Origin: an uncultured Acidobacteriota bacterium
GTDB taxonomy: Bacteria; Acidobacteriota; UBA6911; RPQK01; JAPXNP01
DNA length: 64,000 nt
Direction of reading: 5' to 3'
Assembly (NCBI GenBank): GCA_963777605.1
Contig: CAVZRV010000007.1
Location: 704,001 to 768,000 of the forward strand
Positions 1-64,000 of the stretch are shown here, one piece after another (within the stretch, counting starts at the first letter, position 1; every line of letters begins with the position of its first letter). Under the pieces are notes generated by a model, which ran no database searches, was not told the DNA's origin, and saw nothing but the letters and a program-made list of their open reading frames with translations. A program made the position numbers and the translations under genes.

Positions 1-310
1 CGGCGACCCACATCCAGAACAATGCACCCGGGCCTCCCTGGGTGATCGCGATCGCAACTCCACCTATATTGCCCATTCCGACCGTCGCCGCAAGAGCCGT
101 GCTGACCGCCTGGAACTGGCTGATCTCCCCCGGGTCCTGGTCGCGCCGGTAATCTCCCCGGAGAACCTTCCAGGTCTGACCCAGACGGATCAGGGGCAAG
201 AACCTGGAATAGAGAAGGAGCACACTGCCACCACCGACAAGAAGAATGAGCAGGGGCATTCCCCAGGCATATCCCACTGCGGCTGCGAGCAGTCGATCAA
301 TTGTCGCCAT
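1..310 (-). CDS. Alanine/glycine:cation symporter (AGCS/AlsT family), 5' part; runs off the window
   Basis: Manual translation from ATG at 310: MATIDRLLAAAVGYAWGMPLLILL...GEISQFQAVSTALAATVGMGNIGGVAIAITQGGPGALFWMWVA, the typical AGCS N-terminal signature. Not in the ORF track because it is truncated. Confidence 0.9.
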   Translation of the reverse strand, partial: MATIDRLLAAAVGYAWGMPLLILLVGGGSVLLLYSRFLPLIRLGQTWKVLRGDYRRDQDPGEISQFQAVSTALAATVGMGNIGGVAIAITQGGPGALFWMWVA

Positions 311-326
311 AGGCTAACCAGTTGAC

Positions 327-2561
327 TCAGGCAGGCTTCAGTTTCGCATAACTCTGCAACAGTTTCTTGACTCCAAGCCCTGGAAATCGGACCGTGACCT
401 TCAGATCGTCGCCGGTCGATTCCACGTCGAGAACCTGTCCTTTTCCAAAGCGCTCGTGAACGATCAGGGTTCCCTTCTGCAGGCCGCCGCTCGACTTCTT
501 CGAGGTCCGGTTCGCGAGGGCCTGCTTGATGCTTTCCGGGGAATTGTAGGTTCGCCCCGAAAAGTTCGACTTTGGTTTGGCCGGCACGCTCAGGGACGAG
601 GCCTGCAAGTGCACCGGCGCCGCAAACGAACGAGAACCGTGAAAACCGGCCGAGTAACGATTCTCGATCAACTCGGTCGGGATCTCATGGAGGAAGCGAC
701 TCGGCTGGTTGATCTCGTTGCTGTCCCGACCGAAAAACCGACGGTGGCGGGAATAACTGAGATAGAGCCGCCGACGCGCGCGGGTCAGTCCCACGTAGCA
801 AAGCCGGCGCTCTTCCTCGAGGTCGTTTTCGGCAATCGAACGGCTGTGGGGGAAGAGGCCCTCCTCGCACCCGGCCAGGAAGACCACCGGGAACTCCAGG
901 CCTTTCGCATTGTGAAGCGTCATCAGGGTGACATCCGCGGTTTCATCGACGTCATCGAGTTCGGTGTGAAGGGCCGCTTCATCCAGAAACTGTTGCCAAG
1001 ATTCCGCCCCCTCGTATTCGCGGGCAACATTCATCAGTTCCTTCAGATTGAGGATCCGGTTGGAGGCTTCCTCCGAGCCGTCCTCTTCCAGCCAGCGAAA
1101 ATAGCCGACCTTCTTGAGGATCTTCTCCATCGCCAGGTGCAGCGGTAAATCCCTCATCTCACGACACGCCTCAACCAGGTCGGCGAAGTCCTGCAGAGCC
1201 CGGTGCGTCCGGGCAGGGAACTCCTGATCGGCAAGGGACTTCAGGATCGCCTCCCAGATCGGGATGGAGTGGTCGGATGACATCCGCAGAAGCCGGCTTC
1301 GGGTCCGTTCCCCTATTCTCCGGGGGGGTTCATTCAGAATTCGTCCCAGAGAAACATCGTCTCCGGGATTGAGGACGACTCGCAGGTAAGCCGTCGCGTC
1401 CCGCACCTCGCGACGATGGTAGAAGCTGACTCCCCCCACCAGCTTGTAGGGGATCGACAGCCGGCGAAACGCCTCTTCAAACTGCCGCGACTGGAAGTTT
1501 GTGCGATAGAGAACCGCAATGCTGCGAATGCCGTCCTGCCGATGCAGGTAGGTCTGCTGGGCCACGAATGCCGCCTCGGTCCCCGCGTCCTCCGCCACAA
1601 AAACAGTGATCGGCTCTCCCTTGGGTAGTTCCGTCCAAAGCACCTTGTCTTTGCGGTTCAGGTTGTTGGAAACCACCGCCGTCGCTGCACTCAGGATGGT
1701 TTGGCAGGAGCGATAGTTCTGCTCGAGTTTGATTACCACGGCCCCAGGGAAATCGGCCTCAAAACGAAGGATGTTGGTAATGTCGGCGCCCCTGAATCCG
1801 TAGATCGCCTGGTCTTCGTCCCCCACCGCACTGAGGTTCTGATGGGTAACCGTCATGAGGCGAATCATTTCGTACTGGGGTGGGTTCGTGTCCTGGTATT
1901 CGTCGATCAGGAGATAGCGGAAAGTGTCGCCGTATCTGCGGCAGAGCTCAGGATTATCGCGGAACAGCTGCACGCTCAGAATCAGGAGGTCGTCGAAATC
2001 GACGCCGTTGGAACGACGGATCAGTTCCTGGTAGCCCTTGTAGAGTTCGTAAAGGATCTCGGCATCGAAATCACGACTCTCCCTCAGAAAATCTTCGGGA
2101 GACCACCCTCGGTTCTTGGAGCGGCTGATCATGCCTCTCGTCTTCTCGAGAGGCACGTCCTCGTCTTTCAGTTCCCGTTCACGGTAAAGCTGCTTGATCA
2201 ACCGTTTCTGGTCATCGACGTCACAGATGGCGAAGTCGGTACGCAGATCCAGCAACCCGGCGTGGCGACGCAGGAGGCGTACTCCGAAGGAGTGGAAGGT
2301 GCTGATCAAGGGAGCATACATTGAACCGCCCACTAACTCCTGCACCCGGGTACGCATCTCGGCTGCAGCCTTGTTCGTAAAGGTGACCGCGAGGATTTGA
2401 TCGGGGCGGGCAAAACCGTTCTGGATCAGGTAGGCGATCTTGTAGGTGATCGTCCGCGTCTTCCCACTCCCGGCTCCAGCCAGAATCAGGACGGGGCCCT
2501 CCACGTGCCGAACGGCGCGCCACTGTTCCGAGTTCAGCTCTTTCTCGAAGTCAATTGCCAT
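327..2561 (-). CDS. pcrA: ATP-dependent DNA helicase PcrA/UvrD
   Basis: SF1A motifs AGAGSGKT, TFTNKAA, DEYQD, GDEDQAIYGFRGA, QNYRS, TLHNAKGLEF, EERRLCYVGLTRA; C-terminal Tudor-like HERFGKG domain. Confidence 0.96.
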   Translation of the reverse strand: MAIDFEKELNSEQWRAVRHVEGPVLILAGAGSGKTRTITYKIAYLIQNGFARPDQILAVTFTNKAAAEMRTRVQELVGGSMYAPLISTFHSFGVRLLRRHAGLLDLRTDFAICDVDDQKRLIKQLYRERELKDEDVPLEKTRGMISRSKNRGWSPEDFLRESRDFDAEILYELYKGYQELIRRSNGVDFDDLLILSVQLFRDNPELCRRYGDTFRYLLIDEYQDTNPPQYEMIRLMTVTHQNLSAVGDEDQAIYGFRGADITNILRFEADFPGAVVIKLEQNYRSCQTILSAATAVVSNNLNRKDKVLWTELPKGEPITVFVAEDAGTEAAFVAQQTYLHRQDGIRSIAVLYRTNFQSRQFEEAFRRLSIPYKLVGGVSFYHRREVRDATAYLRVVLNPGDDVSLGRILNEPPRRIGERTRSRLLRMSSDHSIPIWEAILKSLADQEFPARTHRALQDFADLVEACREMRDLPLHLAMEKILKKVGYFRWLEEDGSEEASNRILNLKELMNVAREYEGAESWQQFLDEAALHTELDDVDETADVTLMTLHNAKGLEFPVVFLAGCEEGLFPHSRSIAENDLEEERRLCYVGLTRARRRLYLSYSRHRRFFGRDSNEINQPSRFLHEIPTELIENRYSAGFHGSRSFAAPVHLQASSLSVPAKPKSNFSGRTYNSPESIKQALANRTSKKSSGGLQKGTLIVHERFGKGQVLDVESTGDDLKVTVRFPGLGVKKLLQSYAKLKPA

Positions 2562-2674
2562 TGGTCTCTGCCCCGGAAATGCACAAAAACAGGTCTATCA
2601 GAGTAACACCCCTACACGACAGCCGCGCCAGTAGCTCCCTGGTCAGCCCCGCCCCCGTGCGGTGCGCCGACCAT

Positions 2675-2849
2675 TCGCTGAAGTGAAACTGTTTTCGAAT
2701 CGGGAATCAGGAAGCGAGAATGAACCCACACTTCAGCGAGATCAGGCCGCGATGGAGTGAGAAGCACCCGATTTTCGTCATTCGACAACCATTCTCGATG
2801 CTCGCTTCTCGATTCCCGATTCCTCCCCCGGTCTCCGGTCTCCTGTCCG
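2675..2849. repeat. Intergenic interlocking inverted repeats with 7-nt periodicity
   Basis: TCGCTGAAGTG (2675-2685) is the exact reverse complement of 2729-2739; GAATCGGGAATCAGGAAGCGAG (2697-2718) matches the reverse complement of 2801-2822 at 20/22; heptamer-like units (GAATCGG/GAATCAG/GAAGCGA; TCTCCGG/TCTCCTG). Confidence 0.7.
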
Positions 2850-2884
2850 TGAAGTTTAAGGTTCGCGAAAGGGACTGGCCCGGC

Positions 2885-2923
2885 AAAAAAATTGGGGCGT
2901 ACCCGCGGCCGCGGATACGCCCC
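2885..2923 (-). terminator. Intrinsic terminator of the TPR gene
   Basis: GC-rich hairpin GGGGCGTACCCGCGGCCGCGGATACGCCCC with an A7 run on its left (U tract on the minus strand), 30 nt after the stop at 2953; enclosed by a further GGCCCGGCAA/TTGCCGGGCC inverted repeat. Confidence 0.8.
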
Positions 2924-2952
2924 TGCAATGACCAGTTGCCGGGCCGGCGGAA

Positions 2953-3951
2953 TCAGTTTCCGGCAGCCCGCTCGAGAAATTCGTCGAAGCCGGCAAGCGA
3001 ACCATTGTGGGTTGCGCGATAGAGCTTCTCCAACTGCTTCCGGCAAGGATCGGCGTAATCCGTCCCGCCGAGAACCGTGCACTTGGCAAAAGACTTCATG
3101 GCCGGTTCAAACTGTTCCTGGTTCCAGTAGGCCATCCCGATAAAATACTCACCCTCGGCCACGCGGGTCTTGTTCTTGGGGGCCAGCTTCAGAGCAGGCT
3201 GGTACATTTTCGGAACATTCGCCCAATTCTTGGTCTCGTAGGCGTGATGCCCCATGATCGTATAGGCCACCGATTTCTCTTCGTTAACGAAGCTCTGCCA
3301 CTCGGCGTCTGGAACCTGGGCCGGCTTGGGCGCTTCGTCAAGGGCCTTGATGCTCAGGTTGGCGTACTTGTCGGCCGTGGCCCAGTCTTTCTTCTGGGCG
3401 TAGTACTTCATGATCGTGGGGAGCAGGTCGTAGCACTGTTCCGGAGAAACGGTCGGGCAGTACTTCTCAGCGAACTCAACCGCCTTCTCGGCGTTGCCCG
3501 AAGAGTTATAGGAACGTGCCAATATCATAACGATCTGCGGATCATCGGGCTTTGCCGCATAGACCTTCTCGCCATACTTGATCGCCTTGTCGTATTGCTG
3601 GGAGAAGTAATCCGACCAAGCCGTCAGATAGAGGATCGTGGCGTTTTCAGGATCGACGTCGTTCAGGAATTTCTCGCCCTGCGTTGCAGCCTTGGCGTAG
3701 TCCCCCTCCTGAACGTAACCATTCAGCAGCTTCGCGTACCCGTCAATCGCGTACTGCTTGAGCGATGACTGCGGATGAGCCTTGATGAAGACAATAATTG
3801 CATCTTCTCCATCCTCCATCGCTTTCTGATATTCGTTGTACTCTTCGATGGTGTAGTCCTGGGCGAAAGCCACACCGGCATTCAGCAGCAGTACGAACCC
3901 AAAGAAGAGAATTCCCCACCCAGATTTCTGTCTCCATTTTTCGCGTGACAT
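2953..3951 (-). CDS. Exported tetratricopeptide-repeat (TPR) protein
   Basis: Signal peptide ending AFA|QD; repeated helical units (YDKAIKYGEKVYAAKPDD, GEYFIGMAYWNQEQFEPAMKSF). Confidence 0.8.
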   Translation of the reverse strand: MSREKWRQKSGWGILFFGFVLLLNAGVAFAQDYTIEEYNEYQKAMEDGEDAIIVFIKAHPQSSLKQYAIDGYAKLLNGYVQEGDYAKAATQGEKFLNDVDPENATILYLTAWSDYFSQQYDKAIKYGEKVYAAKPDDPQIVMILARSYNSSGNAEKAVEFAEKYCPTVSPEQCYDLLPTIMKYYAQKKDWATADKYANLSIKALDEAPKPAQVPDAEWQSFVNEEKSVAYTIMGHHAYETKNWANVPKMYQPALKLAPKNKTRVAEGEYFIGMAYWNQEQFEPAMKSFAKCTVLGGTDYADPCRKQLEKLYRATHNGSLAGFDEFLERAAGN

Positions 3952-4125
3952 TATTTGTCAAGGCCTCCATCCAGATTCGTTATTTCTCTCATGCCTTGCT
4001 TGCGAGGTGCCCCCGGCCCGAAGCCGGGCGCGGGAGAAGTTGCCATTGTAAGCACCTGCGAGCTTTCTGGCAATAGTTCTGATGAACGCGGATCCCTAAA
4101 GTTGCGCCCGTATAATGATCTGTAC

Positions 4126-5103
4126 ATGACGACTGGAAAGAGCACCAGCCTCCTGTCCATCCCTGTTGAACAGATCGATTCTACAGATTCGTTCTACTCG
4201 CATCCAACTTGCGACGCAAGCCCCAGTGAGTGCCTCCGAAGATCGATCAGCGCCTGCGGCATCGGCACTCCCCTGGTTCTGGAACCGGCTGGGACCCGGC
4301 GTTTTCGAATCGTGGACGGATTCCGTCGTTACCAGGTTGCTCTCGAACTCGGCTACCGCGAAATCCCGGGAACACTGGTCTCGGGCAATCCCACGGATCA
4401 TTTTCTGCTGGCGATCGCTCTGAACTCCGCGCACCGCAACTGGAGCGAGCTTGACCTCGCCGAACTGGTGGTCCGGCTGGAGCGCGAGTTCGGGCTTACC
4501 CGGGAGCGGGTCACTTCGAAGGTTGGCCCATTGGTCGATCGGCCGCTCCAGGGAGAAGTCCTGATCAGGCTCGAGCGTCTCGGCTCACTTCCGGACCGGC
4601 TTCGGGAAGCCGCCCGCGGCCGCCTCACGTCGTCCGCCGCCCTTTCACTGGCGAAGCTCCCAGAGGAGGACTGGCTCTTCCTGATCGAAGTGGTCGAGAA
4701 CCTCCAACTCGGCCAGAACAAGCAACGGGAAATTCTGGAGTTGTTCGAGGAACTGGTCCGCCGAGAGGAAGTGCGGGCAGCCGAGATTTGGGAACGGAGC
4801 GGTGCCGGGGCCATCGCGCAATCGTCAGAATTGTCTCCATCCGACCGGTTCCAAGGAGTGAAAAGAGCCCTCTGGCGACTTCGCTTCCCTACCCTGAGCC
4901 GCCATGAAGCCCGCTTTCAGGAACTGACGCGAGGAATGAAGCTTCCTCGCGGTGTAGGGGTCCACACGCCCCCCTTCTTTGAAGGTGACCGGCTCGAGAT
5001 CCGGCTCCGTCCCGCTTCTCAGGCAGAACTCCGAGAGGCTCTGGAAAAGCTTTCCTCCGGCCCGGTGCTGGACCGGTTCGAGGAAATATTTGAGATGCTT
5101 TAG
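4126..5103 (+). CDS. ParB/Sulfiredoxin N-terminal domain protein
   Basis: SISACGIGTPLVL...FRIVDGFRRYQVALELG ParB-N motif followed by a helical region. Start moved from 3955 to ATG 4126, which follows TATAAT at 4111-4116. Confidence 0.8.
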   Translation: MTTGKSTSLLSIPVEQIDSTDSFYSHPTCDASPSECLRRSISACGIGTPLVLEPAGTRRFRIVDGFRRYQVALELGYREIPGTLVSGNPTDHFLLAIALNSAHRNWSELDLAELVVRLEREFGLTRERVTSKVGPLVDRPLQGEVLIRLERLGSLPDRLREAARGRLTSSAALSLAKLPEEDWLFLIEVVENLQLGQNKQREILELFEELVRREEVRAAEIWERSGAGAIAQSSELSPSDRFQGVKRALWRLRFPTLSRHEARFQELTRGMKLPRGVGVHTPPFFEGDRLEIRLRPASQAELREALEKLSSGPVLDRFEEIFEML

Positions 5104-5105
5104 AT

Positions 5106-6242
5106 ATGCTCCCCTATCGCCCCGAAAAGATCCTGGTCGAGCAGGGTGCGGAAACCAGTTCCGTTACCCGGCGCATACTGGCACGGCTCCCCGACGTTCC
5201 GGTCGAGACGGTGCCCTCTGCCGAAGCCCTGCTCGAATCGAAGAAACGGGAACGGCCCACTCTGACCGAGGCCAAACGGTCACTGCTGCTCGCCCGATTC
5301 AAGGGAGACTTCTTCAAGGAATGTCCCGGCCAGCAAAGCCGGGCGGTCGTTCCCAATGTTTGCTGCGACTACTTCGTCATCAACCTGACCAGCAACTGTC
5401 ACATGGAGTGCACCTACTGCTTCCTTCAGTCCTATCTCACCTTCCCCTACCTGGTCGTCTACGTGAACATCGATGACCTGTTTCGCGAACTGAGCCGGAG
5501 GTTCGCGGCCGAGCCAGATCGGGTCTTTCGAGTCGGAACCGGGGAACTGGCCGACAGCCTGGCCCTCGATCACCTGACGGGCTACGGCCAGAGCCTCGTC
5601 GGATTTTTCGCGACACAGCGGAACGCCATTCTCGAGCTCAAAACCAAGACCGGCATGGTGGATGACCTGATTGGGCTCAGGCACAACCGGAGAACAATCC
5701 TGGCCTGGTCGGTCAATCCTCCGGACGTGGTCCGGCTCGAGGAACTCAAAACGTCTTCCCTTTCGCGACGCCTCTCGGCAGCCTCCCGGTGCTGTGCGGC
5801 CGGCTATCCAATCGGGTTTCACTTCGATCCGCTCGTTCACTACCAGGACTGGGCTCGCGACTACCGGGAACTGGTTGACCGCATCTTCGCCGCGGTACCT
5901 CCCGACCAGGTGGCATGGATCTCCCTGGGCGGATTGCGCATGCCATCAGCACAGCGGGAAGGGATCAAAGAGCGATTCCCCCACAGCTCACTTCCCTACG
6001 GCGAACTGGTCCCGGCCGAAGACGGGAAGCTTCGCTATTTCAAAGCGATACGGCTGGAGATGTACCATTCGCTGCTGGGTTGGATCAGGGAACACTCGCC
6101 CCAGGCCCGGGTCTATACCTGCATGGAGCGCCCGGAGGTCTGGCGGCGGGTATTCGAAGGAACTCCACCATCCAACCGCGAGTTGAATGACTACCTGACC
6201 GGGGAGTGGGCCCCAACTGGGTCCGACCAGGCAGGCCTCTGA
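5106..6242 (+). CDS. Spore photoproduct lyase-like (SplB family) radical SAM protein
   Basis: CxxxCxxC (CHMECTYC) followed by FLQSY; VYVN, RVGTGELADSL, LELKTK, WSVNP, GFHFDP, YTCME motifs typical of SPL-like proteins. Confidence 0.85.
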   Translation: MLPYRPEKILVEQGAETSSVTRRILARLPDVPVETVPSAEALLESKKRERPTLTEAKRSLLLARFKGDFFKECPGQQSRAVVPNVCCDYFVINLTSNCHMECTYCFLQSYLTFPYLVVYVNIDDLFRELSRRFAAEPDRVFRVGTGELADSLALDHLTGYGQSLVGFFATQRNAILELKTKTGMVDDLIGLRHNRRTILAWSVNPPDVVRLEELKTSSLSRRLSAASRCCAAGYPIGFHFDPLVHYQDWARDYRELVDRIFAAVPPDQVAWISLGGLRMPSAQREGIKERFPHSSLPYGELVPAEDGKLRYFKAIRLEMYHSLLGWIREHSPQARVYTCMERPEVWRRVFEGTPPSNRELNDYLTGEWAPTGSDQAGL

Positions 6243-6253
6243 CCGAGGAAGCG

Positions 6254-7141
6254 TTAGGCCCGATTGGCGTCCAGGCAGTCGATGACCGCCGGCGCAATAT
6301 CATCGAGAGCGGCGGTCGAGTCAAAGTGCTCCCGGATCGGTCCCCAGAGCAGAGTGGGAACCTCGTTCAAGGTATGGGTCTTTCTGCTGAAATCTTCGAA
6401 ATTTCCATGATCGCTGCAGACCAGCAACGAAACAGTCTCCGGGTCGATCTCATCAACCAGTGCAGCCAGGAAGTCATCCAGGCAACGGGCCAGGTTCACT
6501 CCCTCGTCCAACGTGCCCCGGTGACCGACGAGATCAGTCATGAAGTACTCGTACAGGACCAGGTCGAACGGGCCGGAGAGCGCAGCCAGAATCTCGGCGG
6601 CACGGCGGGAAGTAAACGTCTTCACCTCCGCGTCGCGGTCCCGTAGCCACTGGTTCGTGAAATCCATGAAAAGGCCTCGATTTTCGCGGAGGTCGTCCAT
6701 CGTTCGAAGCGGTACACCGGCCGACTCGCACATCACCGTGGTCGCTGAGACCCACCGGGGACGCGATTGGAAGAAGCGAGGGGTGTAAACGTTCGCAAAC
6801 GTCACCGGACGTCCCCGGTCGCGCATCCGCCGGAAAAGGGAACCCTCAGCAAGTTTCTCTCGCAGTACCCGGTTTGGAAATCCCTGGAGATGGTAGCCCA
6901 GCAGGAGGGCAGCGTTTTCACCCGTAAAGAGAGTCGTCTGCCCGGTCGCGCTCTGGGGCAAGCCTTCGACAGACAAAGTTGCGTCTGTGCGGACACAAAC
7001 GCCTCCCTTGGGAAGAGAAGTTTGCCTTTCCTGAAAGAAATTGAGGACTGCGCCCGAGAACCGAGCCATCGGATTGACCGCAGGATCTTTCGGGCCGATC
7101 CCGAGGCCATCGATAAAAACCAGGATCATCTTGCTCTTCAT
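6254..7141 (-). CDS. Metalloenzyme, alkaline phosphatase/phosphoglycerate mutase superfamily
   Basis: FIDGLGIG, PQSATGQT, DLVGH, SDHGN, HTLNEVP metal-binding motifs; start taken at MKSKMILV. Confidence 0.85.
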   Translation of the reverse strand: MKSKMILVFIDGLGIGPKDPAVNPMARFSGAVLNFFQERQTSLPKGGVCVRTDATLSVEGLPQSATGQTTLFTGENAALLLGYHLQGFPNRVLREKLAEGSLFRRMRDRGRPVTFANVYTPRFFQSRPRWVSATTVMCESAGVPLRTMDDLRENRGLFMDFTNQWLRDRDAEVKTFTSRRAAEILAALSGPFDLVLYEYFMTDLVGHRGTLDEGVNLARCLDDFLAALVDEIDPETVSLLVCSDHGNFEDFSRKTHTLNEVPTLLWGPIREHFDSTAALDDIAPAVIDCLDANRA

Positions 7142-7261
7142 GGTGATACCCGATTCCGTCATCGGCGGCGGTTCCCGTACACGAGGGGTTAAAGCAGTGC
7201 CGCGGTCCGATATAATGACCACTTCCGAAGAGGTTTCAACTTCCCTTTCGCGAAGGTAACC

Positions 7262-9226
7262 GTGGACGCCCCAAAGTTAAAGCTCCCTCGAATGGCGGGT
7301 TACACAATTGTAGCAGCAGCCGTTTTCCTGGTTGGGAAGGTGACCTCCATGTTTCTTCCAGGGAACATCCTGGGCGTTCTGCAGGACATCGGCGTTCTCG
7401 CCCTGGCCGTCTCCGCCGTCTATTACGCCGTCCAGAGCTTCAACTGGATGCGGAGAGTGCTTCTCTGGAAGGTGCGCAACCGAATCATCGTTTCCTTTGC
7501 GGTCGTCGGCTTCCTTCCGCTGATAGTGCTGCTGATCTTCTCTTCAATCACCCTTTACCTGATCTCACAGCGCCTGAGCAATTTCTACCTCCAGAGCGAA
7601 CTCCAACAGATCTCCAGTATGCTCGACGAAGCTGGGCGCCAATCTGTCGTCAACTACCTGAGAAGACAGAACTCCAGCGTCCAGCACCTCGAAGAGGCAG
7701 CCCGCGCCGGGCTCCAGCGTATCCCCTTCGGCCTCAAGAACACCACCTGCTACATCTATCGGGCGTCTCCCCCCGGCACCCGGACGTTCAGCTGGGTCGC
7801 CACGGTCTCGGCGGAAGGAGGACCGACGCGCGAAGCCCCCCCGCTGTCACGCTGGATCCAGTCCGGCTTCTCGGGCCTGACGCTGGGTGCGGGCGGCCTC
7901 AGCTTCACCAGCGTCTTCGATCCCGACGACGATACCCGTTTCGTGATCCAGCTCCCGTTCGATACAGTAACGTTCGACTACCTGCGCAGGCGGACTTCCC
8001 TTGAACTGCTACTGACAAAATCGACGCCTCGCGACAATCCGGCGGCGTTCGAACGCGCCTATACGACGATCAGTGACGTCAATCGGCAGGGGATCGCAGT
8101 CCGAGGGGTTCACTTCTTCCGACCGGTCGACTGGGCAACCGGAGAACCCGGCGACTACTGGTCGATCGCCTTCTCCCTCCCGGTCCCGGTCCTGCTCGAA
8201 TACTTTTTCCATCAGGAGGTCGGATTCCTCGTACTCATTGCCGGCATCCTGATCGGGACATTTGTCCTGATTGAGATCTTGTCCCTGGTGATCGGCGTCA
8301 TGATTGCGCACCGGATAACCTTCTCGATCCACAACATTTACTCGGCCATCCAGAGCATCCAGGCAGGTGATTTCGGCGCCCAGATTCCCTCCCGGCACCG
8401 CGATCAGCTCGACAACGTGGCGGACTCGGTCAACGACATGTCCTCCAGCATCGTGCACTTGATGCAGGAAGTCTCACGCCGGGAAGCCCTGGAAAAGGAA
8501 CTGGAAATCGCCAAGGAAGTCCAGATCCAACTCTTCCCCCAGCAGTTGCCCACCGTCAACCGGCTGGCCATCTCCGCGGTCTGCCGACCAGCCCGCCAGG
8601 TCAGTGGTGACTATTACGATTTTCTGGTCCAGGATTCGGACGACGTGGACATCGTGGTTGGCGACATTTCCGGCAAGGGAATTTCCGCCGCTCTCCTGAT
8701 GGCGAGCCTCCAGGCCACGATTCGCAATGAACTTGTGGCAACCGACGGAGAGCCGCGGAAGAGGATGGCCCGGGTTGCCCATAACGTCAACCGACGACTT
8801 TATCGCAGGTCATCGCCGGAATCCTACTCGACACTGGTCCTCAACCACTGGGACGCCAGGGCCCGTCACCTCTATTACTGCAACGCCGGTCACCATCCTC
8901 CCCTCCATTTCTCGAAAGGCGAAGTCAATGGACTCACGGTCGGCGGTACCGTCGTTGGGCTATTCGAGAACTGGCAGTTCGAAGCCGGCGCCGTCGAGGT
9001 CAACCCGGGCGACGTCGTGCTCTATTTCACTGACGGCGTGGTCGAGGCAGCCAACGTCGATGGGGAGCAGTTTGGGACCGAGCGCCTCATCGAACTTGTC
9101 CAGCCGAACCTCTTCCTGACTCCCGAGGACATCCAGGAACTGGTCCTCGAGCAAGTTTTCTCCTGGAGCGAGGGTGAAGAGCAGGCGGACGACATCACCG
9201 TCGTTTGCCTCAAAGTGACCGACTGA
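7262..9226 (+). CDS. Membrane sensor HAMP plus SpoIIE/PP2C phosphatase (RsbU-like)
   Basis: Several TM segments, HAMP region (IQAGDFGAQIP...DQLDNVADSVNDM), ELEIAKEVQ, VSGDYYD, GDISGKG, NAGH, TDGVVEA, DDIT. Confidence 0.92.
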   Translation: MDAPKLKLPRMAGYTIVAAAVFLVGKVTSMFLPGNILGVLQDIGVLALAVSAVYYAVQSFNWMRRVLLWKVRNRIIVSFAVVGFLPLIVLLIFSSITLYLISQRLSNFYLQSELQQISSMLDEAGRQSVVNYLRRQNSSVQHLEEAARAGLQRIPFGLKNTTCYIYRASPPGTRTFSWVATVSAEGGPTREAPPLSRWIQSGFSGLTLGAGGLSFTSVFDPDDDTRFVIQLPFDTVTFDYLRRRTSLELLLTKSTPRDNPAAFERAYTTISDVNRQGIAVRGVHFFRPVDWATGEPGDYWSIAFSLPVPVLLEYFFHQEVGFLVLIAGILIGTFVLIEILSLVIGVMIAHRITFSIHNIYSAIQSIQAGDFGAQIPSRHRDQLDNVADSVNDMSSSIVHLMQEVSRREALEKELEIAKEVQIQLFPQQLPTVNRLAISAVCRPARQVSGDYYDFLVQDSDDVDIVVGDISGKGISAALLMASLQATIRNELVATDGEPRKRMARVAHNVNRRLYRRSSPESYSTLVLNHWDARARHLYYCNAGHHPPLHFSKGEVNGLTVGGTVVGLFENWQFEAGAVEVNPGDVVLYFTDGVVEAANVDGEQFGTERLIELVQPNLFLTPEDIQELVLEQVFSWSEGEEQADDITVVCLKVTD

Positions 9227-9727
9227 CTACCCTCGTGGTACGAGCCTGAAACCGCTCAGGGAGAGCTCGGCGTGGCTCGACAGCCAACCCTTGGGGAATT
9301 CCTCTATATAGAACGAGAAAGCCCTCTCGGTGAGCGGATCGATGGCCGGAGTATAGGGGCCCGGCTGAAGAGGAGTTCGCACTTCCTCGGCTACCGGTTT
9401 GTCGTAGTTGAAGAAGGTTAACTTGACCTCGACCACATCGACCGGCCGCTCGCCGTTGTTCACGACGACTCCCGAGACCATCACGATCCTCTTTTTGGCG
9501 AAGTTGAGCCCCATCTGAATATTGGCGTCCTTCAGCTCGAGGAATGACCGATAACGGTCAAACTCCGGATCCCCGGCATGAACAACGCCGGTCAGATCAA
9601 CCTTCTTCTCCTTGACGGAGTTGACGACAAAGATCGCCCCGGCTGCGAGAAGTCCCACGACCACGACAGCCAGGGGAACGATCTTGACCATTGAAAACGA
9701 CTTGCTGCTATCGGACTTCTCGAACAT
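9227..9727 (-). CDS. Membrane-anchored hypothetical protein with a predicted beta-sandwich domain
   Basis: N-terminal TM helix, then VSGVVVNNGERPV...VKLTFFN pattern; abuts the upstream Pal-like gene. Confidence 0.65.
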   Translation of the reverse strand: MFEKSDSSKSFSMVKIVPLAVVVVGLLAAGAIFVVNSVKEKKVDLTGVVHAGDPEFDRYRSFLELKDANIQMGLNFAKKRIVMVSGVVVNNGERPVDVVEVKLTFFNYDKPVAEEVRTPLQPGPYTPAIDPLTERAFSFYIEEFPKGWLSSHAELSLSGFRLVPRG

Positions 9728-10593
9728 CAGTGTTCCTTGAGGAGGACAAACTCGGTCCGCCGGTTCAGGGCGTAGGCTTCCTCCGTCTGCCCCTTGTCGA
9801 AGGGGCGTTCCTCACCAAGGGATACGGTGGCAATCCGGTTGGCGTCGATCCCATGCTCAACCAGGTAATCCCGGACTACGGCCGCCCGCTTGTCGCCCAG
9901 CGCAAGATTGTATTCTTCGCTTCCACGTTCGTCGGTATGTCCTTCCAGCACAAAACGGATCACTCGATTCTCGGGTCGGTTCAGCCATCGCACATCCGCA
10001 TCGAGCGTCAACCTCGATTCCGCCGTCAGTTCGGCGCTGTCGAAGGAAAAGAAAACCGGGTTCACTTCAACCTTAAACTGCTCGTCCGGCGTCAATCTTC
10101 TGAGGTTCTCGGAGCTCACGTCCCCGGCAACCGGGGCGCCGACTCTTACTTCCACCGTGGCCTTTCGGGTCAGCTCGCCCCCGGGCCCTTCCGCTGTAAA
10201 CGTGTATGTAGTGGTGGCGTCCGGGTAGAATTTGATCCGGCCCGAAGCCTCCACCTCTCCAATCGCCGGTTCGATGTTGACTCGCGTCGTATTCTGGCTT
10301 TGCCAGGTCAGGAGTGCCGACTCTCCAGGGTTGATAACCGACGGTTCGACTCGAAGCTCGAGCGTCGGAGCCATGACAACACCTCCCCTGTCGGTACCGG
10401 CCGATTCATCCACACTGGGAGTGCCGACAGGTCCCGGGGACGGTGGAAGCGGGGGAGGCCTTTTTCCACAACTGCCGAGGATTAGCAGGACCATCAGGAG
10501 AGCCGCCAGCTTCCCCGAAAGGGACAACCGGGCGATCCATCCCGGGCTCAGCCGACAACGATTTGGAATGCGCTTGAGTTCAGGAATTTTCAC
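9727..10593 (-). CDS. Pal/OmpA-family peptidoglycan-associated lipoprotein with an extra Ig/PKD-like domain
   Basis: Lipobox ILGSC, Pro-rich linker, INPGESALLTW...TTTYTFTAEGPGG domain, OmpA-like VFFSFDS...EGHTDERGSEEYNLALGDKRA...NRR. Confidence 0.9.
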   Translation of the reverse strand: MKIPELKRIPNRCRLSPGWIARLSLSGKLAALLMVLLILGSCGKRPPPLPPSPGPVGTPSVDESAGTDRGGVVMAPTLELRVEPSVINPGESALLTWQSQNTTRVNIEPAIGEVEASGRIKFYPDATTTYTFTAEGPGGELTRKATVEVRVGAPVAGDVSSENLRRLTPDEQFKVEVNPVFFSFDSAELTAESRLTLDADVRWLNRPENRVIRFVLEGHTDERGSEEYNLALGDKRAAVVRDYLVEHGIDANRIATVSLGEERPFDKGQTEEAYALNRRTEFVLLKEH

Positions 10594-11843
10594 GACGCGC
10601 CTACGATCACAGTGGTGTAGTTTAACGTATCCAAATAAAGTCGAGCAACCCGGGAGACGTCGCTAAGCGTAACAGATCTAATAAGATCCGGGTAACGGTC
10701 AGGGTACTCGGCCGAGAGCCCAAACACTTCGATCAGCAACAGCAAACGAGCCACAGAGAGGTTCGACTGGAGTTCAAAGACGAAGTTGCCGGTCAGAAAA
10801 GCTTGGGCCGCCTCAAGTTCGTCGGCCTGGGGCCCTCCTTCCACAAATGCTTCGATCTCCCGAAGCAAGGCTTCCCGTGCACGGGTCAGGTTCTCGGGGG
10901 CCGTCCCAATATAGGCAACGAACCTCCCAGGATAGATTCCCGCAGATCCGGCAAGATCGGAGTAGGTCAGGTAGGCTAATCCCCACTCATCTCTCAGGTG
11001 CCTGGGGATTCGGCTGGTGAAACCGGGGCCGCCCCCCAGAACCGTGTCCATGACCTGTGCCGCATAATAGTCAGGACTGCTGCGCGCGATACCGAGGTGT
11101 CCCAGATAGAGATTGACCTGTTCCTTGTCCATGAAGAAGGAATCCAGGACCGGTTCCGACTGCCGGGTCAAGCCCTCCAGGCTCGCCAGGTCCAGGTCCG
11201 GGTTGTTCCAATCGCCAAACTGCCGCCCGACCTCCCCGATCGCGACGCCCAAATCGATATCTCCAACGATTACGACAACACAGTTCTCCGGTCCGTACTT
11301 CCTGCGATGAAAGTCCTGGAGTTGTTCCCGGGAGATTTGAGCCACACTCTCCACCGTTCCAAGCACCGGGTCCGCCAGCGGAGTTCCCCTGTAGATCCAC
11401 CGATTGAGACGCTGGCTGCCGACCAGTTGAGGATCGTCGGCCATCGACATCAGGTGACCGATAACCTGGTGTCGTTCGAGCTCGATACGTCTCTCCGGAA
11501 AAATCGGCCGCTGCAACATGTCCGCCAGCAACTCCACTCCGATTCTGAGATGTCTGGAACGGAGGGTCAGACTGACACCCGACAACTCCCGTTCGCTGAA
11601 GCTGCTGATCTCGGCCCCGATGCCCTCGAGTTCCCCGGATATCTCCCGGTGAGTTCGGGACTCCGTTCCCTCCTCGAGGAGCCTCGCAGTCAACGAAGCC
11701 ATCCCTGGCCACTCGACAGGGTTCTGGTCCTTTCCAGCCAGGAAGAATGCACTCACGGATACAAGCGGAACCTTCCGCGTCCGATGGTGGAGAAGCCGGA
11801 GCCCGTTGTCGAGGTGCACCCTCTGAAACCATGGGTCAGCCAT
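10590..11843 (-). CDS. M16 (insulinase) peptidase, non-catalytic subunit
   Basis: LDNGLRL, GMASLTARLLEEGT (no HxxEH), LGGGPGFTSRI...LRDEWGLAY; overlaps the catalytic-subunit gene. Confidence 0.9.
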   Translation of the reverse strand: MADPWFQRVHLDNGLRLLHHRTRKVPLVSVSAFFLAGKDQNPVEWPGMASLTARLLEEGTESRTHREISGELEGIGAEISSFSERELSGVSLTLRSRHLRIGVELLADMLQRPIFPERRIELERHQVIGHLMSMADDPQLVGSQRLNRWIYRGTPLADPVLGTVESVAQISREQLQDFHRRKYGPENCVVVIVGDIDLGVAIGEVGRQFGDWNNPDLDLASLEGLTRQSEPVLDSFFMDKEQVNLYLGHLGIARSSPDYYAAQVMDTVLGGGPGFTSRIPRHLRDEWGLAYLTYSDLAGSAGIYPGRFVAYIGTAPENLTRAREALLREIEAFVEGGPQADELEAAQAFLTGNFVFELQSNLSVARLLLLIEVFGLSAEYPDRYPDLIRSVTLSDVSRVARLYLDTLNYTTVIVGAS

Positions 11844-13095
11844 GATTTTCCTCTGCTGGAAGTACGCAGGTGACGGCCGAACCCGGGGACAGATACCGCC
11901 GCACGCAATCTCGGATCTCGACCGGCTGGACCGCTTCCACGCGTTCGATCAGTCGGTTCAGGCTCTCCCAGTGGTCGAGCACCGCGAAGAGACCAAGCTG
12001 GAAAGCCTGGTCAAACGGGCTTTCCAGGTCTGTCAAGAAGCTGGTCAACGACTGGTTCTGAGCTTTGCCCAATTCGTCGTGGCCAATCAATTGATTCCCC
12101 AGGTCCTCGAGGACTTCTTCAACGGCCGCAACCACACGATCCGGGCTCACGCCCTCAGCCAGCTCGAAGCGAAAAATGAAGTGATAGGGGTCGATCGTCT
12201 CTTCCAGCTCGGTGGACTGAAACGAAACCAGTTCCTCTTCCTCTACGAGGCGCTGGTGGAGACGAGAGAGTTTCCCCTGTGAAAGGATTCGGTCAAGGAG
12301 CATGAATCGGACAAAATCGGGCGAGCTGAGGGCCGGCGCGGGAAAGGCCATCATGATTCGCGTGACACCGCTCGGCTGCTGGAGAGTTCCCCGCCAGGGC
12401 CCCGCTATCCGTCTGCCCCTGTGCCTGGCGTGGCGAGGTCTGCGCTCTCCCGGCAGCTTCCCAAAGTGATCCCGGATCGATTCCAGGACAGACTCTCGTT
12501 CGAAGTCTCCGGCAATCACCAGGGTGGCATTGCCGGGGACGTAGAACCTCCGGTAATAGGATCGCACCGCTCGGCGATTGAATCGGACAATGTCGTCAGG
12601 CAGGCCAACGATCGGCTTGCCGTACGGATGATCGGGGAAGGCGACCCGGTCAATCAGTTGCTGCATCGCCTCCCAGGGATTGTCCAGGCTCATCCTGGCT
12701 TCCTCGAGTACAACCTGGCGCTCCAGCTCGAACTCGTGCCGGACGAACCGGGTGTTGACCATTCGGTCCGCCTCCATCTCCAGCGAGTGGAGCCATCGAT
12801 CCGAGGCGAACGAGAAGTAATAGGCCGTGAAGTCATGCCCCGTGAAGGCGTTATTGTATCCGCCGTTCATCGTCGTCTGGAAGTCGATTTCTCCCTTGCC
12901 GAAGCGCTCAGTTCCCTTGAACATCATGTGCTCAATGAAATGAGACATCCCACTGAAACCGGCCCGCTCATCACGGCCGCCGACCCGGTACCAGATCATT
13001 GACGTAACGATGGGGACAGAGTGATCCTCACGAGTCAGGATTCTGAGCCCGTTTTCCAGCGATGACTCAGTAACTTCGGTTAAACTGAACGGCAG
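11836..13095 (-). CDS. M16 (insulinase) zinc peptidase, catalytic subunit
   Basis: HFIEHMMFKGT zinc motif, NAFT, ERQVVLEE, HPYGKP. The frame stays open and homologous upstream of the called ATG at 12999 (LTEVTESSLENGLRILTREDHSVPIVTS); start tentatively CTG at 13095. Confidence 0.88.
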   Translation of the reverse strand: MPFSLTEVTESSLENGLRILTREDHSVPIVTSMIWYRVGGRDERAGFSGMSHFIEHMMFKGTERFGKGEIDFQTTMNGGYNNAFTGHDFTAYYFSFASDRWLHSLEMEADRMVNTRFVRHEFELERQVVLEEARMSLDNPWEAMQQLIDRVAFPDHPYGKPIVGLPDDIVRFNRRAVRSYYRRFYVPGNATLVIAGDFERESVLESIRDHFGKLPGERRPRHARHRGRRIAGPWRGTLQQPSGVTRIMMAFPAPALSSPDFVRFMLLDRILSQGKLSRLHQRLVEEEELVSFQSTELEETIDPYHFIFRFELAEGVSPDRVVAAVEEVLEDLGNQLIGHDELGKAQNQSLTSFLTDLESPFDQAFQLGLFAVLDHWESLNRLIERVEAVQPVEIRDCVRRYLSPGSAVTCVLPAEENHG

Positions 13096-13109
13096 AAGGC
13101 GGCATCTCC

Positions 13110-14474
13110 ATGAAAGTAGGACGGAAAATCAAACCCACGATTCTTGTAGCGCTCCTGATTATAGCCTCTACCGCACTCCTCGCTGAAGTGCCAGACATGC
13201 TCAGGCTGCCCGAAATCGACCGGCGGCCGCTCCTGAACGGAATGCAGACTCTCTTCTTCGATAGCGAAGGCGATCGCTGCCACTTTGTCATGATGATCGA
13301 GAACGGGGCTGCGTTCGACCCGGTCGACAAGTGGGGCGCCACCTACGTCATGATGGACCTGGTCGTTGAAGGGTTGGCTGAGCGGAACCTTGCCCCTGAG
13401 TTCACGGCGCGAAACATCGAACTCACCTACGAAGTCGATTGGGACGCACTCTATTTGATCGGCAGCGCGCCTTCCAAAGACATGGAATTCGCCCTGATGA
13501 CGCTTGCTGAACTCGTGGTCGAGCCCAATTTCACCGAGGAGGGTTTTCAGCGGTCACGCGACAAGCTGCTGGCCAAGCTCAAGGAAAAGGATTCGGACAT
13601 CGGCTCGATTACGCAGGCCCTGTTCATTTCCCGGATCTTCGGCGCCAACCCCTACTCCCACTCTGTCAAGGGTACCGTTGAGACGATCGAGAACCTGGAC
13701 CTGCGCGATATTAAGATTCAGGCTCGCCGGCTGCTTCTGCCTAACCAGGCCCGCCTCGCGCTCGCATTTTCGGGCGATCGTGACAACCTCTTCCGGCGCC
13801 TCAGTCGGAGATGGGGAGCCTGGGTCCGCCAGGAGGCGGCTCCCTTTACGTTCCGTCAGAGCAATATGCCGTCGGAAGACCAGATCGTCCTCGTCCCTCA
13901 TGCGGAGGAAGGCCGCAGCTTGATCCGCTGGGGCTATTTAGGAGTCGAGCGGTCCTCTCGGCAGTACTTGACATACAAGGTTCTGGAGCAGTACTTGACA
14001 CTCTCTCTTCCCGACTGGGCCCAGGAAGTCGCGGCCCAGACCCAAATTCGAGGATATGCCCGTGTCGAAGCCCGCAAGATGCCTGGGTTCCTGCAGATCA
14101 GCCTCGACTCGGCGCCGGAACGGGTTCCCACGTATCTGCGCAAGTTCAGGTCGGTTCTCGCCGCACTGAAAGAGGGCCAAATCAACGAGAAGCGGTTCGC
14201 AGAAGCAAAGCTTCTTCTTCTCCAGGAACTTCAGTCCAATATGGACAACCCGCTGGCCAGGATTCGGGAAGTACTGGCAACGGAATTGTACGACTTGGGC
14301 ATTAATTTCATCCCCACCTTTCCACTACGGCTCGAGAGAGTGACGCCGGAGGTGTTTCGAAATACTGTTAAGGAGGGCTTTCCGGAGGGAGGTTCGGTGG
14401 CAGTAATTGCAACTCCGAACGACTCGATGAAGGCTGAATTGGAGGAACTTGGCAAAGTAGAAGTCTTGAATTAA
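13110..14474 (+). CDS. Exported M16-family protein lacking HxxEH (probably inactive)
   Basis: Signal peptide MKVGRKIKPTILVALLIIASTALLA; LLNGMQ, GAAFDPVDKWG, NPYSHSVKGTVETIENL features of the M16 fold. Confidence 0.8.
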   Translation: MKVGRKIKPTILVALLIIASTALLAEVPDMLRLPEIDRRPLLNGMQTLFFDSEGDRCHFVMMIENGAAFDPVDKWGATYVMMDLVVEGLAERNLAPEFTARNIELTYEVDWDALYLIGSAPSKDMEFALMTLAELVVEPNFTEEGFQRSRDKLLAKLKEKDSDIGSITQALFISRIFGANPYSHSVKGTVETIENLDLRDIKIQARRLLLPNQARLALAFSGDRDNLFRRLSRRWGAWVRQEAAPFTFRQSNMPSEDQIVLVPHAEEGRSLIRWGYLGVERSSRQYLTYKVLEQYLTLSLPDWAQEVAAQTQIRGYARVEARKMPGFLQISLDSAPERVPTYLRKFRSVLAALKEGQINEKRFAEAKLLLLQELQSNMDNPLARIREVLATELYDLGINFIPTFPLRLERVTPEVFRNTVKEGFPEGGSVAVIATPNDSMKAELEELGKVEVLN

Positions 14475-14494
14475 CTTCTTGAAGCCGCTAAAAT
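14466..14494 (+). promoter_or_regulatory. Sigma70-type promoter of the rimP operon
   Basis: TTGAAT (14466-14471), 17 nt spacer, TAAAAT (14489-14494). Confidence 0.65.
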
Positions 14495-14516
14495 TACGCC
14501 GGTAGGCGTCTACTCC

Positions 14517-14547
14517 AAAAGTGGGCACATGCCCACTTTTTTATTTT
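14517..14547 (+). promoter_or_regulatory. rimP leader hairpin (terminator/attenuator-like)
   Basis: AAAAGTGGGC-ACAT-GCCCACTTTT followed by a T-rich tract just before rimP; a GTGGG...CCCAC hairpin here is widespread in bacteria. Confidence 0.8.
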
Positions 14548-14556
14548 GGGCGGGTA

Positions 14557-15015
14557 ATGATTGGCGTTGCGCAGCGGGCGCGGGATCTCATCAAATCAGT
14601 CGTTGAAGAAGAAGGTTTTGAGCTGGTTCACGTGGAATACACGGCGACGGGCTCTGCGCCTGTTCTGCGGGTGTACGTAGACAGACCAGGAGGTATCACC
14701 CTCTCGGATTGCGCGGGATTGAGTAGAAGGATCAGTGTCCTCCTCGACGTGGAGGATTTTATCCCGACTCATTACTTATTGGAAGTGTCTTCGCCGGGAA
14801 TCGAGCGTCCACTCTTTACAGAGCGCGACTATTTACGGTTCAACGGACGGGAAATCCGTCTGAGTACCCGAGAGAAGATAGACAAGCGAAGGAACTTTAG
14901 AGGGACTATAGAGGAATTCCATGACGGCATTGTGCGCCTTCGTTGTGCAAATCAGGTCTATGAGATCCCGTTTGCACAGGTGAAACGCGCTAACTTGGTA
15001 TACGACTTTGATTGA
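14557..15015 (+). CDS. rimP: Ribosome maturation factor RimP
   Basis: GFELVHVE, VLRVYVDRPGGITLSDC, YLLEVSSPGIERPL; first gene before nusA. Start set at ATG 14557, after the leader hairpin. Confidence 0.96.
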   Translation: MIGVAQRARDLIKSVVEEEGFELVHVEYTATGSAPVLRVYVDRPGGITLSDCAGLSRRISVLLDVEDFIPTHYLLEVSSPGIERPLFTERDYLRFNGREIRLSTREKIDKRRNFRGTIEEFHDGIVRLRCANQVYEIPFAQVKRANLVYDFD

Positions 15016-15065
15016 GCAATGGCCGATTGGCGGGCAACCGTCCGGCCGGCCGGGTAAGAGACAAG

Positions 15066-16466
15066 ATGGTAAACGCACTGACGCAAACCATTGAACAACT
15101 GAGCAAGGAAAAGGGCATCAATCCGGAACTGGTCTACCAGGCGTTGGAAGATGCCATGGTTGCTGCCGCCCGCAGGTACTTCAAGACCGAGGAAGAGCTC
15201 CAGGCGACGATCGACAGGGAGACCGGTCAGATCGAGGTGTTCGCGGTCAAGGAAGTTGTGGACGAGGTCGAGGACCCGGCGACCCAGATGTCCCTGGACG
15301 ATGCGCTGGCAATTGACGGGACCTTCGAGGTGGGTGACTACATCGAACTACCCAAGAAGATCGTCGAGTTTGGGCGGATTGCTGCGCAGACCGCCAAGCA
15401 GGTGATCGTCCAGAAGGTTCGTGAGGCGGAGCGGGAGATCATTTTCGCCGAGTTCTCCGATCAGATCGGCAGTGTGGTCAATGGTATCGTCCGACGCTAT
15501 GAAGGCAGGGACGTAATCCTGGACATCGGACGTACGGAGGCCATCCTCCCGCTGAACCAGCAGTCGAGAAACGAGATGTATAACCAGGGTGATCGGTTGC
15601 GCGCGGTCATCGTTGAAGTTCACCGCCAGGCCAAGGGCCCTCAGATCGTGGTTTCCCGAAACCATCCCAGCCTGTTGATTCGTCTGTTCGAGAGTGAGAT
15701 TCCCGAGGTCTTTGACGGGACCGTACTGATCAAGAATGCGGTCCGTGAAGGAGGCGAACGGGCGAAAGTCGCAGTCGCGAGTACGGATGCTTCGGTCGAT
15801 CCGGTTGGTGCCTGTGTCGGAATGAAGGGCAGCCGGATCAACTCGGTAATCCGTGAACTGCGCGGCGAGAAGATTGACATCATCAACTTCTCGGGCGACA
15901 TTATCGAGTACACTGTTCATGCTCTGAATCCAGCCAGAATCTCTCGGGTTCTCGTGGCAGATCCGGTCGATAAGATTCTCGAGGTCATTGTCGCTGAGGA
16001 CCAGTTGTCCCTGGCCATTGGACGCAAGGGCCAGAATGTGCGATTGGCTTCCAAGCTGTTGGGCTGGGAAATCAACATCAAGAGCGAACAGGAAAAGAAG
16101 CTGGAAATAATGAACCAGATGGACCAGTTGGACGCGTCCTCTGCGGCCGAGAAAGATGACATCCCGATCGTCCAGTTGCCAGGCGTCGGCGATGTGGTTC
16201 AGGGTCGGCTGGAAGAGGCCGGTATCGAAACGGTCCAGGATCTGGCCGCGTGTTCGTTCGAAGAACTGGTTTCCATTCCCGGCATCGGCGACAAGACCGC
16301 TCAGCGGCTGAAACAGAGTGCCGAACTGCTGCTGGCTGCCCCCGCGGTGGTGTTGGCAGAGGTCGCAGAGCGTCAGAAGGCCGAAAGAGCAGCGAAAGAA
16401 GGCCTCGTGGAAGAGAACACTTCGGAAGAAGCCGCCGCCGGGAACGAAGAGGAGACGCCCGCATAG
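15066..16466 (+). CDS. nusA: Transcription termination/antitermination factor NusA
   Basis: FGRIAAQTAKQVI, S1 and KH domains (DPVGACVGMKGSR, LSLAIGRKGQNVRLA), C-terminal HhH repeats and acidic tail. Confidence 0.97.
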   Translation: MVNALTQTIEQLSKEKGINPELVYQALEDAMVAAARRYFKTEEELQATIDRETGQIEVFAVKEVVDEVEDPATQMSLDDALAIDGTFEVGDYIELPKKIVEFGRIAAQTAKQVIVQKVREAEREIIFAEFSDQIGSVVNGIVRRYEGRDVILDIGRTEAILPLNQQSRNEMYNQGDRLRAVIVEVHRQAKGPQIVVSRNHPSLLIRLFESEIPEVFDGTVLIKNAVREGGERAKVAVASTDASVDPVGACVGMKGSRINSVIRELRGEKIDIINFSGDIIEYTVHALNPARISRVLVADPVDKILEVIVAEDQLSLAIGRKGQNVRLASKLLGWEINIKSEQEKKLEIMNQMDQLDASSAAEKDDIPIVQLPGVGDVVQGRLEEAGIETVQDLAACSFEELVSIPGIGDKTAQRLKQSAELLLAAPAVVLAEVAERQKAERAAKEGLVEENTSEEAAAGNEEETPA

Positions 16467-16477
16467 GTAACGAAGGA

Positions 16478-19111
16478 ATGGAACAAATCACAGTAAAAGA
16501 ATTGGCAACCGAATTCGAGCTGAAGAGCACGCTCGTCATCTCCGAACTGAAGAAGATCGGAGTATGGGTTCCGTCTGCCACTACGCTGGTCGATACCGAC
16601 ATAGCCAATCGAATCCGGAAGCGCCTTCAGACTCTGGTGGAAGCAGACCAGGATGATAAGGACCGCAAGGCAGACCGTCCCCGCAAGGTTGCCGGCTCAA
16701 AGGCGCGGCGATCCATCAAGGAACTGGGTACGGCGCGCAAACGCTCAGCCAGCAAGAAGGTTGAAGAGGCCGCTACCGAAGCGGAAGCAGCCAGTCTGCT
16801 CGCTGGATCCTTGAAGCCACGTAAGGGGCGCCGATCAACCTATCAGAAGATGGAGGCCCTCAAGGAGGACCATGTCCCAGAGAGGACCGAGGTCACCATC
16901 GAAGACGAGCCGGTCATCGAACCGGCCGAAGTGACCGCACCGGAAGCTCCGGTTGAAGTGGCGGAGGAGTTGACGCTCGAGGCCGCAGGCGCCGAGACGA
17001 CGGAGGAGGCGCCAGTCGAAACGGTCTCGGAAGTCACCCGGGTGGAAGCCGCTGAACCGGTCGAGGAAGTCGTGCAGGAAGCCGGGTCGGCGACAGCAGA
17101 GGCAGCTGAAGAAGAGCCCCCTGCCGAAGAAGCCGAATCAGCTAAAGAGCAGGAGGAATCTGAACCCGTGCCGCCAGTGGATGCGATCGCTGAACCCGAA
17201 CAGGAAGTTGCCCAGCCGACGGCTGAGGAGTTAGTGGCCGAAGGACGGCCTCAGCGCGTGAAGCAGTCACTTGTCAGAAAGAAACAGAAAAAGGAGCGGG
17301 CCAAGGAAAAGGCGAAATCGGAGCCTGCCGCTGACGAAAAAGGCGGCGTAAGCGGTCCGCGTGAGATCTTCTTCCCTGAGCGAATTTCCGTCAAGTCGTT
17401 CGCAGAGGAGACCGGACTCAAGAGTAACGAGATCATCCGAACTCTGATGCAGCAGGGAATGATGGTCACCATGAACCAGCTCCTTGACGAGGCCACGGTA
17501 GAAAAACTTTGCGAGAAGTTCGAGATCGTTCCTCACTTTAAGACTTTTGAAGAGGTTGCGGCGATCCAGGAGCGGAGCGAAGAGCGGCCCGAAGACCTGG
17601 AAGGCCGGGCCCCGGTGGTTACCGTCATGGGGCATGTCGACCATGGTAAGACCACGCTCCTCGATTTCATCCGCCACACGCAGGTTGCTGACGGTGAGGC
17701 AGGCGGGATCACCCAGCACATTGGCGCCTACGATGTTTACACGAACGACCGGAAGATTGTCTTCATCGACACCCCCGGCCATGAAGCATTCACCCGAATG
17801 CGGGCCCGAGGCGCCCAGGCAACCGACATCGTGGTCCTGGTGGTCGCGGCCGACGACGGCGTGATGCCCCAGACCCTCGAGGCGATTGATCACGCGCATG
17901 CGGCCAAGGTTCCGATCATCGTGGCCGTCAACAAGATCGACAAACCGGGTGCTCAGCCCGACCGGGTCAAGCAGCAGTTGAGTGACCGGGGCCTGGTCCC
18001 CGAAGACTGGGGCGGTGACACCATCATGGTGGATGTCTCGGCCAAGGAGGGCACCAACGTCGAATCATTGCTCGAGATGATCCTGCTCGTCTCCGAGATG
18101 CAGGAAATGAAGGCGAACCCGAGTGTCGGTGCTTCGGGTGTTGTGCTGGAAGCCAAGATGGAGCGGGGCCGCGGCACGGTTGCGACCCTTCTGGTCCAGA
18201 ACGGAACCCTTCGGGTCAGTGACAACTTCATCGCCGGCAGCGCCTACGGTCGAATTCGTGCCATGAACAATGACCGCGGCGAAACCCTGTCCGAGGTCGG
18301 ACCGAGCAGTGCCATCGAGGTTCTCGGGCTCCAGGCAATGCCCCAGGCGGGCGATGCGTTCCAGGTCGTGGACGATGCCGGCAAGGCCAAGGACATGGTT
18401 TCCTTTCGGCAGGAAAAGCAGCGCGAACACGACCTCGCAAAATCGGCGAAGGTCAGCCTGGACGACCTCTTTGCCCAACTGCGGGAAGGCGAGGTCAAGG
18501 AACTTCCGGTCGTGCTCAAGGGTGACACCCAGGGATCCGTCGAGGTCCTCGAAGATACCCTCGGGAAGCTCAGCACCGCGAAGGTCCGCATCAACGTCAT
18601 CCACAAGAACGTTGGGGCGATTTCCGAGTCGGACGTTCTCCTGGCATCAGCATCGAATGCCATCATTATTGGGTTCAACGTTCGGCCGGAGAGCAGCGCC
18701 AAGAACCTCGCCGACAAGGAAGAGGTGGAAATTCGCTTCTACAGCGTCATCTACGACGTAGCTCGCGAGGTCGAACAGGCCATGCTGGGACTGCTCGATC
18801 CGACTTTTCAGGAACGCTATCAGGGACGGGCGGAGGTTCGGGACACCTTCCGGATTCCGAAAGTTGGAGCGATTGCCGGTTGTTATGTTCAGGACGGGGT
18901 GATTACCCGTAACTCCCTGGTTCGCCTCCTGCGCGACAGTGTGGTCACGTTTGAAGGAAGACTTTCCTCGCTGAAGCGCTTCAAGGATGACGTGGGAGAA
19001 GTAAAGACCGGTTACGAATGCGGCATCGGGATCGCCAATTTTAACGACATCAAAGTGGGTGATGTCATCGAGGCCTTCGTTCGAGAAGAAGTCGCTCCCC
19101 AGTTGACCTGA
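16478..19111 (+). CDS. infB: Translation initiation factor IF-2
   Basis: [46 protein letters not shown]; Glu/Ala-rich N-terminal linker. Start at ATG 16478 ([10 protein letters not shown]) after GAAGGA. Confidence 0.97.
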
Positions 19112-19138
19112 CATCCCTGCTCCCGCTGCGATTGAGGA

Positions 19139-19435
19139 TTGCTTGTGCCTATTCTCTTTTGTTCTGCTGAGCTTTATCTGCCCTACTGCCACTCGCTCAA
19201 AGAGAAGCGGCGAGTCATCAAGAGTGCGCAGGAGAAGTTGCGGAACCGCTTCAAATGTTCGGCCAGCGAACTGGATCACCAGGAACTCTGGCAGCGAAGC
19301 CGCATCGGTCTGGCAGTGATTGCTTCCGACCGGCGTTTTCTCGATCAACTGGCTGACCGGATTCAGGAAGAGTGCGAACAGATTCTGGGCGGTAGCCTGC
19401 TCAACTTCACCTCGGAAATGCTGGAGCACCAGTGA
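19139..19435 (+). CDS. DUF503 (YlxP) family protein
   Basis: HSLKEKRRVIKS...LRNRFKCSASELDHQELWQRSRIG; position after infB. Confidence 0.9.
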   Translation: MLVPILFCSAELYLPYCHSLKEKRRVIKSAQEKLRNRFKCSASELDHQELWQRSRIGLAVIASDRRFLDQLADRIQEECEQILGGSLLNFTSEMLEHQ

Positions 19436-20392
19436 TGATTCTTCGCGACATAGCCGCCTTCATTCAACGCTACGACAATTTCCTGATTACCGCCCACAGC
19501 CGCCCGGATGGTGATGCGATCGGGACCCAACTTGCCCTGGCGGCCGCCCTCCGGAAGCATGGCAAGAAGGTGGAGATCGTCAACGCAGACCCTTTTCCTC
19601 CCAGTTACCGCAATTTGCCGGGAGCGGGCGACATTCGGATCGCGCCGAGCGTGTCGGCCAGTTCGTTCGAGGCGCTGATCATCCTGGAATGCGCAAACCT
19701 GGAACGAACCGGCCTGCTGGGTCTGGAAGGACTCCCCACGCTCAACATCGACCACCACCCCGTCAACGATTATTATCGGTGAAATCAACTGGGTGGACCC
19801 GACGGCTGCCGCAGTTGCAGAAATGCTCTTCACTATGCTGGTGTCGATGGGATGGGAGGTCACGCCCGATATCGCGACCAATCTTTATGCCGCTATTCTC
19901 ACGGACACTGGATCCTTCCAGTTCTCGAACACGACCGCGGCAACCTTCCAGATCGTCTCTCAGCTGGTTCTGGCCGGGGCTCAGCCATCCGAAATCGCCG
20001 AGGAGGTGCTGCTCCGCCAGTCCGAAGCCCGGCTTCGCCTGATCGCCCGCCTCCTCAGCACTCTCGAAATCGACCACGGTGGGAAAATCGCCTGGATCCG
20101 CCTGGACCGAAAAATGCTCACGGAGACGGGGGCACACCGCCACGACACCGAGGGCCTGGTCAATTATCCGCTCAATATCAACGGGGTTCAGCTATGCGCA
20201 TTCTTCCGGGAGGAAGACGCACAAGAGTTTCGAGTCAGCCTCCGATCCAAAGGCCAACTTGACGTGGGGCAGGTAGCCCAGGAGTTTGGCGGGGGCGGGC
20301 ACCGTAATGCAGCCGGACTTTCGGTTGCCGGGACATTCGAAGAGGCCCGGGATGCGGTCATCGAGTCCCTTCGTCAGCTATTGGAGCCCTGA
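19432..20392 (+). CDS. nrnA: DHH/DHHA1 phosphoesterase (NrnA-like), one +1 frameshift near 19777
   Basis: HSRPDGDAIG and NIDHH in the first ORF; removing one base at TATTATCGGTGAAATC gives ...NDYxGEINWVDP joining the second ORF (TDTGSF, RVSLRS, FGGGGHRNAAG). Confidence 0.85.
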
Positions 20393-20393
20393 C

Positions 20394-21299
20394 GTGCCTA
20401 ACGCCGTTGACGTCGATGGCGCTCTCGTTGTCGACAAACCTTCCGGTCCGACTTCCCACGACATTGTCGCTCTCGCCCGCCGATCGATTGGCTGCAAAAC
20501 CGGGCACACCGGGACTCTCGATCCAGCCGCGACCGGGGTGCTGGTGTTGCTTCTCGGCCGGGCAACCCGCCTCTCCCAGTTCATGCTGACTTCCGACAAG
20601 GAGTACCTGGCGTGGATTCGACTGGGGATCGTCACCGACACCTATGACGCGGATGGGCGCATCCTCGAGGAACATCCTGTGCCGCAAATCTCTGGGGAGG
20701 AAGCTGAGCAGGCTCTTTCACCCTTTCGAGGGGCAATCCTGCAGGTTCCCCCGATGTACTCGGCAATCAAGGTCGGTGGCGAACCCCTTTACAAGGCTGC
20801 CCGCCGCTCTGAGGAGGTGGACCGGCCGGCCCGTGAAATCACTGTCTACGGCCTGATCCTGGAAGAGCAAGCCAGCGACCGCTGGCAACTGAGAATCCAT
20901 TGCTCCTCGGGCACCTATATTCGGAGCATTGCACACGATCTGGGCCGGGCTCTCGGTTGCGGAGCACGGCTCGAGCAGCTACGACGAATACGGTCTGGAC
21001 CATTTTCAATCGAACGGGCGATTTCGGTGGATTCGATCCGAGAGAGCTGGCACCAGGGACTGGTTCCACTGGACGGACTGCTGCCCGATTTCCCCGAGGT
21101 GGCTCTGGACCGTGAACAGGCGCGCCGAGTAGTCAACGGGAACCCGATCCGACTTACTGGTCCGGAGGGGAACTGGAGGGAGAACGAGGGATGCGTCCGG
21201 CTCACCTATGCCGGCCGGGTGATCGCGGTTGGAGACGCCGGCGACGACACAGTTAAGCCCCGGATCGTGCTGCGGCAGGAACTGGAAATGAATCTCTGA
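20394..21299 (+). CDS. truB: tRNA pseudouridine(55) synthase TruB
   Basis: VDKPSGPTSHD, GHTGTLDPAATG, QVPPMYSAIKVGG, CSSGTYIRS. Start at GTG 20394. Confidence 0.96.
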   Translation: MPNAVDVDGALVVDKPSGPTSHDIVALARRSIGCKTGHTGTLDPAATGVLVLLLGRATRLSQFMLTSDKEYLAWIRLGIVTDTYDADGRILEEHPVPQISGEEAEQALSPFRGAILQVPPMYSAIKVGGEPLYKAARRSEEVDRPAREITVYGLILEEQASDRWQLRIHCSSGTYIRSIAHDLGRALGCGARLEQLRRIRSGPFSIERAISVDSIRESWHQGLVPLDGLLPDFPEVALDREQARRVVNGNPIRLTGPEGNWRENEGCVRLTYAGRVIAVGDAGDDTVKPRIVLRQELEMNL

Positions 21300-21419
21300 T
21301 TCGGTCCTCCGGACTCGGTCCCGGAATACCCTCGCGGAGCACTTCCTCGAATGGACTTTGAATGGCAGACTCGCTATGATGCGGTCTTTCACTGAAAACC
21401 AGAGGATCGGAAATACTCC

Positions 21420-21689
21420 ATGTTCTTTCGAAAAGGACTCTCCGGCAGTTCCGGCAAGCTGCAACTCCCACGTACCTCCGAAATCAAGACCCGGCGAGTC
21501 GTGCGGATCGGCCGAAACGACCCGTGCCCATGCGGGAGTGGGAAAAAGTACAAGCAGTGCCATGAGGCAGAGGGGGACCTTTTCCTGTCGCGACTGGCCC
21601 GGCAGCAGGAAATGGAACGCCGCGAACAGGAAGAACGCCAGGCGGGCGTTCCCTGGTTCAAACGGGCGCTCCATCGCCTCGTAGGCTAG
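21420..21689 (+). CDS. Small SEC-C motif (zinc-binding) protein
   Basis: [19 protein letters not shown]; upstream TATGAT -10-like box near 21375. Confidence 0.85.
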
Positions 21690-22541
21690 TCAAAAATCGG
21701 CATCCCCTTGTTCGTGGAACTGGCGGATCAGATCCCAGGCTTCCCGGGGCGAATCGGTGTAACGGACCAGTTCCAGGTGCTTGTCGTCGATCGAGCCCTC
21801 ATCCGCAAGAAACCGGAAGTTGATCACCTGGTCCCAGTACTCCCGGCCGAACAGGATGATCGGGATCTCCTGCATTCGATGTGTCTGCCGCAGGGTGAGC
21901 CCGTCGAAGAGCTCATCGATGGTCCCGAAGCCACCCGGGAAGATTACCAGTGCGCGCGCCCGCAGGAGAAAGTGCATCTTCCGCAGAGCAAAATAGTGGA
22001 ACTGGAAACAGAGTCCCGGAGTGATGTAGGGATTCGGACGCTGTTCGGACGGCAAAGTGATGTTGAGCCCGATTGATTGTGCTCCGGCATCGTAGGCGCC
22101 CCGGTTTGCCGCTTCCATGATTCCGGGCCCGCCACCGGTCACGATCACGTATCGGTGATTCTCGCCTCCCTTGGCATCTCCTGCCACGATAGAGGCAAAC
22201 TCACGAGCCTTGTCGTAGAAGTGGCTCTTGTCAAGAATCCGCTTCGCGATTTCGACTTCCCGGGCCAGGCTGGCGTTCTGGGGAAAGGCCTCGTGGGCCT
22301 CCTTCGCCCGCTTCAGGCGCAACTCTGCCCGGTGCTTCTCGACGATCTGCGTCCCCCCAAAAACCACGATCGTCGAGTTGATGCCCTGCTCAGCGAAGAA
22401 TATCTCAGGTTTCAGCAGTTCCAGTTGCATTCGCACGGGGCGTAACTCGTCCCGTGCGAGAAATTCGATGTCTTTCTCTACGATCCGGTAACTTGGCGAA
22501 GTGAGAATGGCCGTCAGTCGCTCGTCGATGGTCTTTGGCAT
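21690..22541 (-). CDS. LOG family protein (nucleotide monophosphate phosphoribohydrolase-like)
   Basis: TGGGPGIMEAANRGA, FHYFALRK, PGGFGTIDE. Confidence 0.92.
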   Translation of the reverse strand: MPKTIDERLTAILTSPSYRIVEKDIEFLARDELRPVRMQLELLKPEIFFAEQGINSTIVVFGGTQIVEKHRAELRLKRAKEAHEAFPQNASLAREVEIAKRILDKSHFYDKAREFASIVAGDAKGGENHRYVIVTGGGPGIMEAANRGAYDAGAQSIGLNITLPSEQRPNPYITPGLCFQFHYFALRKMHFLLRARALVIFPGGFGTIDELFDGLTLRQTHRMQEIPIILFGREYWDQVINFRFLADEGSIDDKHLELVRYTDSPREAWDLIRQFHEQGDADF

Positions 22542-22615
22542 GATTCGCTTTCCCGGTTGTCTGGTTAAACAGGGCTCGAAGAGGGGACCGTCCCCTTCCG
22601 GGTCGCCTGATCGGG

Positions 22616-25321
22616 CTAAAAGGTTACGGTAAGGACTTCTTCCGGCCCGGAAGGCGCCTTCAGTCCATTGATCACTTTCAATTTCCCAACGTCCGGATCT
22701 CCCACCCGCACCGTGTAACTGCCCGGATGGAAGACCCAGGGACGAAACGTGGGAGTCCCTGAGCGCAGCACGTAAACAAGTTCTCCGCCAACATCGTCAT
22801 AGACCTGGATGACAGGCTCGTCAATGCCCTCCACCTGTACGACCGGCAGGTAGGCAACCGGCTCGCGGGCGTAGTTGTCTTCAATCGAGATGGTCTTGGG
22901 CCACCCAGGATACTGCACGGTATCGGGATCACCTGGCTGGGCATAACGGGGCCAACACTCCATCGTGATGGTACGGCTGGATCGGTCGAACCGAATCAAC
23001 CCATAGCCCGGGGAACGGTCGTGCAAAACCCGGGGCTCGTGGCCGGACTCCACCGGATTTGAGACCGCCCAAACGGTCACCCGGTTCCCGAATCCATCTT
23101 TGAACCGCCCTGTGTACTCCGGCATTCCCGGCTCGCGGTCCGCCCCTGGGTGAGGCGGGTACCAGCGGCGGGGCCAGAGATTTGCGACCGACGGAACACA
23201 AAAGGAAAACCCGGCGTCATCCCAGTCATCCACCCCGTGGTGAACGATACTCGCCAGGTGCTGGTCTCCGCCAATCATGAAAGTAAACCCGCGCCTCAAC
23301 TCCCGGAGGGCCCGATCCCTCCCCGACCTGGGCCAACCATTGGAATCCATGTCTCCCGACAGTTCGTAACCTGGAGGGACGACGCCCTGCGGATAAACCT
23401 GCAATTCGCCGGCACCTTCATCCGTCTTGAATTCAGACGGGTAGGTAGAAATGGCAGCCAGAATTGTCTGTGAAAGGGCGACCTTGGCCCAAGTCCCCTT
23501 CCAGTCCAGAATCCATTTCGCGAGGAAGCGTTCCTGCCTTTGCCCGAGCAGTTCGGCTCCCGGGACGTCTGAATTCAAGAGGTCGTAGCCTTCGGCCTGG
23601 GCAAATCCGTTGACGACCTTTGCGTCCGGAAGCAGAACCGCCGGCGCAGATTTGAATTTCCGGTCCTCGAGAATTGCAAAGCTGATCCCGCCGTATGTCA
23701 TGCTCGTGAAGTAGACACCGATTCCCTGCTCGACCGGGGCAGGATCGACGGGAGCCGGCAAGTGACTGGTCTGGGTCCGCTGGACAAGGTTGACGAACTC
23801 GGGCGACATTACATAGCCACCTCCATCCTGCCGCCAGTTCCCCTCGAAGCCCTTGTAGTATTCGGGGTATTTGCCGTCCGGTGGGTTGGGGCGGGCCGCT
23901 CTCCCTCCGGCACCCCAGACGTTGCCGTGATAGACGTCGTGGTCATCCGGGAGGCAAACCGAGGGAGCGCTCCTGGTCAAATCCTGGTAGGCCCAGCACC
24001 ACATCAGCCACTTGTACAGGTAGTCCAGTTCCGAGTCGGTCCCTCCTCGCCGGTCGGGAGGGGTCGGCCTGGACTCGTAAACCTGGTCGCCTGTGAAGAC
24101 AAGCAGGTCGGGTTTTTCCGACGCGACGTGGGCAACCAGGTCCGAATGGGGGAACCAGATCCGGTTCCGGGCAAACGAGAATTCCTTTCCGAAAGATCCG
24201 TGAGTGTTGCTGTTACCGGTAAACGCCGCGACCACGAGTTGTCCGGTTGGGCGCGGGTCCGCTGGAACCCTGCCCTCAAAGTAGTGGTCGCGGGCCTCCC
24301 CGTCCCGGCCTCGGAGAGGATAGATCAGCCTGAATCGATGAGGCTTCGAGTCATCCCAGTTCTCCACGTGAAAGGATGCTGTCCAGCCAGGGACCATCAA
24401 CTCCGCTTCTCCTGCCGGCTTCCATCCAGTTCCTGCTTCCGGCTCGACTTCGAGACGAACCCTTCGCGAGTCCTCGAATCCCACCGGGGGAAGCTGGGCA
24501 GTCAGATTGAGCACTCCCTTGCTCAACGTAAAAAGGGAAGCGAAGATCGGCCCTACTGCCCGGCTATTGACGACTTCGAACTTGGAACCCTCGGCGGTCC
24601 AGTCACGGAACCAGAACGACTCTCCGCTCTCGGAGGCCGCACCATTGGCGATTAAAGCGACGTTTCCGGTCAATCGATCGCTGGAAACACCCGAGATGGT
24701 CCCTTCCTGGAGTCGTTCCCCGGTTCGATTGTCATACACGGCCAGGGTAATGGAGTATGCTCCCTGGTCCGGTCTGGCGAAGAGTTCGAGCCGGAGATCC
24801 TCGCTGCCGCTGCGTGGGAAGGTCCGACCATCCAGGGACGCCGGCCGCAGGAACTGGAGATCGCTCTCGTTGTCGTAAAAGCAGATATGTCCTTCGCCGT
24901 CGATCGCCGCGATGAGTCCGCCTCCCGGACCCGAGCCGAGGTGAACCAGGGACCTCGCCCGGTAGTCGAGGTCGATCCCGCCGGCCCCGAGCAGGAAACC
25001 GTTCCAACTCTGCCGGTCGAGTTGCTGATTCCCCATCAACCCTGTGCGCACCGTCATTTTGATGTCACCGGTCCGGGTGCTCAATTCCCGCGTCAGGAGG
25101 TGTACCGTACGCATTGGGAGTCGCCCGTCGGAACACTCGATTCGGCCGTCGCTGAGCTGCCAGTCCTGGAGCCGGTTCGCCCAGAACTCCGGCCCGATCC
25201 AACATCGATGGGTACCGCCCGGGAGGTCGGCCTCGAATCGAAACAGGTTTCTCTCGGTGCAGGAGAGCTGCAATCCGATCAACCCGCACAAGACCCAGAC
25301 TCGCGTTACCATCATTCTCAC
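22616..25321 (-). CDS. PhoD-like metallophosphoesterase lipoprotein with a large N-terminal extension
   Basis: Lipobox LQLSC; TGDQVYE, PDDHDVYHGN, LEDRKFKS, LLGQRQERFL, DMDSNGWP, GDQH. Confidence 0.8.
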   Translation of the reverse strand: MRMMVTRVWVLCGLIGLQLSCTERNLFRFEADLPGGTHRCWIGPEFWANRLQDWQLSDGRIECSDGRLPMRTVHLLTRELSTRTGDIKMTVRTGLMGNQQLDRQSWNGFLLGAGGIDLDYRARSLVHLGSGPGGGLIAAIDGEGHICFYDNESDLQFLRPASLDGRTFPRSGSEDLRLELFARPDQGAYSITLAVYDNRTGERLQEGTISGVSSDRLTGNVALIANGAASESGESFWFRDWTAEGSKFEVVNSRAVGPIFASLFTLSKGVLNLTAQLPPVGFEDSRRVRLEVEPEAGTGWKPAGEAELMVPGWTASFHVENWDDSKPHRFRLIYPLRGRDGEARDHYFEGRVPADPRPTGQLVVAAFTGNSNTHGSFGKEFSFARNRIWFPHSDLVAHVASEKPDLLVFTGDQVYESRPTPPDRRGGTDSELDYLYKWLMWCWAYQDLTRSAPSVCLPDDHDVYHGNVWGAGGRAARPNPPDGKYPEYYKGFEGNWRQDGGGYVMSPEFVNLVQRTQTSHLPAPVDPAPVEQGIGVYFTSMTYGGISFAILEDRKFKSAPAVLLPDAKVVNGFAQAEGYDLLNSDVPGAELLGQRQERFLAKWILDWKGTWAKVALSQTILAAISTYPSEFKTDEGAGELQVYPQGVVPPGYELSGDMDSNGWPRSGRDRALRELRRGFTFMIGGDQHLASIVHHGVDDWDDAGFSFCVPSVANLWPRRWYPPHPGADREPGMPEYTGRFKDGFGNRVTVWAVSNPVESGHEPRVLHDRSPGYGLIRFDRSSRTITMECWPRYAQPGDPDTVQYPGWPKTISIEDNYAREPVAYLPVVQVEGIDEPVIQVYDDVGGELVYVLRSGTPTFRPWVFHPGSYTVRVGDPDVGKLKVINGLKAPSGPEEVLTVTF

Positions 25322-25344
25322 GTTTACTCAATCCTCCCGGAAGC

Positions 25345-26715
25345 CTACAGCGACCAGGGCTTCCGATATTCGTAGTGGAGCAACTCGTTGGCGCCAACCG
25401 GATCGACGATCCGCTCGTGATGAGCATCCCACTCAATCCGCTGTCCCGTGACCAGGGCGATGTTGGCGAGGTGGGCGTAGGTCGTCGAACGATGTCCCTC
25501 TGCAATCGGGCAGGCCGGAGCCCGACGACTCTTCAGGCAGTCCAGGAAATTTCGGACGTGTGCGATCGTGGGATCGCCCTGCTCGACGGACACCTCATCG
25601 GGCCGGCATTTCAGTTCAGGAGGCTGAAACTGGCCGCCGGGCGAGGGAACAATCCGGTATCCGGCTCCCGACTCGTAGGCCGGGGTAGAGTAGAGGTTCC
25701 CAAGGGTTCCCCGCAACTCGACCTCGCCCCCTTCCAGGGCTTCGCCACCGCTCGCCTCGTACTGGCCGAAAACCAGGATCCTCTTCGAAGAAAACTCGTA
25801 GGTGACTTCCATCGTGTCCGGGATGGTCCGGTCATCGTCGACGGCATACTTTCCCCCGTGTGCGGAAATCCATCGCGGCGTCTCTTCGCCAAGCATCCAC
25901 CGGATTGCGTCGAAATAATGGACTCCCCAGTTCCCGACCTGGGATGAGTAGTCCCCCCACCATCGGAAACGGTAGGGGTGGATGTTCTCCTGGAAAGGAC
26001 GCCATTCTCTCGGGCCCAACCAGCTATCCCAGTCGAAGTCTTTCGGAGGTTCTGTCGGCTGCTTCCTGCCGATTCCCGAAGGGTACATGTTGCTCACGTG
26101 ATAAGCCCGCGCGACGCTGACGTGCCCAATTCGTCCTCCCTGGATCAACGGAGGCAGGTTCATGTAAACCGGAGAAGATCGGCGCTGCAGTCCCACCTGC
26201 ACAACCCGGCCCGTGCGTTCCGCCGTCGCGACCATCTTTCGGCCTTCGGCGATGGTGGCCGTCAAGGGTTTTTCAACATAGACGTCTTTGCCGCTTTCGC
26301 AGGCCGCTATCATCTGGAGGGCATGCCAGTGATCCGGCGTGGCGATGACCACGGCATCGATATCCTTACGATCGAGAAGCTCCCTGAAATCCCGGTAGCG
26401 GGCGACAGAATCAGGAAGATTCTCGTCCATCCGGGGAATCCTGCCTCCCAGTTCCTGAAGCCACTGCCGGCTGACCCGGCTGCGGTCCCGATAGAGGTAG
26501 GGCTCGTAGAGGTCACACAAGGCGGCGACTTCCACCTCGGGAAATCCCAGAAAGACGTCGAGCAACTGGCTCCCCCGGTTGCCGACCCCGATGAATCCCA
26601 CTCGGATACGGTCGTTCGCACCGAAACCGGCGGACCTTCCCGCGGTTATGCCGACGCCCAGTCCGGCGGCAACCGAGGTTTCAAGAAATCGTCTGCGATT
26701 AGTCTTCGTAGTCAC
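25345..26715 (-). CDS. Tat-exported Gfo/Idh/MocA oxidoreductase
   Basis: NRRRFL twin-arginine signal, ANDRIRVGFIGVGNRG, ATPDHWH, YVEKP, GVHYFD. Start at GTG 26715 after GGAGGT. Confidence 0.92.
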   Translation of the reverse strand: MTTKTNRRRFLETSVAAGLGVGITAGRSAGFGANDRIRVGFIGVGNRGSQLLDVFLGFPEVEVAALCDLYEPYLYRDRSRVSRQWLQELGGRIPRMDENLPDSVARYRDFRELLDRKDIDAVVIATPDHWHALQMIAACESGKDVYVEKPLTATIAEGRKMVATAERTGRVVQVGLQRRSSPVYMNLPPLIQGGRIGHVSVARAYHVSNMYPSGIGRKQPTEPPKDFDWDSWLGPREWRPFQENIHPYRFRWWGDYSSQVGNWGVHYFDAIRWMLGEETPRWISAHGGKYAVDDDRTIPDTMEVTYEFSSKRILVFGQYEASGGEALEGGEVELRGTLGNLYSTPAYESGAGYRIVPSPGGQFQPPELKCRPDEVSVEQGDPTIAHVRNFLDCLKSRRAPACPIAEGHRSTTYAHLANIALVTGQRIEWDAHHERIVDPVGANELLHYEYRKPWSL

Positions 26716-26749
26716 GACACACCTCCGGTCCAGGCTGACGACGCATCTA

Positions 26750-27205
26750 TCAGCCGGTTTGCTTGGTCCAGCCGGACGACGGCCTCGACAATATGAGTCC
26801 GACAAGAGCCAAAAGCATGAATGGAACAGTCGCCGCCGAAGCTCCCCTGAGCAGAGCCAACAGGAACCCGATAATCGCAATGCTCTCGAACAGGGCGCAC
26901 CGCAACAAGAGCATCACCAGGGCAAACTGCTGAAGATTCTGCTGTTCGTTGAGCCCGTCGGATCTGGGCTCGAGAAACCGACTCAACTGGGTGGCCACTA
27001 TGAAGATGACCACGGCCGCCAGAGCAAAGACAAGCACAAGGGGATCCGACAATGAGACCGACACGCCTTCCCGGTCGGCGGGCACGGCAAGCCGAGCCGC
27101 AACCCAGGCGAGGACGCCCAGAATCACGGGGGTCGGAAGAAAGGCTATCCAGAGAATCTGAAGCAACCTGGCAGAATTTGAGTTCTGAACGTTCACTTCA
27201 CCCAC
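26750..27205 (-). CDS. Hypothetical membrane protein (about 4 TM helices)
   Basis: Four hydrophobic stretches, ALFESIAIIG motif; fills the intergenic gap. Confidence 0.7.
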   Translation of the reverse strand: MGEVNVQNSNSARLLQILWIAFLPTPVILGVLAWVAARLAVPADREGVSVSLSDPLVLVFALAAVVIFIVATQLSRFLEPRSDGLNEQQNLQQFALVMLLLRCALFESIAIIGFLLALLRGASAATVPFMLLALVGLILSRPSSGWTKQTG

Positions 27206-27340
27206 CCCTCAGTTCTTGCAGCGAACCACCCCTTCGCGACCTGCCCCAGGAAACGCTTGGCTTCAACTCCAGTTTAGGATAGCGCCGATACTTCACTCCG
27301 GCAAACAGGCCCTCGCCTGCTTGCTGTACAATCGTGCTCA

Positions 27341-27862
27341 ATGGAAGACCTGAGATATCCCGTCGGCAAATTCAAGTTTGATCCTGACATCACTCCCGAA
27401 AAGCGGCGCCAATGGATCGACGCCGTTGGCAGTGCGGCGAACGCCCTCGAAGCGGCGGTTGATGGATTAACCGAAAATCAGCAGGACCTACCCTACCGCC
27501 CGGGCGGTTGGACGGTCCGACAGGTCATTCATCACATGGCCGACAGCCACATGAATGCCTTCATTCGGTTCAAGCTCGCCCTGACCGAGGACAGCCCGAC
27601 CATCAAGACGTACGACCAGGACGGCTGGGCCAACACGGCCGACTCGGCCGCGTCGATCAAACCTTCCCTGCAACTCGTCGCGGCGCTCCACGAGCGGTGG
27701 GTCTCGCTCCTTCAGTCGATGAAGGACGAGGACTTTCACAAGGCGCTCGTGCATCCCGAGATCGGCCAAATCGACCTCGACAAAACGCTCCAGATTTACG
27801 CCTGGCACGGAGGCCATCACGCGGCTCAGATCACGGCCCTCCGCCGGCGCGAAGGGATCTAG
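27341..27862 (+). CDS. yfiT: YfiT/BstA-type DinB-superfamily thiol S-transferase
   Basis: DLRYPVGKF, YRPGGWTVRQVIHHMADSHMNAFIRFKLALTE, LHERW, YAWHGGHH. Confidence 0.9.
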   Translation: MEDLRYPVGKFKFDPDITPEKRRQWIDAVGSAANALEAAVDGLTENQQDLPYRPGGWTVRQVIHHMADSHMNAFIRFKLALTEDSPTIKTYDQDGWANTADSAASIKPSLQLVAALHERWVSLLQSMKDEDFHKALVHPEIGQIDLDKTLQIYAWHGGHHAAQITALRRREGI

Positions 27863-27905
27863 TGTCCCCCTGCATGCACGACAGCTAATGTCCTGGGTCC
27901 CGATC

Positions 27906-28844
27906 CTACGGCGTCCGCTTCAGGTACTTGAGCAAATCACTGTCGGTCGTCAGGATGAGTGTGCTGTTCTCGTCGGCCGTCGTTTCATAGGTTTCCAGGC
28001 TTTTGAGGAACGTGTAAAAGGTCACATCCCGGTTATAGGCCTCGGCATACACGCCGGTAGCCGTTGCGTCGGCCTTGCCTCTCAACTCCTGTGCGGTTCG
28101 GTAGGCTTCCGACTGAATCTGCGCAAGGTCGCGTTCCCTCTCCCCGTGAATTCGGGCCGCTTCCCCCTCGCCCTCGGAGCGATACCGTTGCGCCACCCGC
28201 TTTCTTTCGGCAATCATCCGTTCGAAGACATCTCTCTGGACCTCGTCAACGTAGTTGATCCGCTTGAACCGGATGTCGATCAACTCGATTCCCAGGTCCG
28301 CGGCACGCTCCTGGGCGCGTGTCAGGATTTCCCGGGTGATTGCTTCGCGTCCCATCTGGATCTCCTCCAGGATGGCTCGTTCCTCATCCGACTCCACCGT
28401 GACTCCCTGTTCCTGCCGATTCGAGCTGCGCACGACTTCCACAAGGTTCTGCCGCGCAACGGCATTTCGAGTCTCTCCATCGAGGATGTCATCCAGGCGG
28501 GACTGGGCACCTCGTTCATCTCTGAGCCGTTGAAAGAATTTGAGCGGATCCGTGATCCTCCAGCGGGCGTAGGTATTGACCCAGATGAATCGCTTGTCCT
28601 TGGTCGGAACCTGGTTGGAATCACCATCCCACTCCAGGAATCGTTTCTCGAAAAAGTTTGCCTTCTGTATGAACGGCAACTTCACGTGAATCCCGGGTTG
28701 CGTGATCGGATCGCCAACCGGATCCCCGAACTGGGTGATGATCACCTGCTGGCTTTCAGAGATCGTGTACAAGGAACTGTTCAGAACCAGAAATACAAAG
28801 AAGGCCACCGCGAAAGCGGTCAAATTCCAGGCGCCGAATTTCAT
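27906..28844 (-). CDS. hflC: FtsH protease modulator HflC
   Basis: TM anchor, TQFGDP, WRITDPLKFF, RMIAER, FYTFLKSLETYE. Confidence 0.94.
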   Translation of the reverse strand: MKFGAWNLTAFAVAFFVFLVLNSSLYTISESQQVIITQFGDPVGDPITQPGIHVKLPFIQKANFFEKRFLEWDGDSNQVPTKDKRFIWVNTYARWRITDPLKFFQRLRDERGAQSRLDDILDGETRNAVARQNLVEVVRSSNRQEQGVTVESDEERAILEEIQMGREAITREILTRAQERAADLGIELIDIRFKRINYVDEVQRDVFERMIAERKRVAQRYRSEGEGEAARIHGERERDLAQIQSEAYRTAQELRGKADATATGVYAEAYNRDVTFYTFLKSLETYETTADENSTLILTTDSDLLKYLKRTP

Positions 28845-29857
28845 TGGTCACCCCCTGTCGGCTGGCTGGCTGGCGCGAGCTTTCTGAATGTATCCATGGG
28901 AAGGAGCGGAAGGACCCCGCTGGCACCGCTGTCAAGGAGGAGCTTCCCGCCGAGTTTGGGGACCACCTTCTGCATTGTTTCCAGGTAGAGTCGTTTGCGT
29001 GTCACCTCGGGAGCTCGCCGATAGGCCTCGTAGAGCGCTTTGAACCGGGCCGCATCACCTTCTGCCCGGTTCGTTCGTTCCAGGGCGTAACCTTCCGCCT
29101 GGAGCACCTGCTGCTGGGCTTCTCCCCGGGCCCTCGGGATGACTTCGTTGTAGGCGGCCTGGGCTTCGTTGATCAGCCGGTCCTTCTGCTGCTGAGCCTG
29201 GTTGACCTCGTCCCACGACGGCTTCACCGGGTCAGGGGGATTCACATCCTGGAGCACGACCTGATCGATCGTGATGCCGGTTTCGTATTGGTCGCAAAGC
29301 TCCTGCAGCAGTTGCTGGACGCTCACCTCGATCTCTTGCCGTCCCACCGTCAGGACCTCAGTCACAGTTCGATCGCCCACAACCTGCCGCATGGTTGCCT
29401 CGGTCATGTTTCGGAAAGTTTCCTCAACGTTTCGAACCCGGAAGAGGAACTTGAAAGGATCCGACACCCGATACTGGACGATCCACTCGACCACGGCGAC
29501 GTTCAGGTCACCGGTCAGCATGACCGACTCTCCGGCAAAACTGTCGTCTGAGTAGCGGGTCCGTACCCCTGCCTGCTCCGTACGAAACCCGAACTCCTGC
29601 TTCAACTGCCTTTGTACCGGAACCTTGAGCACATCCTCGATAAAAGGCACCTTCAAGTGCAGGCCGGGGTCGGTACTTCGAACGTATTTCCCAAACCTCA
29701 GGACGATACCAACTTCCTCCGGCTGAACCTGATAGAAACAGCCAAACAAGGTCACCAGAAGAATGAAGCCCACTGCGATCGCTGTAATCAGTCTTCCAGA
29801 AATCCGCGGAGGCCGGAATTCTCTCAGGTCAAACTCGAACACATTTCTCTTGTCCAT
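28841..29857 (-). CDS. hflK: FtsH protease modulator HflK
   Basis: VLRFGKY, MLTGDLN, LQDVNPPDPV, IPRARGEA, APEVTRKRLYLETM; 4-nt overlap with hflC. Confidence 0.94.
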   Translation of the reverse strand: MDKRNVFEFDLREFRPPRISGRLITAIAVGFILLVTLFGCFYQVQPEEVGIVLRFGKYVRSTDPGLHLKVPFIEDVLKVPVQRQLKQEFGFRTEQAGVRTRYSDDSFAGESVMLTGDLNVAVVEWIVQYRVSDPFKFLFRVRNVEETFRNMTEATMRQVVGDRTVTEVLTVGRQEIEVSVQQLLQELCDQYETGITIDQVVLQDVNPPDPVKPSWDEVNQAQQQKDRLINEAQAAYNEVIPRARGEAQQQVLQAEGYALERTNRAEGDAARFKALYEAYRRAPEVTRKRLYLETMQKVVPKLGGKLLLDSGASGVLPLLPMDTFRKLAPASQPTGGDQ

Positions 29858-30067
29858 CAGCCTCCCCAGTTTGGTGATTTACGGTGGTTGTCAACGTTGC
29901 CCTACCTGCATCCTAACGAACTGGCCCCGGCAATATCGCCCGAGCCGACTCTGGTCTGGTACGTATTTCCGCACGAAGTTATTCAATTTCAGCAAGGATC
30001 TGTATCGCAGTGCTCGCATTCGATAAGATAGAAGTGATCGGAAACCGATCTCGGGAAAGGAGGGGCT

Positions 30068-31096
30068 ATGAGAGCCGTGATCGTTTCTCTTGCCGTCTTC
30101 TCGTTACTCGTCCCGGCAGTCGTCGCCCAGGGAGCCGAGGCCTGCGGTGTGTGCCACTCAAAGATTCTCTCGGAGTGGCAATCTTCCCCCCACGCCAGGG
30201 CCTGGAGCAGTGAGCGATTCCAGTCGGAACTCCAGAAAACGAAAAACGGCGAATTCTGTGCCAATTGCCACGCGTCACTCTCGATCTGGGCCCAGGTCAA
30301 GATCGAGGGAGCGCCCGAGGGCACCGGCATACTTGAACCAAAAGCGGCCGGGCCGGTAGCCTACATCGCGGCCTTATCGGAGATCCCGTCGGCGCGGACC
30401 GACACCCTGGACGAAGGGGACAACTGCAACTCCTGCCACCTTGTCCAGGTCTTCAGCCCGGCGGGAAAACGTGAAGATTTCATGGGCCCCTACCATACCG
30501 CTGACGGACACACCGGGCGAGAGGCCGAGGAGTTCAAGACCCTTCGGGTCTGCGGAGCGTGCCATGGAAGGGCGGCGGACGACTATCTACCCGATGGAAC
30601 CGGCCTGGGAGCCGACTACTACCACGCCGGTGCGGAAGCAATTACGTTCCTCCGTCAAGGGGTAGACTGCAACGGGTGCCACATGCCCCGCCGTGAGGCC
30701 CGGCTCGTTCAACTCCGCACCTTCCGGAACCTGCCCCCCCGACAAGTCGGAAGTCACACATTTGCCGAAGCCCGTTACGACGGGCTGGCCAAGGCGCTGG
30801 AACTGGCCGCATCTGCGAACCAGCTTTCGGTCACCAACCGCGGCGTGGGACACCCGCTTCGGGTCTGCACCGATTCCCGCTTTCAGATCTCGATATCGGC
30901 CGTGCGAGGGAAAACCGAAATTGGGTCCCACCAGGTTCCCTTCCTCTCCGACCAGCGGTTGCTGCCCGGAGAGACGATCAGCGTCGATCTGCCGTTTGAG
31001 CTGCAGGCAGGGGATACGGTACGAGTCCAGCTCGGGCTCTTGAAGGAGGGGGCGGAACCTCAAACCGTCCTCGATCAGAAAATCAAGGCTGGCTAG
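30068..31096 (+). CDS. Exported pentaheme c-type cytochrome
   Basis: Signal peptide; five CxxCH motifs (CGVCH, CANCH, CNSCH, CGACH, CNGCH); WQSSPHARA; strong SD AAAGGAGG. Confidence 0.9.
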   Translation: MRAVIVSLAVFSLLVPAVVAQGAEACGVCHSKILSEWQSSPHARAWSSERFQSELQKTKNGEFCANCHASLSIWAQVKIEGAPEGTGILEPKAAGPVAYIAALSEIPSARTDTLDEGDNCNSCHLVQVFSPAGKREDFMGPYHTADGHTGREAEEFKTLRVCGACHGRAADDYLPDGTGLGADYYHAGAEAITFLRQGVDCNGCHMPRREARLVQLRTFRNLPPRQVGSHTFAEARYDGLAKALELAASANQLSVTNRGVGHPLRVCTDSRFQISISAVRGKTEIGSHQVPFLSDQRLLPGETISVDLPFELQAGDTVRVQLGLLKEGAEPQTVLDQKIKAG

Positions 31097-31158
31097 TGTC
31101 CGGTCACTCTACAAGCTCGTCAGCACGAGCTTGTAGAGTAGATGCAGGAGCTTGGCAG

Positions 31159-31917
31159 GTGATTGATTTAACCGGTCGCACAGCGATCATCACAGGGGGA
31201 TCCCGCGGAATCGGGAGAGCTGCATCAACGTTACTGGCAAAGGCAGGGGCGAATGTCGTAATCGGGTACAATTCGGATCATTCCGCGGCCCGCTCCATCC
31301 TGGAGGAATTGAGGGTCTCAGGACACCACGGAGCTCTTCACTGCGGTGACATTTCCGATCCGCAAGCGGTTCTTGGCCTGTTTGAGACAGCTCGACGTGA
31401 ATTCGGCAAGATCGACATTGTCGTCGGCAATGCCGGCATCTGGAAGCGCAGCCCGATCGACGAGATGACGGAGCAAGATTGGCATGAGACCGTCAACACG
31501 AACCTCAGCTCAATCTACCTGACCTGCCGTGAAGCGGCCCGCGAGATGAAACCTCGACGATCGGGAAATGTCATTCTGATCAGCTCAACCGCCGGGCAAC
31601 GGGGAGAGCCCTATTACTCGCACTATGCTGCGACCAAGGGCGCAATCATCTCCATGACCAAGTCGCTCGCCGCCGAACTGGGACCCTGGAACATCCGCGT
31701 CAATGCCGTCGCACCTGGATGGGTGACGACCGACATGTGCCGTGACGTGATGTCCGAACCGGAACGCCGTGAGTCCATCGGAAAACAGATCCCGCTGGGC
31801 AGAATAGCCTCTGCCATGGACATAGCCGGACCGATCCTCTTTCTGGCTTCCGATCTCGCCGCGCACGTTCATGGCGAGATCCTGAATGTCAACGGGGGCT
31901 CGGTCCTCTGCGGTTGA
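31159..31917 (+). CDS. Short-chain dehydrogenase/reductase (FabG-like)
   Basis: TGGSRGIG, GNAGI, YAATK, RVNAVAPG, VNGG. Start at GTG 31159 after AGGAG. Confidence 0.93.
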   Translation: MIDLTGRTAIITGGSRGIGRAASTLLAKAGANVVIGYNSDHSAARSILEELRVSGHHGALHCGDISDPQAVLGLFETARREFGKIDIVVGNAGIWKRSPIDEMTEQDWHETVNTNLSSIYLTCREAAREMKPRRSGNVILISSTAGQRGEPYYSHYAATKGAIISMTKSLAAELGPWNIRVNAVAPGWVTTDMCRDVMSEPERRESIGKQIPLGRIASAMDIAGPILFLASDLAAHVHGEILNVNGGSVLCG

Positions 31918-31940
31918 GCTCTCTGAACGGCCGTCTCAGG

Positions 31941-32471
31941 TCAAAATGTGAACAGAATTCCGCCAGAGAACTCCTGTTCGGTCACGGTCCGGCTCTCAAC
32001 GCCGTGGATGCCGACCCTTCGATAATCGACCCTGAAGCCCGCCGGCCCGGCCAGATTTCGGAACTTCACACCAAATCCCCAGTTGGTCAGAAAAGCGGTC
32101 CCAATGTCAGGATAGGTACCGCCAAACCGGTGCAGCACTCCCACCCCAACAGCAAGGTTCGGGACCACGCGGTCGACCGGGAAGTTGAGGACCAGGTTCC
32201 CGGTGTAGTAAAGGCCTGTCTCCCCGCCGCTTCCTCTAGGGGACAGGGTGTCCCCCGAAACCAGGACACTGTTTTCGAACCCGACGATGAAGAAGAAGTC
32301 CTTTTCATAGCGGGCTCCGAACAAGCCGGATCGCTTGAAGTTCGTTTCGGCTCCTGGATTCTCCAGGTCGGAATAGCTCCCTCTTCCGGCCACGGCCGAA
32401 AGATCGGAAGCAGCCAGGCTGGCGGACTGCACAAGCAATATTGTCAGAGCGAGTAACCAGATTCGGTTCAC
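31941..32471 (-). CDS. Small outer-membrane beta-barrel protein
   Basis: Signal peptide, alternating Gly/aromatic beta strands, C-terminal Phe (GGILFTF). Confidence 0.78.
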   Translation of the reverse strand: MNRIWLLALTILLVQSASLAASDLSAVAGRGSYSDLENPGAETNFKRSGLFGARYEKDFFFIVGFENSVLVSGDTLSPRGSGGETGLYYTGNLVLNFPVDRVVPNLAVGVGVLHRFGGTYPDIGTAFLTNWGFGVKFRNLAGPAGFRVDYRRVGIHGVESRTVTEQEFSGGILFTF

Positions 32472-33229
32472 AAGAAGACTCCATGAATTGCGAGGAAGCG
32501 ACGAAATTGATCGTTCGCGGCCAACCGCTGAAAAGCCGGTTCTGCCTTGACACGATCAAAATCTGAGAATCCTCCACCGAAGGCTCTGCTCAAATAGCGG
32601 ACGGTGTAGCTGAGGTTTCCGAGTTTGGCGAACACTACCGCAAGGTTGTAGTACTGTTCGGGCGAAAGGTCTGATTCGGAGGAATAAGTCAACTCGACCA
32701 TGTTCTTCTGTTCGAAGATGTGCGGATCGAGAGACAGGGCCTTTCGGTAAGCCTCCATGGCTTCCGAAGCTCGCCCCAACTGAACCAGGCTGAACCCGTA
32801 GTTGATGTAGAAATTGGGCACACCGGGCATGATATCGATCGCTTTTGCAAAGGCGCCTGCTGCTGCCGACGAGTCACTGAAGGCCAGGTCGATAATTCCC
32901 TTGGTGTTGTAACCGTACGCATACTTTCGTTTCAGGGCCAGGGCGCGATCCACCGCAGCGCGCGCCTGGCTCAGCATCCGGAGACGAACATAAGTAATTG
33001 CCAACTTGTTGAAAATGACCTCGTAATAGGGATTAAGTTCGCTGGCTTCGAGATACTTGAGCATGGCCAGGTGATCCTTTCCCTCCTGGAGCAACAGGTC
33101 TCCCTCGCCAAGGAGTCGGAAGCTCTGAATCTCGCGTTCCCGGGGAATAGGATGCTTCTGAATAGACCTAGGCCCGCATGAAATCGTCAAGAGTGAGATC
33201 ATAAGCATGACCGGAGTTCGAAGGTGCAT
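32468..33229 (-). CDS. TPR-repeat lipoprotein
   Basis: Lipobox TISC; TPR units (AYGYNTKG, FYINYGFSLVQLGRASEAMEAYRKALSLDP, YYNLAVVFA). Confidence 0.85.
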   Translation of the reverse strand: MHLRTPVMLMISLLTISCGPRSIQKHPIPREREIQSFRLLGEGDLLLQEGKDHLAMLKYLEASELNPYYEVIFNKLAITYVRLRMLSQARAAVDRALALKRKYAYGYNTKGIIDLAFSDSSAAAGAFAKAIDIMPGVPNFYINYGFSLVQLGRASEAMEAYRKALSLDPHIFEQKNMVELTYSSESDLSPEQYYNLAVVFAKLGNLSYTVRYLSRAFGGGFSDFDRVKAEPAFQRLAANDQFRRFLAIHGVFL

Positions 33230-33323
33230 GCCAGCTCCAGTTTAACACGGGCACTGCAATGGTTTACTCCGGAAGATTTCCTGTTAGAATGCGATTTTGA
33301 AAACGTTGAAAATGGGGAGGACC

Positions 33324-33905
33324 GTGGAGTCATTAGAAACAGTTGATGCGGTACTCAGCGACATAATCGACGAGTGGTACAACAAGGTATCCAGCTTTTA
33401 CCTGACCGCACAGAAAATCGCTGAAAGCTCGAATTCAGATCAGGAAGAGGAACTCAAGCGGTTCCACGACAAGAACGGGCACAGAATCAAGTTCAGCAAG
33501 GATGAACTGGATTTCACCTATGGCTTGCGCGCGGTCCAGGAGGACGGCAACCTGGCCATAGAGGTGAGCGTCAACAACAAAGTGAAGAACTTCGACATCG
33601 ACGAGTTCCGTCGCCGGTTGGAGGCTCACTACCGAAAGGCCGAGAACGAACTCGCTCCGGCGCCAACCGAACTGACGGGTTACTCCTACGGGGAGATCTT
33701 CGTCATCGGTACCGATTTTTCTGAAGCTTTGACGCTCGAAATCCGAGAGGGAAAGGCCGACATCATGCGTCTGGCCTTCAACCTGAACTCAGAACTCCTT
33801 GGCGATCTGTTGGCCGACCCGGGAGCCTCGCGGCAGTTGGTCGAGAACTTCTGTGTGACCCCGTTTCGGAGCATTTATGCCTCCGTCTATCGCCGGGGTG
33901 GATAG
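33324..33905 (+). CDS. Hypothetical cytoplasmic protein
   Basis: Long ORF with normal protein composition; GTG 33324 follows GGGAGG; extended -10 TGTTAGAAT at 33282-33290. Family not recognised. Confidence 0.7.
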   Translation: MESLETVDAVLSDIIDEWYNKVSSFYLTAQKIAESSNSDQEEELKRFHDKNGHRIKFSKDELDFTYGLRAVQEDGNLAIEVSVNNKVKNFDIDEFRRRLEAHYRKAENELAPAPTELTGYSYGEIFVIGTDFSEALTLEIREGKADIMRLAFNLNSELLGDLLADPGASRQLVENFCVTPFRSIYASVYRRGG

Positions 33906-33938
33906 GCCGAGATTGGACTCCGGAACTCTTGTCGGGAA

Positions 33939-34709
33939 ATGACAACTGACCGGGCGTTAGTCTGCGTTCTTGCTGACCGTCTGGCCCAGGCGACGAAAAC
34001 CCTTGTGTTCACCGGCGCCGGCATTTCTACCGGATCAGGCATCCCCGATTTCCGGGGCCCCAAGGGACTCTGGCAAACTTGGAAGCCCGTCTACTTTCAG
34101 GAATTCCAGTCCTCCGAAGAAGCGCGCATCCGGCACTGGGAGTTCAAGCTCGCCGGCTGGCACGGCTTTCGTGATGCCCGCCCGAACGCAGCCCATTTGG
34201 CGTTGGTCGATCTCGAACGCAGGGGAATGCTTCACGTCGTAGTGACGCAGAATATCGACGGCCTTCACACCTCGGCAGGTCAGTCGGCGTCGATCCTCAT
34301 CGAACTGCACGGCACCAACCTCGCCGTGGAGTGCCTCTCGTGCGGCCGCCGCTCAGATCCGGATCCACACTTTCAGGAATTTGAACGTAGCCACAAAACA
34401 CCGCTTTGCACGAAGTGTGGAGGCTACCTGAAACCAGCCACGGTTTCCTTTGGACAGCAGATGCCGATGGACAAGCTGCAGAGGGCCTTCCGGGAGGCGG
34501 AAGAGTCCGACCTTGTCATTGCCATCGGCTCCACGCTCGAAGTTGAACCCGCGGCCTCGGTGCCCTTGGCGGGGAGGAGTTCCGGCGCCTTCTACGCGAT
34601 CGTAAACCTCGGCAAAACGGCTCACGACCGGTTCGCGGACCTGCGCATAGAAGGCGACGCGACTGAGGTACTCCCCCAGGTCGTCAACGAGCTTTCCACT
34701 CGGGATTGA
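33939..34709 (+). CDS. cobB: NAD-dependent protein deacylase (sirtuin, CobB-like)
   Basis: TGAGISTGSGIPDFRG, TQNIDGLH, ELHG, CxxC...CxxC zinc ribbon, GSTLEVEPAA. Confidence 0.93.
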   Translation: MTTDRALVCVLADRLAQATKTLVFTGAGISTGSGIPDFRGPKGLWQTWKPVYFQEFQSSEEARIRHWEFKLAGWHGFRDARPNAAHLALVDLERRGMLHVVVTQNIDGLHTSAGQSASILIELHGTNLAVECLSCGRRSDPDPHFQEFERSHKTPLCTKCGGYLKPATVSFGQQMPMDKLQRAFREAEESDLVIAIGSTLEVEPAASVPLAGRSSGAFYAIVNLGKTAHDRFADLRIEGDATEVLPQVVNELSTRD

Positions 34710-34725
34710 CCGGAATTGACCGGCG

Positions 34726-35573
34726 TCAGTGCACAAGCGGGGGTCGAACGCTGGTCACGAACCCGACCACCTTCTGCATGTAGCGCTGACTGTCTACCAT
34801 GTGAATGTCGATGTGTCCGGCTCCCGGGGACGGTCCAGAATTCTTTGGGCCCCGAAACTGATTGTATAGGATCTGGCCCTGCCGGAGAGGCACGGTGCGG
34901 TCCTTGTCGCCGTGCAGGATCAGAACCGGGAATTGATGGTCGTCGAGAAAGCGGGCCGTTTCCAGCCGGTAACGCGCAAAAAGGCTGAATCGGCGGAGTT
35001 GCGGGTACTCTTCCGATCAGCGAAGCCTTGCTGGGAAATGTGGTTTCCAGTATGAGCCCGTTGGGAGGCAGTTGCTTCGACGCAAACGAAGCAATGCAGC
35101 CACCCAGTGACCGCCCCCAATAGACCACCGGAACCCGGAACTTCTTGAAGTTGGTTTCGAAGTACTCGACCGTAGCGACGGCATCCTCATACACTCCCTG
35201 TTCGCTGGGAGCGCCGGTGCTCCAGCCATATCCTCGGTAATCAACCGCCAGGACCTGGAGCCCGTTCCGATAGAACATGGCCAGCAACTCGCTCAGGATT
35301 CCCAGGTTGCCCGTGCTGCCGTGAAAGTAGATGACGCTGCCCACCGGGTGCTCGGGGCAAAGATGCCACGCAGCCAGCCGACACCCGTCCTTCGTATCAA
35401 TAAAGCACTGCTCGTAAGGGAATCCCGCTGTCCGCCGGGGTCTTCAGCACGTCCTTGGACGGACGAAAAACGTATAGCCTTTCCAGCCGGGGGATCGTGA
35501 ACCAGAGAATGACGAACGCAGCGACAACGGCTCCCAGCGGGATCCCCGCCAAGACTCCGATCAGGAACCACAT
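34726..35573 (-). pseudogene. Membrane-anchored alpha/beta hydrolase with four frameshifts (probably assembly errors)
   Basis: Manual reconstruction MWFLIGVLAG...LYVFRP...YFHG...DYRGYG...GRSLG...LILHGDKD...GAGH...PLVH*; shifts near 35416, 35014, 34855 and 34823. Confidence 0.8.
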
Positions 35574-35585
35574 GGGAGCAAGATA

Positions 35586-36261
35586 TTAACACACAGCGGG
35601 ATCCCAGAGAGCTGCCAGCTCCCGGCAGCTCAGGCCCTTGAAATCGCTCACAATCCGGTCGGGTGCGAGGGCCTCGAGTTGGGCCCGGTCGTGGGTGGTA
35701 GTCAGGGCGACACACTTGGATCCCGCAGCCAGCGCGGCCTTCACGCCGGAAAGTGAATCTTCGAAGACCACGGCCGCCGAGGCCGGCATTTCGAGCGCTT
35801 CTGCCGCCTTGAGAAAAGCTTCCGGGTGGGGCTTTCCTTGTCTTGACCTGACGGCTCGTAATCACGGCGGAGAAGTACTTCCCCAGGCCGAGTTCCGCCA
35901 TCACCATCTCGGCATTCTCAGGTGGCCCGCTGGTCGCAACGGCCATCCGGATCGACGACGCCCTCAAATCGCCAAGCAGGGTCAGCAGGCCAGGGACCAG
36001 GTGGCTAGCCAAGGTCGGGCGGATCAACTCCCGGTAGATCGACTCCTTGCGATCCTCGAACCGCACCACCTCTTCGGACGACAGCTCTCGCCCCAGCAAC
36101 GAGGGAAACATGTCCTCGTTCTTGCGCCCAAAAACCCGGTACACGTCCGCGCGAGTCAGGTGCCTGCCCTGTTCCTCGCCAAATCTCCGAAAAGCTTCCA
36201 GGTGGAACTCCACGTTGTCGAGCAGCACTCCGTCCATGTCGAAAATCGCACCCTGCATCAT
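35586..36261 (-). pseudogene. HAD-superfamily phosphatase (beta-PGM/CbbY-like), one frameshift near 35843
   Basis: FDMDGVL motif I and ATS motif II; removing one base restores GKPHPEAFLKAA and joins VVFEDSLSGVKAALAAG (ORF 35586..35789). Confidence 0.85.
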
Positions 36262-37061
36262 CCGATTGACTCCTCGGCCATTCCATTGAGTTCGATCCAT
36301 CCTGCGATTATCCGAGCAAGACTCGCGACCTCTTCCCTGGTCGTGTCGAGCAGGTGCCCGGCTCCGGGAAGTGCCCAAAATGCCTTCGGCTGGCGGGCTG
36401 CGACGAAAAATTGTTCGGCGTCACCAATAGGAATCACACTGTCGGCCGTACCGTGAACGAGAAGAAGAGCCTTGTCCCACGAGGACGAAGTCTCGAGCAG
36501 ATCGTGGGAGTCCAGGTCCTGCATGAACTCCAGGGTCAGAGGGTAGATTCGATCATTGATCACCACACCCGTTTCCCCGTCCCTTTCCAGTACGTTCATG
36601 TCGGCCGGACGAAGCAGCTGACGAATCCGCCACCCGACCCGGTGTGAAGTCCCCAGTGTGACCACGCTTCGGACATTTTGAAGTTGCGCCGCAGCCTGGA
36701 CAGCGGCTGCCCCACCCATCGAATGACCAATCAACGTGATGGGAGGAACACCCTGCTCTTCCATCCAGGAAGCTGCAGCGACAACGTCGAGCACGTCGGT
36801 CGTAAGAGTTGTCTCACGGAAACTGCCCCCACTCTTGCCCAACCCGGCAAAATCAAACCTGAGGACCGCGAAACCAAACTCGGAAAGGCTCCGGGACATC
36901 CAGGAAAGAACCTTGTAGTCCTTGTTGCAGGTGAAACAGTGACAGATCACCACTCCGCCCAGGACCGGAGGACGTCCGGCCTGATAGAGTCCGCTGAGTC
37001 CAATCTCGTCGTGACCGGGAAAAATCACCCGTCGCGGCCGATCCAGCTTTCGTTCGGTCAT
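36258..37061 (-). CDS. Alpha/beta hydrolase (type often fused to OsmC)
   Basis: HCFTCNKD, LRFDFAGLGKSGG, GHSMGG, HGTAD, GAGHLL. Start at ATG 37061. Confidence 0.88.
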   Translation of the reverse strand: MTERKLDRPRRVIFPGHDEIGLSGLYQAGRPPVLGGVVICHCFTCNKDYKVLSWMSRSLSEFGFAVLRFDFAGLGKSGGSFRETTLTTDVLDVVAAASWMEEQGVPPITLIGHSMGGAAAVQAAAQLQNVRSVVTLGTSHRVGWRIRQLLRPADMNVLERDGETGVVINDRIYPLTLEFMQDLDSHDLLETSSSWDKALLLVHGTADSVIPIGDAEQFFVAARQPKAFWALPGAGHLLDTTREEVASLARIIAGWIELNGMAEESIG

Positions 37062-37122
37062 TCTGTTGTGCCCTCGCTGCGCCGACAACCACCCATCCTC
37101 GTGGATATCGACTTCCGAGTCT

Positions 37123-37766
37123 ATCAGTAACGCGGACAAGGCTCACCGGAGGGAAGCCGGCACCTCTTCCCATCGAGGCCAAGGTCCGGTTCCAGCTGGT
37201 TCAGGAGGCCTTCCACCTCGCAAAGTGGAAGTCCGACGATATTGCTGTAGCATCCGGTGAATGCCGGCTACCAGCCCTCTCCCCAGGCCTTGAATCGCGT
37301 AAGAGCCCGCCTTGTCCAGCGGCTCACCAGTCTGGACATAATCGTAAATGGCCGCATCCTCAAAGTTGGCCATTTCGACTTCCGAGACTACAACGGACGA
37401 GGCTGTGCGAACAGAATCCCCCGCATCGACCAGGAAAAGGCCGGTGATCACCTGGTGCCGTCTGCCCCGAAGCCGGGCCAACATCCGGATGGCATCAGCC
37501 GAATCGAGCGGTTTTCCCAGGACGCTGCCTTCGAAACCGATAACGGTATCCGCAGCAAGAACAATTCCCCGATCGACAGAATCCGCAACTTCGATTCCCT
37601 TGGCACGAGCCAGGACCAGGGCCGTATCCGGGGGAGACTCAGCGACGAAACCACCTTCGTCAACCTGACTCGGCACGATGGAAAACCTGGACAGAAGGCG
37701 ACCCAGTAGCTCTCGTCGCCGGGGCGAAGCCGAAGCCAGGATGATCTCGGAGGTGGAACTGTTCAC
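37123..37766 (-). CDS. maf: Maf family nucleoside triphosphate pyrophosphatase, one frameshift near 37256
   Basis: ILASASPRRRELL, AADT, GKP, DKAGSYAIQG; removing one C restores GCYSNIVGLPL and a stop at 37123. Confidence 0.88.
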
Positions 37767-37905
37767 GGCATTCGAGTGTAACCGAAACCGCCTCCGACGG
37801 TAGAATCAGGGGGTTGCCGTTTCCAAGCACAAGTCCCTGGAGGCACCGGCCCGCCGGAGTCACGGTATCAGGGCATAATGCTAGTGGTTCGCTCTAAACG
37901 AAATC

Positions 37906-40900
37906 ATGTCGCTTCGAATCGTTCGCTCTCCGTCATTTCGTGACCTTCTCACCCGGCTGATTGCTGATGTGCAGGCGGAGTGCAGGCGCGCCCCGTTCGA
38001 CCCGAAGTGGGTACTGACGCCGACATCGGTGGTGGCAACCCAGGTTCGAACAGCGTTCGCGACGGCCTCTGACTCTCCGCAAATGGGGATCCGCGTTGCG
38101 CCCCTTTCCCAGCTTGTCCATCGGCTTTACCGGGAAAAGACCCAAGTCCCCCCGGTTCGTTGGGACCCGTTCCTGGACACCCTGCTCTCCAGTTTTGTCG
38201 CGGCTGCACAAAAGGACGATGCCTTTCCCGGGCTCTTGATCGAGAACGACGGTCACTCGTTGCTGCTTCCGACCTTCCTTGACCTGGCCGAAGCCGGATT
38301 CGGCCCGGAACAGTCCGAATTGCTTCGAGAATTTGCTGGAGAGAGGGACCTGGAAGACCGGGCCAAGGCCACACTGCTGCTCTACCTGAATTGGATCCAG
38401 ACGCTGGATGATCTCGACTATCCCTGGCTTCCCCGGCTTCAGCTGCACATGACCCGGCGGCTCAAGGAAATGCCCCGCCGAGCGGTGCTGCGAGCGTTGG
38501 CAGCCGAACAGGAGCAGGAAGCGACTATATTCCTGTTCGGTTTTTACGACTTCACAGACCTCAACCTCGAAACGGTTGCGGCACTCTCCAGCCAAGTCCC
38601 GGTCAACCTCCTGGTGCCCGGCCTGGAAAAGCAGGGAATCCAGCCCGGTTCTCCCTATCACCTGACCCAGGAACTGGTCGAAGATCTGAGCGTGAGGGTC
38701 ACTTCAGCCACCCACGAATGGCATCTCCCGAGCGATCCCTGCACCCGCTTTTTCCTGGACACATTCCCGGAAGGCGTCCTCGGAGAACAACCCGACTTTC
38801 TTTCCTTCCAAAAGGTTTACGGGATGCATTCCGAGGCTCTGGCAGCCGCAGTGCGGGCACGCCGGTGGCTTGACCAGGTTCCCGACCTGAATTCCGAAGA
38901 GATTCTTATCGTGGTTCCGGACACCAGCACCTATTACTCCCACCTCAGGATCGCGTTCGAACAGTTCCGGCTGCCGCTCGACTTTCCGGACCTGGAACTC
39001 GAGACGTCGCCCGGGCTCACGGCACTGGGCGGATTGACTCAGTTGCTCGCCACGGGTGCCGCAACCGAGTGGCTCTTCGATTACTGTCGCGAATTCCCCG
39101 AAGTTGCGCACAAACTCCTGGCTCACCCCGAAAGTTTCGAACGGAAACTGCGGAAGATCTCATTTCCCGGCGGTCCAGCGGCATGGACCGGACTCTGGGA
39201 TCAAATCCAGTCTGATCGCGCGCATATCGAAGCCGCCCTGGGCACGCTGTCCGATGACGAGATCAGGTTCATCCGGGAAGTGATTGAACTCTGGCTGGAC
39301 GAAGGACGTCCAAACTCCTCCCTGAGCGCAGAAGCGGCCTGCGCCTGGTTGGGCAAAATCTCCCGGTGGCTGCCCGATCCATCATTGCTGGCAGAAGTCA
39401 TCGAATCGGTCAAAGAAATCGCTGAGGGCGCCGGCGACCGACATTTCAACCGCCAGGCCCTGCTCCGGCTTGCCCTGCGTACGACTGCACCTGATTCGGC
39501 ACCCTCTTCCCCCGACCTTCCGTCAATCCGGGCCCTCAGCTACATGAAGGCTCGGGGACTCTCGTGCCGCGGGCTGATTTTCCTGGGACTCAGTTCCGTC
39601 AACTTTCCACGTCTCGTTGAAGAGGACTCGCTTCTGCCCGATGCCATCCGCCGTCAAATCGCCTCGAGGGCGCAGGCGCTCGGCCATCGACTGCCGATTA
39701 AATCGCGAGTGTCCGAGGAGATGACACTCCTCTTTTCGGTCCTGAACACCAGCGCCGAATTCGTCCACTGGGTGATCCCCGAATCAGACGAGAACGGCCG
39801 GGCCGTGGCCCCGTCCCCGTATGTCCTGCGCTACCTTAATCGCTGGGCAGGCCAGGAGTTTGCCCGGCCATTCTCGAGACGGGTGCCCCGGAGCCCGCTC
39901 CAACAGGCAGAGTGGCTGTCCTCGCTCGATCCGTCGAAGGGCTCCTATATTCCTCCTGAGACGCTTGCGTGGTGGCTGCAAGCCACGAGTCCGACCAATT
40001 CAAGATCGATCCCGGAACCGACGGTCAGCCTCCCCGTGGACGAACCGGATCCCGAACGTCAGGGCTGGATTCCGGGAGCCCAGTTGAGGTCCGGGGAGAA
40101 GCCTCTCAGCCTCAGTGTCACTTCGCTGGAAACGCTTGCCAGGTGCCCGTTCCGCTTCTGGGGAGAGCGGATAGCCCGACTCGAGCCGCTTCCACTGGCA
40201 TCCTGGACAGGCACGATTACCCCTCTCGAACGGGGGAGCCTGGTACACGCGTCACTGGCGGCCCTGGTTCAAAGCCACCCCGGAGCGTCGATCCAGTCGA
40301 TAGCCCAAAAGGCAGCCGCCAGGGGCGCCATTGAGTCGAGTCTCCAGTGCCTCCCTCCCGAATACCTTCGGCTCTCGCTTCTCCCTGAATCGATCCGACG
40401 GGCTCTCCTGCGCGACATCGCGGAAATCGTCGCCAGTTACCTGACTGCGCTCGCCGACGGAACTTGCCGTGACGGCATTCCCCGGGCTGCCGAATGCCGC
40501 CTCACGACGGACATCCCATCGCTGCCGGGATGCGCACTCGTTGGCGTGGTTGACCGGATTGACGTGGCTCAAGGCAAAGCCTGGGTCGTCGACTACAAGA
40601 CCTCCAAGTCACCCTTCCGAAAACGAGAGCGGCCTGAAGAGGCTGAAGCGGTTGCGTGCGGCTTTCTCCTCCAACCCTCCCTCTACCCCTGGCTGGTGGA
40701 GAATTCACTGAAGCATCCCGTGGAAGGCTTCTCCTATGTCTACCTGGGGGATCCACCCCCCGTCGAGGTGCACTTCGACGAAATCCCCCCGGCGGATGAA
40801 CTCTTCCGGCAGTTCAAACCGATCCTCGAAAACCGATTGTTCGTGCCGACACCCAATGAGTTCTACGCCGCGATTGAACGGGACAACCTTCAGTCCTGTC

Positions 40901-41046
40901 GCTACTGCGAATTCGTCTCACTCTGCCGTCGCTTCGACCGCGTGTCGATGGGCACTGTGATCAAGTTGATGAGTCAAAGGGCGTCAGCACGCTTCCGCGT
41001 CCTTCGCGGGGCTTCATCGTCGGAGGGACCGAATGTCGATCACTGA
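37906..41046 (+). CDS. addB: AddB-like subunit: degenerate helicase plus PD-(D/E)XK nuclease
   Basis: SVTSLETLARCPFRF, RGSLVH, GVVDRID, VDYKT, C-terminal CRYCEFVSLC (four-Cys Fe-S staple); overlaps the addA-like gene. Confidence 0.82.
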   Translation: MSLRIVRSPSFRDLLTRLIADVQAECRRAPFDPKWVLTPTSVVATQVRTAFATASDSPQMGIRVAPLSQLVHRLYREKTQVPPVRWDPFLDTLLSSFVAAAQKDDAFPGLLIENDGHSLLLPTFLDLAEAGFGPEQSELLREFAGERDLEDRAKATLLLYLNWIQTLDDLDYPWLPRLQLHMTRRLKEMPRRAVLRALAAEQEQEATIFLFGFYDFTDLNLETVAALSSQVPVNLLVPGLEKQGIQPGSPYHLTQELVEDLSVRVTSATHEWHLPSDPCTRFFLDTFPEGVLGEQPDFLSFQKVYGMHSEALAAAVRARRWLDQVPDLNSEEILIVVPDTSTYYSHLRIAFEQFRLPLDFPDLELETSPGLTALGGLTQLLATGAATEWLFDYCREFPEVAHKLLAHPESFERKLRKISFPGGPAAWTGLWDQIQSDRAHIEAALGTLSDDEIRFIREVIELWLDEGRPNSSLSAEAACAWLGKISRWLPDPSLLAEVIESVKEIAEGAGDRHFNRQALLRLALRTTAPDSAPSSPDLPSIRALSYMKARGLSCRGLIFLGLSSVNFPRLVEEDSLLPDAIRRQIASRAQALGHRLPIKSRVSEEMTLLFSVLNTSAEFVHWVIPESDENGRAVAPSPYVLRYLNRWAGQEFARPFSRRVPRSPLQQAEWLSSLDPSKGSYIPPETLAWWLQATSPTNSRSIPEPTVSLPVDEPDPERQGWIPGAQLRSGEKPLSLSVTSLETLARCPFRFWGERIARLEPLPLASWTGTITPLERGSLVHASLAALVQSHPGASIQSIAQKAAARGAIESSLQCLPPEYLRLSLLPESIRRALLRDIAEIVASYLTALADGTCRDGIPRAAECRLTTDIPSLPGCALVGVVDRIDVAQGKAWVVDYKTSKSPFRKRERPEEAEAVACGFLLQPSLYPWLVENSLKHPVEGFSYVYLGDPPPVEVHFDEIPPADELFRQFKPILENRLFVPTPNEFYAAIERDNLQSCRYCEFVSLCRRFDRVSMGTVIKLMSQRASARFRVLRGASSSEGPNVDH

Positions 41047-44000
41047 CTACGCTGAGCGGCGCGGAGCCATCCTGACCGAAAGCCATGCCTTCGTCCAAGC
41101 CAGCGCAGGCACTGGAAAGACGCACACCCTGACACTTCGCGCGTTTTTCCTCCTGTGCCGGTTCGGTGGAACCGCGCTCTTCTCTCCTTCCCGGTCGAAA
41201 CGAATGTCCACGGCAAGGGAGGCAGTTCGCAGTCTGGTATTGACGACCTTTACTCGGAAAGCGGCTGCAGAGATGCAGACCCGCCTCTACCGCTACCTCG
41301 ACTTCATCGTAGCCGCCCCGGATTGCGAGGCTCTGCGCACCGAAGAGTCCCTCCAATGGGACTCCCTCTTCCTGGAAATTGTCGAATACCTTGTTGACCA
41401 TTTCTGCAGCGGCAGTTTCGACGTCTTCCGTGCAGGAATTGAATGCCTCGCCGAACTGGCTTCAGAAATGAACATCACGACCCTCCATGGCTACTCGGCG
41501 GGAATTCTGAAGCGCCATCCCGTCGAATCGGCGATCCCCCCGTGGTGTCGTTTCGCCGAGGAAGACGAGGACGATCTTTCCGACTTCGAGGATCGACTGG
41601 TCGATCGATGGTGGCAAACCGAGGCAGTGACCAACCCCGTCATTAAAGAACTCTTCGACGAGGTCTTGCGGGAGATCTCCCTCGACCAGCTTCGGAACTG
41701 GTTCAAGCTGGTTGCCCGGGCACCTTCCCTTTGCAGGAGACTCGACCAGTTCCCGTCCTTGCCGGAGCAACGCGCGGAGCGGGTAATCCAGGCCCTGCAG
41801 TGGCTCGCCTGCACCCTCCAGGGACTCAAAGGAGCCAAGCTCGTTAGAACAGGTCGAGAGTTGGAGGACCTGGTTTTGCCCGATCCTGGGCCGGCCTCCT
41901 GGCGGCAGATCTGCGGGTTTCTGGACCGCAATCAGAAGTACCTTTTTACCGGCAAAACGAAGTCGCTGAACGCAGCCCTCGCCGAGGCTCCTGCCCCGAT
42001 CAGGGATGAATTGGACGACTACTATGCTCTCTACGGCACGGCTCTCTCAAAAGTCCTCTCAACCGAGTTGGCCGCGGCCTGGGAAGCCTGGACTCGCCTG
42101 GTGACCGACTTTGCAGAATGGCAACGATCGGCCCGGCTGAACGACCTGGGTCTGTTGACCTTCGACGACATGATCACCCGCTGCGTGGAACTCCTCCGCA
42201 ACCACGACGCAGTCCGAAAGGCCGAACACCGGCGAATCCGCGCCTTGCTGGTGGACGAATTCCAGGATACCGACCGGGCTCAACTCCAACTCCTCTCTCT
42301 GCTGCTCGCGAAACAGCCGGGCGACAACCACGAGCCGATTGGCTTCTTCGTGGGGGATTCCAAACAGTCGATCTACCGGTTTCGCGGGGCAGACGTTCCG
42401 TCGGTCAACCGGTTCAGGGAACGCTACCAGTCACTGATCGGGATCGAGAGCCCTCCGCGAATGTTCCAGCTGCAAACCAGCTTTCGGTCGTCCGACCAGT
42501 TGATCGAATTCACGAACCGGCTCTTTTCCGACGACATCCCGCTGGCAACAGACACCGAACAACTCGTCCCCTTCCATGGACCGGGGAAGGGCCCGCCGGA
42601 GATTCTCGTCCCTGTGAAAGACCCCGAGATCGAGGTCCATTCGGCCGGTGCCTCCCGTGAAATGAGCGTCAACGCCCTTCTCTCGGTTGTCAGCGAATGG
42701 ATGGAAGGCCCCAGGCGGAAATTCAAAGACATCATGATTCTGACCCGCAGCAATCACGAACTCGATCTGATCCTTCCAGCCATGCTGCATGCCGGGGTCC
42801 CCGTGGTCGCTTCCGGTGCCAAGACCTTCTATCGGCACCCTGAAGTTCTGGATCTTCTAAACCTCCTGATCGCACTGCACCATCCTGACGACAGTCTCGC
42901 CACGGCCGCCACCCTCCGCGCTCCCCTATTCAACCTCACGGATGATCAGATCGATCGAATCCTCAGAGAAATGACCGCCCCGGCGATTTTTCACGGCCCT
43001 GCGGAAGTTCCCAAGTGGTTTCCCCAGGCCGAGTCGGAGAAAATCGCGGAATTACGCCGTCTGGTGACAGAACGGCACAGCACCTACCTGCCCGACTGGC
43101 TGATCGAGGTTCGCCGTCACTTCCCGATGACGTCTTATACCGACCCGAGGGACTGTGAAGGCCGCGCTCTCGCCCGGGTGGACAAAGTGCTGACGTCGTT
43201 TCAGAAGGTGCGCCTCTCCGGGAGCAACCCGCCGATTGTCTGGCTCGTTCAGCAGCGCCAGCGGGCCGCGGAAGCAGATCGCTGGGATGCCGAGATGGGA
43301 GAGGATGTGGCTCTCACCGATGAAACGGTCGATGCAGTCCGAGCCCTGACAGTGCACAAAGCCAAAGGACTTGAAGCCCCCCTGGTCATCCTTTTCGACT
43401 GGGGAGGCCTGATGCGGAGCACCCAATCACCCCGGCTGGAGAGTCCGCCATTGCTCGCGGCACCCAGTCGATCGGAAAGACTTGGTCTCGAGTTCAAGCT
43501 GCCCTGGGGCGACTTGTCCATTCTTTCGCCCGGATACCCGGAAGCCCTCGAGCGCGAACAGGAAGAATGTCGAAAAGAAGCCTGGAACCTGGCCTACGTG
43601 GCAGCGACCCGTGCCCGTGATCACGCCGTTCTTCTCGTCCCCCCCCGAAAGGAAGCCCGGTTTGCCATAGACCATGCGACCGGAGCATCCGAACGGGGAA
43701 TCGTCACCCTTCGGTGTCAGTCCTTTGAAAAACTGCACATCCAGACTGCCGCACCAGATCGGCGGGACCTTGACCGGGGGGAACATGCCAGTTTGTGGAA
43801 TTCCCGAAAGGAGCCGACCGACCGCAAGATTACCTACCACCCCAGCCACCTCGAAGACGATCGAGATCAACCACCTTCACTTGAAAAACGGCCGGTTTCC
43901 TCGTCAGACCCAGGACTGGGAAGCCAGGTGGGCCGGTTGGTCCACCGTTACCTGGAATGCCATCTCGAGGCTTCCTCGCTCGACCGTTCCAGCCTGGAGG

Positions 44001-44377
44001 GTCTGGCAGTTGAACTCGGTTTGGAGAAGAGCGGTCCTGAGGTCAGTAATGCCGCCGGCATCCTGGAACGGTTCCTGGCAGGAGAGACAGTAGACGGGGC
44101 CGGGTACCCCCTCATCACCCGCATCCGGAACGGACAGATCCTCGCCCGGGAACTGCCGGTATTTCTAACGTTCCAGGGAAAAGCCTGGAGCGGCGTTATC
44201 GACCTGATTTTATCTGAAGGAGCAAAGACAACCGGGATTGATTACAAAACCGGGTCGGCTGAGGGGAACCTGGGCCGCATTTACGCCCAGCAAAAGACGA
44301 TTTACCGGGAAGCGCTCTCACGAAGTCTGCCTGGAGCAGATGTGGCGTTCGAATTCTGGTGGCTCGGTTCCTCCTGA
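41033..44377 (+). CDS. addA: AddA-like UvrD helicase-nuclease
   Basis: ASAGTGKT, TFTRKAAAEM, DEFQDT, GDSKQSIYRFRGAD, TVHKAKGLE, YVAATRARD; C-terminal GVIDL...IDYKT nuclease. Confidence 0.88.
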   Translation: MSITDYAERRGAILTESHAFVQASAGTGKTHTLTLRAFFLLCRFGGTALFSPSRSKRMSTAREAVRSLVLTTFTRKAAAEMQTRLYRYLDFIVAAPDCEALRTEESLQWDSLFLEIVEYLVDHFCSGSFDVFRAGIECLAELASEMNITTLHGYSAGILKRHPVESAIPPWCRFAEEDEDDLSDFEDRLVDRWWQTEAVTNPVIKELFDEVLREISLDQLRNWFKLVARAPSLCRRLDQFPSLPEQRAERVIQALQWLACTLQGLKGAKLVRTGRELEDLVLPDPGPASWRQICGFLDRNQKYLFTGKTKSLNAALAEAPAPIRDELDDYYALYGTALSKVLSTELAAAWEAWTRLVTDFAEWQRSARLNDLGLLTFDDMITRCVELLRNHDAVRKAEHRRIRALLVDEFQDTDRAQLQLLSLLLAKQPGDNHEPIGFFVGDSKQSIYRFRGADVPSVNRFRERYQSLIGIESPPRMFQLQTSFRSSDQLIEFTNRLFSDDIPLATDTEQLVPFHGPGKGPPEILVPVKDPEIEVHSAGASREMSVNALLSVVSEWMEGPRRKFKDIMILTRSNHELDLILPAMLHAGVPVVASGAKTFYRHPEVLDLLNLLIALHHPDDSLATAATLRAPLFNLTDDQIDRILREMTAPAIFHGPAEVPKWFPQAESEKIAELRRLVTERHSTYLPDWLIEVRRHFPMTSYTDPRDCEGRALARVDKVLTSFQKVRLSGSNPPIVWLVQQRQRAAEADRWDAEMGEDVALTDETVDAVRALTVHKAKGLEAPLVILFDWGGLMRSTQSPRLESPPLLAAPSRSERLGLEFKLPWGDLSILSPGYPEALEREQEECRKEAWNLAYVAATRARDHAVLLVPPRKEARFAIDHATGASERGIVTLRCQSFEKLHIQTAAPDRRDLDRGEHASLWNSRKEPTDRKITYHPSHLEDDRDQPPSLEKRPVSSSDPGLGSQVGRLVHRYLECHLEASSLDRSSLEGLAVELGLEKSGPEVSNAAGILERFLAGETVDGAGYPLITRIRNGQILARELPVFLTFQGKAWSGVIDLILSEGAKTTGIDYKTGSAEGNLGRIYAQQKTIYREALSRSLPGADVAFEFWWLGSS

Positions 44378-44388
44378 AACCCCAGTTT

Positions 44389-44946
44389 TTACTCTCGCAA
44401 GTCGGGGTCTTGCTGCCAGAGAACGTCCGGTGCTCCCGCATCCCGATTAATGATCCGCGCAGCCACGAAGAGGAGGTCGGAGAGGCGATTGAGGTACTTC
44501 AGCCCTTCCGGGTTAACGGTTTGCTGTTCCATTAAGGTCACGAATTTTCGCTCCGCCCGGCGGCACACCGCTCGAGCAACGTGGCATGCCGCTGCTGCAG
44601 GAACCCCGCCGGGCAGGATGAAGTTGGCAAGGGGCTCCAGTTGTTCGTTGAAGCGGTCCAGCATCCCCTCCAATTTCTCGACCTGCTCCTGCTCGATGAG
44701 CTTGTGTCCGGGGACAGACAGTTCTCCGCCCAGATCGAAAAGGTCATGTTGGATATCCACCAGGACAGACCGCAACTCGGAACTTAACTCAAGGCTGAGC
44801 AGGACGCCCAATTGGCTGTTCAATTCGTCGATGTCTCCGGTGCAGTCAACGCGGGGGTCGTTCTTGGAGACCCGGCTGCCGTCGCCCAAGCCGGTGGTCC
44901 CCAAGTCACCCGTCCTGGTGTAAATCTTCGAAAGTCTGTAGCCCAT
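44389..44946 (-). CDS. Cob(I)alamin adenosyltransferase (PduO type)
   Basis: KIYTRTGDLGTTGL, GDIDELNS, FILPGG, RAVCRRAER, YLNRLSDLLF. Start at ATG 44946. Confidence 0.94.
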   Translation of the reverse strand: MGYRLSKIYTRTGDLGTTGLGDGSRVSKNDPRVDCTGDIDELNSQLGVLLSLELSSELRSVLVDIQHDLFDLGGELSVPGHKLIEQEQVEKLEGMLDRFNEQLEPLANFILPGGVPAAAACHVARAVCRRAERKFVTLMEQQTVNPEGLKYLNRLSDLLFVAARIINRDAGAPDVLWQQDPDLRE

Positions 44947-45093
44947 CCGGATACGCCGCCTTTCCTTCTGTCCGGGAAACGAGGGCTCCCGGAGATGCAT
45001 CAGATCAAACTGCAAATCACCTGGCAACGGCCCGCCTTCCCGGAGGCATGCCGATCATGTCCTATAATCGTAACCTAGCGATACGGTGGTCGC

Positions 45094-46122
45094 ATGCGCA
45101 TAGCACACATAGAATTCGGCCACAGGCCCATATTCCTGGCACCAATGGAGGATGTCAGCGATCCTCCATTTCGGCGGCTGTGCAAACGGTATGGGGCCGA
45201 TTTGCTCTACACCGAGTTCATCTCCTCCGGGGGACTGGTCTACCAGGCAGAAGACTCGCTCAAGAAACTCGAGTTTCACGAAGACGAACGGCCGGTTGCC
45301 ATTCAGATCTTCGGAGGGGAGATCGAACAGGTTCGCGAAGCCGCCGCAATCGTGGACCGCGCCGAACCCGACATCATTGACATCAACTTCGGCTGCCCGG
45401 TCCGAAAAGTGGTCTGCCAGGACGGTGGAGCCGGCATTCTGCGCAACCTTCCCAAGATGGAAGCCATCGCGGCGGCGGTGGTGGAGGCGACTTCCCGGCC
45501 CGTTACCGTAAAGACGCGACTCGGCTGGGACGACGCAACGATCCGAATCCACGAAGTCGTACGTATGCTGGAGAGTGTCGGAGTCCGTGCCGTTGCGGTT
45601 CATGCTCGGACCCGATCACAGCTGTACAGTGGCTCCGCCCGCTGGTCATGGCTCAGAGAACTCAAGGATTCCTCTTCCGGTCGAATACCCATTATCGGTA
45701 ACGGTGACGCAACAACCCCGGACAAGATTCGGGCAATGTTCGAGGAAACTGGAGTGGACGCTGTCATGATCGGCCGAGGCGCTATCGGCAATCCCTGGAT
45801 CTTCCGGGATGCGAAAGCTCTGCTGGAATCAGGCGAGGTTCCGGCCCCCCCGTCATGGGAGGAACGAGTTGCGGTAGTCGGCGAACATCTCACGATGAAG
45901 AGTGACTGGCTCGGCGAGCGACGGGGAGTACTGGAAATGCGACGTATGTACAGCGGTTACTTCCGGGGGTTCCCGGGTTGCGTCGGGTTCAAGCAGCGCA
46001 TCATGGAGGAAACCACCTGTGGAGGGGTTCTCGAGATTCTGCTCAACAGTTCTCCGGCCGACTTCACGAGATCCAGAATCGCGGTCCCGGAAACAGAGGC
46101 TGTAGGTCCCGAGACCCAATGA
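45094..46122 (+). CDS. dusB: tRNA-dihydrouridine synthase
   Basis: LAPMEDV, DINFGCP, VKTRLGW, HARTR, GNGD, MIGRGAIGNPW. Confidence 0.94.
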   Translation: MRIAHIEFGHRPIFLAPMEDVSDPPFRRLCKRYGADLLYTEFISSGGLVYQAEDSLKKLEFHEDERPVAIQIFGGEIEQVREAAAIVDRAEPDIIDINFGCPVRKVVCQDGGAGILRNLPKMEAIAAAVVEATSRPVTVKTRLGWDDATIRIHEVVRMLESVGVRAVAVHARTRSQLYSGSARWSWLRELKDSSSGRIPIIGNGDATTPDKIRAMFEETGVDAVMIGRGAIGNPWIFRDAKALLESGEVPAPPSWEERVAVVGEHLTMKSDWLGERRGVLEMRRMYSGYFRGFPGCVGFKQRIMEETTCGGVLEILLNSSPADFTRSRIAVPETEAVGPETQ

Positions 46123-46289
46123 TCCCACCGGATTGATCGGCCAGGCCGGACCCGTCGAAAGGGACCAATTCTGCGCGGGGAGTCGCGGCGAACGGTTCTT
46201 TGCCCCCCAAGGACGTTTCCGAATCTCAACCGAGAATAGGTAGAATAACGTTTTTGCAATCGGGGACCGCACTGGAGGAAGAGGTAACT

Positions 46290-47630
46290 ATGGAGATCGT
46301 ACCCGGTCATCTGGTCTGTATCGTAGGCGGCGGAATTGCGGGCTCCGAGGCCGCAAATCGACTGACGAGCCGCGGAATACGCACCATCGTGATTGAGCAG
46401 GGCGCAGTCCCCTGGGGAAAAATTGAACTGGGTCTTCCGAAATGGCACGCCAAGCAGAGAGACCAGGAGGAAGCCGGTATCGACGATAAACTGGCTCACC
46501 CGCTGGTTCACTACCTACCCGGCACAAGGGTCGGGGCGGATCTTTCGATTCGGGATATCGCTGATTGGGGTGTCAGCGCGGTGCTTCTGGCAGTCGGCGC
46601 CTGGCGAGACCGCCCTCTCGATCTTCCCGACATTCATGATTTCCTCGACAAGGGTTTTGTCTACCAGAACCCCTTTGTTTCCTGGTTCAATCAGTATCAC
46701 GATCCGCGCTATCAGGGACCCCATCTCGAGATCCCGGACGGAGCCATCGTAGTGGGCGGAGGGCTGGCGTCACTCGACGTGGTCAAGATCCTGATGCTGG
46801 AAACCACGATCAACGCCCTCGCCAGACTGGGCATTAAGGTCGATCTCTTCACGCTCGAGAAGAAAGGTATTCCCAAGACCCTCGACGCCCTGGGCGTCAC
46901 CTGGGAATCCCTCGGGCTCAAGGGATGTACGCTGTTTTACCGTCGCGGCCCCGAGCACATGCCCCTGATTCCCCTCGACGACGATCCCACGCCGGAACGT
47001 CTCGCCCAGGCCGAGAAAGTGCGCGTCAAGCTGCTTCAGAACGCCCAGGACAAGTACCTGTTCGGTTTCCAGCCCTACTCGATTCCGGTCGACACGATCG
47101 CGGAGGCCGGTCACCTCAAGGGCTTGATCTTCCGCAAGACGGCAGTCCACGAGGGGCGGGTCAAGGAGATACCCGGCAGCGAATTCAGCGTTCAGGGCCC
47201 CCTCGTCATTGCCTCGATCGGAAGCCTTCCCGAGCCGATCCCCCATCTGCCGCTCGACCGGGAACTGTTCCACCTGGAAGAAGAATCGACCTGCAGGGTA
47301 AAAGGGTTTGACAATGTGTTTGCCCTCGGAAACGCGGTCACCGGGCGGGGCAACATCCGGGCGTCCCGCATGCACGCCCGGGAAACGGCTGACTGGGTCA
47401 TCGACCAGTTCCTCCATTGGACAGTTCAGGACCTCGAGGTCCTGAACCGACTCGCCCTGCTTCAGGACAGCGAGTTGGAGGAATTCTGCCGGACAAAGAA
47501 CATCCTCTCCACAAACCAGATTCGATCCATCCTGGCAGAGGTAGCCGAACTGCAGCAGGAAGTCGGTTACGACGGCAATTACCGGCAGTGGATCGAGGCC
47601 AACCGGCCCCTGCGACTGGAGCATTTATGA
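46290..47630 (+). CDS. FAD-dependent pyridine nucleotide oxidoreductase (ferredoxin-NADP reductase/GltD-like, no Fe-S domain)
   Basis: Two Rossmann motifs (IVGGGIAGSEAA, VVGGGLASLDV), YRR, FALGNAVTG. Start at ATG 46290 after GAGGT. Confidence 0.82.
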   Translation: MEIVPGHLVCIVGGGIAGSEAANRLTSRGIRTIVIEQGAVPWGKIELGLPKWHAKQRDQEEAGIDDKLAHPLVHYLPGTRVGADLSIRDIADWGVSAVLLAVGAWRDRPLDLPDIHDFLDKGFVYQNPFVSWFNQYHDPRYQGPHLEIPDGAIVVGGGLASLDVVKILMLETTINALARLGIKVDLFTLEKKGIPKTLDALGVTWESLGLKGCTLFYRRGPEHMPLIPLDDDPTPERLAQAEKVRVKLLQNAQDKYLFGFQPYSIPVDTIAEAGHLKGLIFRKTAVHEGRVKEIPGSEFSVQGPLVIASIGSLPEPIPHLPLDRELFHLEEESTCRVKGFDNVFALGNAVTGRGNIRASRMHARETADWVIDQFLHWTVQDLEVLNRLALLQDSELEEFCRTKNILSTNQIRSILAEVAELQQEVGYDGNYRQWIEANRPLRLEHL

Positions 47631-48835
47631 ATCACGCTGATCCCGAGCCGGCCGCCGGTTCGGATGCCCCCGAACTTCCTGCAAGTGTGCGCACGGTCCA
47701 CTTGGGCGAAAGACAGATCTACCTGGTCGGAACGGCCCATGTTTCCCGGGAGAGCGTGTCCGAAGTTCGACAGACCATCGAAGCCCTGCGACCGGATGTG
47801 GTCTGTGTGGAGCTGGATGAGGGGCGCTACCAGAACCTGACCGACCTGAGCCGATGGAAGAAGACCAACATCAGCGAGGTAATCCGCAAAGGGAAGGCGA
47901 TGCTCCTGCTGAGTTCCCTGATCATGACCTCCTTCCAACGGCGGATCGGTAAGAAGCTGGGGGTGATACCGGGAGCGGAGCTCCTCGAAGCCGTCAACGC
48001 CGCCCGCGACGTCGATGCCCGCGTCGTGCTGGCCGATCGGGACATCCAGATCACGCTCAAGCGCACGTGGAGCAAATTTCGACTCCTGGATCGCATCAAG
48101 GTTGCCGGGCAACTGGCTGCCAGTCTGTTTGTTTCCGATGAAATCGACGAGAAAACGATCGAGGAACTGAAGCAGCAGGAGAAGCTGGGCGACGTGCTGC
48201 AATTGCTCGCCGACGAATTCCCTTCGATGAAGGGAGGGCTGATCGACGAGCGGGACATCTACCTTTCTCAGCGCATCAGGGAAGCCGGGGGCAAGCGGGT
48301 GGTTGCGGTAGTCGGTGCGGGTCACGTCCCCGGGATCCTCACCCACCTCGACGAGGATCAGGATCTCGCCCCGCTGGACACCGTTCCGCCGCCATCGACG
48401 GCGGGAAAGATTCTCAAGTGGGGGATTCCGGCCCTGATCATTTGCCTTCTTGCCTACGGGTTCATCACTGGCAACTCCGACCAGTCGCTGCAGTCCATCT
48501 ACATCTGGTTCTTTGTCCACGGAGTCCTTTCCGCTCTCGGTGCGGCCGCCGCGCTCGGCCACCCATTGACCGTCCTCTCCGCCTTCCTGGCTTCTCCCTT
48601 AACGAGCCTGAATCCCATGATTGCCGCGGGCTGGGTAAGCGGACTCGTCCAGGCGCTGGTCAAGAAACCCAAAGTAGAGGACCTGGAGAACCTGCCCGAA
48701 GCAATCACTTCGGTCAAAGGCTTCTGGACGAATCCCGTGTGCCGCATCCTGCTCGTGGTTGCCTTTTCGAACCTGGGCAGCGCGCTTGGAACGTTCGTTG
48801 CGGGAAGCTGGATCGCGGCCAGGATTTTCGGCTGA
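47627..48835 (+). CDS. TraB/GumN family protein with C-terminal TM helices
   Basis: LVGTAHVS, VCVELDEGR, PGAE, LADRDIQITLKR, LIDERD, VVGAGHVPGI, GHPL...SPLTSLNP. Confidence 0.92.
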   Translation: MNHADPEPAAGSDAPELPASVRTVHLGERQIYLVGTAHVSRESVSEVRQTIEALRPDVVCVELDEGRYQNLTDLSRWKKTNISEVIRKGKAMLLLSSLIMTSFQRRIGKKLGVIPGAELLEAVNAARDVDARVVLADRDIQITLKRTWSKFRLLDRIKVAGQLAASLFVSDEIDEKTIEELKQQEKLGDVLQLLADEFPSMKGGLIDERDIYLSQRIREAGGKRVVAVVGAGHVPGILTHLDEDQDLAPLDTVPPPSTAGKILKWGIPALIICLLAYGFITGNSDQSLQSIYIWFFVHGVLSALGAAAALGHPLTVLSAFLASPLTSLNPMIAAGWVSGLVQALVKKPKVEDLENLPEAITSVKGFWTNPVCRILLVVAFSNLGSALGTFVAGSWIAARIFG

Positions 48836-48862
48836 GGCCGGTTTCGTGTTATTCATACTGCG

Positions 48863-49978
48863 ATGGCCGGAAACACCTTTGGAGAGGCATTTCGAATAAC
48901 GACCTGGGGAGAGAGCCACGGAGCTTCGGTCGGTGTGGTTATCGACGGTTGCCCGCCGGGCGTTCGGGTCGATTCCGAAGCCATTCAGCTCGAACTTGAT
49001 CGAAGACGCCCGGGACAAAGCATCCTGACTACCCAGCGCCGGGAAAAGGACCAGGTTGAAATCCTCAGTGGCGTCCTCGAAGGGCGGTCCCTCGGCACTC
49101 CCATTGCCTTGATGGTCCGAAATACCGATGCGCGCTCGCAAGACTACTCCGAAATGGAGACGATCTACCGGCCGTCTCATGCTGACATGACCTATGACTT
49201 CAAGTACGGCCTTCGAAGTTGGGCCGGAGGCGGGCGGGCAAGTGCAAGAGAGACCATCGGACGAGTAGCTGCCGGTGCCGTCGCCCGCGAGTGGCTGAAA
49301 TCGGAGTTTGGCGTGGAAATCGTGGCCTGGGTCCAGCAGGTCCACGAGGTCGCGCTTCAGGCGATCGACTACGACACCATCACGCGTGAACAGGTGGATG
49401 CCAATCCGGTTCGCTGTCCCGATCCTGCCACCGCCGACCGGATGATAAGTGCAGTTGACGAAGCCCGCCGCAGCCGGGATTCCGTTGGCGGTGTCGTCGA
49501 GGTTGTGGCACGCGGCTGTCCAGCCGGCTGGGGCGAACCGGTATTTGACAAACTGGACGCTCTACTCGGGCTGGCCTTCCTTTCGATCCCCGCGGCAAAA
49601 GGGGTTGAAATCGGGAGTGGTTTTCGCGGCACGACGCTCCGAGGCAGTGAACACAACGACGAGTTCATCAAAGTCGGAGGTGAGATCCGGACCCGGACCA
49701 ACAACAGCGGGGGAGTTCAGGGGGGTATCTCGAACGGGATGCCGATCACCGCCCGAGTTGCCTTCAAACCGACTTCCACGATTGCCTCAGAACAACGTTC
49801 GGTGACGTCGTCGGGTGTCGAGACCGTTCTCAAGGCCAAGGGCCGGCACGACCCATGCGTCCTCCCGCGAGCAGTACCCATCGTAGAAGCGATGATGGCC
49901 CTGGTCCTGGTGGACCTGGCACTCCGGGATCGAGGCCAGATCGGACCCCGGGACAAAACGTTGCGGCCGCGCTTCTAG
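48863..49978 (+). CDS. aroC: Chorismate synthase
   Basis: [39 protein letters not shown]. Confidence 0.97.
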
Positions 49979-50067
49979 TGCCCTGTAAGGCACCTGTTCC
50001 GAGCACGACAGCATCAACGCCTCCTCCACAGTTGCATACCACGTTCTGATCCGGGACACTGGCTTCC

Positions 50068-51216
50068 ATGAACAATCCGGGCATGATGAAGCGCACGTGG
50101 CTGTACGACTGTCTTTTTGCAATCACCTTCTGTTTGCTCTGGACGCTCACCATTCCAACATCGGTTGCGGCCACCCACTCGATCTTTAACGGGAAGGACC
50201 TCACTGGCTGGACCGAAGTGAACGAGGAAGGGGCGTTTTCGGCGAGCAAAGGAGAACTGGTACTCTCCCAACCTCACCACTACCCAGGCTGGCTGAGAAC
50301 GGACAAGAAATACGAAAACTTTCGGCTGAGCCTCGAGTATCTGACCCCTGGCTGGTGTGAGTCGGGAATCTTCATTCACGCCCCGCTGTACGGCAGGCAA
50401 TCGCGCTCGGGAATCAAGATCCACCTGCGGCACAACAACGAAAACGAAGGCTCCCGATCGGTCGGCGCACTCTACGACATTCTCCCTCCGATGGCGTTGG
50501 TTGCGGACGGGCGCAACCAGTGGAATCGTCTCGAAATTGACTGTGACTGGCCCCATCTCAAGGTAACCCTGAATGGCACCGTCATCCAGGATGTGAACAT
50601 GGAACTGGTTCCCGAATTGCGCTGGCGGATGCGTTCCGGGTACATAGGGATTCAGGATCTGGGTTGCCAAATTCGTTTTCGGAACATTTCGATCGAAGAA
50701 CTTCCCTCCCGGGAGACCTGGAAAGAGCTGTTCAACGGACGGGACCTGACCGGCTGGCACATCAGGGACAACGCTCCGTGGAAGGTTGAGGATGGGAAAA
50801 TCATCTCCGAAGGCGGAGACGGCTACCTGATCACTGACGACACCTTCAGCTCGTTCGTGTTCCAAGTCTTCGTGAAAACCTCAAAACTCGCCAACGGCGG
50901 CATCTTCTTCCGCTGGGGAGTCGATGGCGGTCGCGGTTATGAGACCCAGGTTTTCAACGTTCCCGATGCCACCAATCCGACCGGAAGCATATACGGCGTC
51001 GTTCCCTCGAAAGACCCGTCGTCGCGGGATGGGGAGTGGTTCAGCCTGCAGATTATCTCCGACGGTGCCTACGCTGCGGTCTTTGTCAACGGGGACAAGG
51101 TTGCCGAATCCTCGAGTCTCCCGCTTCGCGACCAGGGTCAAATCGCATTCCAGATGCACCGTGACGGATCAAGGTTGGAGTTTCTCGAGCCGCGGATCAA
51201 GCCGATTCCGCACTGA
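50068..51216 (+). CDS. Exported tandem DUF1080 (3-keto-disaccharide hydrolase-like) protein
   Basis: Signal peptide; two repeats of FNGKDLTGW/FNGRDLTGW...SGIF/GGIF...GALY/GSIY...GYIGIQ/GQIAFQ. Confidence 0.88.
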   Translation: MNNPGMMKRTWLYDCLFAITFCLLWTLTIPTSVAATHSIFNGKDLTGWTEVNEEGAFSASKGELVLSQPHHYPGWLRTDKKYENFRLSLEYLTPGWCESGIFIHAPLYGRQSRSGIKIHLRHNNENEGSRSVGALYDILPPMALVADGRNQWNRLEIDCDWPHLKVTLNGTVIQDVNMELVPELRWRMRSGYIGIQDLGCQIRFRNISIEELPSRETWKELFNGRDLTGWHIRDNAPWKVEDGKIISEGGDGYLITDDTFSSFVFQVFVKTSKLANGGIFFRWGVDGGRGYETQVFNVPDATNPTGSIYGVVPSKDPSSRDGEWFSLQIISDGAYAAVFVNGDKVAESSSLPLRDQGQIAFQMHRDGSRLEFLEPRIKPIPH

Positions 51217-51251
51217 GGTAGCTTATGCGGGATTCGTGCTAAGGTTTCTTA

Positions 51252-52268
51252 ATGGCATTCCTGCGCATCCCGAGACCTTGGGAGAAGATACGTGAGTCGG
51301 AGGTTACCCCGGAATCGCTCTACCTGAATCGGCGCGATATCCTTCGTCGGTTCGGCATCGCCGGCCTTGGAGCGACAGCGGCGGCAGCCAGCCTCGGAAA
51401 GGCACTGGCCCAGGAGACCCGCCTCGGCCCTTACGGTCATGTTTCAAGATTCTGGTCCGAGAAGTGGTCCGACCTGTTCCCGGCGACGAGGGATCAGCGT
51501 TTCAAGGTCGAGCGCGGCATTACCGACGAGCGTATCGTTGCGGGCTACAACAACTTCTACGAGTTCTCGCTCAAGAAACAACAGGTCAAGGAACGGGTTG
51601 ACCAGTTCGAAGTCCATCCCTGGCAGGTGGAAATCGCCGGGGAGGTTGAGAAGCAGGGGACCTTCGATCTGGACGACCTCATCCGGATGGGAAATCCGGA
51701 AGAGCGGGTCTACCACCTCCGCTGCGTCGAGGCCTGGTCTGCCAACGTTCCCTGGACCGGCTTTCCACTCTCTCAGTTGATCGAGAAACTCAAGCCCACG
51801 GCAGACGCGCACTTCGTGCGGTTTTTCACACTGCTTCGTCCTTCGCAAATGCCGACCCAGCGCAACGGCGGCTATGGGTACCCCTGGCCTTACTACGAAG
51901 CACTCCGCATGGACGAGGCCATGAACGAGCTCGCCCTGCTGACATTTGGCGTCTACGGGCATCCGCTGAACAAGCAGAACGGGGCTCCGGTCCGCCTGAT
52001 TCTGCCCTGGAAGTTCGGGTTCAAGAGCATCAAGTCAATCGTCAAGATTGAGTTCGTGAAGAAACAACCAGGGACTTTCTGGACCGACATTTCCAGAGAA
52101 TACGGGTTCTATGGTAACGTCAATCCCGGGTTCGACCATCCAAGATGGAGCCAGGCATCCGAGCTGTTCCTCAACACGAGGGAACGGATACCCACAAGGC
52201 TCTACAACGGTTACGGGGAGTTTGTAGGCGGGCTTTATGATGAAACGGAACGAAAGTACTTCTACTAG
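51252..52268 (+). CDS. msrP: Protein-methionine-sulfoxide reductase catalytic subunit MsrP (molybdoenzyme)
   Basis: SEVTPESLYLNRRDIL Tat signal, YNNFYEF, HLRCVEAWS (Mo-ligand Cys), QNGAPVRLILPWKFGFKSIKSIV, HPRWSQASE, NGYG. Confidence 0.95.
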   Translation: MAFLRIPRPWEKIRESEVTPESLYLNRRDILRRFGIAGLGATAAAASLGKALAQETRLGPYGHVSRFWSEKWSDLFPATRDQRFKVERGITDERIVAGYNNFYEFSLKKQQVKERVDQFEVHPWQVEIAGEVEKQGTFDLDDLIRMGNPEERVYHLRCVEAWSANVPWTGFPLSQLIEKLKPTADAHFVRFFTLLRPSQMPTQRNGGYGYPWPYYEALRMDEAMNELALLTFGVYGHPLNKQNGAPVRLILPWKFGFKSIKSIVKIEFVKKQPGTFWTDISREYGFYGNVNPGFDHPRWSQASELFLNTRERIPTRLYNGYGEFVGGLYDETERKYFY

Positions 52269-52836
52269 GTCAAGGTTCCTTCCCGGGACGAGGTTGCTCG
52301 GCACCGTTCTGTCCTGGACGGGACTGGTCTTCTTCCTGCTGTGGGCTTGCCCCGGCTGTTCCACCGGATACTCCCCGGAAGGCGAACCAATCGACATGAA
52401 AGCCCTGCGGGAGTTCAAACCCTTCGAGTTGCCCGACCTCTCCGGCCAGACCCGCCAGCTTTCCGATTACCTCGACAAAGTGACCCTGGTTTCTTTCTTC
52501 TTTCCCACTTGAGGGACCTGTAATGCGGAGTTGCCGCAATTGCAGAAGCTCTACGATCAGTACTCCAGCCAGGGAATGAAAATGGTCGCCATCAACGTGA
52601 TTCCCGAGCAGGACGACATGGTGGCACCCTGGCAGGAGAAAAACGGGTTCACCTTCCCGATTCTGGTGGGAAGCGACTCAGACTCCATCATGAACGACTA
52701 TCGCATGACGGCAGCACCGCTGAACTTTCTGCTCGATTCCGAGGGTAATATTCTCAACAGGTTTGAAGGCTACGCGCCGGGCGGAGAGAAAGAGATCGAG
52801 AAAGACATCCGTCAGGCGCTGAAACTCGACTCCTGA
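52237..52836 (+). CDS. TlpA/ResA-like redoxin, probable selenoprotein (UxxC), probably exported or a lipoprotein
   Basis: ORFs 52237..52512 and 52531..52836 are in the same frame; reading through TGA 52510-52512 gives FELPDLSGQTRQLSDYLDKVTLVSFFFPT-U-GTCNAELPQLQKLYDQY...AAPLNFLLDSEG (199 aa). Exact start uncertain (ATG 52237/52240 or TTG 52294). Confidence 0.85.
52518..52545 (+). promoter_or_regulatory. Putative bacterial SECIS element
   Basis: Hairpin CTGTAA-TGCGG / loop AGTTG / CCGCA-(A bulge)-TTGCAG; loop begins after a 16-nt spacer from the UGA with G at loop position 2. Confidence 0.7.
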
Positions 52837-53474
52837 TCCGGCTGGTTCAACCGGTCGAGGATACCGAGAATTTCAGGGAAGGCGTCGATCTGGAAATCGG
52901 CCCCAACCGGGTCTTCTCCAACAAACCCGTAGCGACAGAAGATGGATCGGCATCCAGCCGTCCTGGCCATTTCAATATCCGGGGAATGGTCACCCACAAC
53001 GAGAATCTCTTCCGGCGCCAGATTATAGCGGGCCTGCAGGAACTTCACCGGGAAGGGGTCGGGTTTCTTAGCCGAAAAAGTATCACCCCCAGCCACAAAA
53101 TCGAACAGGTTCCCCATATCATGCTCCCGAAGCATGGCCCACACCAGAACCTCGGGCTTGTTCGAGACGATGGTCCGGACCGCCTCCACCTTGGGAAGCG
53201 TCTCCATCACTCCCGGGTAGGGTGTTGCCCGATCGCCCGGGTGCGCTTCGTAATACTCCATGATCACGGGCAAAGCGGTCGCGACATCGACCCCTGCATC
53301 TGCAAACGCTTTCTGAGCGAGGACCTGCACCCCAAAACCGACCATCGCGGTGACCGATTCGATGGAGTGAAGACTCAACCCGAACTCCCGGCGGGCATGG
53401 TTCACAGCGTCCGTAATGTCCTGTCGTGTATCGAACAGGGTGCCGTCAAAATCAAACGTGACTACTTTGATCAA
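52812..53474 (-). CDS. HAD-superfamily phosphatase (phosphoglycolate phosphatase-like)
   Basis: FDFDGTLFDT, VSNK, KKPDP, VGDHSPD, YGF. Confidence 0.9.
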   Translation of the reverse strand: MIKVVTFDFDGTLFDTRQDITDAVNHARREFGLSLHSIESVTAMVGFGVQVLAQKAFADAGVDVATALPVIMEYYEAHPGDRATPYPGVMETLPKVEAVRTIVSNKPEVLVWAMLREHDMGNLFDFVAGGDTFSAKKPDPFPVKFLQARYNLAPEEILVVGDHSPDIEMARTAGCRSIFCRYGFVGEDPVGADFQIDAFPEILGILDRLNQPDQESSFSA

Positions 53475-53658
53475 AATCCTGTCCCTTTCCCGGTCCGGGC
53501 CATTCTCTCACAAGCGAGGTCAGGGCGGGACGCGCTCCGGTCTTGCTGTTTACGGTTCTCCAGGTTGGATATCGGCCGCCCGCAAGGTATAAGTCTTGGG
53601 CGACGAAACACTCGTTGCAAGCGTACCCGGATTTTTTGGAAACAAACGGGGAGGTACT

Positions 53659-56600
53659 GTGCCAAAAGCCTTCGTTCTCAATTTCCTGGTTTTGTCCCTG
53701 GTTGCGTTGACCCCGCTCCCGGCTGCATCCGGGAACGTCGATTTCCCACGCTATCCGTCGATAAGTCCCGACGGCAAGATGGTGGTCTTTTCATGGCATG
53801 GGGACCTCTGGAAGGTTTCCTCATCGGGCGGAGAATCAATCCGGTTGACCAGCAACCCCGGACTCGATGCCCGGAGTGTCTGGAGCCGCGACGGGAAACG
53901 GATCTACTTCGAGTCTGACCGAACCGGTTTCCAGAACATCCACGGCATGAACTCCGATGGAACCGGAGTTCGGGAGATCTCACGTTCCGATGTCGATTTC
54001 TCGCTGGCCGGTGTCGGCGTCGACGAGAACAGAGGCGAGACGATTACCTTCTCTTCTGCCCGAGACGGCGACAACTATCGCTCAGCACGGCCGTTCTCCA
54101 TCTCCTCCGACGGAGGCGAAATCGCCAGGATTCACGATGCATTCGGAGACTTTCCCGTCTGGAGCCCCGACAATCGCCAACTGGCTTTCACCCGGGGAGG
54201 TGCCCGTTGGTCCCGGCGACATTACCGAGGAGCAGACCGGCGCAATATCTGGCTGTACGATCGGGAGAAGGGCTCCTTCCGCCAGCTTACAAACTGGGAC
54301 GGTAATGACGGGTTAGCCCGGTGGGGAAGCCCGACGACTCTGTACTTCCTCTCGGATCGTGAGAACCGACGCTACAACATCTACCGTCTCGATCTGGATG
54401 GAGATCGTGTCAACGTTCGCCCGGTTACCCGCTTCACGGACCGGGATGTCTGGAGTTTCGACGTCTCCTACGACGGCAAGCGCCTCGTCGCCCATGCCTG
54501 GGACACCCTGTATTTCGTCGACCTGTCATCCTCCAACCCGCAACCCAGAGCGCTCGCCATCTCGGCTCCGGATGACGGGAATGATCCATCCTTTCTGCAG
54601 CCGATCGATAAAACCGTCTCAGAGGCCGTGCTCAGCCCGGACGGAGAAACCATGGCGTTTGTGACGTTCGGAGAGGTATACGTTCGTAACGTCGCTGAGA
54701 AGAGCCCGACACAAAGAGTCACCGAAACTCCGGCCCGGGAAAAGGACCTGGCATGGTCTCCGGATGGCCTGCGCCTCTACTTCACCAGCGACCGGGAGGG
54801 AACCTGGTCGATCTACTCCGCGTCGGTCTCACTGAGTCGAAGCGAAGTCAAGGAACAGTTTGAGCCGGCCCAGGTTGAGCAAGCGGCACCGGAGAAGTCG
54901 CAGGAACCTCCCTCTGAAAGCGATCAAACAGCCGGGGACACGAAAAAGGCCAGGACCACCGAAATGAGCCCCGAGAAAGACCCCTCCAGATGGCACGATG
55001 CGGTGCAGTTTGAAATCCTGCCCGTAGTCGTTCGGGGTAGCGACGACTGGAAGCCGCGCCCCTCTCCGGACGGCAAGCTGCTCGCATTTCAGCACGAACG
55101 CGGTGACCTCCGGATTCTCGACCTGCAGACCGGCGCGATTCAGACCCGGGTTTCGGGTTGGGATTTCACCATCGACTGGCGCTGGAGCCCTGACTCCCGC
55201 TACCTTGCCTACCACCAGAATGATCTCAATTTCAATGCGGACATCTGGGTGGTGCCGGCAGACGGGTCAAACCCTCCGGTCAACGTGAGCCGGCATCCCG
55301 ACAATGACCTCGATCCGCGGTGGTCCTCCGACGGGAAGATCCTCAGCTTCGTTTCGGAACGAGTCAACCAGGAATTCGACGTCTGGGCAGTCTATCTGGA
55401 TCGTTCCGTCGAGTCTCTCACCCCGGCAGAACTCGAGCAGTACTACGAGGCCCGCGCCAAAGCCGCCAAAGGGATCAAGCCTCTCCCCACGGAGGAAGCG
55501 GCGGTGGCAGACCCCGGTGACAACAGCCCTGCCCTCAATCTGGAGGATGCCTATCTGCGACTCCGCCGGATCACGCGACTCAATGGCTCGGAATCAAATC
55601 TCGAGATGTCTCCCGGGGGAGATCTCCTTGTATTCACCGCGACCACCGATCGCCCCGGCCTTTACACCATAAAGTGGGACGGTCAGGGCCTCAAGAGGAT
55701 TGGTGACGCCGCGGGTGTTCAGCACATTTCACTCGATGGCCAGAAGGTGGTTCTGCTGAGCAAGGGCCAGGCTTACTTATCCGACATCGACGGCAAGGAG
55801 CGGAAACTGGTGGATATCTCCGACCGCATTCACGTTGACCGCCGAGCCCTGTCCACCGAAAAGTTCGAGGAACTGGCCCACACCCTCGGATCGCTCTTCT
55901 ACCACCCGACCATGAAAGGGCTCGACTGGCCTGCTCTCACCCGTCAGTATCTAAACTTGGCCAGAAACGCTTACACAGCCGACGAGTTCAACGACATCTC
56001 AATGCGGTTGCTGGGAGAACTCAACGGCTCTCACCTGGGAGTCTATGCGAGAGACGGTCGGGAGCCGACTTCCGAGCCGCAGGGCCGCCTGGGAATCAGG
56101 GCTCGCCGGGTGGTCGACGGATATGCAGTTGACGATGTCATTCCGCTCTCTCCGGCCGACGTCGGGCCGATGAAACTACGCCCCGGGGACGTCATCCTGA
56201 CCGTGGAAGGTCAATCCTTTGAAACTCTCGGCACCCTGGACAGTGCGCTCGAGGGCAGAGTTGGAAAGGAAACGCTCTTCCTCATTCGCAGGGGCGGCTC
56301 GTCGTCGGATGCCCCGGTTGAACACACCGTTCTCCTGACTCCGGTCAGCGCGGCACAGGAACGCCAGCTCAAATACGACGACTGGCGCACCTCGAACGCG
56401 CGCAAGGTCTCCGAACTGTCGAATGGGAAGCTGGGTTACATCCACATTCGGGGCATGGACCAGCCTTCCCTCGATGTCTTCGAGCGTGACCTGTACGACG
56501 CAGCCGCCGACCGTGCCGGCCTCATTATCGACGTCCGCAACAACGGCGGCGGATGGACGACTGATCGCCTCCTTGCTTCGATTATGGTCACTCCCCACGC

Positions 56601-57000
56601 CTACACGGTGCCCCGCGGTGCCGACGGGAAGCGGACCGATGTTTACCCCCAGGACCGTCTCTTCATCCAGCGCTACAGCCTGCCGATCGATCTTCTCTGC
56701 AATGAAAAGAGCTTCTCCAACGCGGAGATCATCTCTCATGCATTCAAAACCCTGAAAAGGGGGAGACTGGTGGGACAGGAAACCAATGGATCCGTCATCA
56801 GCACGGGCGCGTTCGAGTTGATCGACGGAACCGTCGTTCGCCTCCCATATCGGGGCTGGTACCTGCCGGACGGCACCGACATGGAGAATCACGGGGCCGT
56901 ACCGGACCTGATCGTGGCCCAAACGCCGGATGCCGAGGCCAAAGGAGTAGACGAGCAGTTGGAGGCCGCCGTCAAGGATCTGCTGGAACGGATCAACTGA
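53659..57000 (+). CDS. Tricorn-like S41 protease (beta-propellers, PDZ, S41)
   Basis: Signal peptide; PD40-like repeats (PSISPDGK, WSPD); GELNGSH, GYIHIRGM, DVRNNGGG, SFSNAE, GAVPD. Start at GTG 53659 after GGAGGT. Confidence 0.93.
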   Translation: MPKAFVLNFLVLSLVALTPLPAASGNVDFPRYPSISPDGKMVVFSWHGDLWKVSSSGGESIRLTSNPGLDARSVWSRDGKRIYFESDRTGFQNIHGMNSDGTGVREISRSDVDFSLAGVGVDENRGETITFSSARDGDNYRSARPFSISSDGGEIARIHDAFGDFPVWSPDNRQLAFTRGGARWSRRHYRGADRRNIWLYDREKGSFRQLTNWDGNDGLARWGSPTTLYFLSDRENRRYNIYRLDLDGDRVNVRPVTRFTDRDVWSFDVSYDGKRLVAHAWDTLYFVDLSSSNPQPRALAISAPDDGNDPSFLQPIDKTVSEAVLSPDGETMAFVTFGEVYVRNVAEKSPTQRVTETPAREKDLAWSPDGLRLYFTSDREGTWSIYSASVSLSRSEVKEQFEPAQVEQAAPEKSQEPPSESDQTAGDTKKARTTEMSPEKDPSRWHDAVQFEILPVVVRGSDDWKPRPSPDGKLLAFQHERGDLRILDLQTGAIQTRVSGWDFTIDWRWSPDSRYLAYHQNDLNFNADIWVVPADGSNPPVNVSRHPDNDLDPRWSSDGKILSFVSERVNQEFDVWAVYLDRSVESLTPAELEQYYEARAKAAKGIKPLPTEEAAVADPGDNSPALNLEDAYLRLRRITRLNGSESNLEMSPGGDLLVFTATTDRPGLYTIKWDGQGLKRIGDAAGVQHISLDGQKVVLLSKGQAYLSDIDGKERKLVDISDRIHVDRRALSTEKFEELAHTLGSLFYHPTMKGLDWPALTRQYLNLARNAYTADEFNDISMRLLGELNGSHLGVYARDGREPTSEPQGRLGIRARRVVDGYAVDDVIPLSPADVGPMKLRPGDVILTVEGQSFETLGTLDSALEGRVGKETLFLIRRGGSSSDAPVEHTVLLTPVSAAQERQLKYDDWRTSNARKVSELSNGKLGYIHIRGMDQPSLDVFERDLYDAAADRAGLIIDVRNNGGGWTTDRLLASIMVTPHAYTVPRGADGKRTDVYPQDRLFIQRYSLPIDLLCNEKSFSNAEIISHAFKTLKRGRLVGQETNGSVISTGAFELIDGTVVRLPYRGWYLPDGTDMENHGAVPDLIVAQTPDAEAKGVDEQLEAAVKDLLERIN

Positions 57001-57065
57001 TCCACCTGGTTGGATCACTTCACCAAAAAAGACGGAACCTTTCCATCCAGATGGCAAGATCGGAC

Positions 57066-57095
57066 TTGACCGGTTTCGGCCGACTTTCCTAATTT
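57066..57095 (+). promoter_or_regulatory. Putative sigma70 promoter of the Tes-like gene
   Basis: TTGACC (57066-57071), 18 nt spacer, TAATTT (57090-57095). Confidence 0.5.
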
Positions 57096-57204
57096 AGTGT
57101 TTGACCGCGAGTTTCAATCTTCGAAACGAGCGGTTTCGCCTTTTTGAGAGAGGCTATTTAGAGCGGGTTTCGAGCTCGATTCGTTTTTATTGGAGGGTTT
57201 TTCT

Positions 57205-59226
57205 ATGCCCAGAAATGGAGCCAGCGCCAAGGTCTGGAAGGCTGTGGATGCAGCCATTTGCTTTTCGGCCGGCAAGGCATTCGACACTATTCAGTTTTTC
57301 AACAAGTACAAACCCAATCCGAGTTTCACACCAAAGTGGTCTGACAAACCGCTGCTGAAGTCGTGGGAGAAATCCAAGCCGAAATTGGGCTGGCCTCGTG
57401 AGACCGACTCGCTCTGTCCGAAGTGCGTTATTGAAGCCCGGGAACGCATTCTCTCGGGAGACGAAGACTATCGCATCCTCATCGACGAAAAGGTCGGCGA
57501 GGTCAAAGCGACGGTCCTGGAGCGGGACGGAGAAGTCTGGATGGTCAAAGAATGTCCTATCCACGGGAAGTACGAGGACATCATGGCCGTAGACAAGAAC
57601 TTCCTCAAGTGGATCGAGTCGAACTTCCCTGGCCGGGATATCCAGGCTCACAATGACGAGGACCTGCACAACCACGGCTCGAGCACGATTCGCCACGGGC
57701 GTGGCGCGGTCCTGACTGTGGACCTCACCAATCGCTGCAACATGATGTGCGATCCGTGCTTTATGGACGCCAACCAGGTCGGCTTCGTCCACCAGCTGGC
57801 GTGGGAGGAGATCAAGGAGATCCTCGACAACGCTCTCAAGATCAAACCGCGGCGGCAGCTTTCGGTGCAGTTCTCTGGTGGGGAGCCCACCCTCTCTCCT
57901 CACTTCTTCCGCGCTATTCGTTACTCGCGTCGGGTCGGCTACAACAGCGTCCAGGCGGCATCCAATGGCATCGAATTCGCCCGCGACTTCAACTTTGCGC
58001 AAAAGGCCGCGGAAGCGGGACTCCGTTTCGTCTACTTCCAGTTTGACGGAATCGGCAACGACGCCAACAGCCATCGGCACATCGGCAACCTTTTCGACGT
58101 CAAACTGCGTGCCATCGAGAACATCCACAAGGCCGGTACGGAACTCGTGCTGGTCACGACCCTGGTCAACAACGTCAACAATGACCAGGTGGGTCCGATC
58201 ATCCGTTTCGCGATGGACAATCCGAAAAAGATCGCGTTCATTTCGTTTCAGCCCGTTTCATTCACGGGTCGCGACGAGGCCATCACTCCGGAACGCCGGC
58301 TTCTTCAGCGCTACACCCTGTCCCACATGGCGCATGACGTCAAGAAGCAGACCGGTCTGACCGAACCGCTCCGAGACTGGTTCCCGCTCTCGATGATGCA
58401 GAGCTTCTCCGATTTCGCCGACCTGTCTCACGGCCCCGACGCCGAGTGGGGCCAGGTCAGCTGCGGATGTCACCCCAACTGTGGTGTAGGCACCGCCCTG
58501 ATGGTGGACAAAGAAACCAAGGACGCCAAGCCGGTTCCGGAGTTTCTCAACATTCCCGGTCTGGTTGGCGATATTCAGAAGATCACCGATGCCGGCCGTG
58601 GGAAGGTCATCAGCAACCTGATGATGGGGCTGGCCCTCCTGAAACACTACAAGCCTTTCAAGGCGCCCAAGCGGCTCACCTTGGGCGATGTCCTGAAGAA
58701 GTTCGACAAGAGCTACGGCCTCTCCGGAATCGATTACGGGAAGAATTTTGGTGACGAGGCGTTCGAACGCCGGAAGGATCCCTGGAACTTCCTCTTCATC
58801 GCCGGGATGTGGTTCCAGGATCTCTTCAACTACGACTTCCGCCGTACCGAGATGTGCGTCATCCCTTACGGGACCCAGGAAGGGGAGATTTCCTTCTGTG
58901 CTTACAACACCGGACACGGCTGGCGAAACATCATCGAACACATGCACATGAATGCGACCGTCGCCGAGTGGTACAAGGAGCATGGCCGGCACTCGATCTA
59001 TGCCGGCGGCAAGAACCTTGACCTGTCCACTTACAATCACAGCCTCGATCTGAACCAGGAGGACGTCACCCACGTCCGGGATCGCCAGACCGAGATCCCC
59101 ATGACCGCACGAGAAGAGAAATTGGCCCGTCGCCGGGCTGCCCGCGAAGCGGCCATGGTGAAGGAGTACTACGAGGAAACGGTTCTGAAAAAGAAGAAGA
59201 AGACCGACCTCGTGCAGCTCGGCTAG
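57205..59226 (+). CDS. tes: Radical SAM protein, tetraether synthase (Tes/GDGT-MAS, MJ0619) family
   Basis: Rubredoxin-like TDSLCPKC...KECPIHG, DLTNRCNMMCDPCF radical SAM motif, QFSGGEPT, YFQFDG, FQPVSFTGR, auxiliary CGCHPNCG, MWFQD, C-terminal ISFCAYN. Start at ATG 57205 after GGAGG. Confidence 0.85.
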   Translation: MPRNGASAKVWKAVDAAICFSAGKAFDTIQFFNKYKPNPSFTPKWSDKPLLKSWEKSKPKLGWPRETDSLCPKCVIEARERILSGDEDYRILIDEKVGEVKATVLERDGEVWMVKECPIHGKYEDIMAVDKNFLKWIESNFPGRDIQAHNDEDLHNHGSSTIRHGRGAVLTVDLTNRCNMMCDPCFMDANQVGFVHQLAWEEIKEILDNALKIKPRRQLSVQFSGGEPTLSPHFFRAIRYSRRVGYNSVQAASNGIEFARDFNFAQKAAEAGLRFVYFQFDGIGNDANSHRHIGNLFDVKLRAIENIHKAGTELVLVTTLVNNVNNDQVGPIIRFAMDNPKKIAFISFQPVSFTGRDEAITPERRLLQRYTLSHMAHDVKKQTGLTEPLRDWFPLSMMQSFSDFADLSHGPDAEWGQVSCGCHPNCGVGTALMVDKETKDAKPVPEFLNIPGLVGDIQKITDAGRGKVISNLMMGLALLKHYKPFKAPKRLTLGDVLKKFDKSYGLSGIDYGKNFGDEAFERRKDPWNFLFIAGMWFQDLFNYDFRRTEMCVIPYGTQEGEISFCAYNTGHGWRNIIEHMHMNATVAEWYKEHGRHSIYAGGKNLDLSTYNHSLDLNQEDVTHVRDRQTEIPMTAREEKLARRRAAREAAMVKEYYEETVLKKKKKTDLVQLG

Positions 59227-59245
59227 GCCGTCGCTGTCTGTATGC

Positions 59246-59290
59246 GCCCTGCTCCGTCAATCCTGCGATCGGCGGAGCAGGGCTTTTTTT
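59246..59290 (+). terminator. Intrinsic terminator after the Tes-like gene
   Basis: GCCCTGCTCCGTC...GGCGGAGCAGGGC stem followed by T7. Confidence 0.9.
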
Positions 59291-59330
59291 ATGGGCAACT
59301 ATGATTCCAGCCTGCGTTGCGGCCGGCGTC

Positions 59331-59358
59331 TTGACGATCGCGGATCCTCGGTTAGACT
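59331..59358 (+). promoter_or_regulatory. Sigma70 promoter, probably giving a leaderless mRNA
   Basis: TTGACG (59331-59336), 16 nt spacer, TAGACT (59353-59358), 6 nt before GTG 59365. Confidence 0.65.
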
Positions 59359-59364
59359 CAGGGT

Positions 59365-60282
59365 GTGAAATTCAGGTTTCTCCCCTCGGCATGTTTGATG
59401 ATCGTAACTGTCGCGCTTTCGGCCGGCACCGATCTGGCGTTGCCCGGCCAGGCCGTCCCCCGAGCGAGTAGTGCTCCTGCCCGGATGCTGGACCTGTTTG
59501 ACGGACATGATCTTTCACAATGGCGAGGCCTCCACGGGAGCCTGATCCAGGACCAGATATGGCAGATTCGGGACGGACTTCTATGCGTTCAGCCGAACCG
59601 CCGCTCAGGAGACGACATCATCTCGATCCGGAGCTTCGACAACTTCGATCTCCGGTTTCAGTGGCGCATCGCTCCTGGCGGGAACTCCGGGGTCAAGTAC
59701 CTGATCCACGAAGAATTGACCGACCCGACCCGAGTCCGCTTGCATTACGGCTCCCTCTGGGTGTCGATAGCGCTCGCCTTTGTGACGCTCGCGTTTGTCC
59801 TGCTGGTCAGGGATCACCGGTTCAGCTCCCGCCGACCCCTTTTCGGTATTCTTCTCGGAGTCACCCTCTTCCTCTGCCTGTTTGCAGCTGGTGTGAGCGT
59901 CTTCCAGAGCGGCCAAGGGACATCTGCAGTAGGACTGGAGTTCCAGCTCTTCGACGCTCCTGGAGAACCGCCCTCCACGACGAGGACCTCCGGGGCACTC
60001 TACGACCTGTTCGCCCCTTCGGTCGATGCGACGAAACCGGCCGGTGAGTTCAACGAGGGTCGAGTGCTGGTTCGGGGCACCCACATCGAACACTGGGTCA
60101 ACGGAACCCGGGTCCTCGAGGTCGATCTCGACTCGGAAGAATTTCGCACCGCTCTTCAGTACAGCAAGTTCTCGGGCCTGGCTTTCGACTTGAAACACCC
60201 CGGACCGATCAGCCTTCAGAACCACATGGACGGCGCTTGCTTTCGGGCTGTCCAGATCAGCGAGATCCCAACCGGTCGTTGA
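59365..60282 (+). CDS. DUF1080 domain protein with an internal two-TM insertion
   Basis: LFDGHDLSQW, FDNFDLRFQW, GNSGVKY, two hydrophobic helices, GLEFQLFD, GALYD, HIEHWVNG, GPISLQNH. Confidence 0.82.
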   Translation: MKFRFLPSACLMIVTVALSAGTDLALPGQAVPRASSAPARMLDLFDGHDLSQWRGLHGSLIQDQIWQIRDGLLCVQPNRRSGDDIISIRSFDNFDLRFQWRIAPGGNSGVKYLIHEELTDPTRVRLHYGSLWVSIALAFVTLAFVLLVRDHRFSSRRPLFGILLGVTLFLCLFAAGVSVFQSGQGTSAVGLEFQLFDAPGEPPSTTRTSGALYDLFAPSVDATKPAGEFNEGRVLVRGTHIEHWVNGTRVLEVDLDSEEFRTALQYSKFSGLAFDLKHPGPISLQNHMDGACFRAVQISEIPTGR

Positions 60283-60386
60283 GTTCCCCGCCCGTCCGCG
60301 GGCTTTGGGAAATGGGCGAAGAATTTGAAGCCTTAAGAAGACATCGCTAGGGTGAAAAGGAGACAATAGCAGGACCGGGGTTTGTT

Positions 60387-61730
60387 ATGGAGCCAATGGA
60401 ACAGGTACTGGAACAACTGCGCGACGCCCTGGAGCGAAAGGATTACTCCAGCGCTGCCCAGCTCATTGCCGGTTACCGGGCTCCCGATCAGGCTGAGTTC
60501 TTCTCGGAACTCGAGGACGACGAGCAAGTAGCCCTGCTTCCCGAACTCTCGCCTGAGGCGTCCGCCGACATCCTTGAAGAACTGGACAACGAACAGGCTG
60601 CGCAGTTGATCGAGGCCCTGCCGGACGAGACCGTCGTGCGAATCGTCGAAGAGATGGAACCGGACGAGGCAGCCGACGTTCTGGCAGAATTGAATCCGGC
60701 TCGTGCCGAGGCCCTGGTGTCCGCACTCGAGGATCCCGACGAGGTTCGCCCCCTCCTCGTACATCCGGACGAAAGCGCCGGCGGCCTGATGACCTCCGAG
60801 TTTCTCGCCCTCCGCCGGCGCATGACAGCCCAGGAGGGGATCGACGCCCTCAGGCGCTGGCACCCGAACGCCGAAGCCGTTTATTACCTTTACGTCGCCG
60901 ACCGCCAGGGGAAGCTCTGTGGTGTAGTCAGTCTACGTGAACTTGTCGTCTCCGAGCCGGACGCCTTGATCATGGAGATCATGGATTCCAGCGTGATCAC
61001 AGTCCGCGACGACATGGACCAGGAAGAGGTCGCTCGTATCATGGGTCGCTACGGCTTCATGGCCCTACCCGTAGTCAATGCCAACGGGCGGATCATCGGG
61101 GTCATCACCGGTGACGACATCATCCAGGTCATGGAGGAAGAAGCCACTGAAGACATTCAGAAGTTTGGAGGAGCCGAACCGCTGGAGCGCGGCTACCTGG
61201 ACACCTCTCCCCTCCAAATCACCCGAAAGCGAATCGGCTGGCTCCTCCTGCTCTTCTTCACCGCAACCCTGACTGGTTCGGTGCTGCGCTACTTTCAGCA
61301 CGAAGTCGAGGCGATGGTGGCCCTCGTGATCTTCATCCCTCTACTGATTGGAACCGGAGGAAATGCGGGTTCTCAGACGACTGCTACCGTCATCCGTGCA
61401 CTGGCAACTGGAGACATCGTCACTTCGGAAATATTTAGAGTTTGGTGGCACGAGGCTCGTGTCGGGATTCTCCTTGCTCTGGGAATGTCCGCAGTCGCAT
61501 ATGTCCGGGCCATCACCTGGGAGCCCAATTCATCCCTCGCCCTGACAGTTGCACTCGCAACCGCCGGGGTCGTGGTCTGGGCGACTGGAGTCGGTGCCCT
61601 GCTTCCACTACTGGCGGCGAAATTGAAGATCGATCCCGCGGTCGTTTCAGGGCCGGTCATGAGTACCCTGGTCGATGCCACCGGGTTGCTGATCTATTTC
61701 TGGACCGCACGCTGGATTCTCGGTCTGTGA
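60387..61730 (+). CDS. mgtE: Magnesium transporter MgtE
   Basis: Acidic N domain (MEPDEAADVL), SAGGLMT, CBS pair, EEATEDI, GTGGNAGSQ, DPAVVSGP...VDATG. Confidence 0.96.
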   Translation: MEPMEQVLEQLRDALERKDYSSAAQLIAGYRAPDQAEFFSELEDDEQVALLPELSPEASADILEELDNEQAAQLIEALPDETVVRIVEEMEPDEAADVLAELNPARAEALVSALEDPDEVRPLLVHPDESAGGLMTSEFLALRRRMTAQEGIDALRRWHPNAEAVYYLYVADRQGKLCGVVSLRELVVSEPDALIMEIMDSSVITVRDDMDQEEVARIMGRYGFMALPVVNANGRIIGVITGDDIIQVMEEEATEDIQKFGGAEPLERGYLDTSPLQITRKRIGWLLLLFFTATLTGSVLRYFQHEVEAMVALVIFIPLLIGTGGNAGSQTTATVIRALATGDIVTSEIFRVWWHEARVGILLALGMSAVAYVRAITWEPNSSLALTVALATAGVVVWATGVGALLPLLAAKLKIDPAVVSGPVMSTLVDATGLLIYFWTARWILGL

Positions 61731-61941
61731 TGCGTCCGGACAACCCCCTGGCAGGGAACGCAGTTCGTCCTCGGGCAGTTCAACGAGTCCCTCGACCAGG
61801 TTAAGGCGGAAACGCCGCGATAATCGGATCGCTTGGCGGGTGGCGCACGTCTCGAATGTCCATTCCTCTGGGCGCAACATTTTGGGAGAACCCGCATCGA
61901 CGGATACAATGGAACTGTTAATGCTATGAGGAGGTTTGAGA

Positions 61942-62775
61942 ATGTCTGAAAGCGGAGGCCGAAAATGGATTCCCTGGGTTGCCCTGGGAGCCACGCTCGT
62001 GATCGTTATGGTGGTTGGCGGCCTTTTGCTGTCGAGAATTGACCGAATCGGCGAACGCATTAATGGGATGCAGGGCCGACTGGAAGAGGCCGTTACCACT
62101 GCCGATGCGGCAAGAACCACGGCCGAGTCGGCCCAGCGGAAGGCCGAGGAATCCGAGCAACTTTCCCGGGTCGCAGCCGAAGGCCGCAACCGGGCCGAGT
62201 CCGATCGCGACGAATTCCAAAAGAAGGCCTTTGAAGCACAGGACCAGGCCCAGTCGACACAGCGCAAGTTCCTTGCCGCAAAGGAAGAACTCGCAGTTCT
62301 CAGGAAAGAGCGTGACGTCGAGATGAGTCGCCTTCAAAAAGCCCTCAACCGGATTGCCGCGACTCGACGAACCAGCGACGGCCTGGTCATGAATCTGGGC
62401 ACCGATTCGATCAACTTCGACTTTGACAAAGCGTCACTCCGACCCGAAGAACGAGAATTGCTCAGTCGAATCGCCGGTATTCTTCTGACTTCGAGCGGAT
62501 ACCGGGTCCAGGTATACGGGCACACCGACGACGTCGGGAGCAACCAATACAACCTGGAACTGTCCGAGCGGAGAGCAAAGGCTGTTGAAAAGTACCTCAT
62601 AGAAGCCGGCATCGACCCCAGCATCATCACGATGAAAGGCTTCGGGAAGTCCATTCCACTCGTTCGGGGGTCCTCCAAAGAGGCTCGCGCGAAGAACCGG
62701 CGTGTTGAAATCGGCATTATCGACACAGTCATCAAGTACCACAGTCTGGTCGATGGTGACCCTTCGTCCAAGTAG
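61942..62775 (+). CDS. Membrane-anchored coiled-coil OmpA/MotB-domain protein
   Basis: N-terminal TM helix, Ala/Glu/Gln-rich helical stalk, FDFDKASL...GHTDDVGSNQYNLELSERRA...NRRVEI; SD GAGGAGG. Confidence 0.88.
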   Translation: MSESGGRKWIPWVALGATLVIVMVVGGLLLSRIDRIGERINGMQGRLEEAVTTADAARTTAESAQRKAEESEQLSRVAAEGRNRAESDRDEFQKKAFEAQDQAQSTQRKFLAAKEELAVLRKERDVEMSRLQKALNRIAATRRTSDGLVMNLGTDSINFDFDKASLRPEERELLSRIAGILLTSSGYRVQVYGHTDDVGSNQYNLELSERRAKAVEKYLIEAGIDPSIITMKGFGKSIPLVRGSSKEARAKNRRVEIGIIDTVIKYHSLVDGDPSSK

Positions 62776-62881
62776 TGCCTTTATTCACTGGAGATCGCAC
62801 CCAATCTGACGAGAAACTGGCGCTCGGCGACGCTTTTTGGATAATATACCTGCGATATTCCTTTCCGAAAGAGCGCTGACA

Positions 62882-63949
62882 ATGGTCCAGAAGTCACATC
62901 TGTCTGATCTGGATGAACGCTCACGAAGCGTTTTGCGTACGTTGATCAAGGAACACGTGCGCTCGGGGCGACCTGTCGGCTCGAGACGCCTTTCCAAGAT
63001 CTATCATGAGCGCCTCAGTCCGGCCACCCTGCGCAACGTCATGGCGGACCTCGAAGATGCCGGGTACCTTTCCCAGCCGCACACTTCCGCAGGGCGGGTT
63101 CCGACCGCGGAAGGGTACCGTTGCTTCGTTCGACAGCTCCTCAAGTCTCGAGAGTTGTCTTTCCTCGAGTCAGGCGAAATCAGGAAATGCCTGGAGGAAA
63201 AGAGCGATCCGACAGATCTGATGTCGACTGCCTCCCAACTCCTGTCCAGCTATACCAACAACATTGGCATCGTGCTGGCACCTCGGATCTTCCGGGCTGT
63301 GATGAAACACATCGAGTTCGTTCGCCTTTCCGAGCGGCGGGTGCTGGTAATACTGGTCAGCAAGGCCGGCCTGGTTCAGCATCACATGATCCGCCTCGAC
63401 GAAGCCATCGCCCAATCCGAGTTGGATCAGGCTGCGAACTACCTGACGGCAAACTACGCCGGCAGGAATCTGCTCAGTATTCGGGCGGAATTGGTGCGGC
63501 TCATGTCGCAAGAGCGCGCCCTTTACGATCGCCTGCTCCGGAACGTGGTTCTCCTGGGAGCGGCCGCTCTGGGACCGGACGACAGCGAGGCCGAGGCCGA
63601 ACCTCAGGTTTTTCTCGACGGCACATCCCGAGTGCTGCATCGCATCGACGGGGCGGATGTTGAACGTCTGATTGCGCTGTTTGAGACCCTGGAGGAGAAG
63701 AAGCGTCTCGTCCAGATCATTTCGGAATGCATTACGGAGGGTTCCTGCAGCCCTTCGGTGATCATCGGACTCGAGCAGCACATCCCAGGGATGAGCAACT
63801 GGTCGCTGATAACGTCTTCCTACCGGTATGATTCCCACGTCTCGGGTACGCTCGGGATTCTGGGACCCTCCCGGATGGAATATGACCGCGCCATCGGTCT
63901 GGTCGATTATGTGGCACGGCTTTTTGGGCAGATTATGGACCCGAACTGA
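62882..63949 (+). CDS. hrcA: Heat-inducible transcription repressor HrcA
   Basis: PVGSRRL, SPATLRNVMADLE, QPHTSAGRVPT, LGILGPSRMEY. Confidence 0.96.
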   Translation: MVQKSHLSDLDERSRSVLRTLIKEHVRSGRPVGSRRLSKIYHERLSPATLRNVMADLEDAGYLSQPHTSAGRVPTAEGYRCFVRQLLKSRELSFLESGEIRKCLEEKSDPTDLMSTASQLLSSYTNNIGIVLAPRIFRAVMKHIEFVRLSERRVLVILVSKAGLVQHHMIRLDEAIAQSELDQAANYLTANYAGRNLLSIRAELVRLMSQERALYDRLLRNVVLLGAAALGPDDSEAEAEPQVFLDGTSRVLHRIDGADVERLIALFETLEEKKRLVQIISECITEGSCSPSVIIGLEQHIPGMSNWSLITSSYRYDSHVSGTLGILGPSRMEYDRAIGLVDYVARLFGQIMDPN

Positions 63950-64000
63950 ATCGGGATTCCTGGTTTACTTGCATATCGCCCCCGCAAATCTTAAGAAAAG

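Follow-up and report, generated by a model that had tools for sequence, protein, structure and literature searches.

The closest described relative of this locus is the MsrPQ (YedYZ) system of E. coli and Rhodobacter sphaeroides, in which MsrP requires MsrQ, as stated in the reviews PMC13488963 and PMC12525009. The E. coli enzyme needs a donor near -250 mV, a potential too negative for quinones and for most membrane haem proteins (PMC12525009). The first-pass annotation of the locus had taken it as established that MsrQ is fed by respiratory-chain electrons. This premise is contested by the same 2025 paper, which argues against quinones as the MsrPQ donor and for NADH/Fre instead. MsrP-annotated proteins without MsrQ have been reported in acidophilic archaea, where another electron source was suggested (PMC8773360). 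These proteins were assigned by orthogroup and may be more distant members of the sulfite-oxidase family, and the available part of that study describes neither a donor nor a bacterial branch. Thiol-based relays of the type CcdA/DsbD - Etrx/TlpA - MsrAB are described for Streptococcus pneumoniae, Haemophilus influenzae and Neisseria (PilB); in Streptococcus and Haemophilus, CcdA and lipoprotein thioredoxins that are separate proteins serve exported MsrAB (PMC13488963). Redoxins with a UxxC motif are a listed selenoprotein class (PMC13188914, Table 1).

The locus described here combines features of these systems. With MsrPQ it shares an MsrP equivalog with its twin-arginine signal, Mo-ligand Cys and active-site motifs, whereas no msrQ was found, the C-terminal tail and the KxDP loop are absent, the protein is placed among the msrQ-less rows in the tree, and the next gene encodes a redoxin. 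The relays have in common with this bacterium a thioredoxin-fold lipoprotein, DsbD and an exported MsrAB free of thioredoxin, but here the redoxin adjoins msrP, not msrAB or dsbD, and carries selenocysteine (Sec). The redoxin resembles the predicted UxxC families Redoxin (PF08534), Prx-like (PF00578) and thiol-disulfide isomerase-like (cd02966) in its fold, its UxxC motif and the existence of Cys homologues; unlike here, no link to a molybdoenzyme is made in the available part of that source (PMC13188914), and the redoxin scores below the cut-offs of named subfamilies. Each part is of a known kind, and the pair of msrP with a Sec-redoxin is restricted to one family. A literature search found no msrP-redoxin pair.

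The window, which is the whole stretch of 64,000 nucleotides that was analysed, belongs to a 6.7-Mb genome (labelled G000; 96.7% complete, 53 contigs), and the closest named msrP loci are those of Acidobacteriota assemblies. The msrP gene (51252..52268, + strand) encodes 338 amino acids. It is followed on the same strand by the gene of a UxxC, TlpA/ResA-like redoxin, a probable lipoprotein (52237..52836). From its first ATG, this frame overlaps the msrP stop region by 32 nt; the start would be the ATG at 52237 or at 52240, both of which lie within the msrP 3' end. A convergent gene for a HAD phosphatase (phosphoglycolate-phosphatase-like; 52812..53474, - strand) comes next. It lies outside the module, as does the upstream gene of an exported protein with a 3-keto-disaccharide hydrolase domain (PF06439; 50068..51216, + strand), a member of a shuffled block. 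The first-pass annotation had described a same-strand gene for an exported-looking thioredoxin-fold protein overlapping or abutting msrP and then a convergent HAD gene, and both descriptions are confirmed. A scan for promoters and terminators returned 0 promoter-like sites; terminator-like sites numbered 8, where chance alone would give 6.4. The msrP and redoxin genes probably form one candidate transcription unit.

The window MsrP matches the NCBIfam MsrP equivalog NF003767 at 393.7 bits (cut-off 207), and its residues 91-330 align to E. coli YedY/MsrP (1XDQ) at 7e-77. In an alignment of 29 MsrPs, R27 and R28 of the twin-arginine signal, the R-C-V-E ligand motif and the Mo ligand C158 are invariant. 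The genome also holds moaA. Judged by its sequence, the gene encodes a true MsrP of an MsrQ-less branch, and homology suggests that the protein still reduces protein methionine sulfoxide at its Mo site. C158 is the single Cys of the MsrP core. As this one Cys is the Mo ligand, the protein offers no acceptor for ordinary disulfide exchange. Some MsrQ-less MsrPs (L007, L009, L010 and L012) have a Cys directly after the Tat hydrophobic stretch, which suggests that they are Tat lipoproteins. A Sec-containing MsrP was considered for five MsrP matches of the phylum that had been flagged with an internal TGA, and was rejected: Cys occupies the ligand position in all five, four have no stop inside the tblastn match, and the stop of the fifth is the terminal one. 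Another molybdoprotein of the sulfite-oxidase family, a more distant one, is encoded elsewhere in the genome (L158, G000:C10:559829-560899); its N-terminal part contains a hydrophobic segment, and no cytochrome gene was seen in its locus.

The absence of msrQ, first noted for the window, extends to the whole genome. Neither a PF01794 search nor an alignment search found msrQ in G000, and the best match of a custom MsrQ HMM, run with filters off, had an E-value of 1.8; no ferric-reductase-family protein was found with PF01794 or this HMM. Nor is this peculiar to the locus. Among 61 relatives, 39 carry msrP, with an adjacent msrQ in two and none in 37; in nine of the 39, the ferric-reductase proteins found are all more distant ones, and 28 show no PF01794 match. 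In a sample of 301 genomes of the phylum, msrP is present in 125, of which 79 have a strong msrQ match. A further 36 genomes (completeness not given) with msrP but no adjacent msrQ gave no match in 27 cases, a weak one in three and a strong one elsewhere in six; in two of these six, msrQ adjoins a second, tail-bearing msrP. The genomes without a match include assemblies of Verrucomicrobiota, Planctomycetota, Calditrichaceae, Latescibacterota, Rhodothermales and Sumerlaeota.

This distribution has a counterpart in the protein itself. In a FastTree of 110 rows, all 44 msrQ-adjacent rows and five others lie on one side, and 61 rows without msrQ, the window MsrP among them, on the other; this is the only tree method used, support at the split is weak (67), two rows were removed as duplicates, and L116 represents a fragment. 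Of the msrQ-adjacent loci, 64 of 69 encode a C-terminal tail, as do 5 of 85 others (four loci unparsed); for three of these five, msrQ lies at another place in the genome. The KxDP loop occurs at 55/69 and 2/85 of these loci, respectively. The tail counts largely mirror the two branches and are not independent events, and the tail is a feature derived here, not from the literature. Tail and loop, typical of MsrQ-linked MsrPs and missing from the window MsrP, may be considered candidate MsrQ-docking elements. From these comparisons, an MsrQ-less MsrP branch that spans several phyla and lacks the MsrQ-linked tail is a firmer result than any role of the redoxin. No bacterial branch of this kind was found in the literature search, although the founding 2015 distribution analysis may list msrP-only genomes.

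The redoxin frame contains a single in-frame TGA (52510..52512, + strand), within a UxxC motif (U92). With the TGA read through, the translation scores above the Pfam cut-offs for AhpC-TSA and Redoxin. Its hydrophobic stretch ends in a Cys that is kept in orthologues, as in lipoproteins. The protein falls below the cut-offs of the NCBIfam families ResA, TlpA, DsbE, WAxxUGC and TUGYCR, the best being ResA with 69.3 bits against 170, so that it may work like a TlpA/ResA protein and yet stands outside these named subfamilies. The TGA is conserved in all nine family orthologues, and homologues have Cys at the aligned position. Downstream lies a SECIS-like stem-loop (52518..52544, + strand; apical loop 52529-52533), whose 5-nt loop starts 16 nt after the UGA and has a G at position 2. 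This geometry fits the bacterial SECIS model of PMC13188914. The hairpin codons are kept in 19/19 TGA-bearing homologues (one compensatory stem change) versus 0/7 Cys homologues, and the signature occurs only twice in the whole of G000, both times in UxxC redoxins. Taken whole, the 66-nt segment folds no better than its shuffles (z -0.31). The genome holds selA, selB, selD and tRNA-Sec (selC), the whole set for which a genome search had been proposed. The suspicion, raised from the window alone, that the protein is a Sec redoxin is thus borne out: as a prediction, a genuine UxxC selenoprotein, with a TGA that is not due to chance, is well supported.

Sec is optional in this protein, since at least 16 full-length CxxC orthologues exist; the database behind this count under-represents Sec forms, because gene callers truncate them. 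A second UxxC selenoprotein of the genome (G000:C30:48555-50000) is a lipoprotein that combines a long, helical N-terminal part with a C-terminal TlpA domain and has the same SECIS pattern, and long Sec and Cys forms resembling it occur across the order. The selD gene (G000:C7:931111-932034) has an in-frame TGA of its own, in a UxxK motif.

The redoxin orthologue is found in nine of the 76 genomes of the order, all in one family (f1). Within the 16 genomes of this family, nine have msrP, nine have the redoxin and seven have both. In all seven, which represent four genera, the two genes are adjacent. The first ATG of the redoxin lies inside the msrP 3' end in four pairs, and the other gaps measure 6 nt, 66 nt and about 0.1-0.16 kb. 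Each gene is also found alone. The redoxin occurs without msrP in G001 (99% complete) and G006, and a Cys form lies in the block aroC, 3-keto, redoxin, HAD on two near-identical metagenome contigs (L212/L213), directly behind the 3-keto-disaccharide hydrolase gene and with no msrP. Conversely, msrP was found without the redoxin in G003 and G009, both fragmented, with contigs that end 441 and 411 nt downstream. Sister MsrPs that are 59-68% identical have no redoxin neighbour in G018 and G048; in the latter (93% complete, 10 contigs), a redoxin profile search at 1e-15 gave no match. One database protein (P0012) carries about 31 residues of the MsrP N-terminus fused in frame to a CxxC redoxin orthologue, and is either a relic of an msrP deletion or an assembly join.

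The flanking genes served as a synteny control. In the family, aroC lies near msrP in 8 of 9 msrP-bearing genomes, and 8 of 9 redoxin-bearing genomes have the HAD gene close to the redoxin. As both are nearly as syntenic as the pair, the adjacency can be explained without a functional link, and much of the msrP-redoxin synteny is gene-order inertia. It had been proposed to check whether the adjacency is conserved and coincides with the absence of msrQ. The conservation holds (7/7), and the lack of an adjacent msrQ is general among close relatives with msrP (37/39). At loci without msrQ in general, flanks of 1.5-4 kb were searched around 88 of them, and the redoxin orthologue was present at six, all from family f1. 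A distant redoxin lies about 2 kb away at one further msrQ-less locus, and at 3 of 70 msrQ loci. Clustering of the open reading frames around 85 loci without msrQ revealed no redox partner common across lineages.

A search for ccdA/dsbD in the genome had also been suggested. G000 encodes a full-length DsbD, which could feed a periplasmic redoxin, together with an exported MsrAB without a fused thioredoxin. DsbD is encoded in 69 of the 76 genomes of the order. An exported methionine sulfoxide reductase (MsrP, MsrAB or both) is present in all nine redoxin-bearing family genomes, and the two of them that lack msrP both have exported MsrAB. In three paired genomes (G004, G005 and G011; 85, 93 and 84% complete), the MsrA and MsrB found were all of the cytoplasmic type. 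As exported MsrAB was thus not found in 3/7 paired genomes, it is not the client of the redoxin everywhere, and four genomes (G003, G009, G013 and G048) have exported MsrAB and no redoxin. A TlpA-like HMM search of G000 retrieved 10 frames; with so many, the clients of the redoxin are not assignable from sequence. As for other carriers, NOX-like ferric-reductase/NAD-binding proteins occur in three of the seven paired genomes (G002, G005 and G010), and a PF01794 search gave no match in the other four, G000 included. Cytochrome b (PF01292) gave one clear and three weak matches in G000. TlpA/ResA-type proteins lie in the range near -250 mV, and the DsbD-TlpA route is a low-potential source in the periplasm.

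We read the locus, tentatively, as two envelope-repair genes in one probable transcription unit, whose products would act in parallel and not as enzyme plus donor. The redoxin would be a membrane-anchored periplasmic disulfide reductase that, by analogy with the known relays, draws electrons from cytoplasmic thioredoxin via DsbD. It would pass them to Cys-based clients, such as exported MsrAB or oxidised envelope cysteines, by thiol/selenol-disulfide exchange, with Sec substituting for its attacking Cys in some lineages only. MsrP would be recharged by a low-potential donor common to the MsrQ-less branch. Of the two roles that the first-pass annotation had offered for the redoxin, action beside MsrP in envelope repair is therefore the likeliest. 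The unbroken adjacency of the pair, the occurrence of each gene alone, DsbD and exported MsrAB in G000, and an MsrP devoid of a second Cys count for this reading; the three paired genomes in which no exported MsrAB was found, exported MsrAB without the redoxin and the synteny of HAD and aroC count against it. The same synteny speaks for a possible, if rather doubtful, explanation in which msrP and the redoxin were neighbours in an aroC/HAD/traB block of the family ancestor and have no functional link. The msrP-free block of L212/L213 and the confinement of the pair to one family fit such an inheritance. It is harder to reconcile with flanking genes that were inverted or moved while msrP and redoxin were never separated, or with the fact that both products are exported redox-repair proteins; the P0012 fusion also suggests the same gene order in a further lineage, though it is perhaps an assembly join.

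The other role initially proposed, that of electron donor to MsrP in place of MsrQ, is not supported: msrP without msrQ is the rule (37/39), the redoxin accompanies it at only 6/88 loci, the sister MsrPs of G018 and G048 lack it, and it persists without msrP. The redoxin is thus probably not a dedicated MsrQ substitute. More generally, it is unlikely that this or any DsbD-fed TlpA-like protein is the two-electron donor of an MsrQ-less MsrP. We know of no sulfite-oxidase-family molybdoenzyme with a thioredoxin-fold donor, nor did the literature search find one. The potential of TlpA/ResA-type proteins is in the required range, G000 yielded no ferric-reductase-family protein, DsbD is widespread in the order, and the tail linked to MsrQ is missing, all of which would suit such a donor; the presence of a near-universal DsbD is, however, non-discriminating. 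The low potential that MsrP demands, out of reach for quinones (PMC12525009), would suit it too. A selenolate or thiolate would have to reach the Mo centre via the substrate channel, a route that is thermodynamically plausible and that we consider just as improbable. Binding of a thiol to the Mo of E. coli MsrP has been reported, but the thiol-bound Mo(V) form is described there as inhibited and unable to turn over (PMC9370002, PMC10673323). MsrP also has no relay Cys, the flanks searched around the 88 loci without msrQ are free of such an orthologue in 82 cases, and the 93% complete G048 combines a sister MsrP with no redoxin-profile match. A predicted complex of mature MsrP with the Cys orthologue P0004 (58% identical, used as a stand-in) scored 0.00 in two runs, a value that, without folded controls, counts neither for nor against donation. 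Cofactor loading is expected in the cytoplasm, ahead of Tat export, which speaks against a very unlikely accessory function, in which the redoxin keeps the Mo-ligand Cys reduced or strips an inhibitory thiol while a different carrier, such as a cytochrome or a NOX-like ferric reductase, delivers the electrons. The single Cys of MsrP and the known thiol-inhibited form (PMC9370002) would give such a function a target, and the NOX-like proteins of three paired genomes a carrier; against it, the remaining four have no PF01794 match, and in both branches the majority of MsrPs lack a neighbour of this kind.

Beyond this family, about one third of the msrP genomes in the phylum sample (46/125, with no strong msrQ match), as well as genomes of other phyla, have an intact-looking MsrP and no msrQ found, which raises the question of the supplier of electrons at roughly -250 mV. 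It is conceivable, albeit improbable, that the whole MsrQ-less branch (Acidobacteriota, Verrucomicrobiota, Planctomycetota, Calditrichota, Latescibacterota, Rhodothermales and Sumerlaeota) is recharged by an NADPH-Trx-DsbD-TlpA-like pathway, to which family f1 would have added a dedicated Sec/Cys lipoprotein behind msrP. If the redoxin were the donor, the thiol-based and molybdenum-based routes of protein repair, described as independent, would be joined.

Other members of the branch show features of their own. At five loci from two families (L198, L203, L204, L206 and L207), an msrQ-less msrP is convergent with a gene for a CxxC thioredoxin-domain protein of about 700 amino acids, which we take to be YyaL-like; this adjacency is probably gene-order inertia. 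A second subclade of MsrQ-less MsrPs (L013-L030, L208 and L209) is marked by a basic extension at the C-terminus, conserved within the subclade, at which some partner might dock. In three genomes (G355, with loci L038 and L312; G080; G101), a canonical msrPQ coexists with an msrP of the MsrQ-less type, a hint at different roles of the two branches.

Follow-up and report, generated by a model that had tools for sequence, protein, structure and literature searches.

The locus described here raises the question of whether a TGA codon in the middle of a redoxin-like reading frame ends translation or is decoded as an amino acid. The window, by which we mean the whole 64,000-nucleotide stretch of Acidobacteriota DNA analysed, carries this codon at positions 52510-52512. 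Comparison with related sequences indicates that the frame around it is very probably one intact gene for a lipid-anchored, extracytoplasmic TlpA/ResA-type oxidoreductase with selenocysteine as the attacking residue (UxxC). An earlier note on this DNA had read two called ORFs as a single frame broken by TGA alone, and this was borne out by translation of 52237-52836 on the plus strand, in which the sole internal stop is the TGA, in the context FFFPT-stop-GTCNAELP. ORF calls with translation table 11 split the frame into 52237-52512 and 52531-52836, and a public protein set stores only the 98-aa C-terminal half (P0022), just as that note had expected of standard annotation. The features of the gene are as follows.

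52237..52836, plus strand: read-through coding sequence of a TlpA/ResA-type redoxin, 198-199 aa, with one internal TGA (Pfam; fold)
52240..52359, plus strand: probable lipoprotein signal, consisting of a basic N-region, a hydrophobic helix and Cys41 after Gly (model helix; by eye)
52510..52512, plus strand: in-frame TGA, putative selenocysteine U92 and attacking residue in U-G-T-C (orthologues; homologue column)
52518..52545, plus strand: bSECIS-like hairpin of 11 pairs, with loop AGUUG at 52529-52533 and invariant core at 52522-52538
52519..52521, plus strand: Cys95, second (presumably resolving) residue of UxxC, invariant among the full-length homologues and the five TGA sequences
52717..52719, plus strand: Pro161, invariant among the full-length homologues and located just ahead of strand 162-167

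The read-through product matched the Pfam AhpC-TSA family with 70.6 bits, against 40.8 bits for the C-half alone and no match for the N-half, and the Redoxin family with 66 bits, against 41.9 bits for the C-half alone; its matches to PF00578 and PF08534 both exceeded the gathering score. The predicted structure, in which Cys was built at the TGA position, consists of one confident domain at residues 61-199 (pLDDT 87-98 per 10-residue block) and a separate hydrophobic helix at residues 24-36. ResA chains were the best structural matches, with about 26% identity (Foldseek E about 1e-12, TM to target about 0.8), and in each of the three alignments shown with solved structures the TGA falls on the leading Cys of CxxC. 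The model thus displays the extended thioredoxin fold, (C/U)xxC ahead of the first helix and Pro ahead of a later strand; we take the position of Pro161 to be that of the thioredoxin-fold cis-proline, and the resolving role of Cys95 is likewise assumed from thioredoxin-fold chemistry. The N-terminus is probably a lipoprotein signal. In all five TGA sequences a Cys that follows G, A or S is located 50-51 residues ahead of TGA, the lipobox likeness being a by-eye comparison with the usual lipobox pattern under an uncertain start codon.

As for its relation to known families, none of the 10 matching NCBIfam families (including ResA, StoA, DsbE, TlpA, WAxxUGC, TUGYCR and SelL-related families) reached its cut-off, the scores being 69 of 170 bits for ResA, 34 of 230 bits for TlpA, 29.6 of 300 bits for the WAxxUGC model and 25.2 of 100 bits for TUGYCR. 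The redoxin shares with Bacillus ResA and StoA, Bradyrhizobium TlpA, CcmG/DsbE and pneumococcal Etrx2 the fold, what is probably an N-terminal membrane anchor, and the position of CxxC, but it is only about 26% identical to these Cys-type envelope thioredoxins and would carry Sec in place of the first Cys. UxxC redoxins were correctly named in the earlier note as a known selenoprotein class, since Table 1 of PMC13188914 catalogues UxxC selenoproteins as Prx-like thiol:disulfide oxidoreductase (PF00578), redoxin (PF08534) and TlpA-like (cd02966). The gene agrees with these catalogued forms in Pfam families, in placement of UxxC and in the hairpin inside the coding sequence just 3' of UGA; it differs in that the window branch carries FFFPT-U-GTC and not the WAxxUGC or TUGYCR motif, a comparison made at the level of the class and not by alignment to the listed representatives. 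The sequences give good support to its classification as a mis-annotated, putative UxxC selenoprotein of the TlpA type in Acidobacteriota, outside the named NCBIfam subfamilies.

A protein search yielded 18 full-length homologues among 136 candidates, with 46-60% identity. The proposal that TGA stands at the first Cys of the TlpA/ResA CxxC agrees with this set, in which the TGA column is Cys in 18 of 18; this uniformity shows only that the position is catalytic, because TGA forms cannot appear as full-length proteins. When the C-half was used for the search, 11 matches were obtained among 12 candidates, namely the window's own fragment, three full-length Cys proteins and seven fragments, and the three closest fragments (79-80%) begin a few codons past the TGA position. 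We infer a TGA behind such metagenomic fragments (P0023-P0029 and others), truncation at contig ends being an alternative. A search for shorter forms, with the full-length alignment covering 30-71 aa only, gave two uninformative fragments among 26 candidates. A tree of 57 rows was then considered (5 TGA sequences, 18 Cys homologues, 12 fragments, 14 further relatives and 8 outgroups), built with 28 of 150 listed proteins and with P0020-P0022 and P0029 omitted. The five TGA sequences and six database fragments without the N-half formed one branch (96/86), within which there was no full-length Cys protein. Two Cys branches and six more fragments adjoin the TGA branch in an order that this 57-row tree does not settle, and it leaves the direction of the Sec/Cys change equally unsettled.

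For the identification of orthologues, GTDB genomes were scanned with the C-half alignment, using a single pattern about 25 codons downstream of TGA that is blind to the codon itself and restricts the scan to near relatives. Eleven stretches matched the pattern and four were confirmed (L001-L004), all from Acidobacteriota MAGs and with 56-62% protein identity; these loci also point to Acidobacteriota as the origin of the window. In agreement with the selenoprotein reading of the earlier note, all four orthologous loci carry TGA at this codon. Across the 143 codons that align without gaps in the five genomes, mean pN was 0.23-0.24 in both halves, without any indel; both halves are therefore under purifying selection. 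Mean pS was 0.66 before TGA and 0.61 after the hairpin, as against 0.17 in the hairpin codons +2 to +11, and the 10-codon windows with the lowest pS in the gene fall on the hairpin. The longest invariant run, 17 nt, covers the upper stem and loop, the next longest being 8 and 6 nt. Of the conserved 4- or 6-fold degenerate columns, 4 of 5 within the hairpin were identical in all five sequences, compared with 2 of 34 in the rest of the gene (Fisher p 0.0009); with all synonymous columns included the figures were 6 of 8 and 10 of 56 (p 0.002), p-values that overstate independence since the five sequences are related. The loop Leu codon TTG is kept in 5 of 5, even though TTG accounts for 8-11% of Leu codons in these sequences. 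These counts indicate that the hairpin is under constraint at the nucleotide level, its conservation across orthologues being far above chance, and it is this conservation, not the hairpin alone, that we regard as the decisive evidence for recoding.

The hairpin itself was recovered by folding in every element given in the earlier note: a stem of 11 pairs including one U-G pair, one bulged base, and the loop AGUUG starting 16 nt after UGA. The MFE for 52513-52550 was -14.2 kcal/mol (z -2.37, with 4 of 200 shuffles equally good); the shuffle z stayed at about -2.3 with windows of 38-51 nt and was -0.31 with 66 nt. The Rfam scan of the 64-kb window gave no match for the hairpin or for anything else. 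The published bSECIS model, as its constraints are given in PMC13188914, asks for a loop of 3-9 nt with G within its first two positions, a spacer of 16-37 and an MFE of -7.5 or lower. The hairpin resembles it in the 5-nt loop with G second and then U, the 16-nt spacer, the 11-bp stem and an MFE of -14.9, and differs in that the spacer is at the lower limit of the model and no separate lower stem is conserved. We applied our own approximation of this model, not bSECISearch itself, to the TGA sequences and to controls drawn from the window and the four loci, with TGA triplets taken from all six frames. The bacterial SECIS prediction made earlier stands in so far as the published constraints are fitted by 5 of 5 TGA sequences, but about 40% of the controls fit too (30 of 74 TGA stops that are probably real, 194 of 498 Cys codons and, among TGA triplets, 1603 of 3918), so that by itself the hairpin exceeds chance only to a modest degree. 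When the criteria were tightened, with the target already in view, 2 of 74 stops, 14 of 498 Cys codons and 106 of 3918 TGA triplets still passed. Across the five sequences 9 of the 11 pairs never vary and 94.5% of cells pair; with little variation among them, two-sided change was found in 0 of 11 pairs and one-sided change once, 3 of 55 cells were unpaired, and pair counts were no higher than in shuffles. L001 retains just the 6-pair upper stem. As there is no covariation, the structure is deduced from folding together with sequence invariance. In a hairpin screen of the window for other recoded TGAs, the loose model gave 205 candidates, and no second convincing case was found among the best 45 of these 205, judged by eye.

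In the mechanism that we propose, SelB would bind the G-U loop 16 nt past UGA and deliver Sec-tRNA, while translation without Sec delivery would stop and leave a useless 90-aa piece. The redoxin would be exported, lipidated at Cys41, and would cycle between the selenol-thiol and the selenenyl-sulfide forms. Re-reduction might be performed by a membrane carrier of the DsbD/CcdA type, none of which was seen in the window, by the general DsbD-to-thioredoxin route described in PMC8238504, which is assumed to apply. Cytochrome c maturation and dsbD/ccdA genes were absent nearby among the scanned ORFs of the window and loci, and no fusion to MsrP or DsbD/CcdA was found in the best five Pfam families of each of 35 homologues, most of which are longer than the query. 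Acidobacteria are among the organisms with selenoproteins (PMC1794560, Table 2; PMC13582414). Neither sel genes nor tRNA-Sec were found in the 64-kb window or in the four loci of 16-20 kb, where a tRNA scan returned nothing at all. Elsewhere in the window, 30068-31096(+) encodes an exported protein in which haem-binding motifs of cytochrome c are present (weak MtrC/c7 Pfam matches); proteins of this class might be clients of a ResA-type reductase.

The internal TGA could be accounted for in other ways. A genome-wide alternative code, with TGA as Trp or Gly, was rejected: TGA terminates many full-length genes of the window and also ends the redoxin gene itself at 52834-52836, and, TGA being a usual stop here, reassignment of the code fails to account for the internal one. 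The UGA might instead be read as Cys by an opal suppressor of the SelC*/tRNA-ReC type using the same hairpin, the product being an ordinary CxxC TlpA. All our conservation results fit Cys insertion equally well, SelC*-type tRNAs exist and in E. coli one of them was able to suppress an opal codon (PMC5389517), and since UGA recoding with a SECIS downstream is attributed to tRNAs of either anticodon type (PMC13582414), the hairpin cannot tell Sec from Cys. However, the account in PMC5389517 places selC* in anaerobic Firmicutes, Thermodesulfobacteria, Nitrospirae and Proteobacteria, and gives allo-tRNAs for Acidobacteria instead. Cys decoding by SelC* is also much rarer than Sec decoding, and we judge it very unlikely here. 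SelC*-type decoding generally accompanies Sec decoding.

Were the TGA a true stop, the locus would be either a clade-wide pseudogene or a split gene with the halves made separately, in line with the annotation of the C-half alone by gene callers and with an in-frame TTG at 52531 that could act as a start. Such a start, however, would drop both active-site residues, the TGA falls exactly on the catalytic residue inside one domain, pN is far below pS in both halves over the 143 codons of five genomes without indel, and a dead gene would not keep the 17-nt invariant block; the chance that we leave to this explanation is slimmer still. An error of sequencing or assembly, or a recent nonsense mutation confined to the source genome, is effectively excluded because the same TGA recurs in all four of the separate MAG records, at protein identities of 56-62%, even if the window does contain at least one frameshifted gene (DHH). 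Selenocysteine thus remains the preferred reading of the codon.

Some further genes of the window deserve mention. The DHH/DHHA1 phosphoesterase gene at 19432-20392(+) is split in two frames near 19770, an apparent frameshift; the statement of the earlier note that the other broken genes are indels holds for this gene, whose halves lie in different frames, and it is the sole gene checked. The gene rbfA usually lies between infB and truB, and no match to RbfA was found among the scanned ORFs between these two genes. At 34622-36378(-), a 361-aa ORF with a HAD match at residues 42-183 only, possibly another frameshift, overlaps an alpha/beta hydrolase ORF that begins where its Pfam match begins. 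A ParB-N-like gene is followed by a spore photoproduct lyase-like gene at 3955-6242(+). The 678-aa radical SAM protein encoded at 57190-59226(+) was matched best by Tes (310.6 bits, cut-off 450) and by the (seleno)protein TrsS (208.6 bits, cut-off 490), and passes neither cut-off.

The redoxin gene is flanked by the following two genes, the second of which is given as context.

51252..52268, plus strand: msrP, periplasmic molybdoenzyme methionine-sulfoxide reductase (NCBIfam NF003767, 393.7 bits, cut-off 207)
52812..53474, minus strand: HAD phosphatase gene, convergent, overlapping the redoxin 3' end (ORF calls, NCBIfam, Pfam)

The redoxin start is likely to be ATG at 52240 (or 52237), inside the 3' end of msrP, giving an overlap of 29-32 nt. 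The gene msrP is located directly upstream of the redoxin gene in L001-L003 (67-69% identity) and is absent from the 20 kb of L004. An ATG situated 29 nt before the msrP stop and followed by an open frame is kept in the window and in L001-L003, that is, in 4 of 4 linked loci, and in L001 and L003 no ATG, GTG or TTG follows the msrP stop before the hydrophobic stretch begins. This conserved ATG falls in Asp-Glu codons of msrP. On the other side, aroC directly precedes msrP in L001-L003; in the window, a two-domain PF06439 gene (3-keto-disaccharide hydrolase, 50068-51216(+)), absent from that place in L001-L003, lies between aroC and msrP. In the window and in L001-L003 the redoxin gene is followed by a gene that is convergent or unrelated. 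In the window, the HAD gene is followed by a divergent gene at 53596-57000(+) for a 1134-aa tricorn-like S41 protease with beta-propeller and PDZ domains. Between 48500 and 53800 no promoter was predicted, and the 8 terminator-like sites found, as against 6.4 +/- 2.4 expected, are at chance level; one such stem, at 52306-52324(+), lies in the signal-peptide codons just past the msrP stop.

The window msrP resembles that of the MsrPQ systems (E. coli YedYZ, Rhodobacter) in that it passes the equivalog cut-off and keeps the RCVE Cys, which we take to be the Mo ligand; it differs in that the gene after it encodes the presumed seleno-redoxin and not the haem membrane protein MsrQ. Since the convergent HAD gene overlaps the redoxin 3' end, there is no room for msrQ downstream. 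No match to PF01794 (MsrQ) was detected among the selected ORFs (8 + 46 window queries and 52 locus ORFs), and a six-frame screen gave four multi-helix ORFs, none of them near msrP. By eye and by position, a small four-helix membrane protein with no Pfam match was noticed near hflKC/dinB in three genomes; with few or no His residues, it appears not to be MsrQ-like.

26753-27205, minus strand, in the window; 13614-14045, plus strand, in L001; about 14400-14830, plus strand, in L002: four-helix membrane protein

The arrangement described above would be consistent with co-translation of the redoxin with msrP as an envelope oxidation-repair unit, in which MsrP would act on methionine sulfoxide and the selenoprotein on oxidised cysteines or disulfides. 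A further step would be that the selenoprotein, if Sec is indeed inserted, serves as the direct two-electron donor to the molybdenum centre of MsrP, replacing the quinol-linked cytochrome MsrQ. The redoxin gene occupies the usual place of msrQ right after msrP, these two genes being normally in one operon with MsrQ as the haem-containing electron donor (10.1101/243626; PMC8076862). In support of such donation are also the overlapping ATG and open frame kept in the linked loci, the lack of an alternative start before the hydrophobic stretch in L001 and L003, and the lack of a Pfam MsrQ match in the scanned ORFs. The Cys-type homologue P0011, a single sequence, hints at the same adjacency in another branch: its residues 1-31 are 65% identical to the MsrP N-terminus (window 51252-51344(+)), either by an msrP deletion that fused its start to the redoxin or by an assembly chimera. 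Against it, aroC and other unrelated genes are equally syntenic, and thus the adjacency of redoxin and msrP could reflect an inherited order of genes; in L004 the selenoprotein gene occurs with no msrP within 10 kb; and the conserved ATG, lying in Asp-Glu codons, may be incidental. In addition, MsrP is described as dependent on the haem-containing MsrQ, unlike the thioredoxin-driven MsrA/B (10.1101/243626; PMC8076862). In view of the equal synteny of aroC, of L004 and of the position of the ATG, we consider co-expression as an envelope unit to be an evenly balanced proposition, and direct donation to MsrP to be unlikely.

A literature search, covering mostly listings and main texts, found no report of this redoxin subfamily, although supplementary prediction tables could hold these genes; for the motif, only unrelated words were found among the matches listed. 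Titles and abstract openings, with few subscription journals, likewise gave no pairing of msrP with a selenoprotein. The recognition of this gene corrects a recurring annotation error, as it and its closest relatives are stored in public sets as C-terminal fragments. It would define a small Acidobacteriota selenoprotein subfamily beyond the NCBIfam cut-offs, with an unusually clean candidate for a SECIS inside the coding sequence, and with Cys-type branches as its sisters it lends itself to the study of Sec/Cys exchange. Should the association with msrP have a functional basis, electrons would reach MsrP by a route that is new, and direct donation, if true, would mean a selenol/thiol-driven molybdoenzyme repair in the envelope that bridges the thioredoxin-type and MsrPQ-type routes of methionine-sulfoxide reduction.
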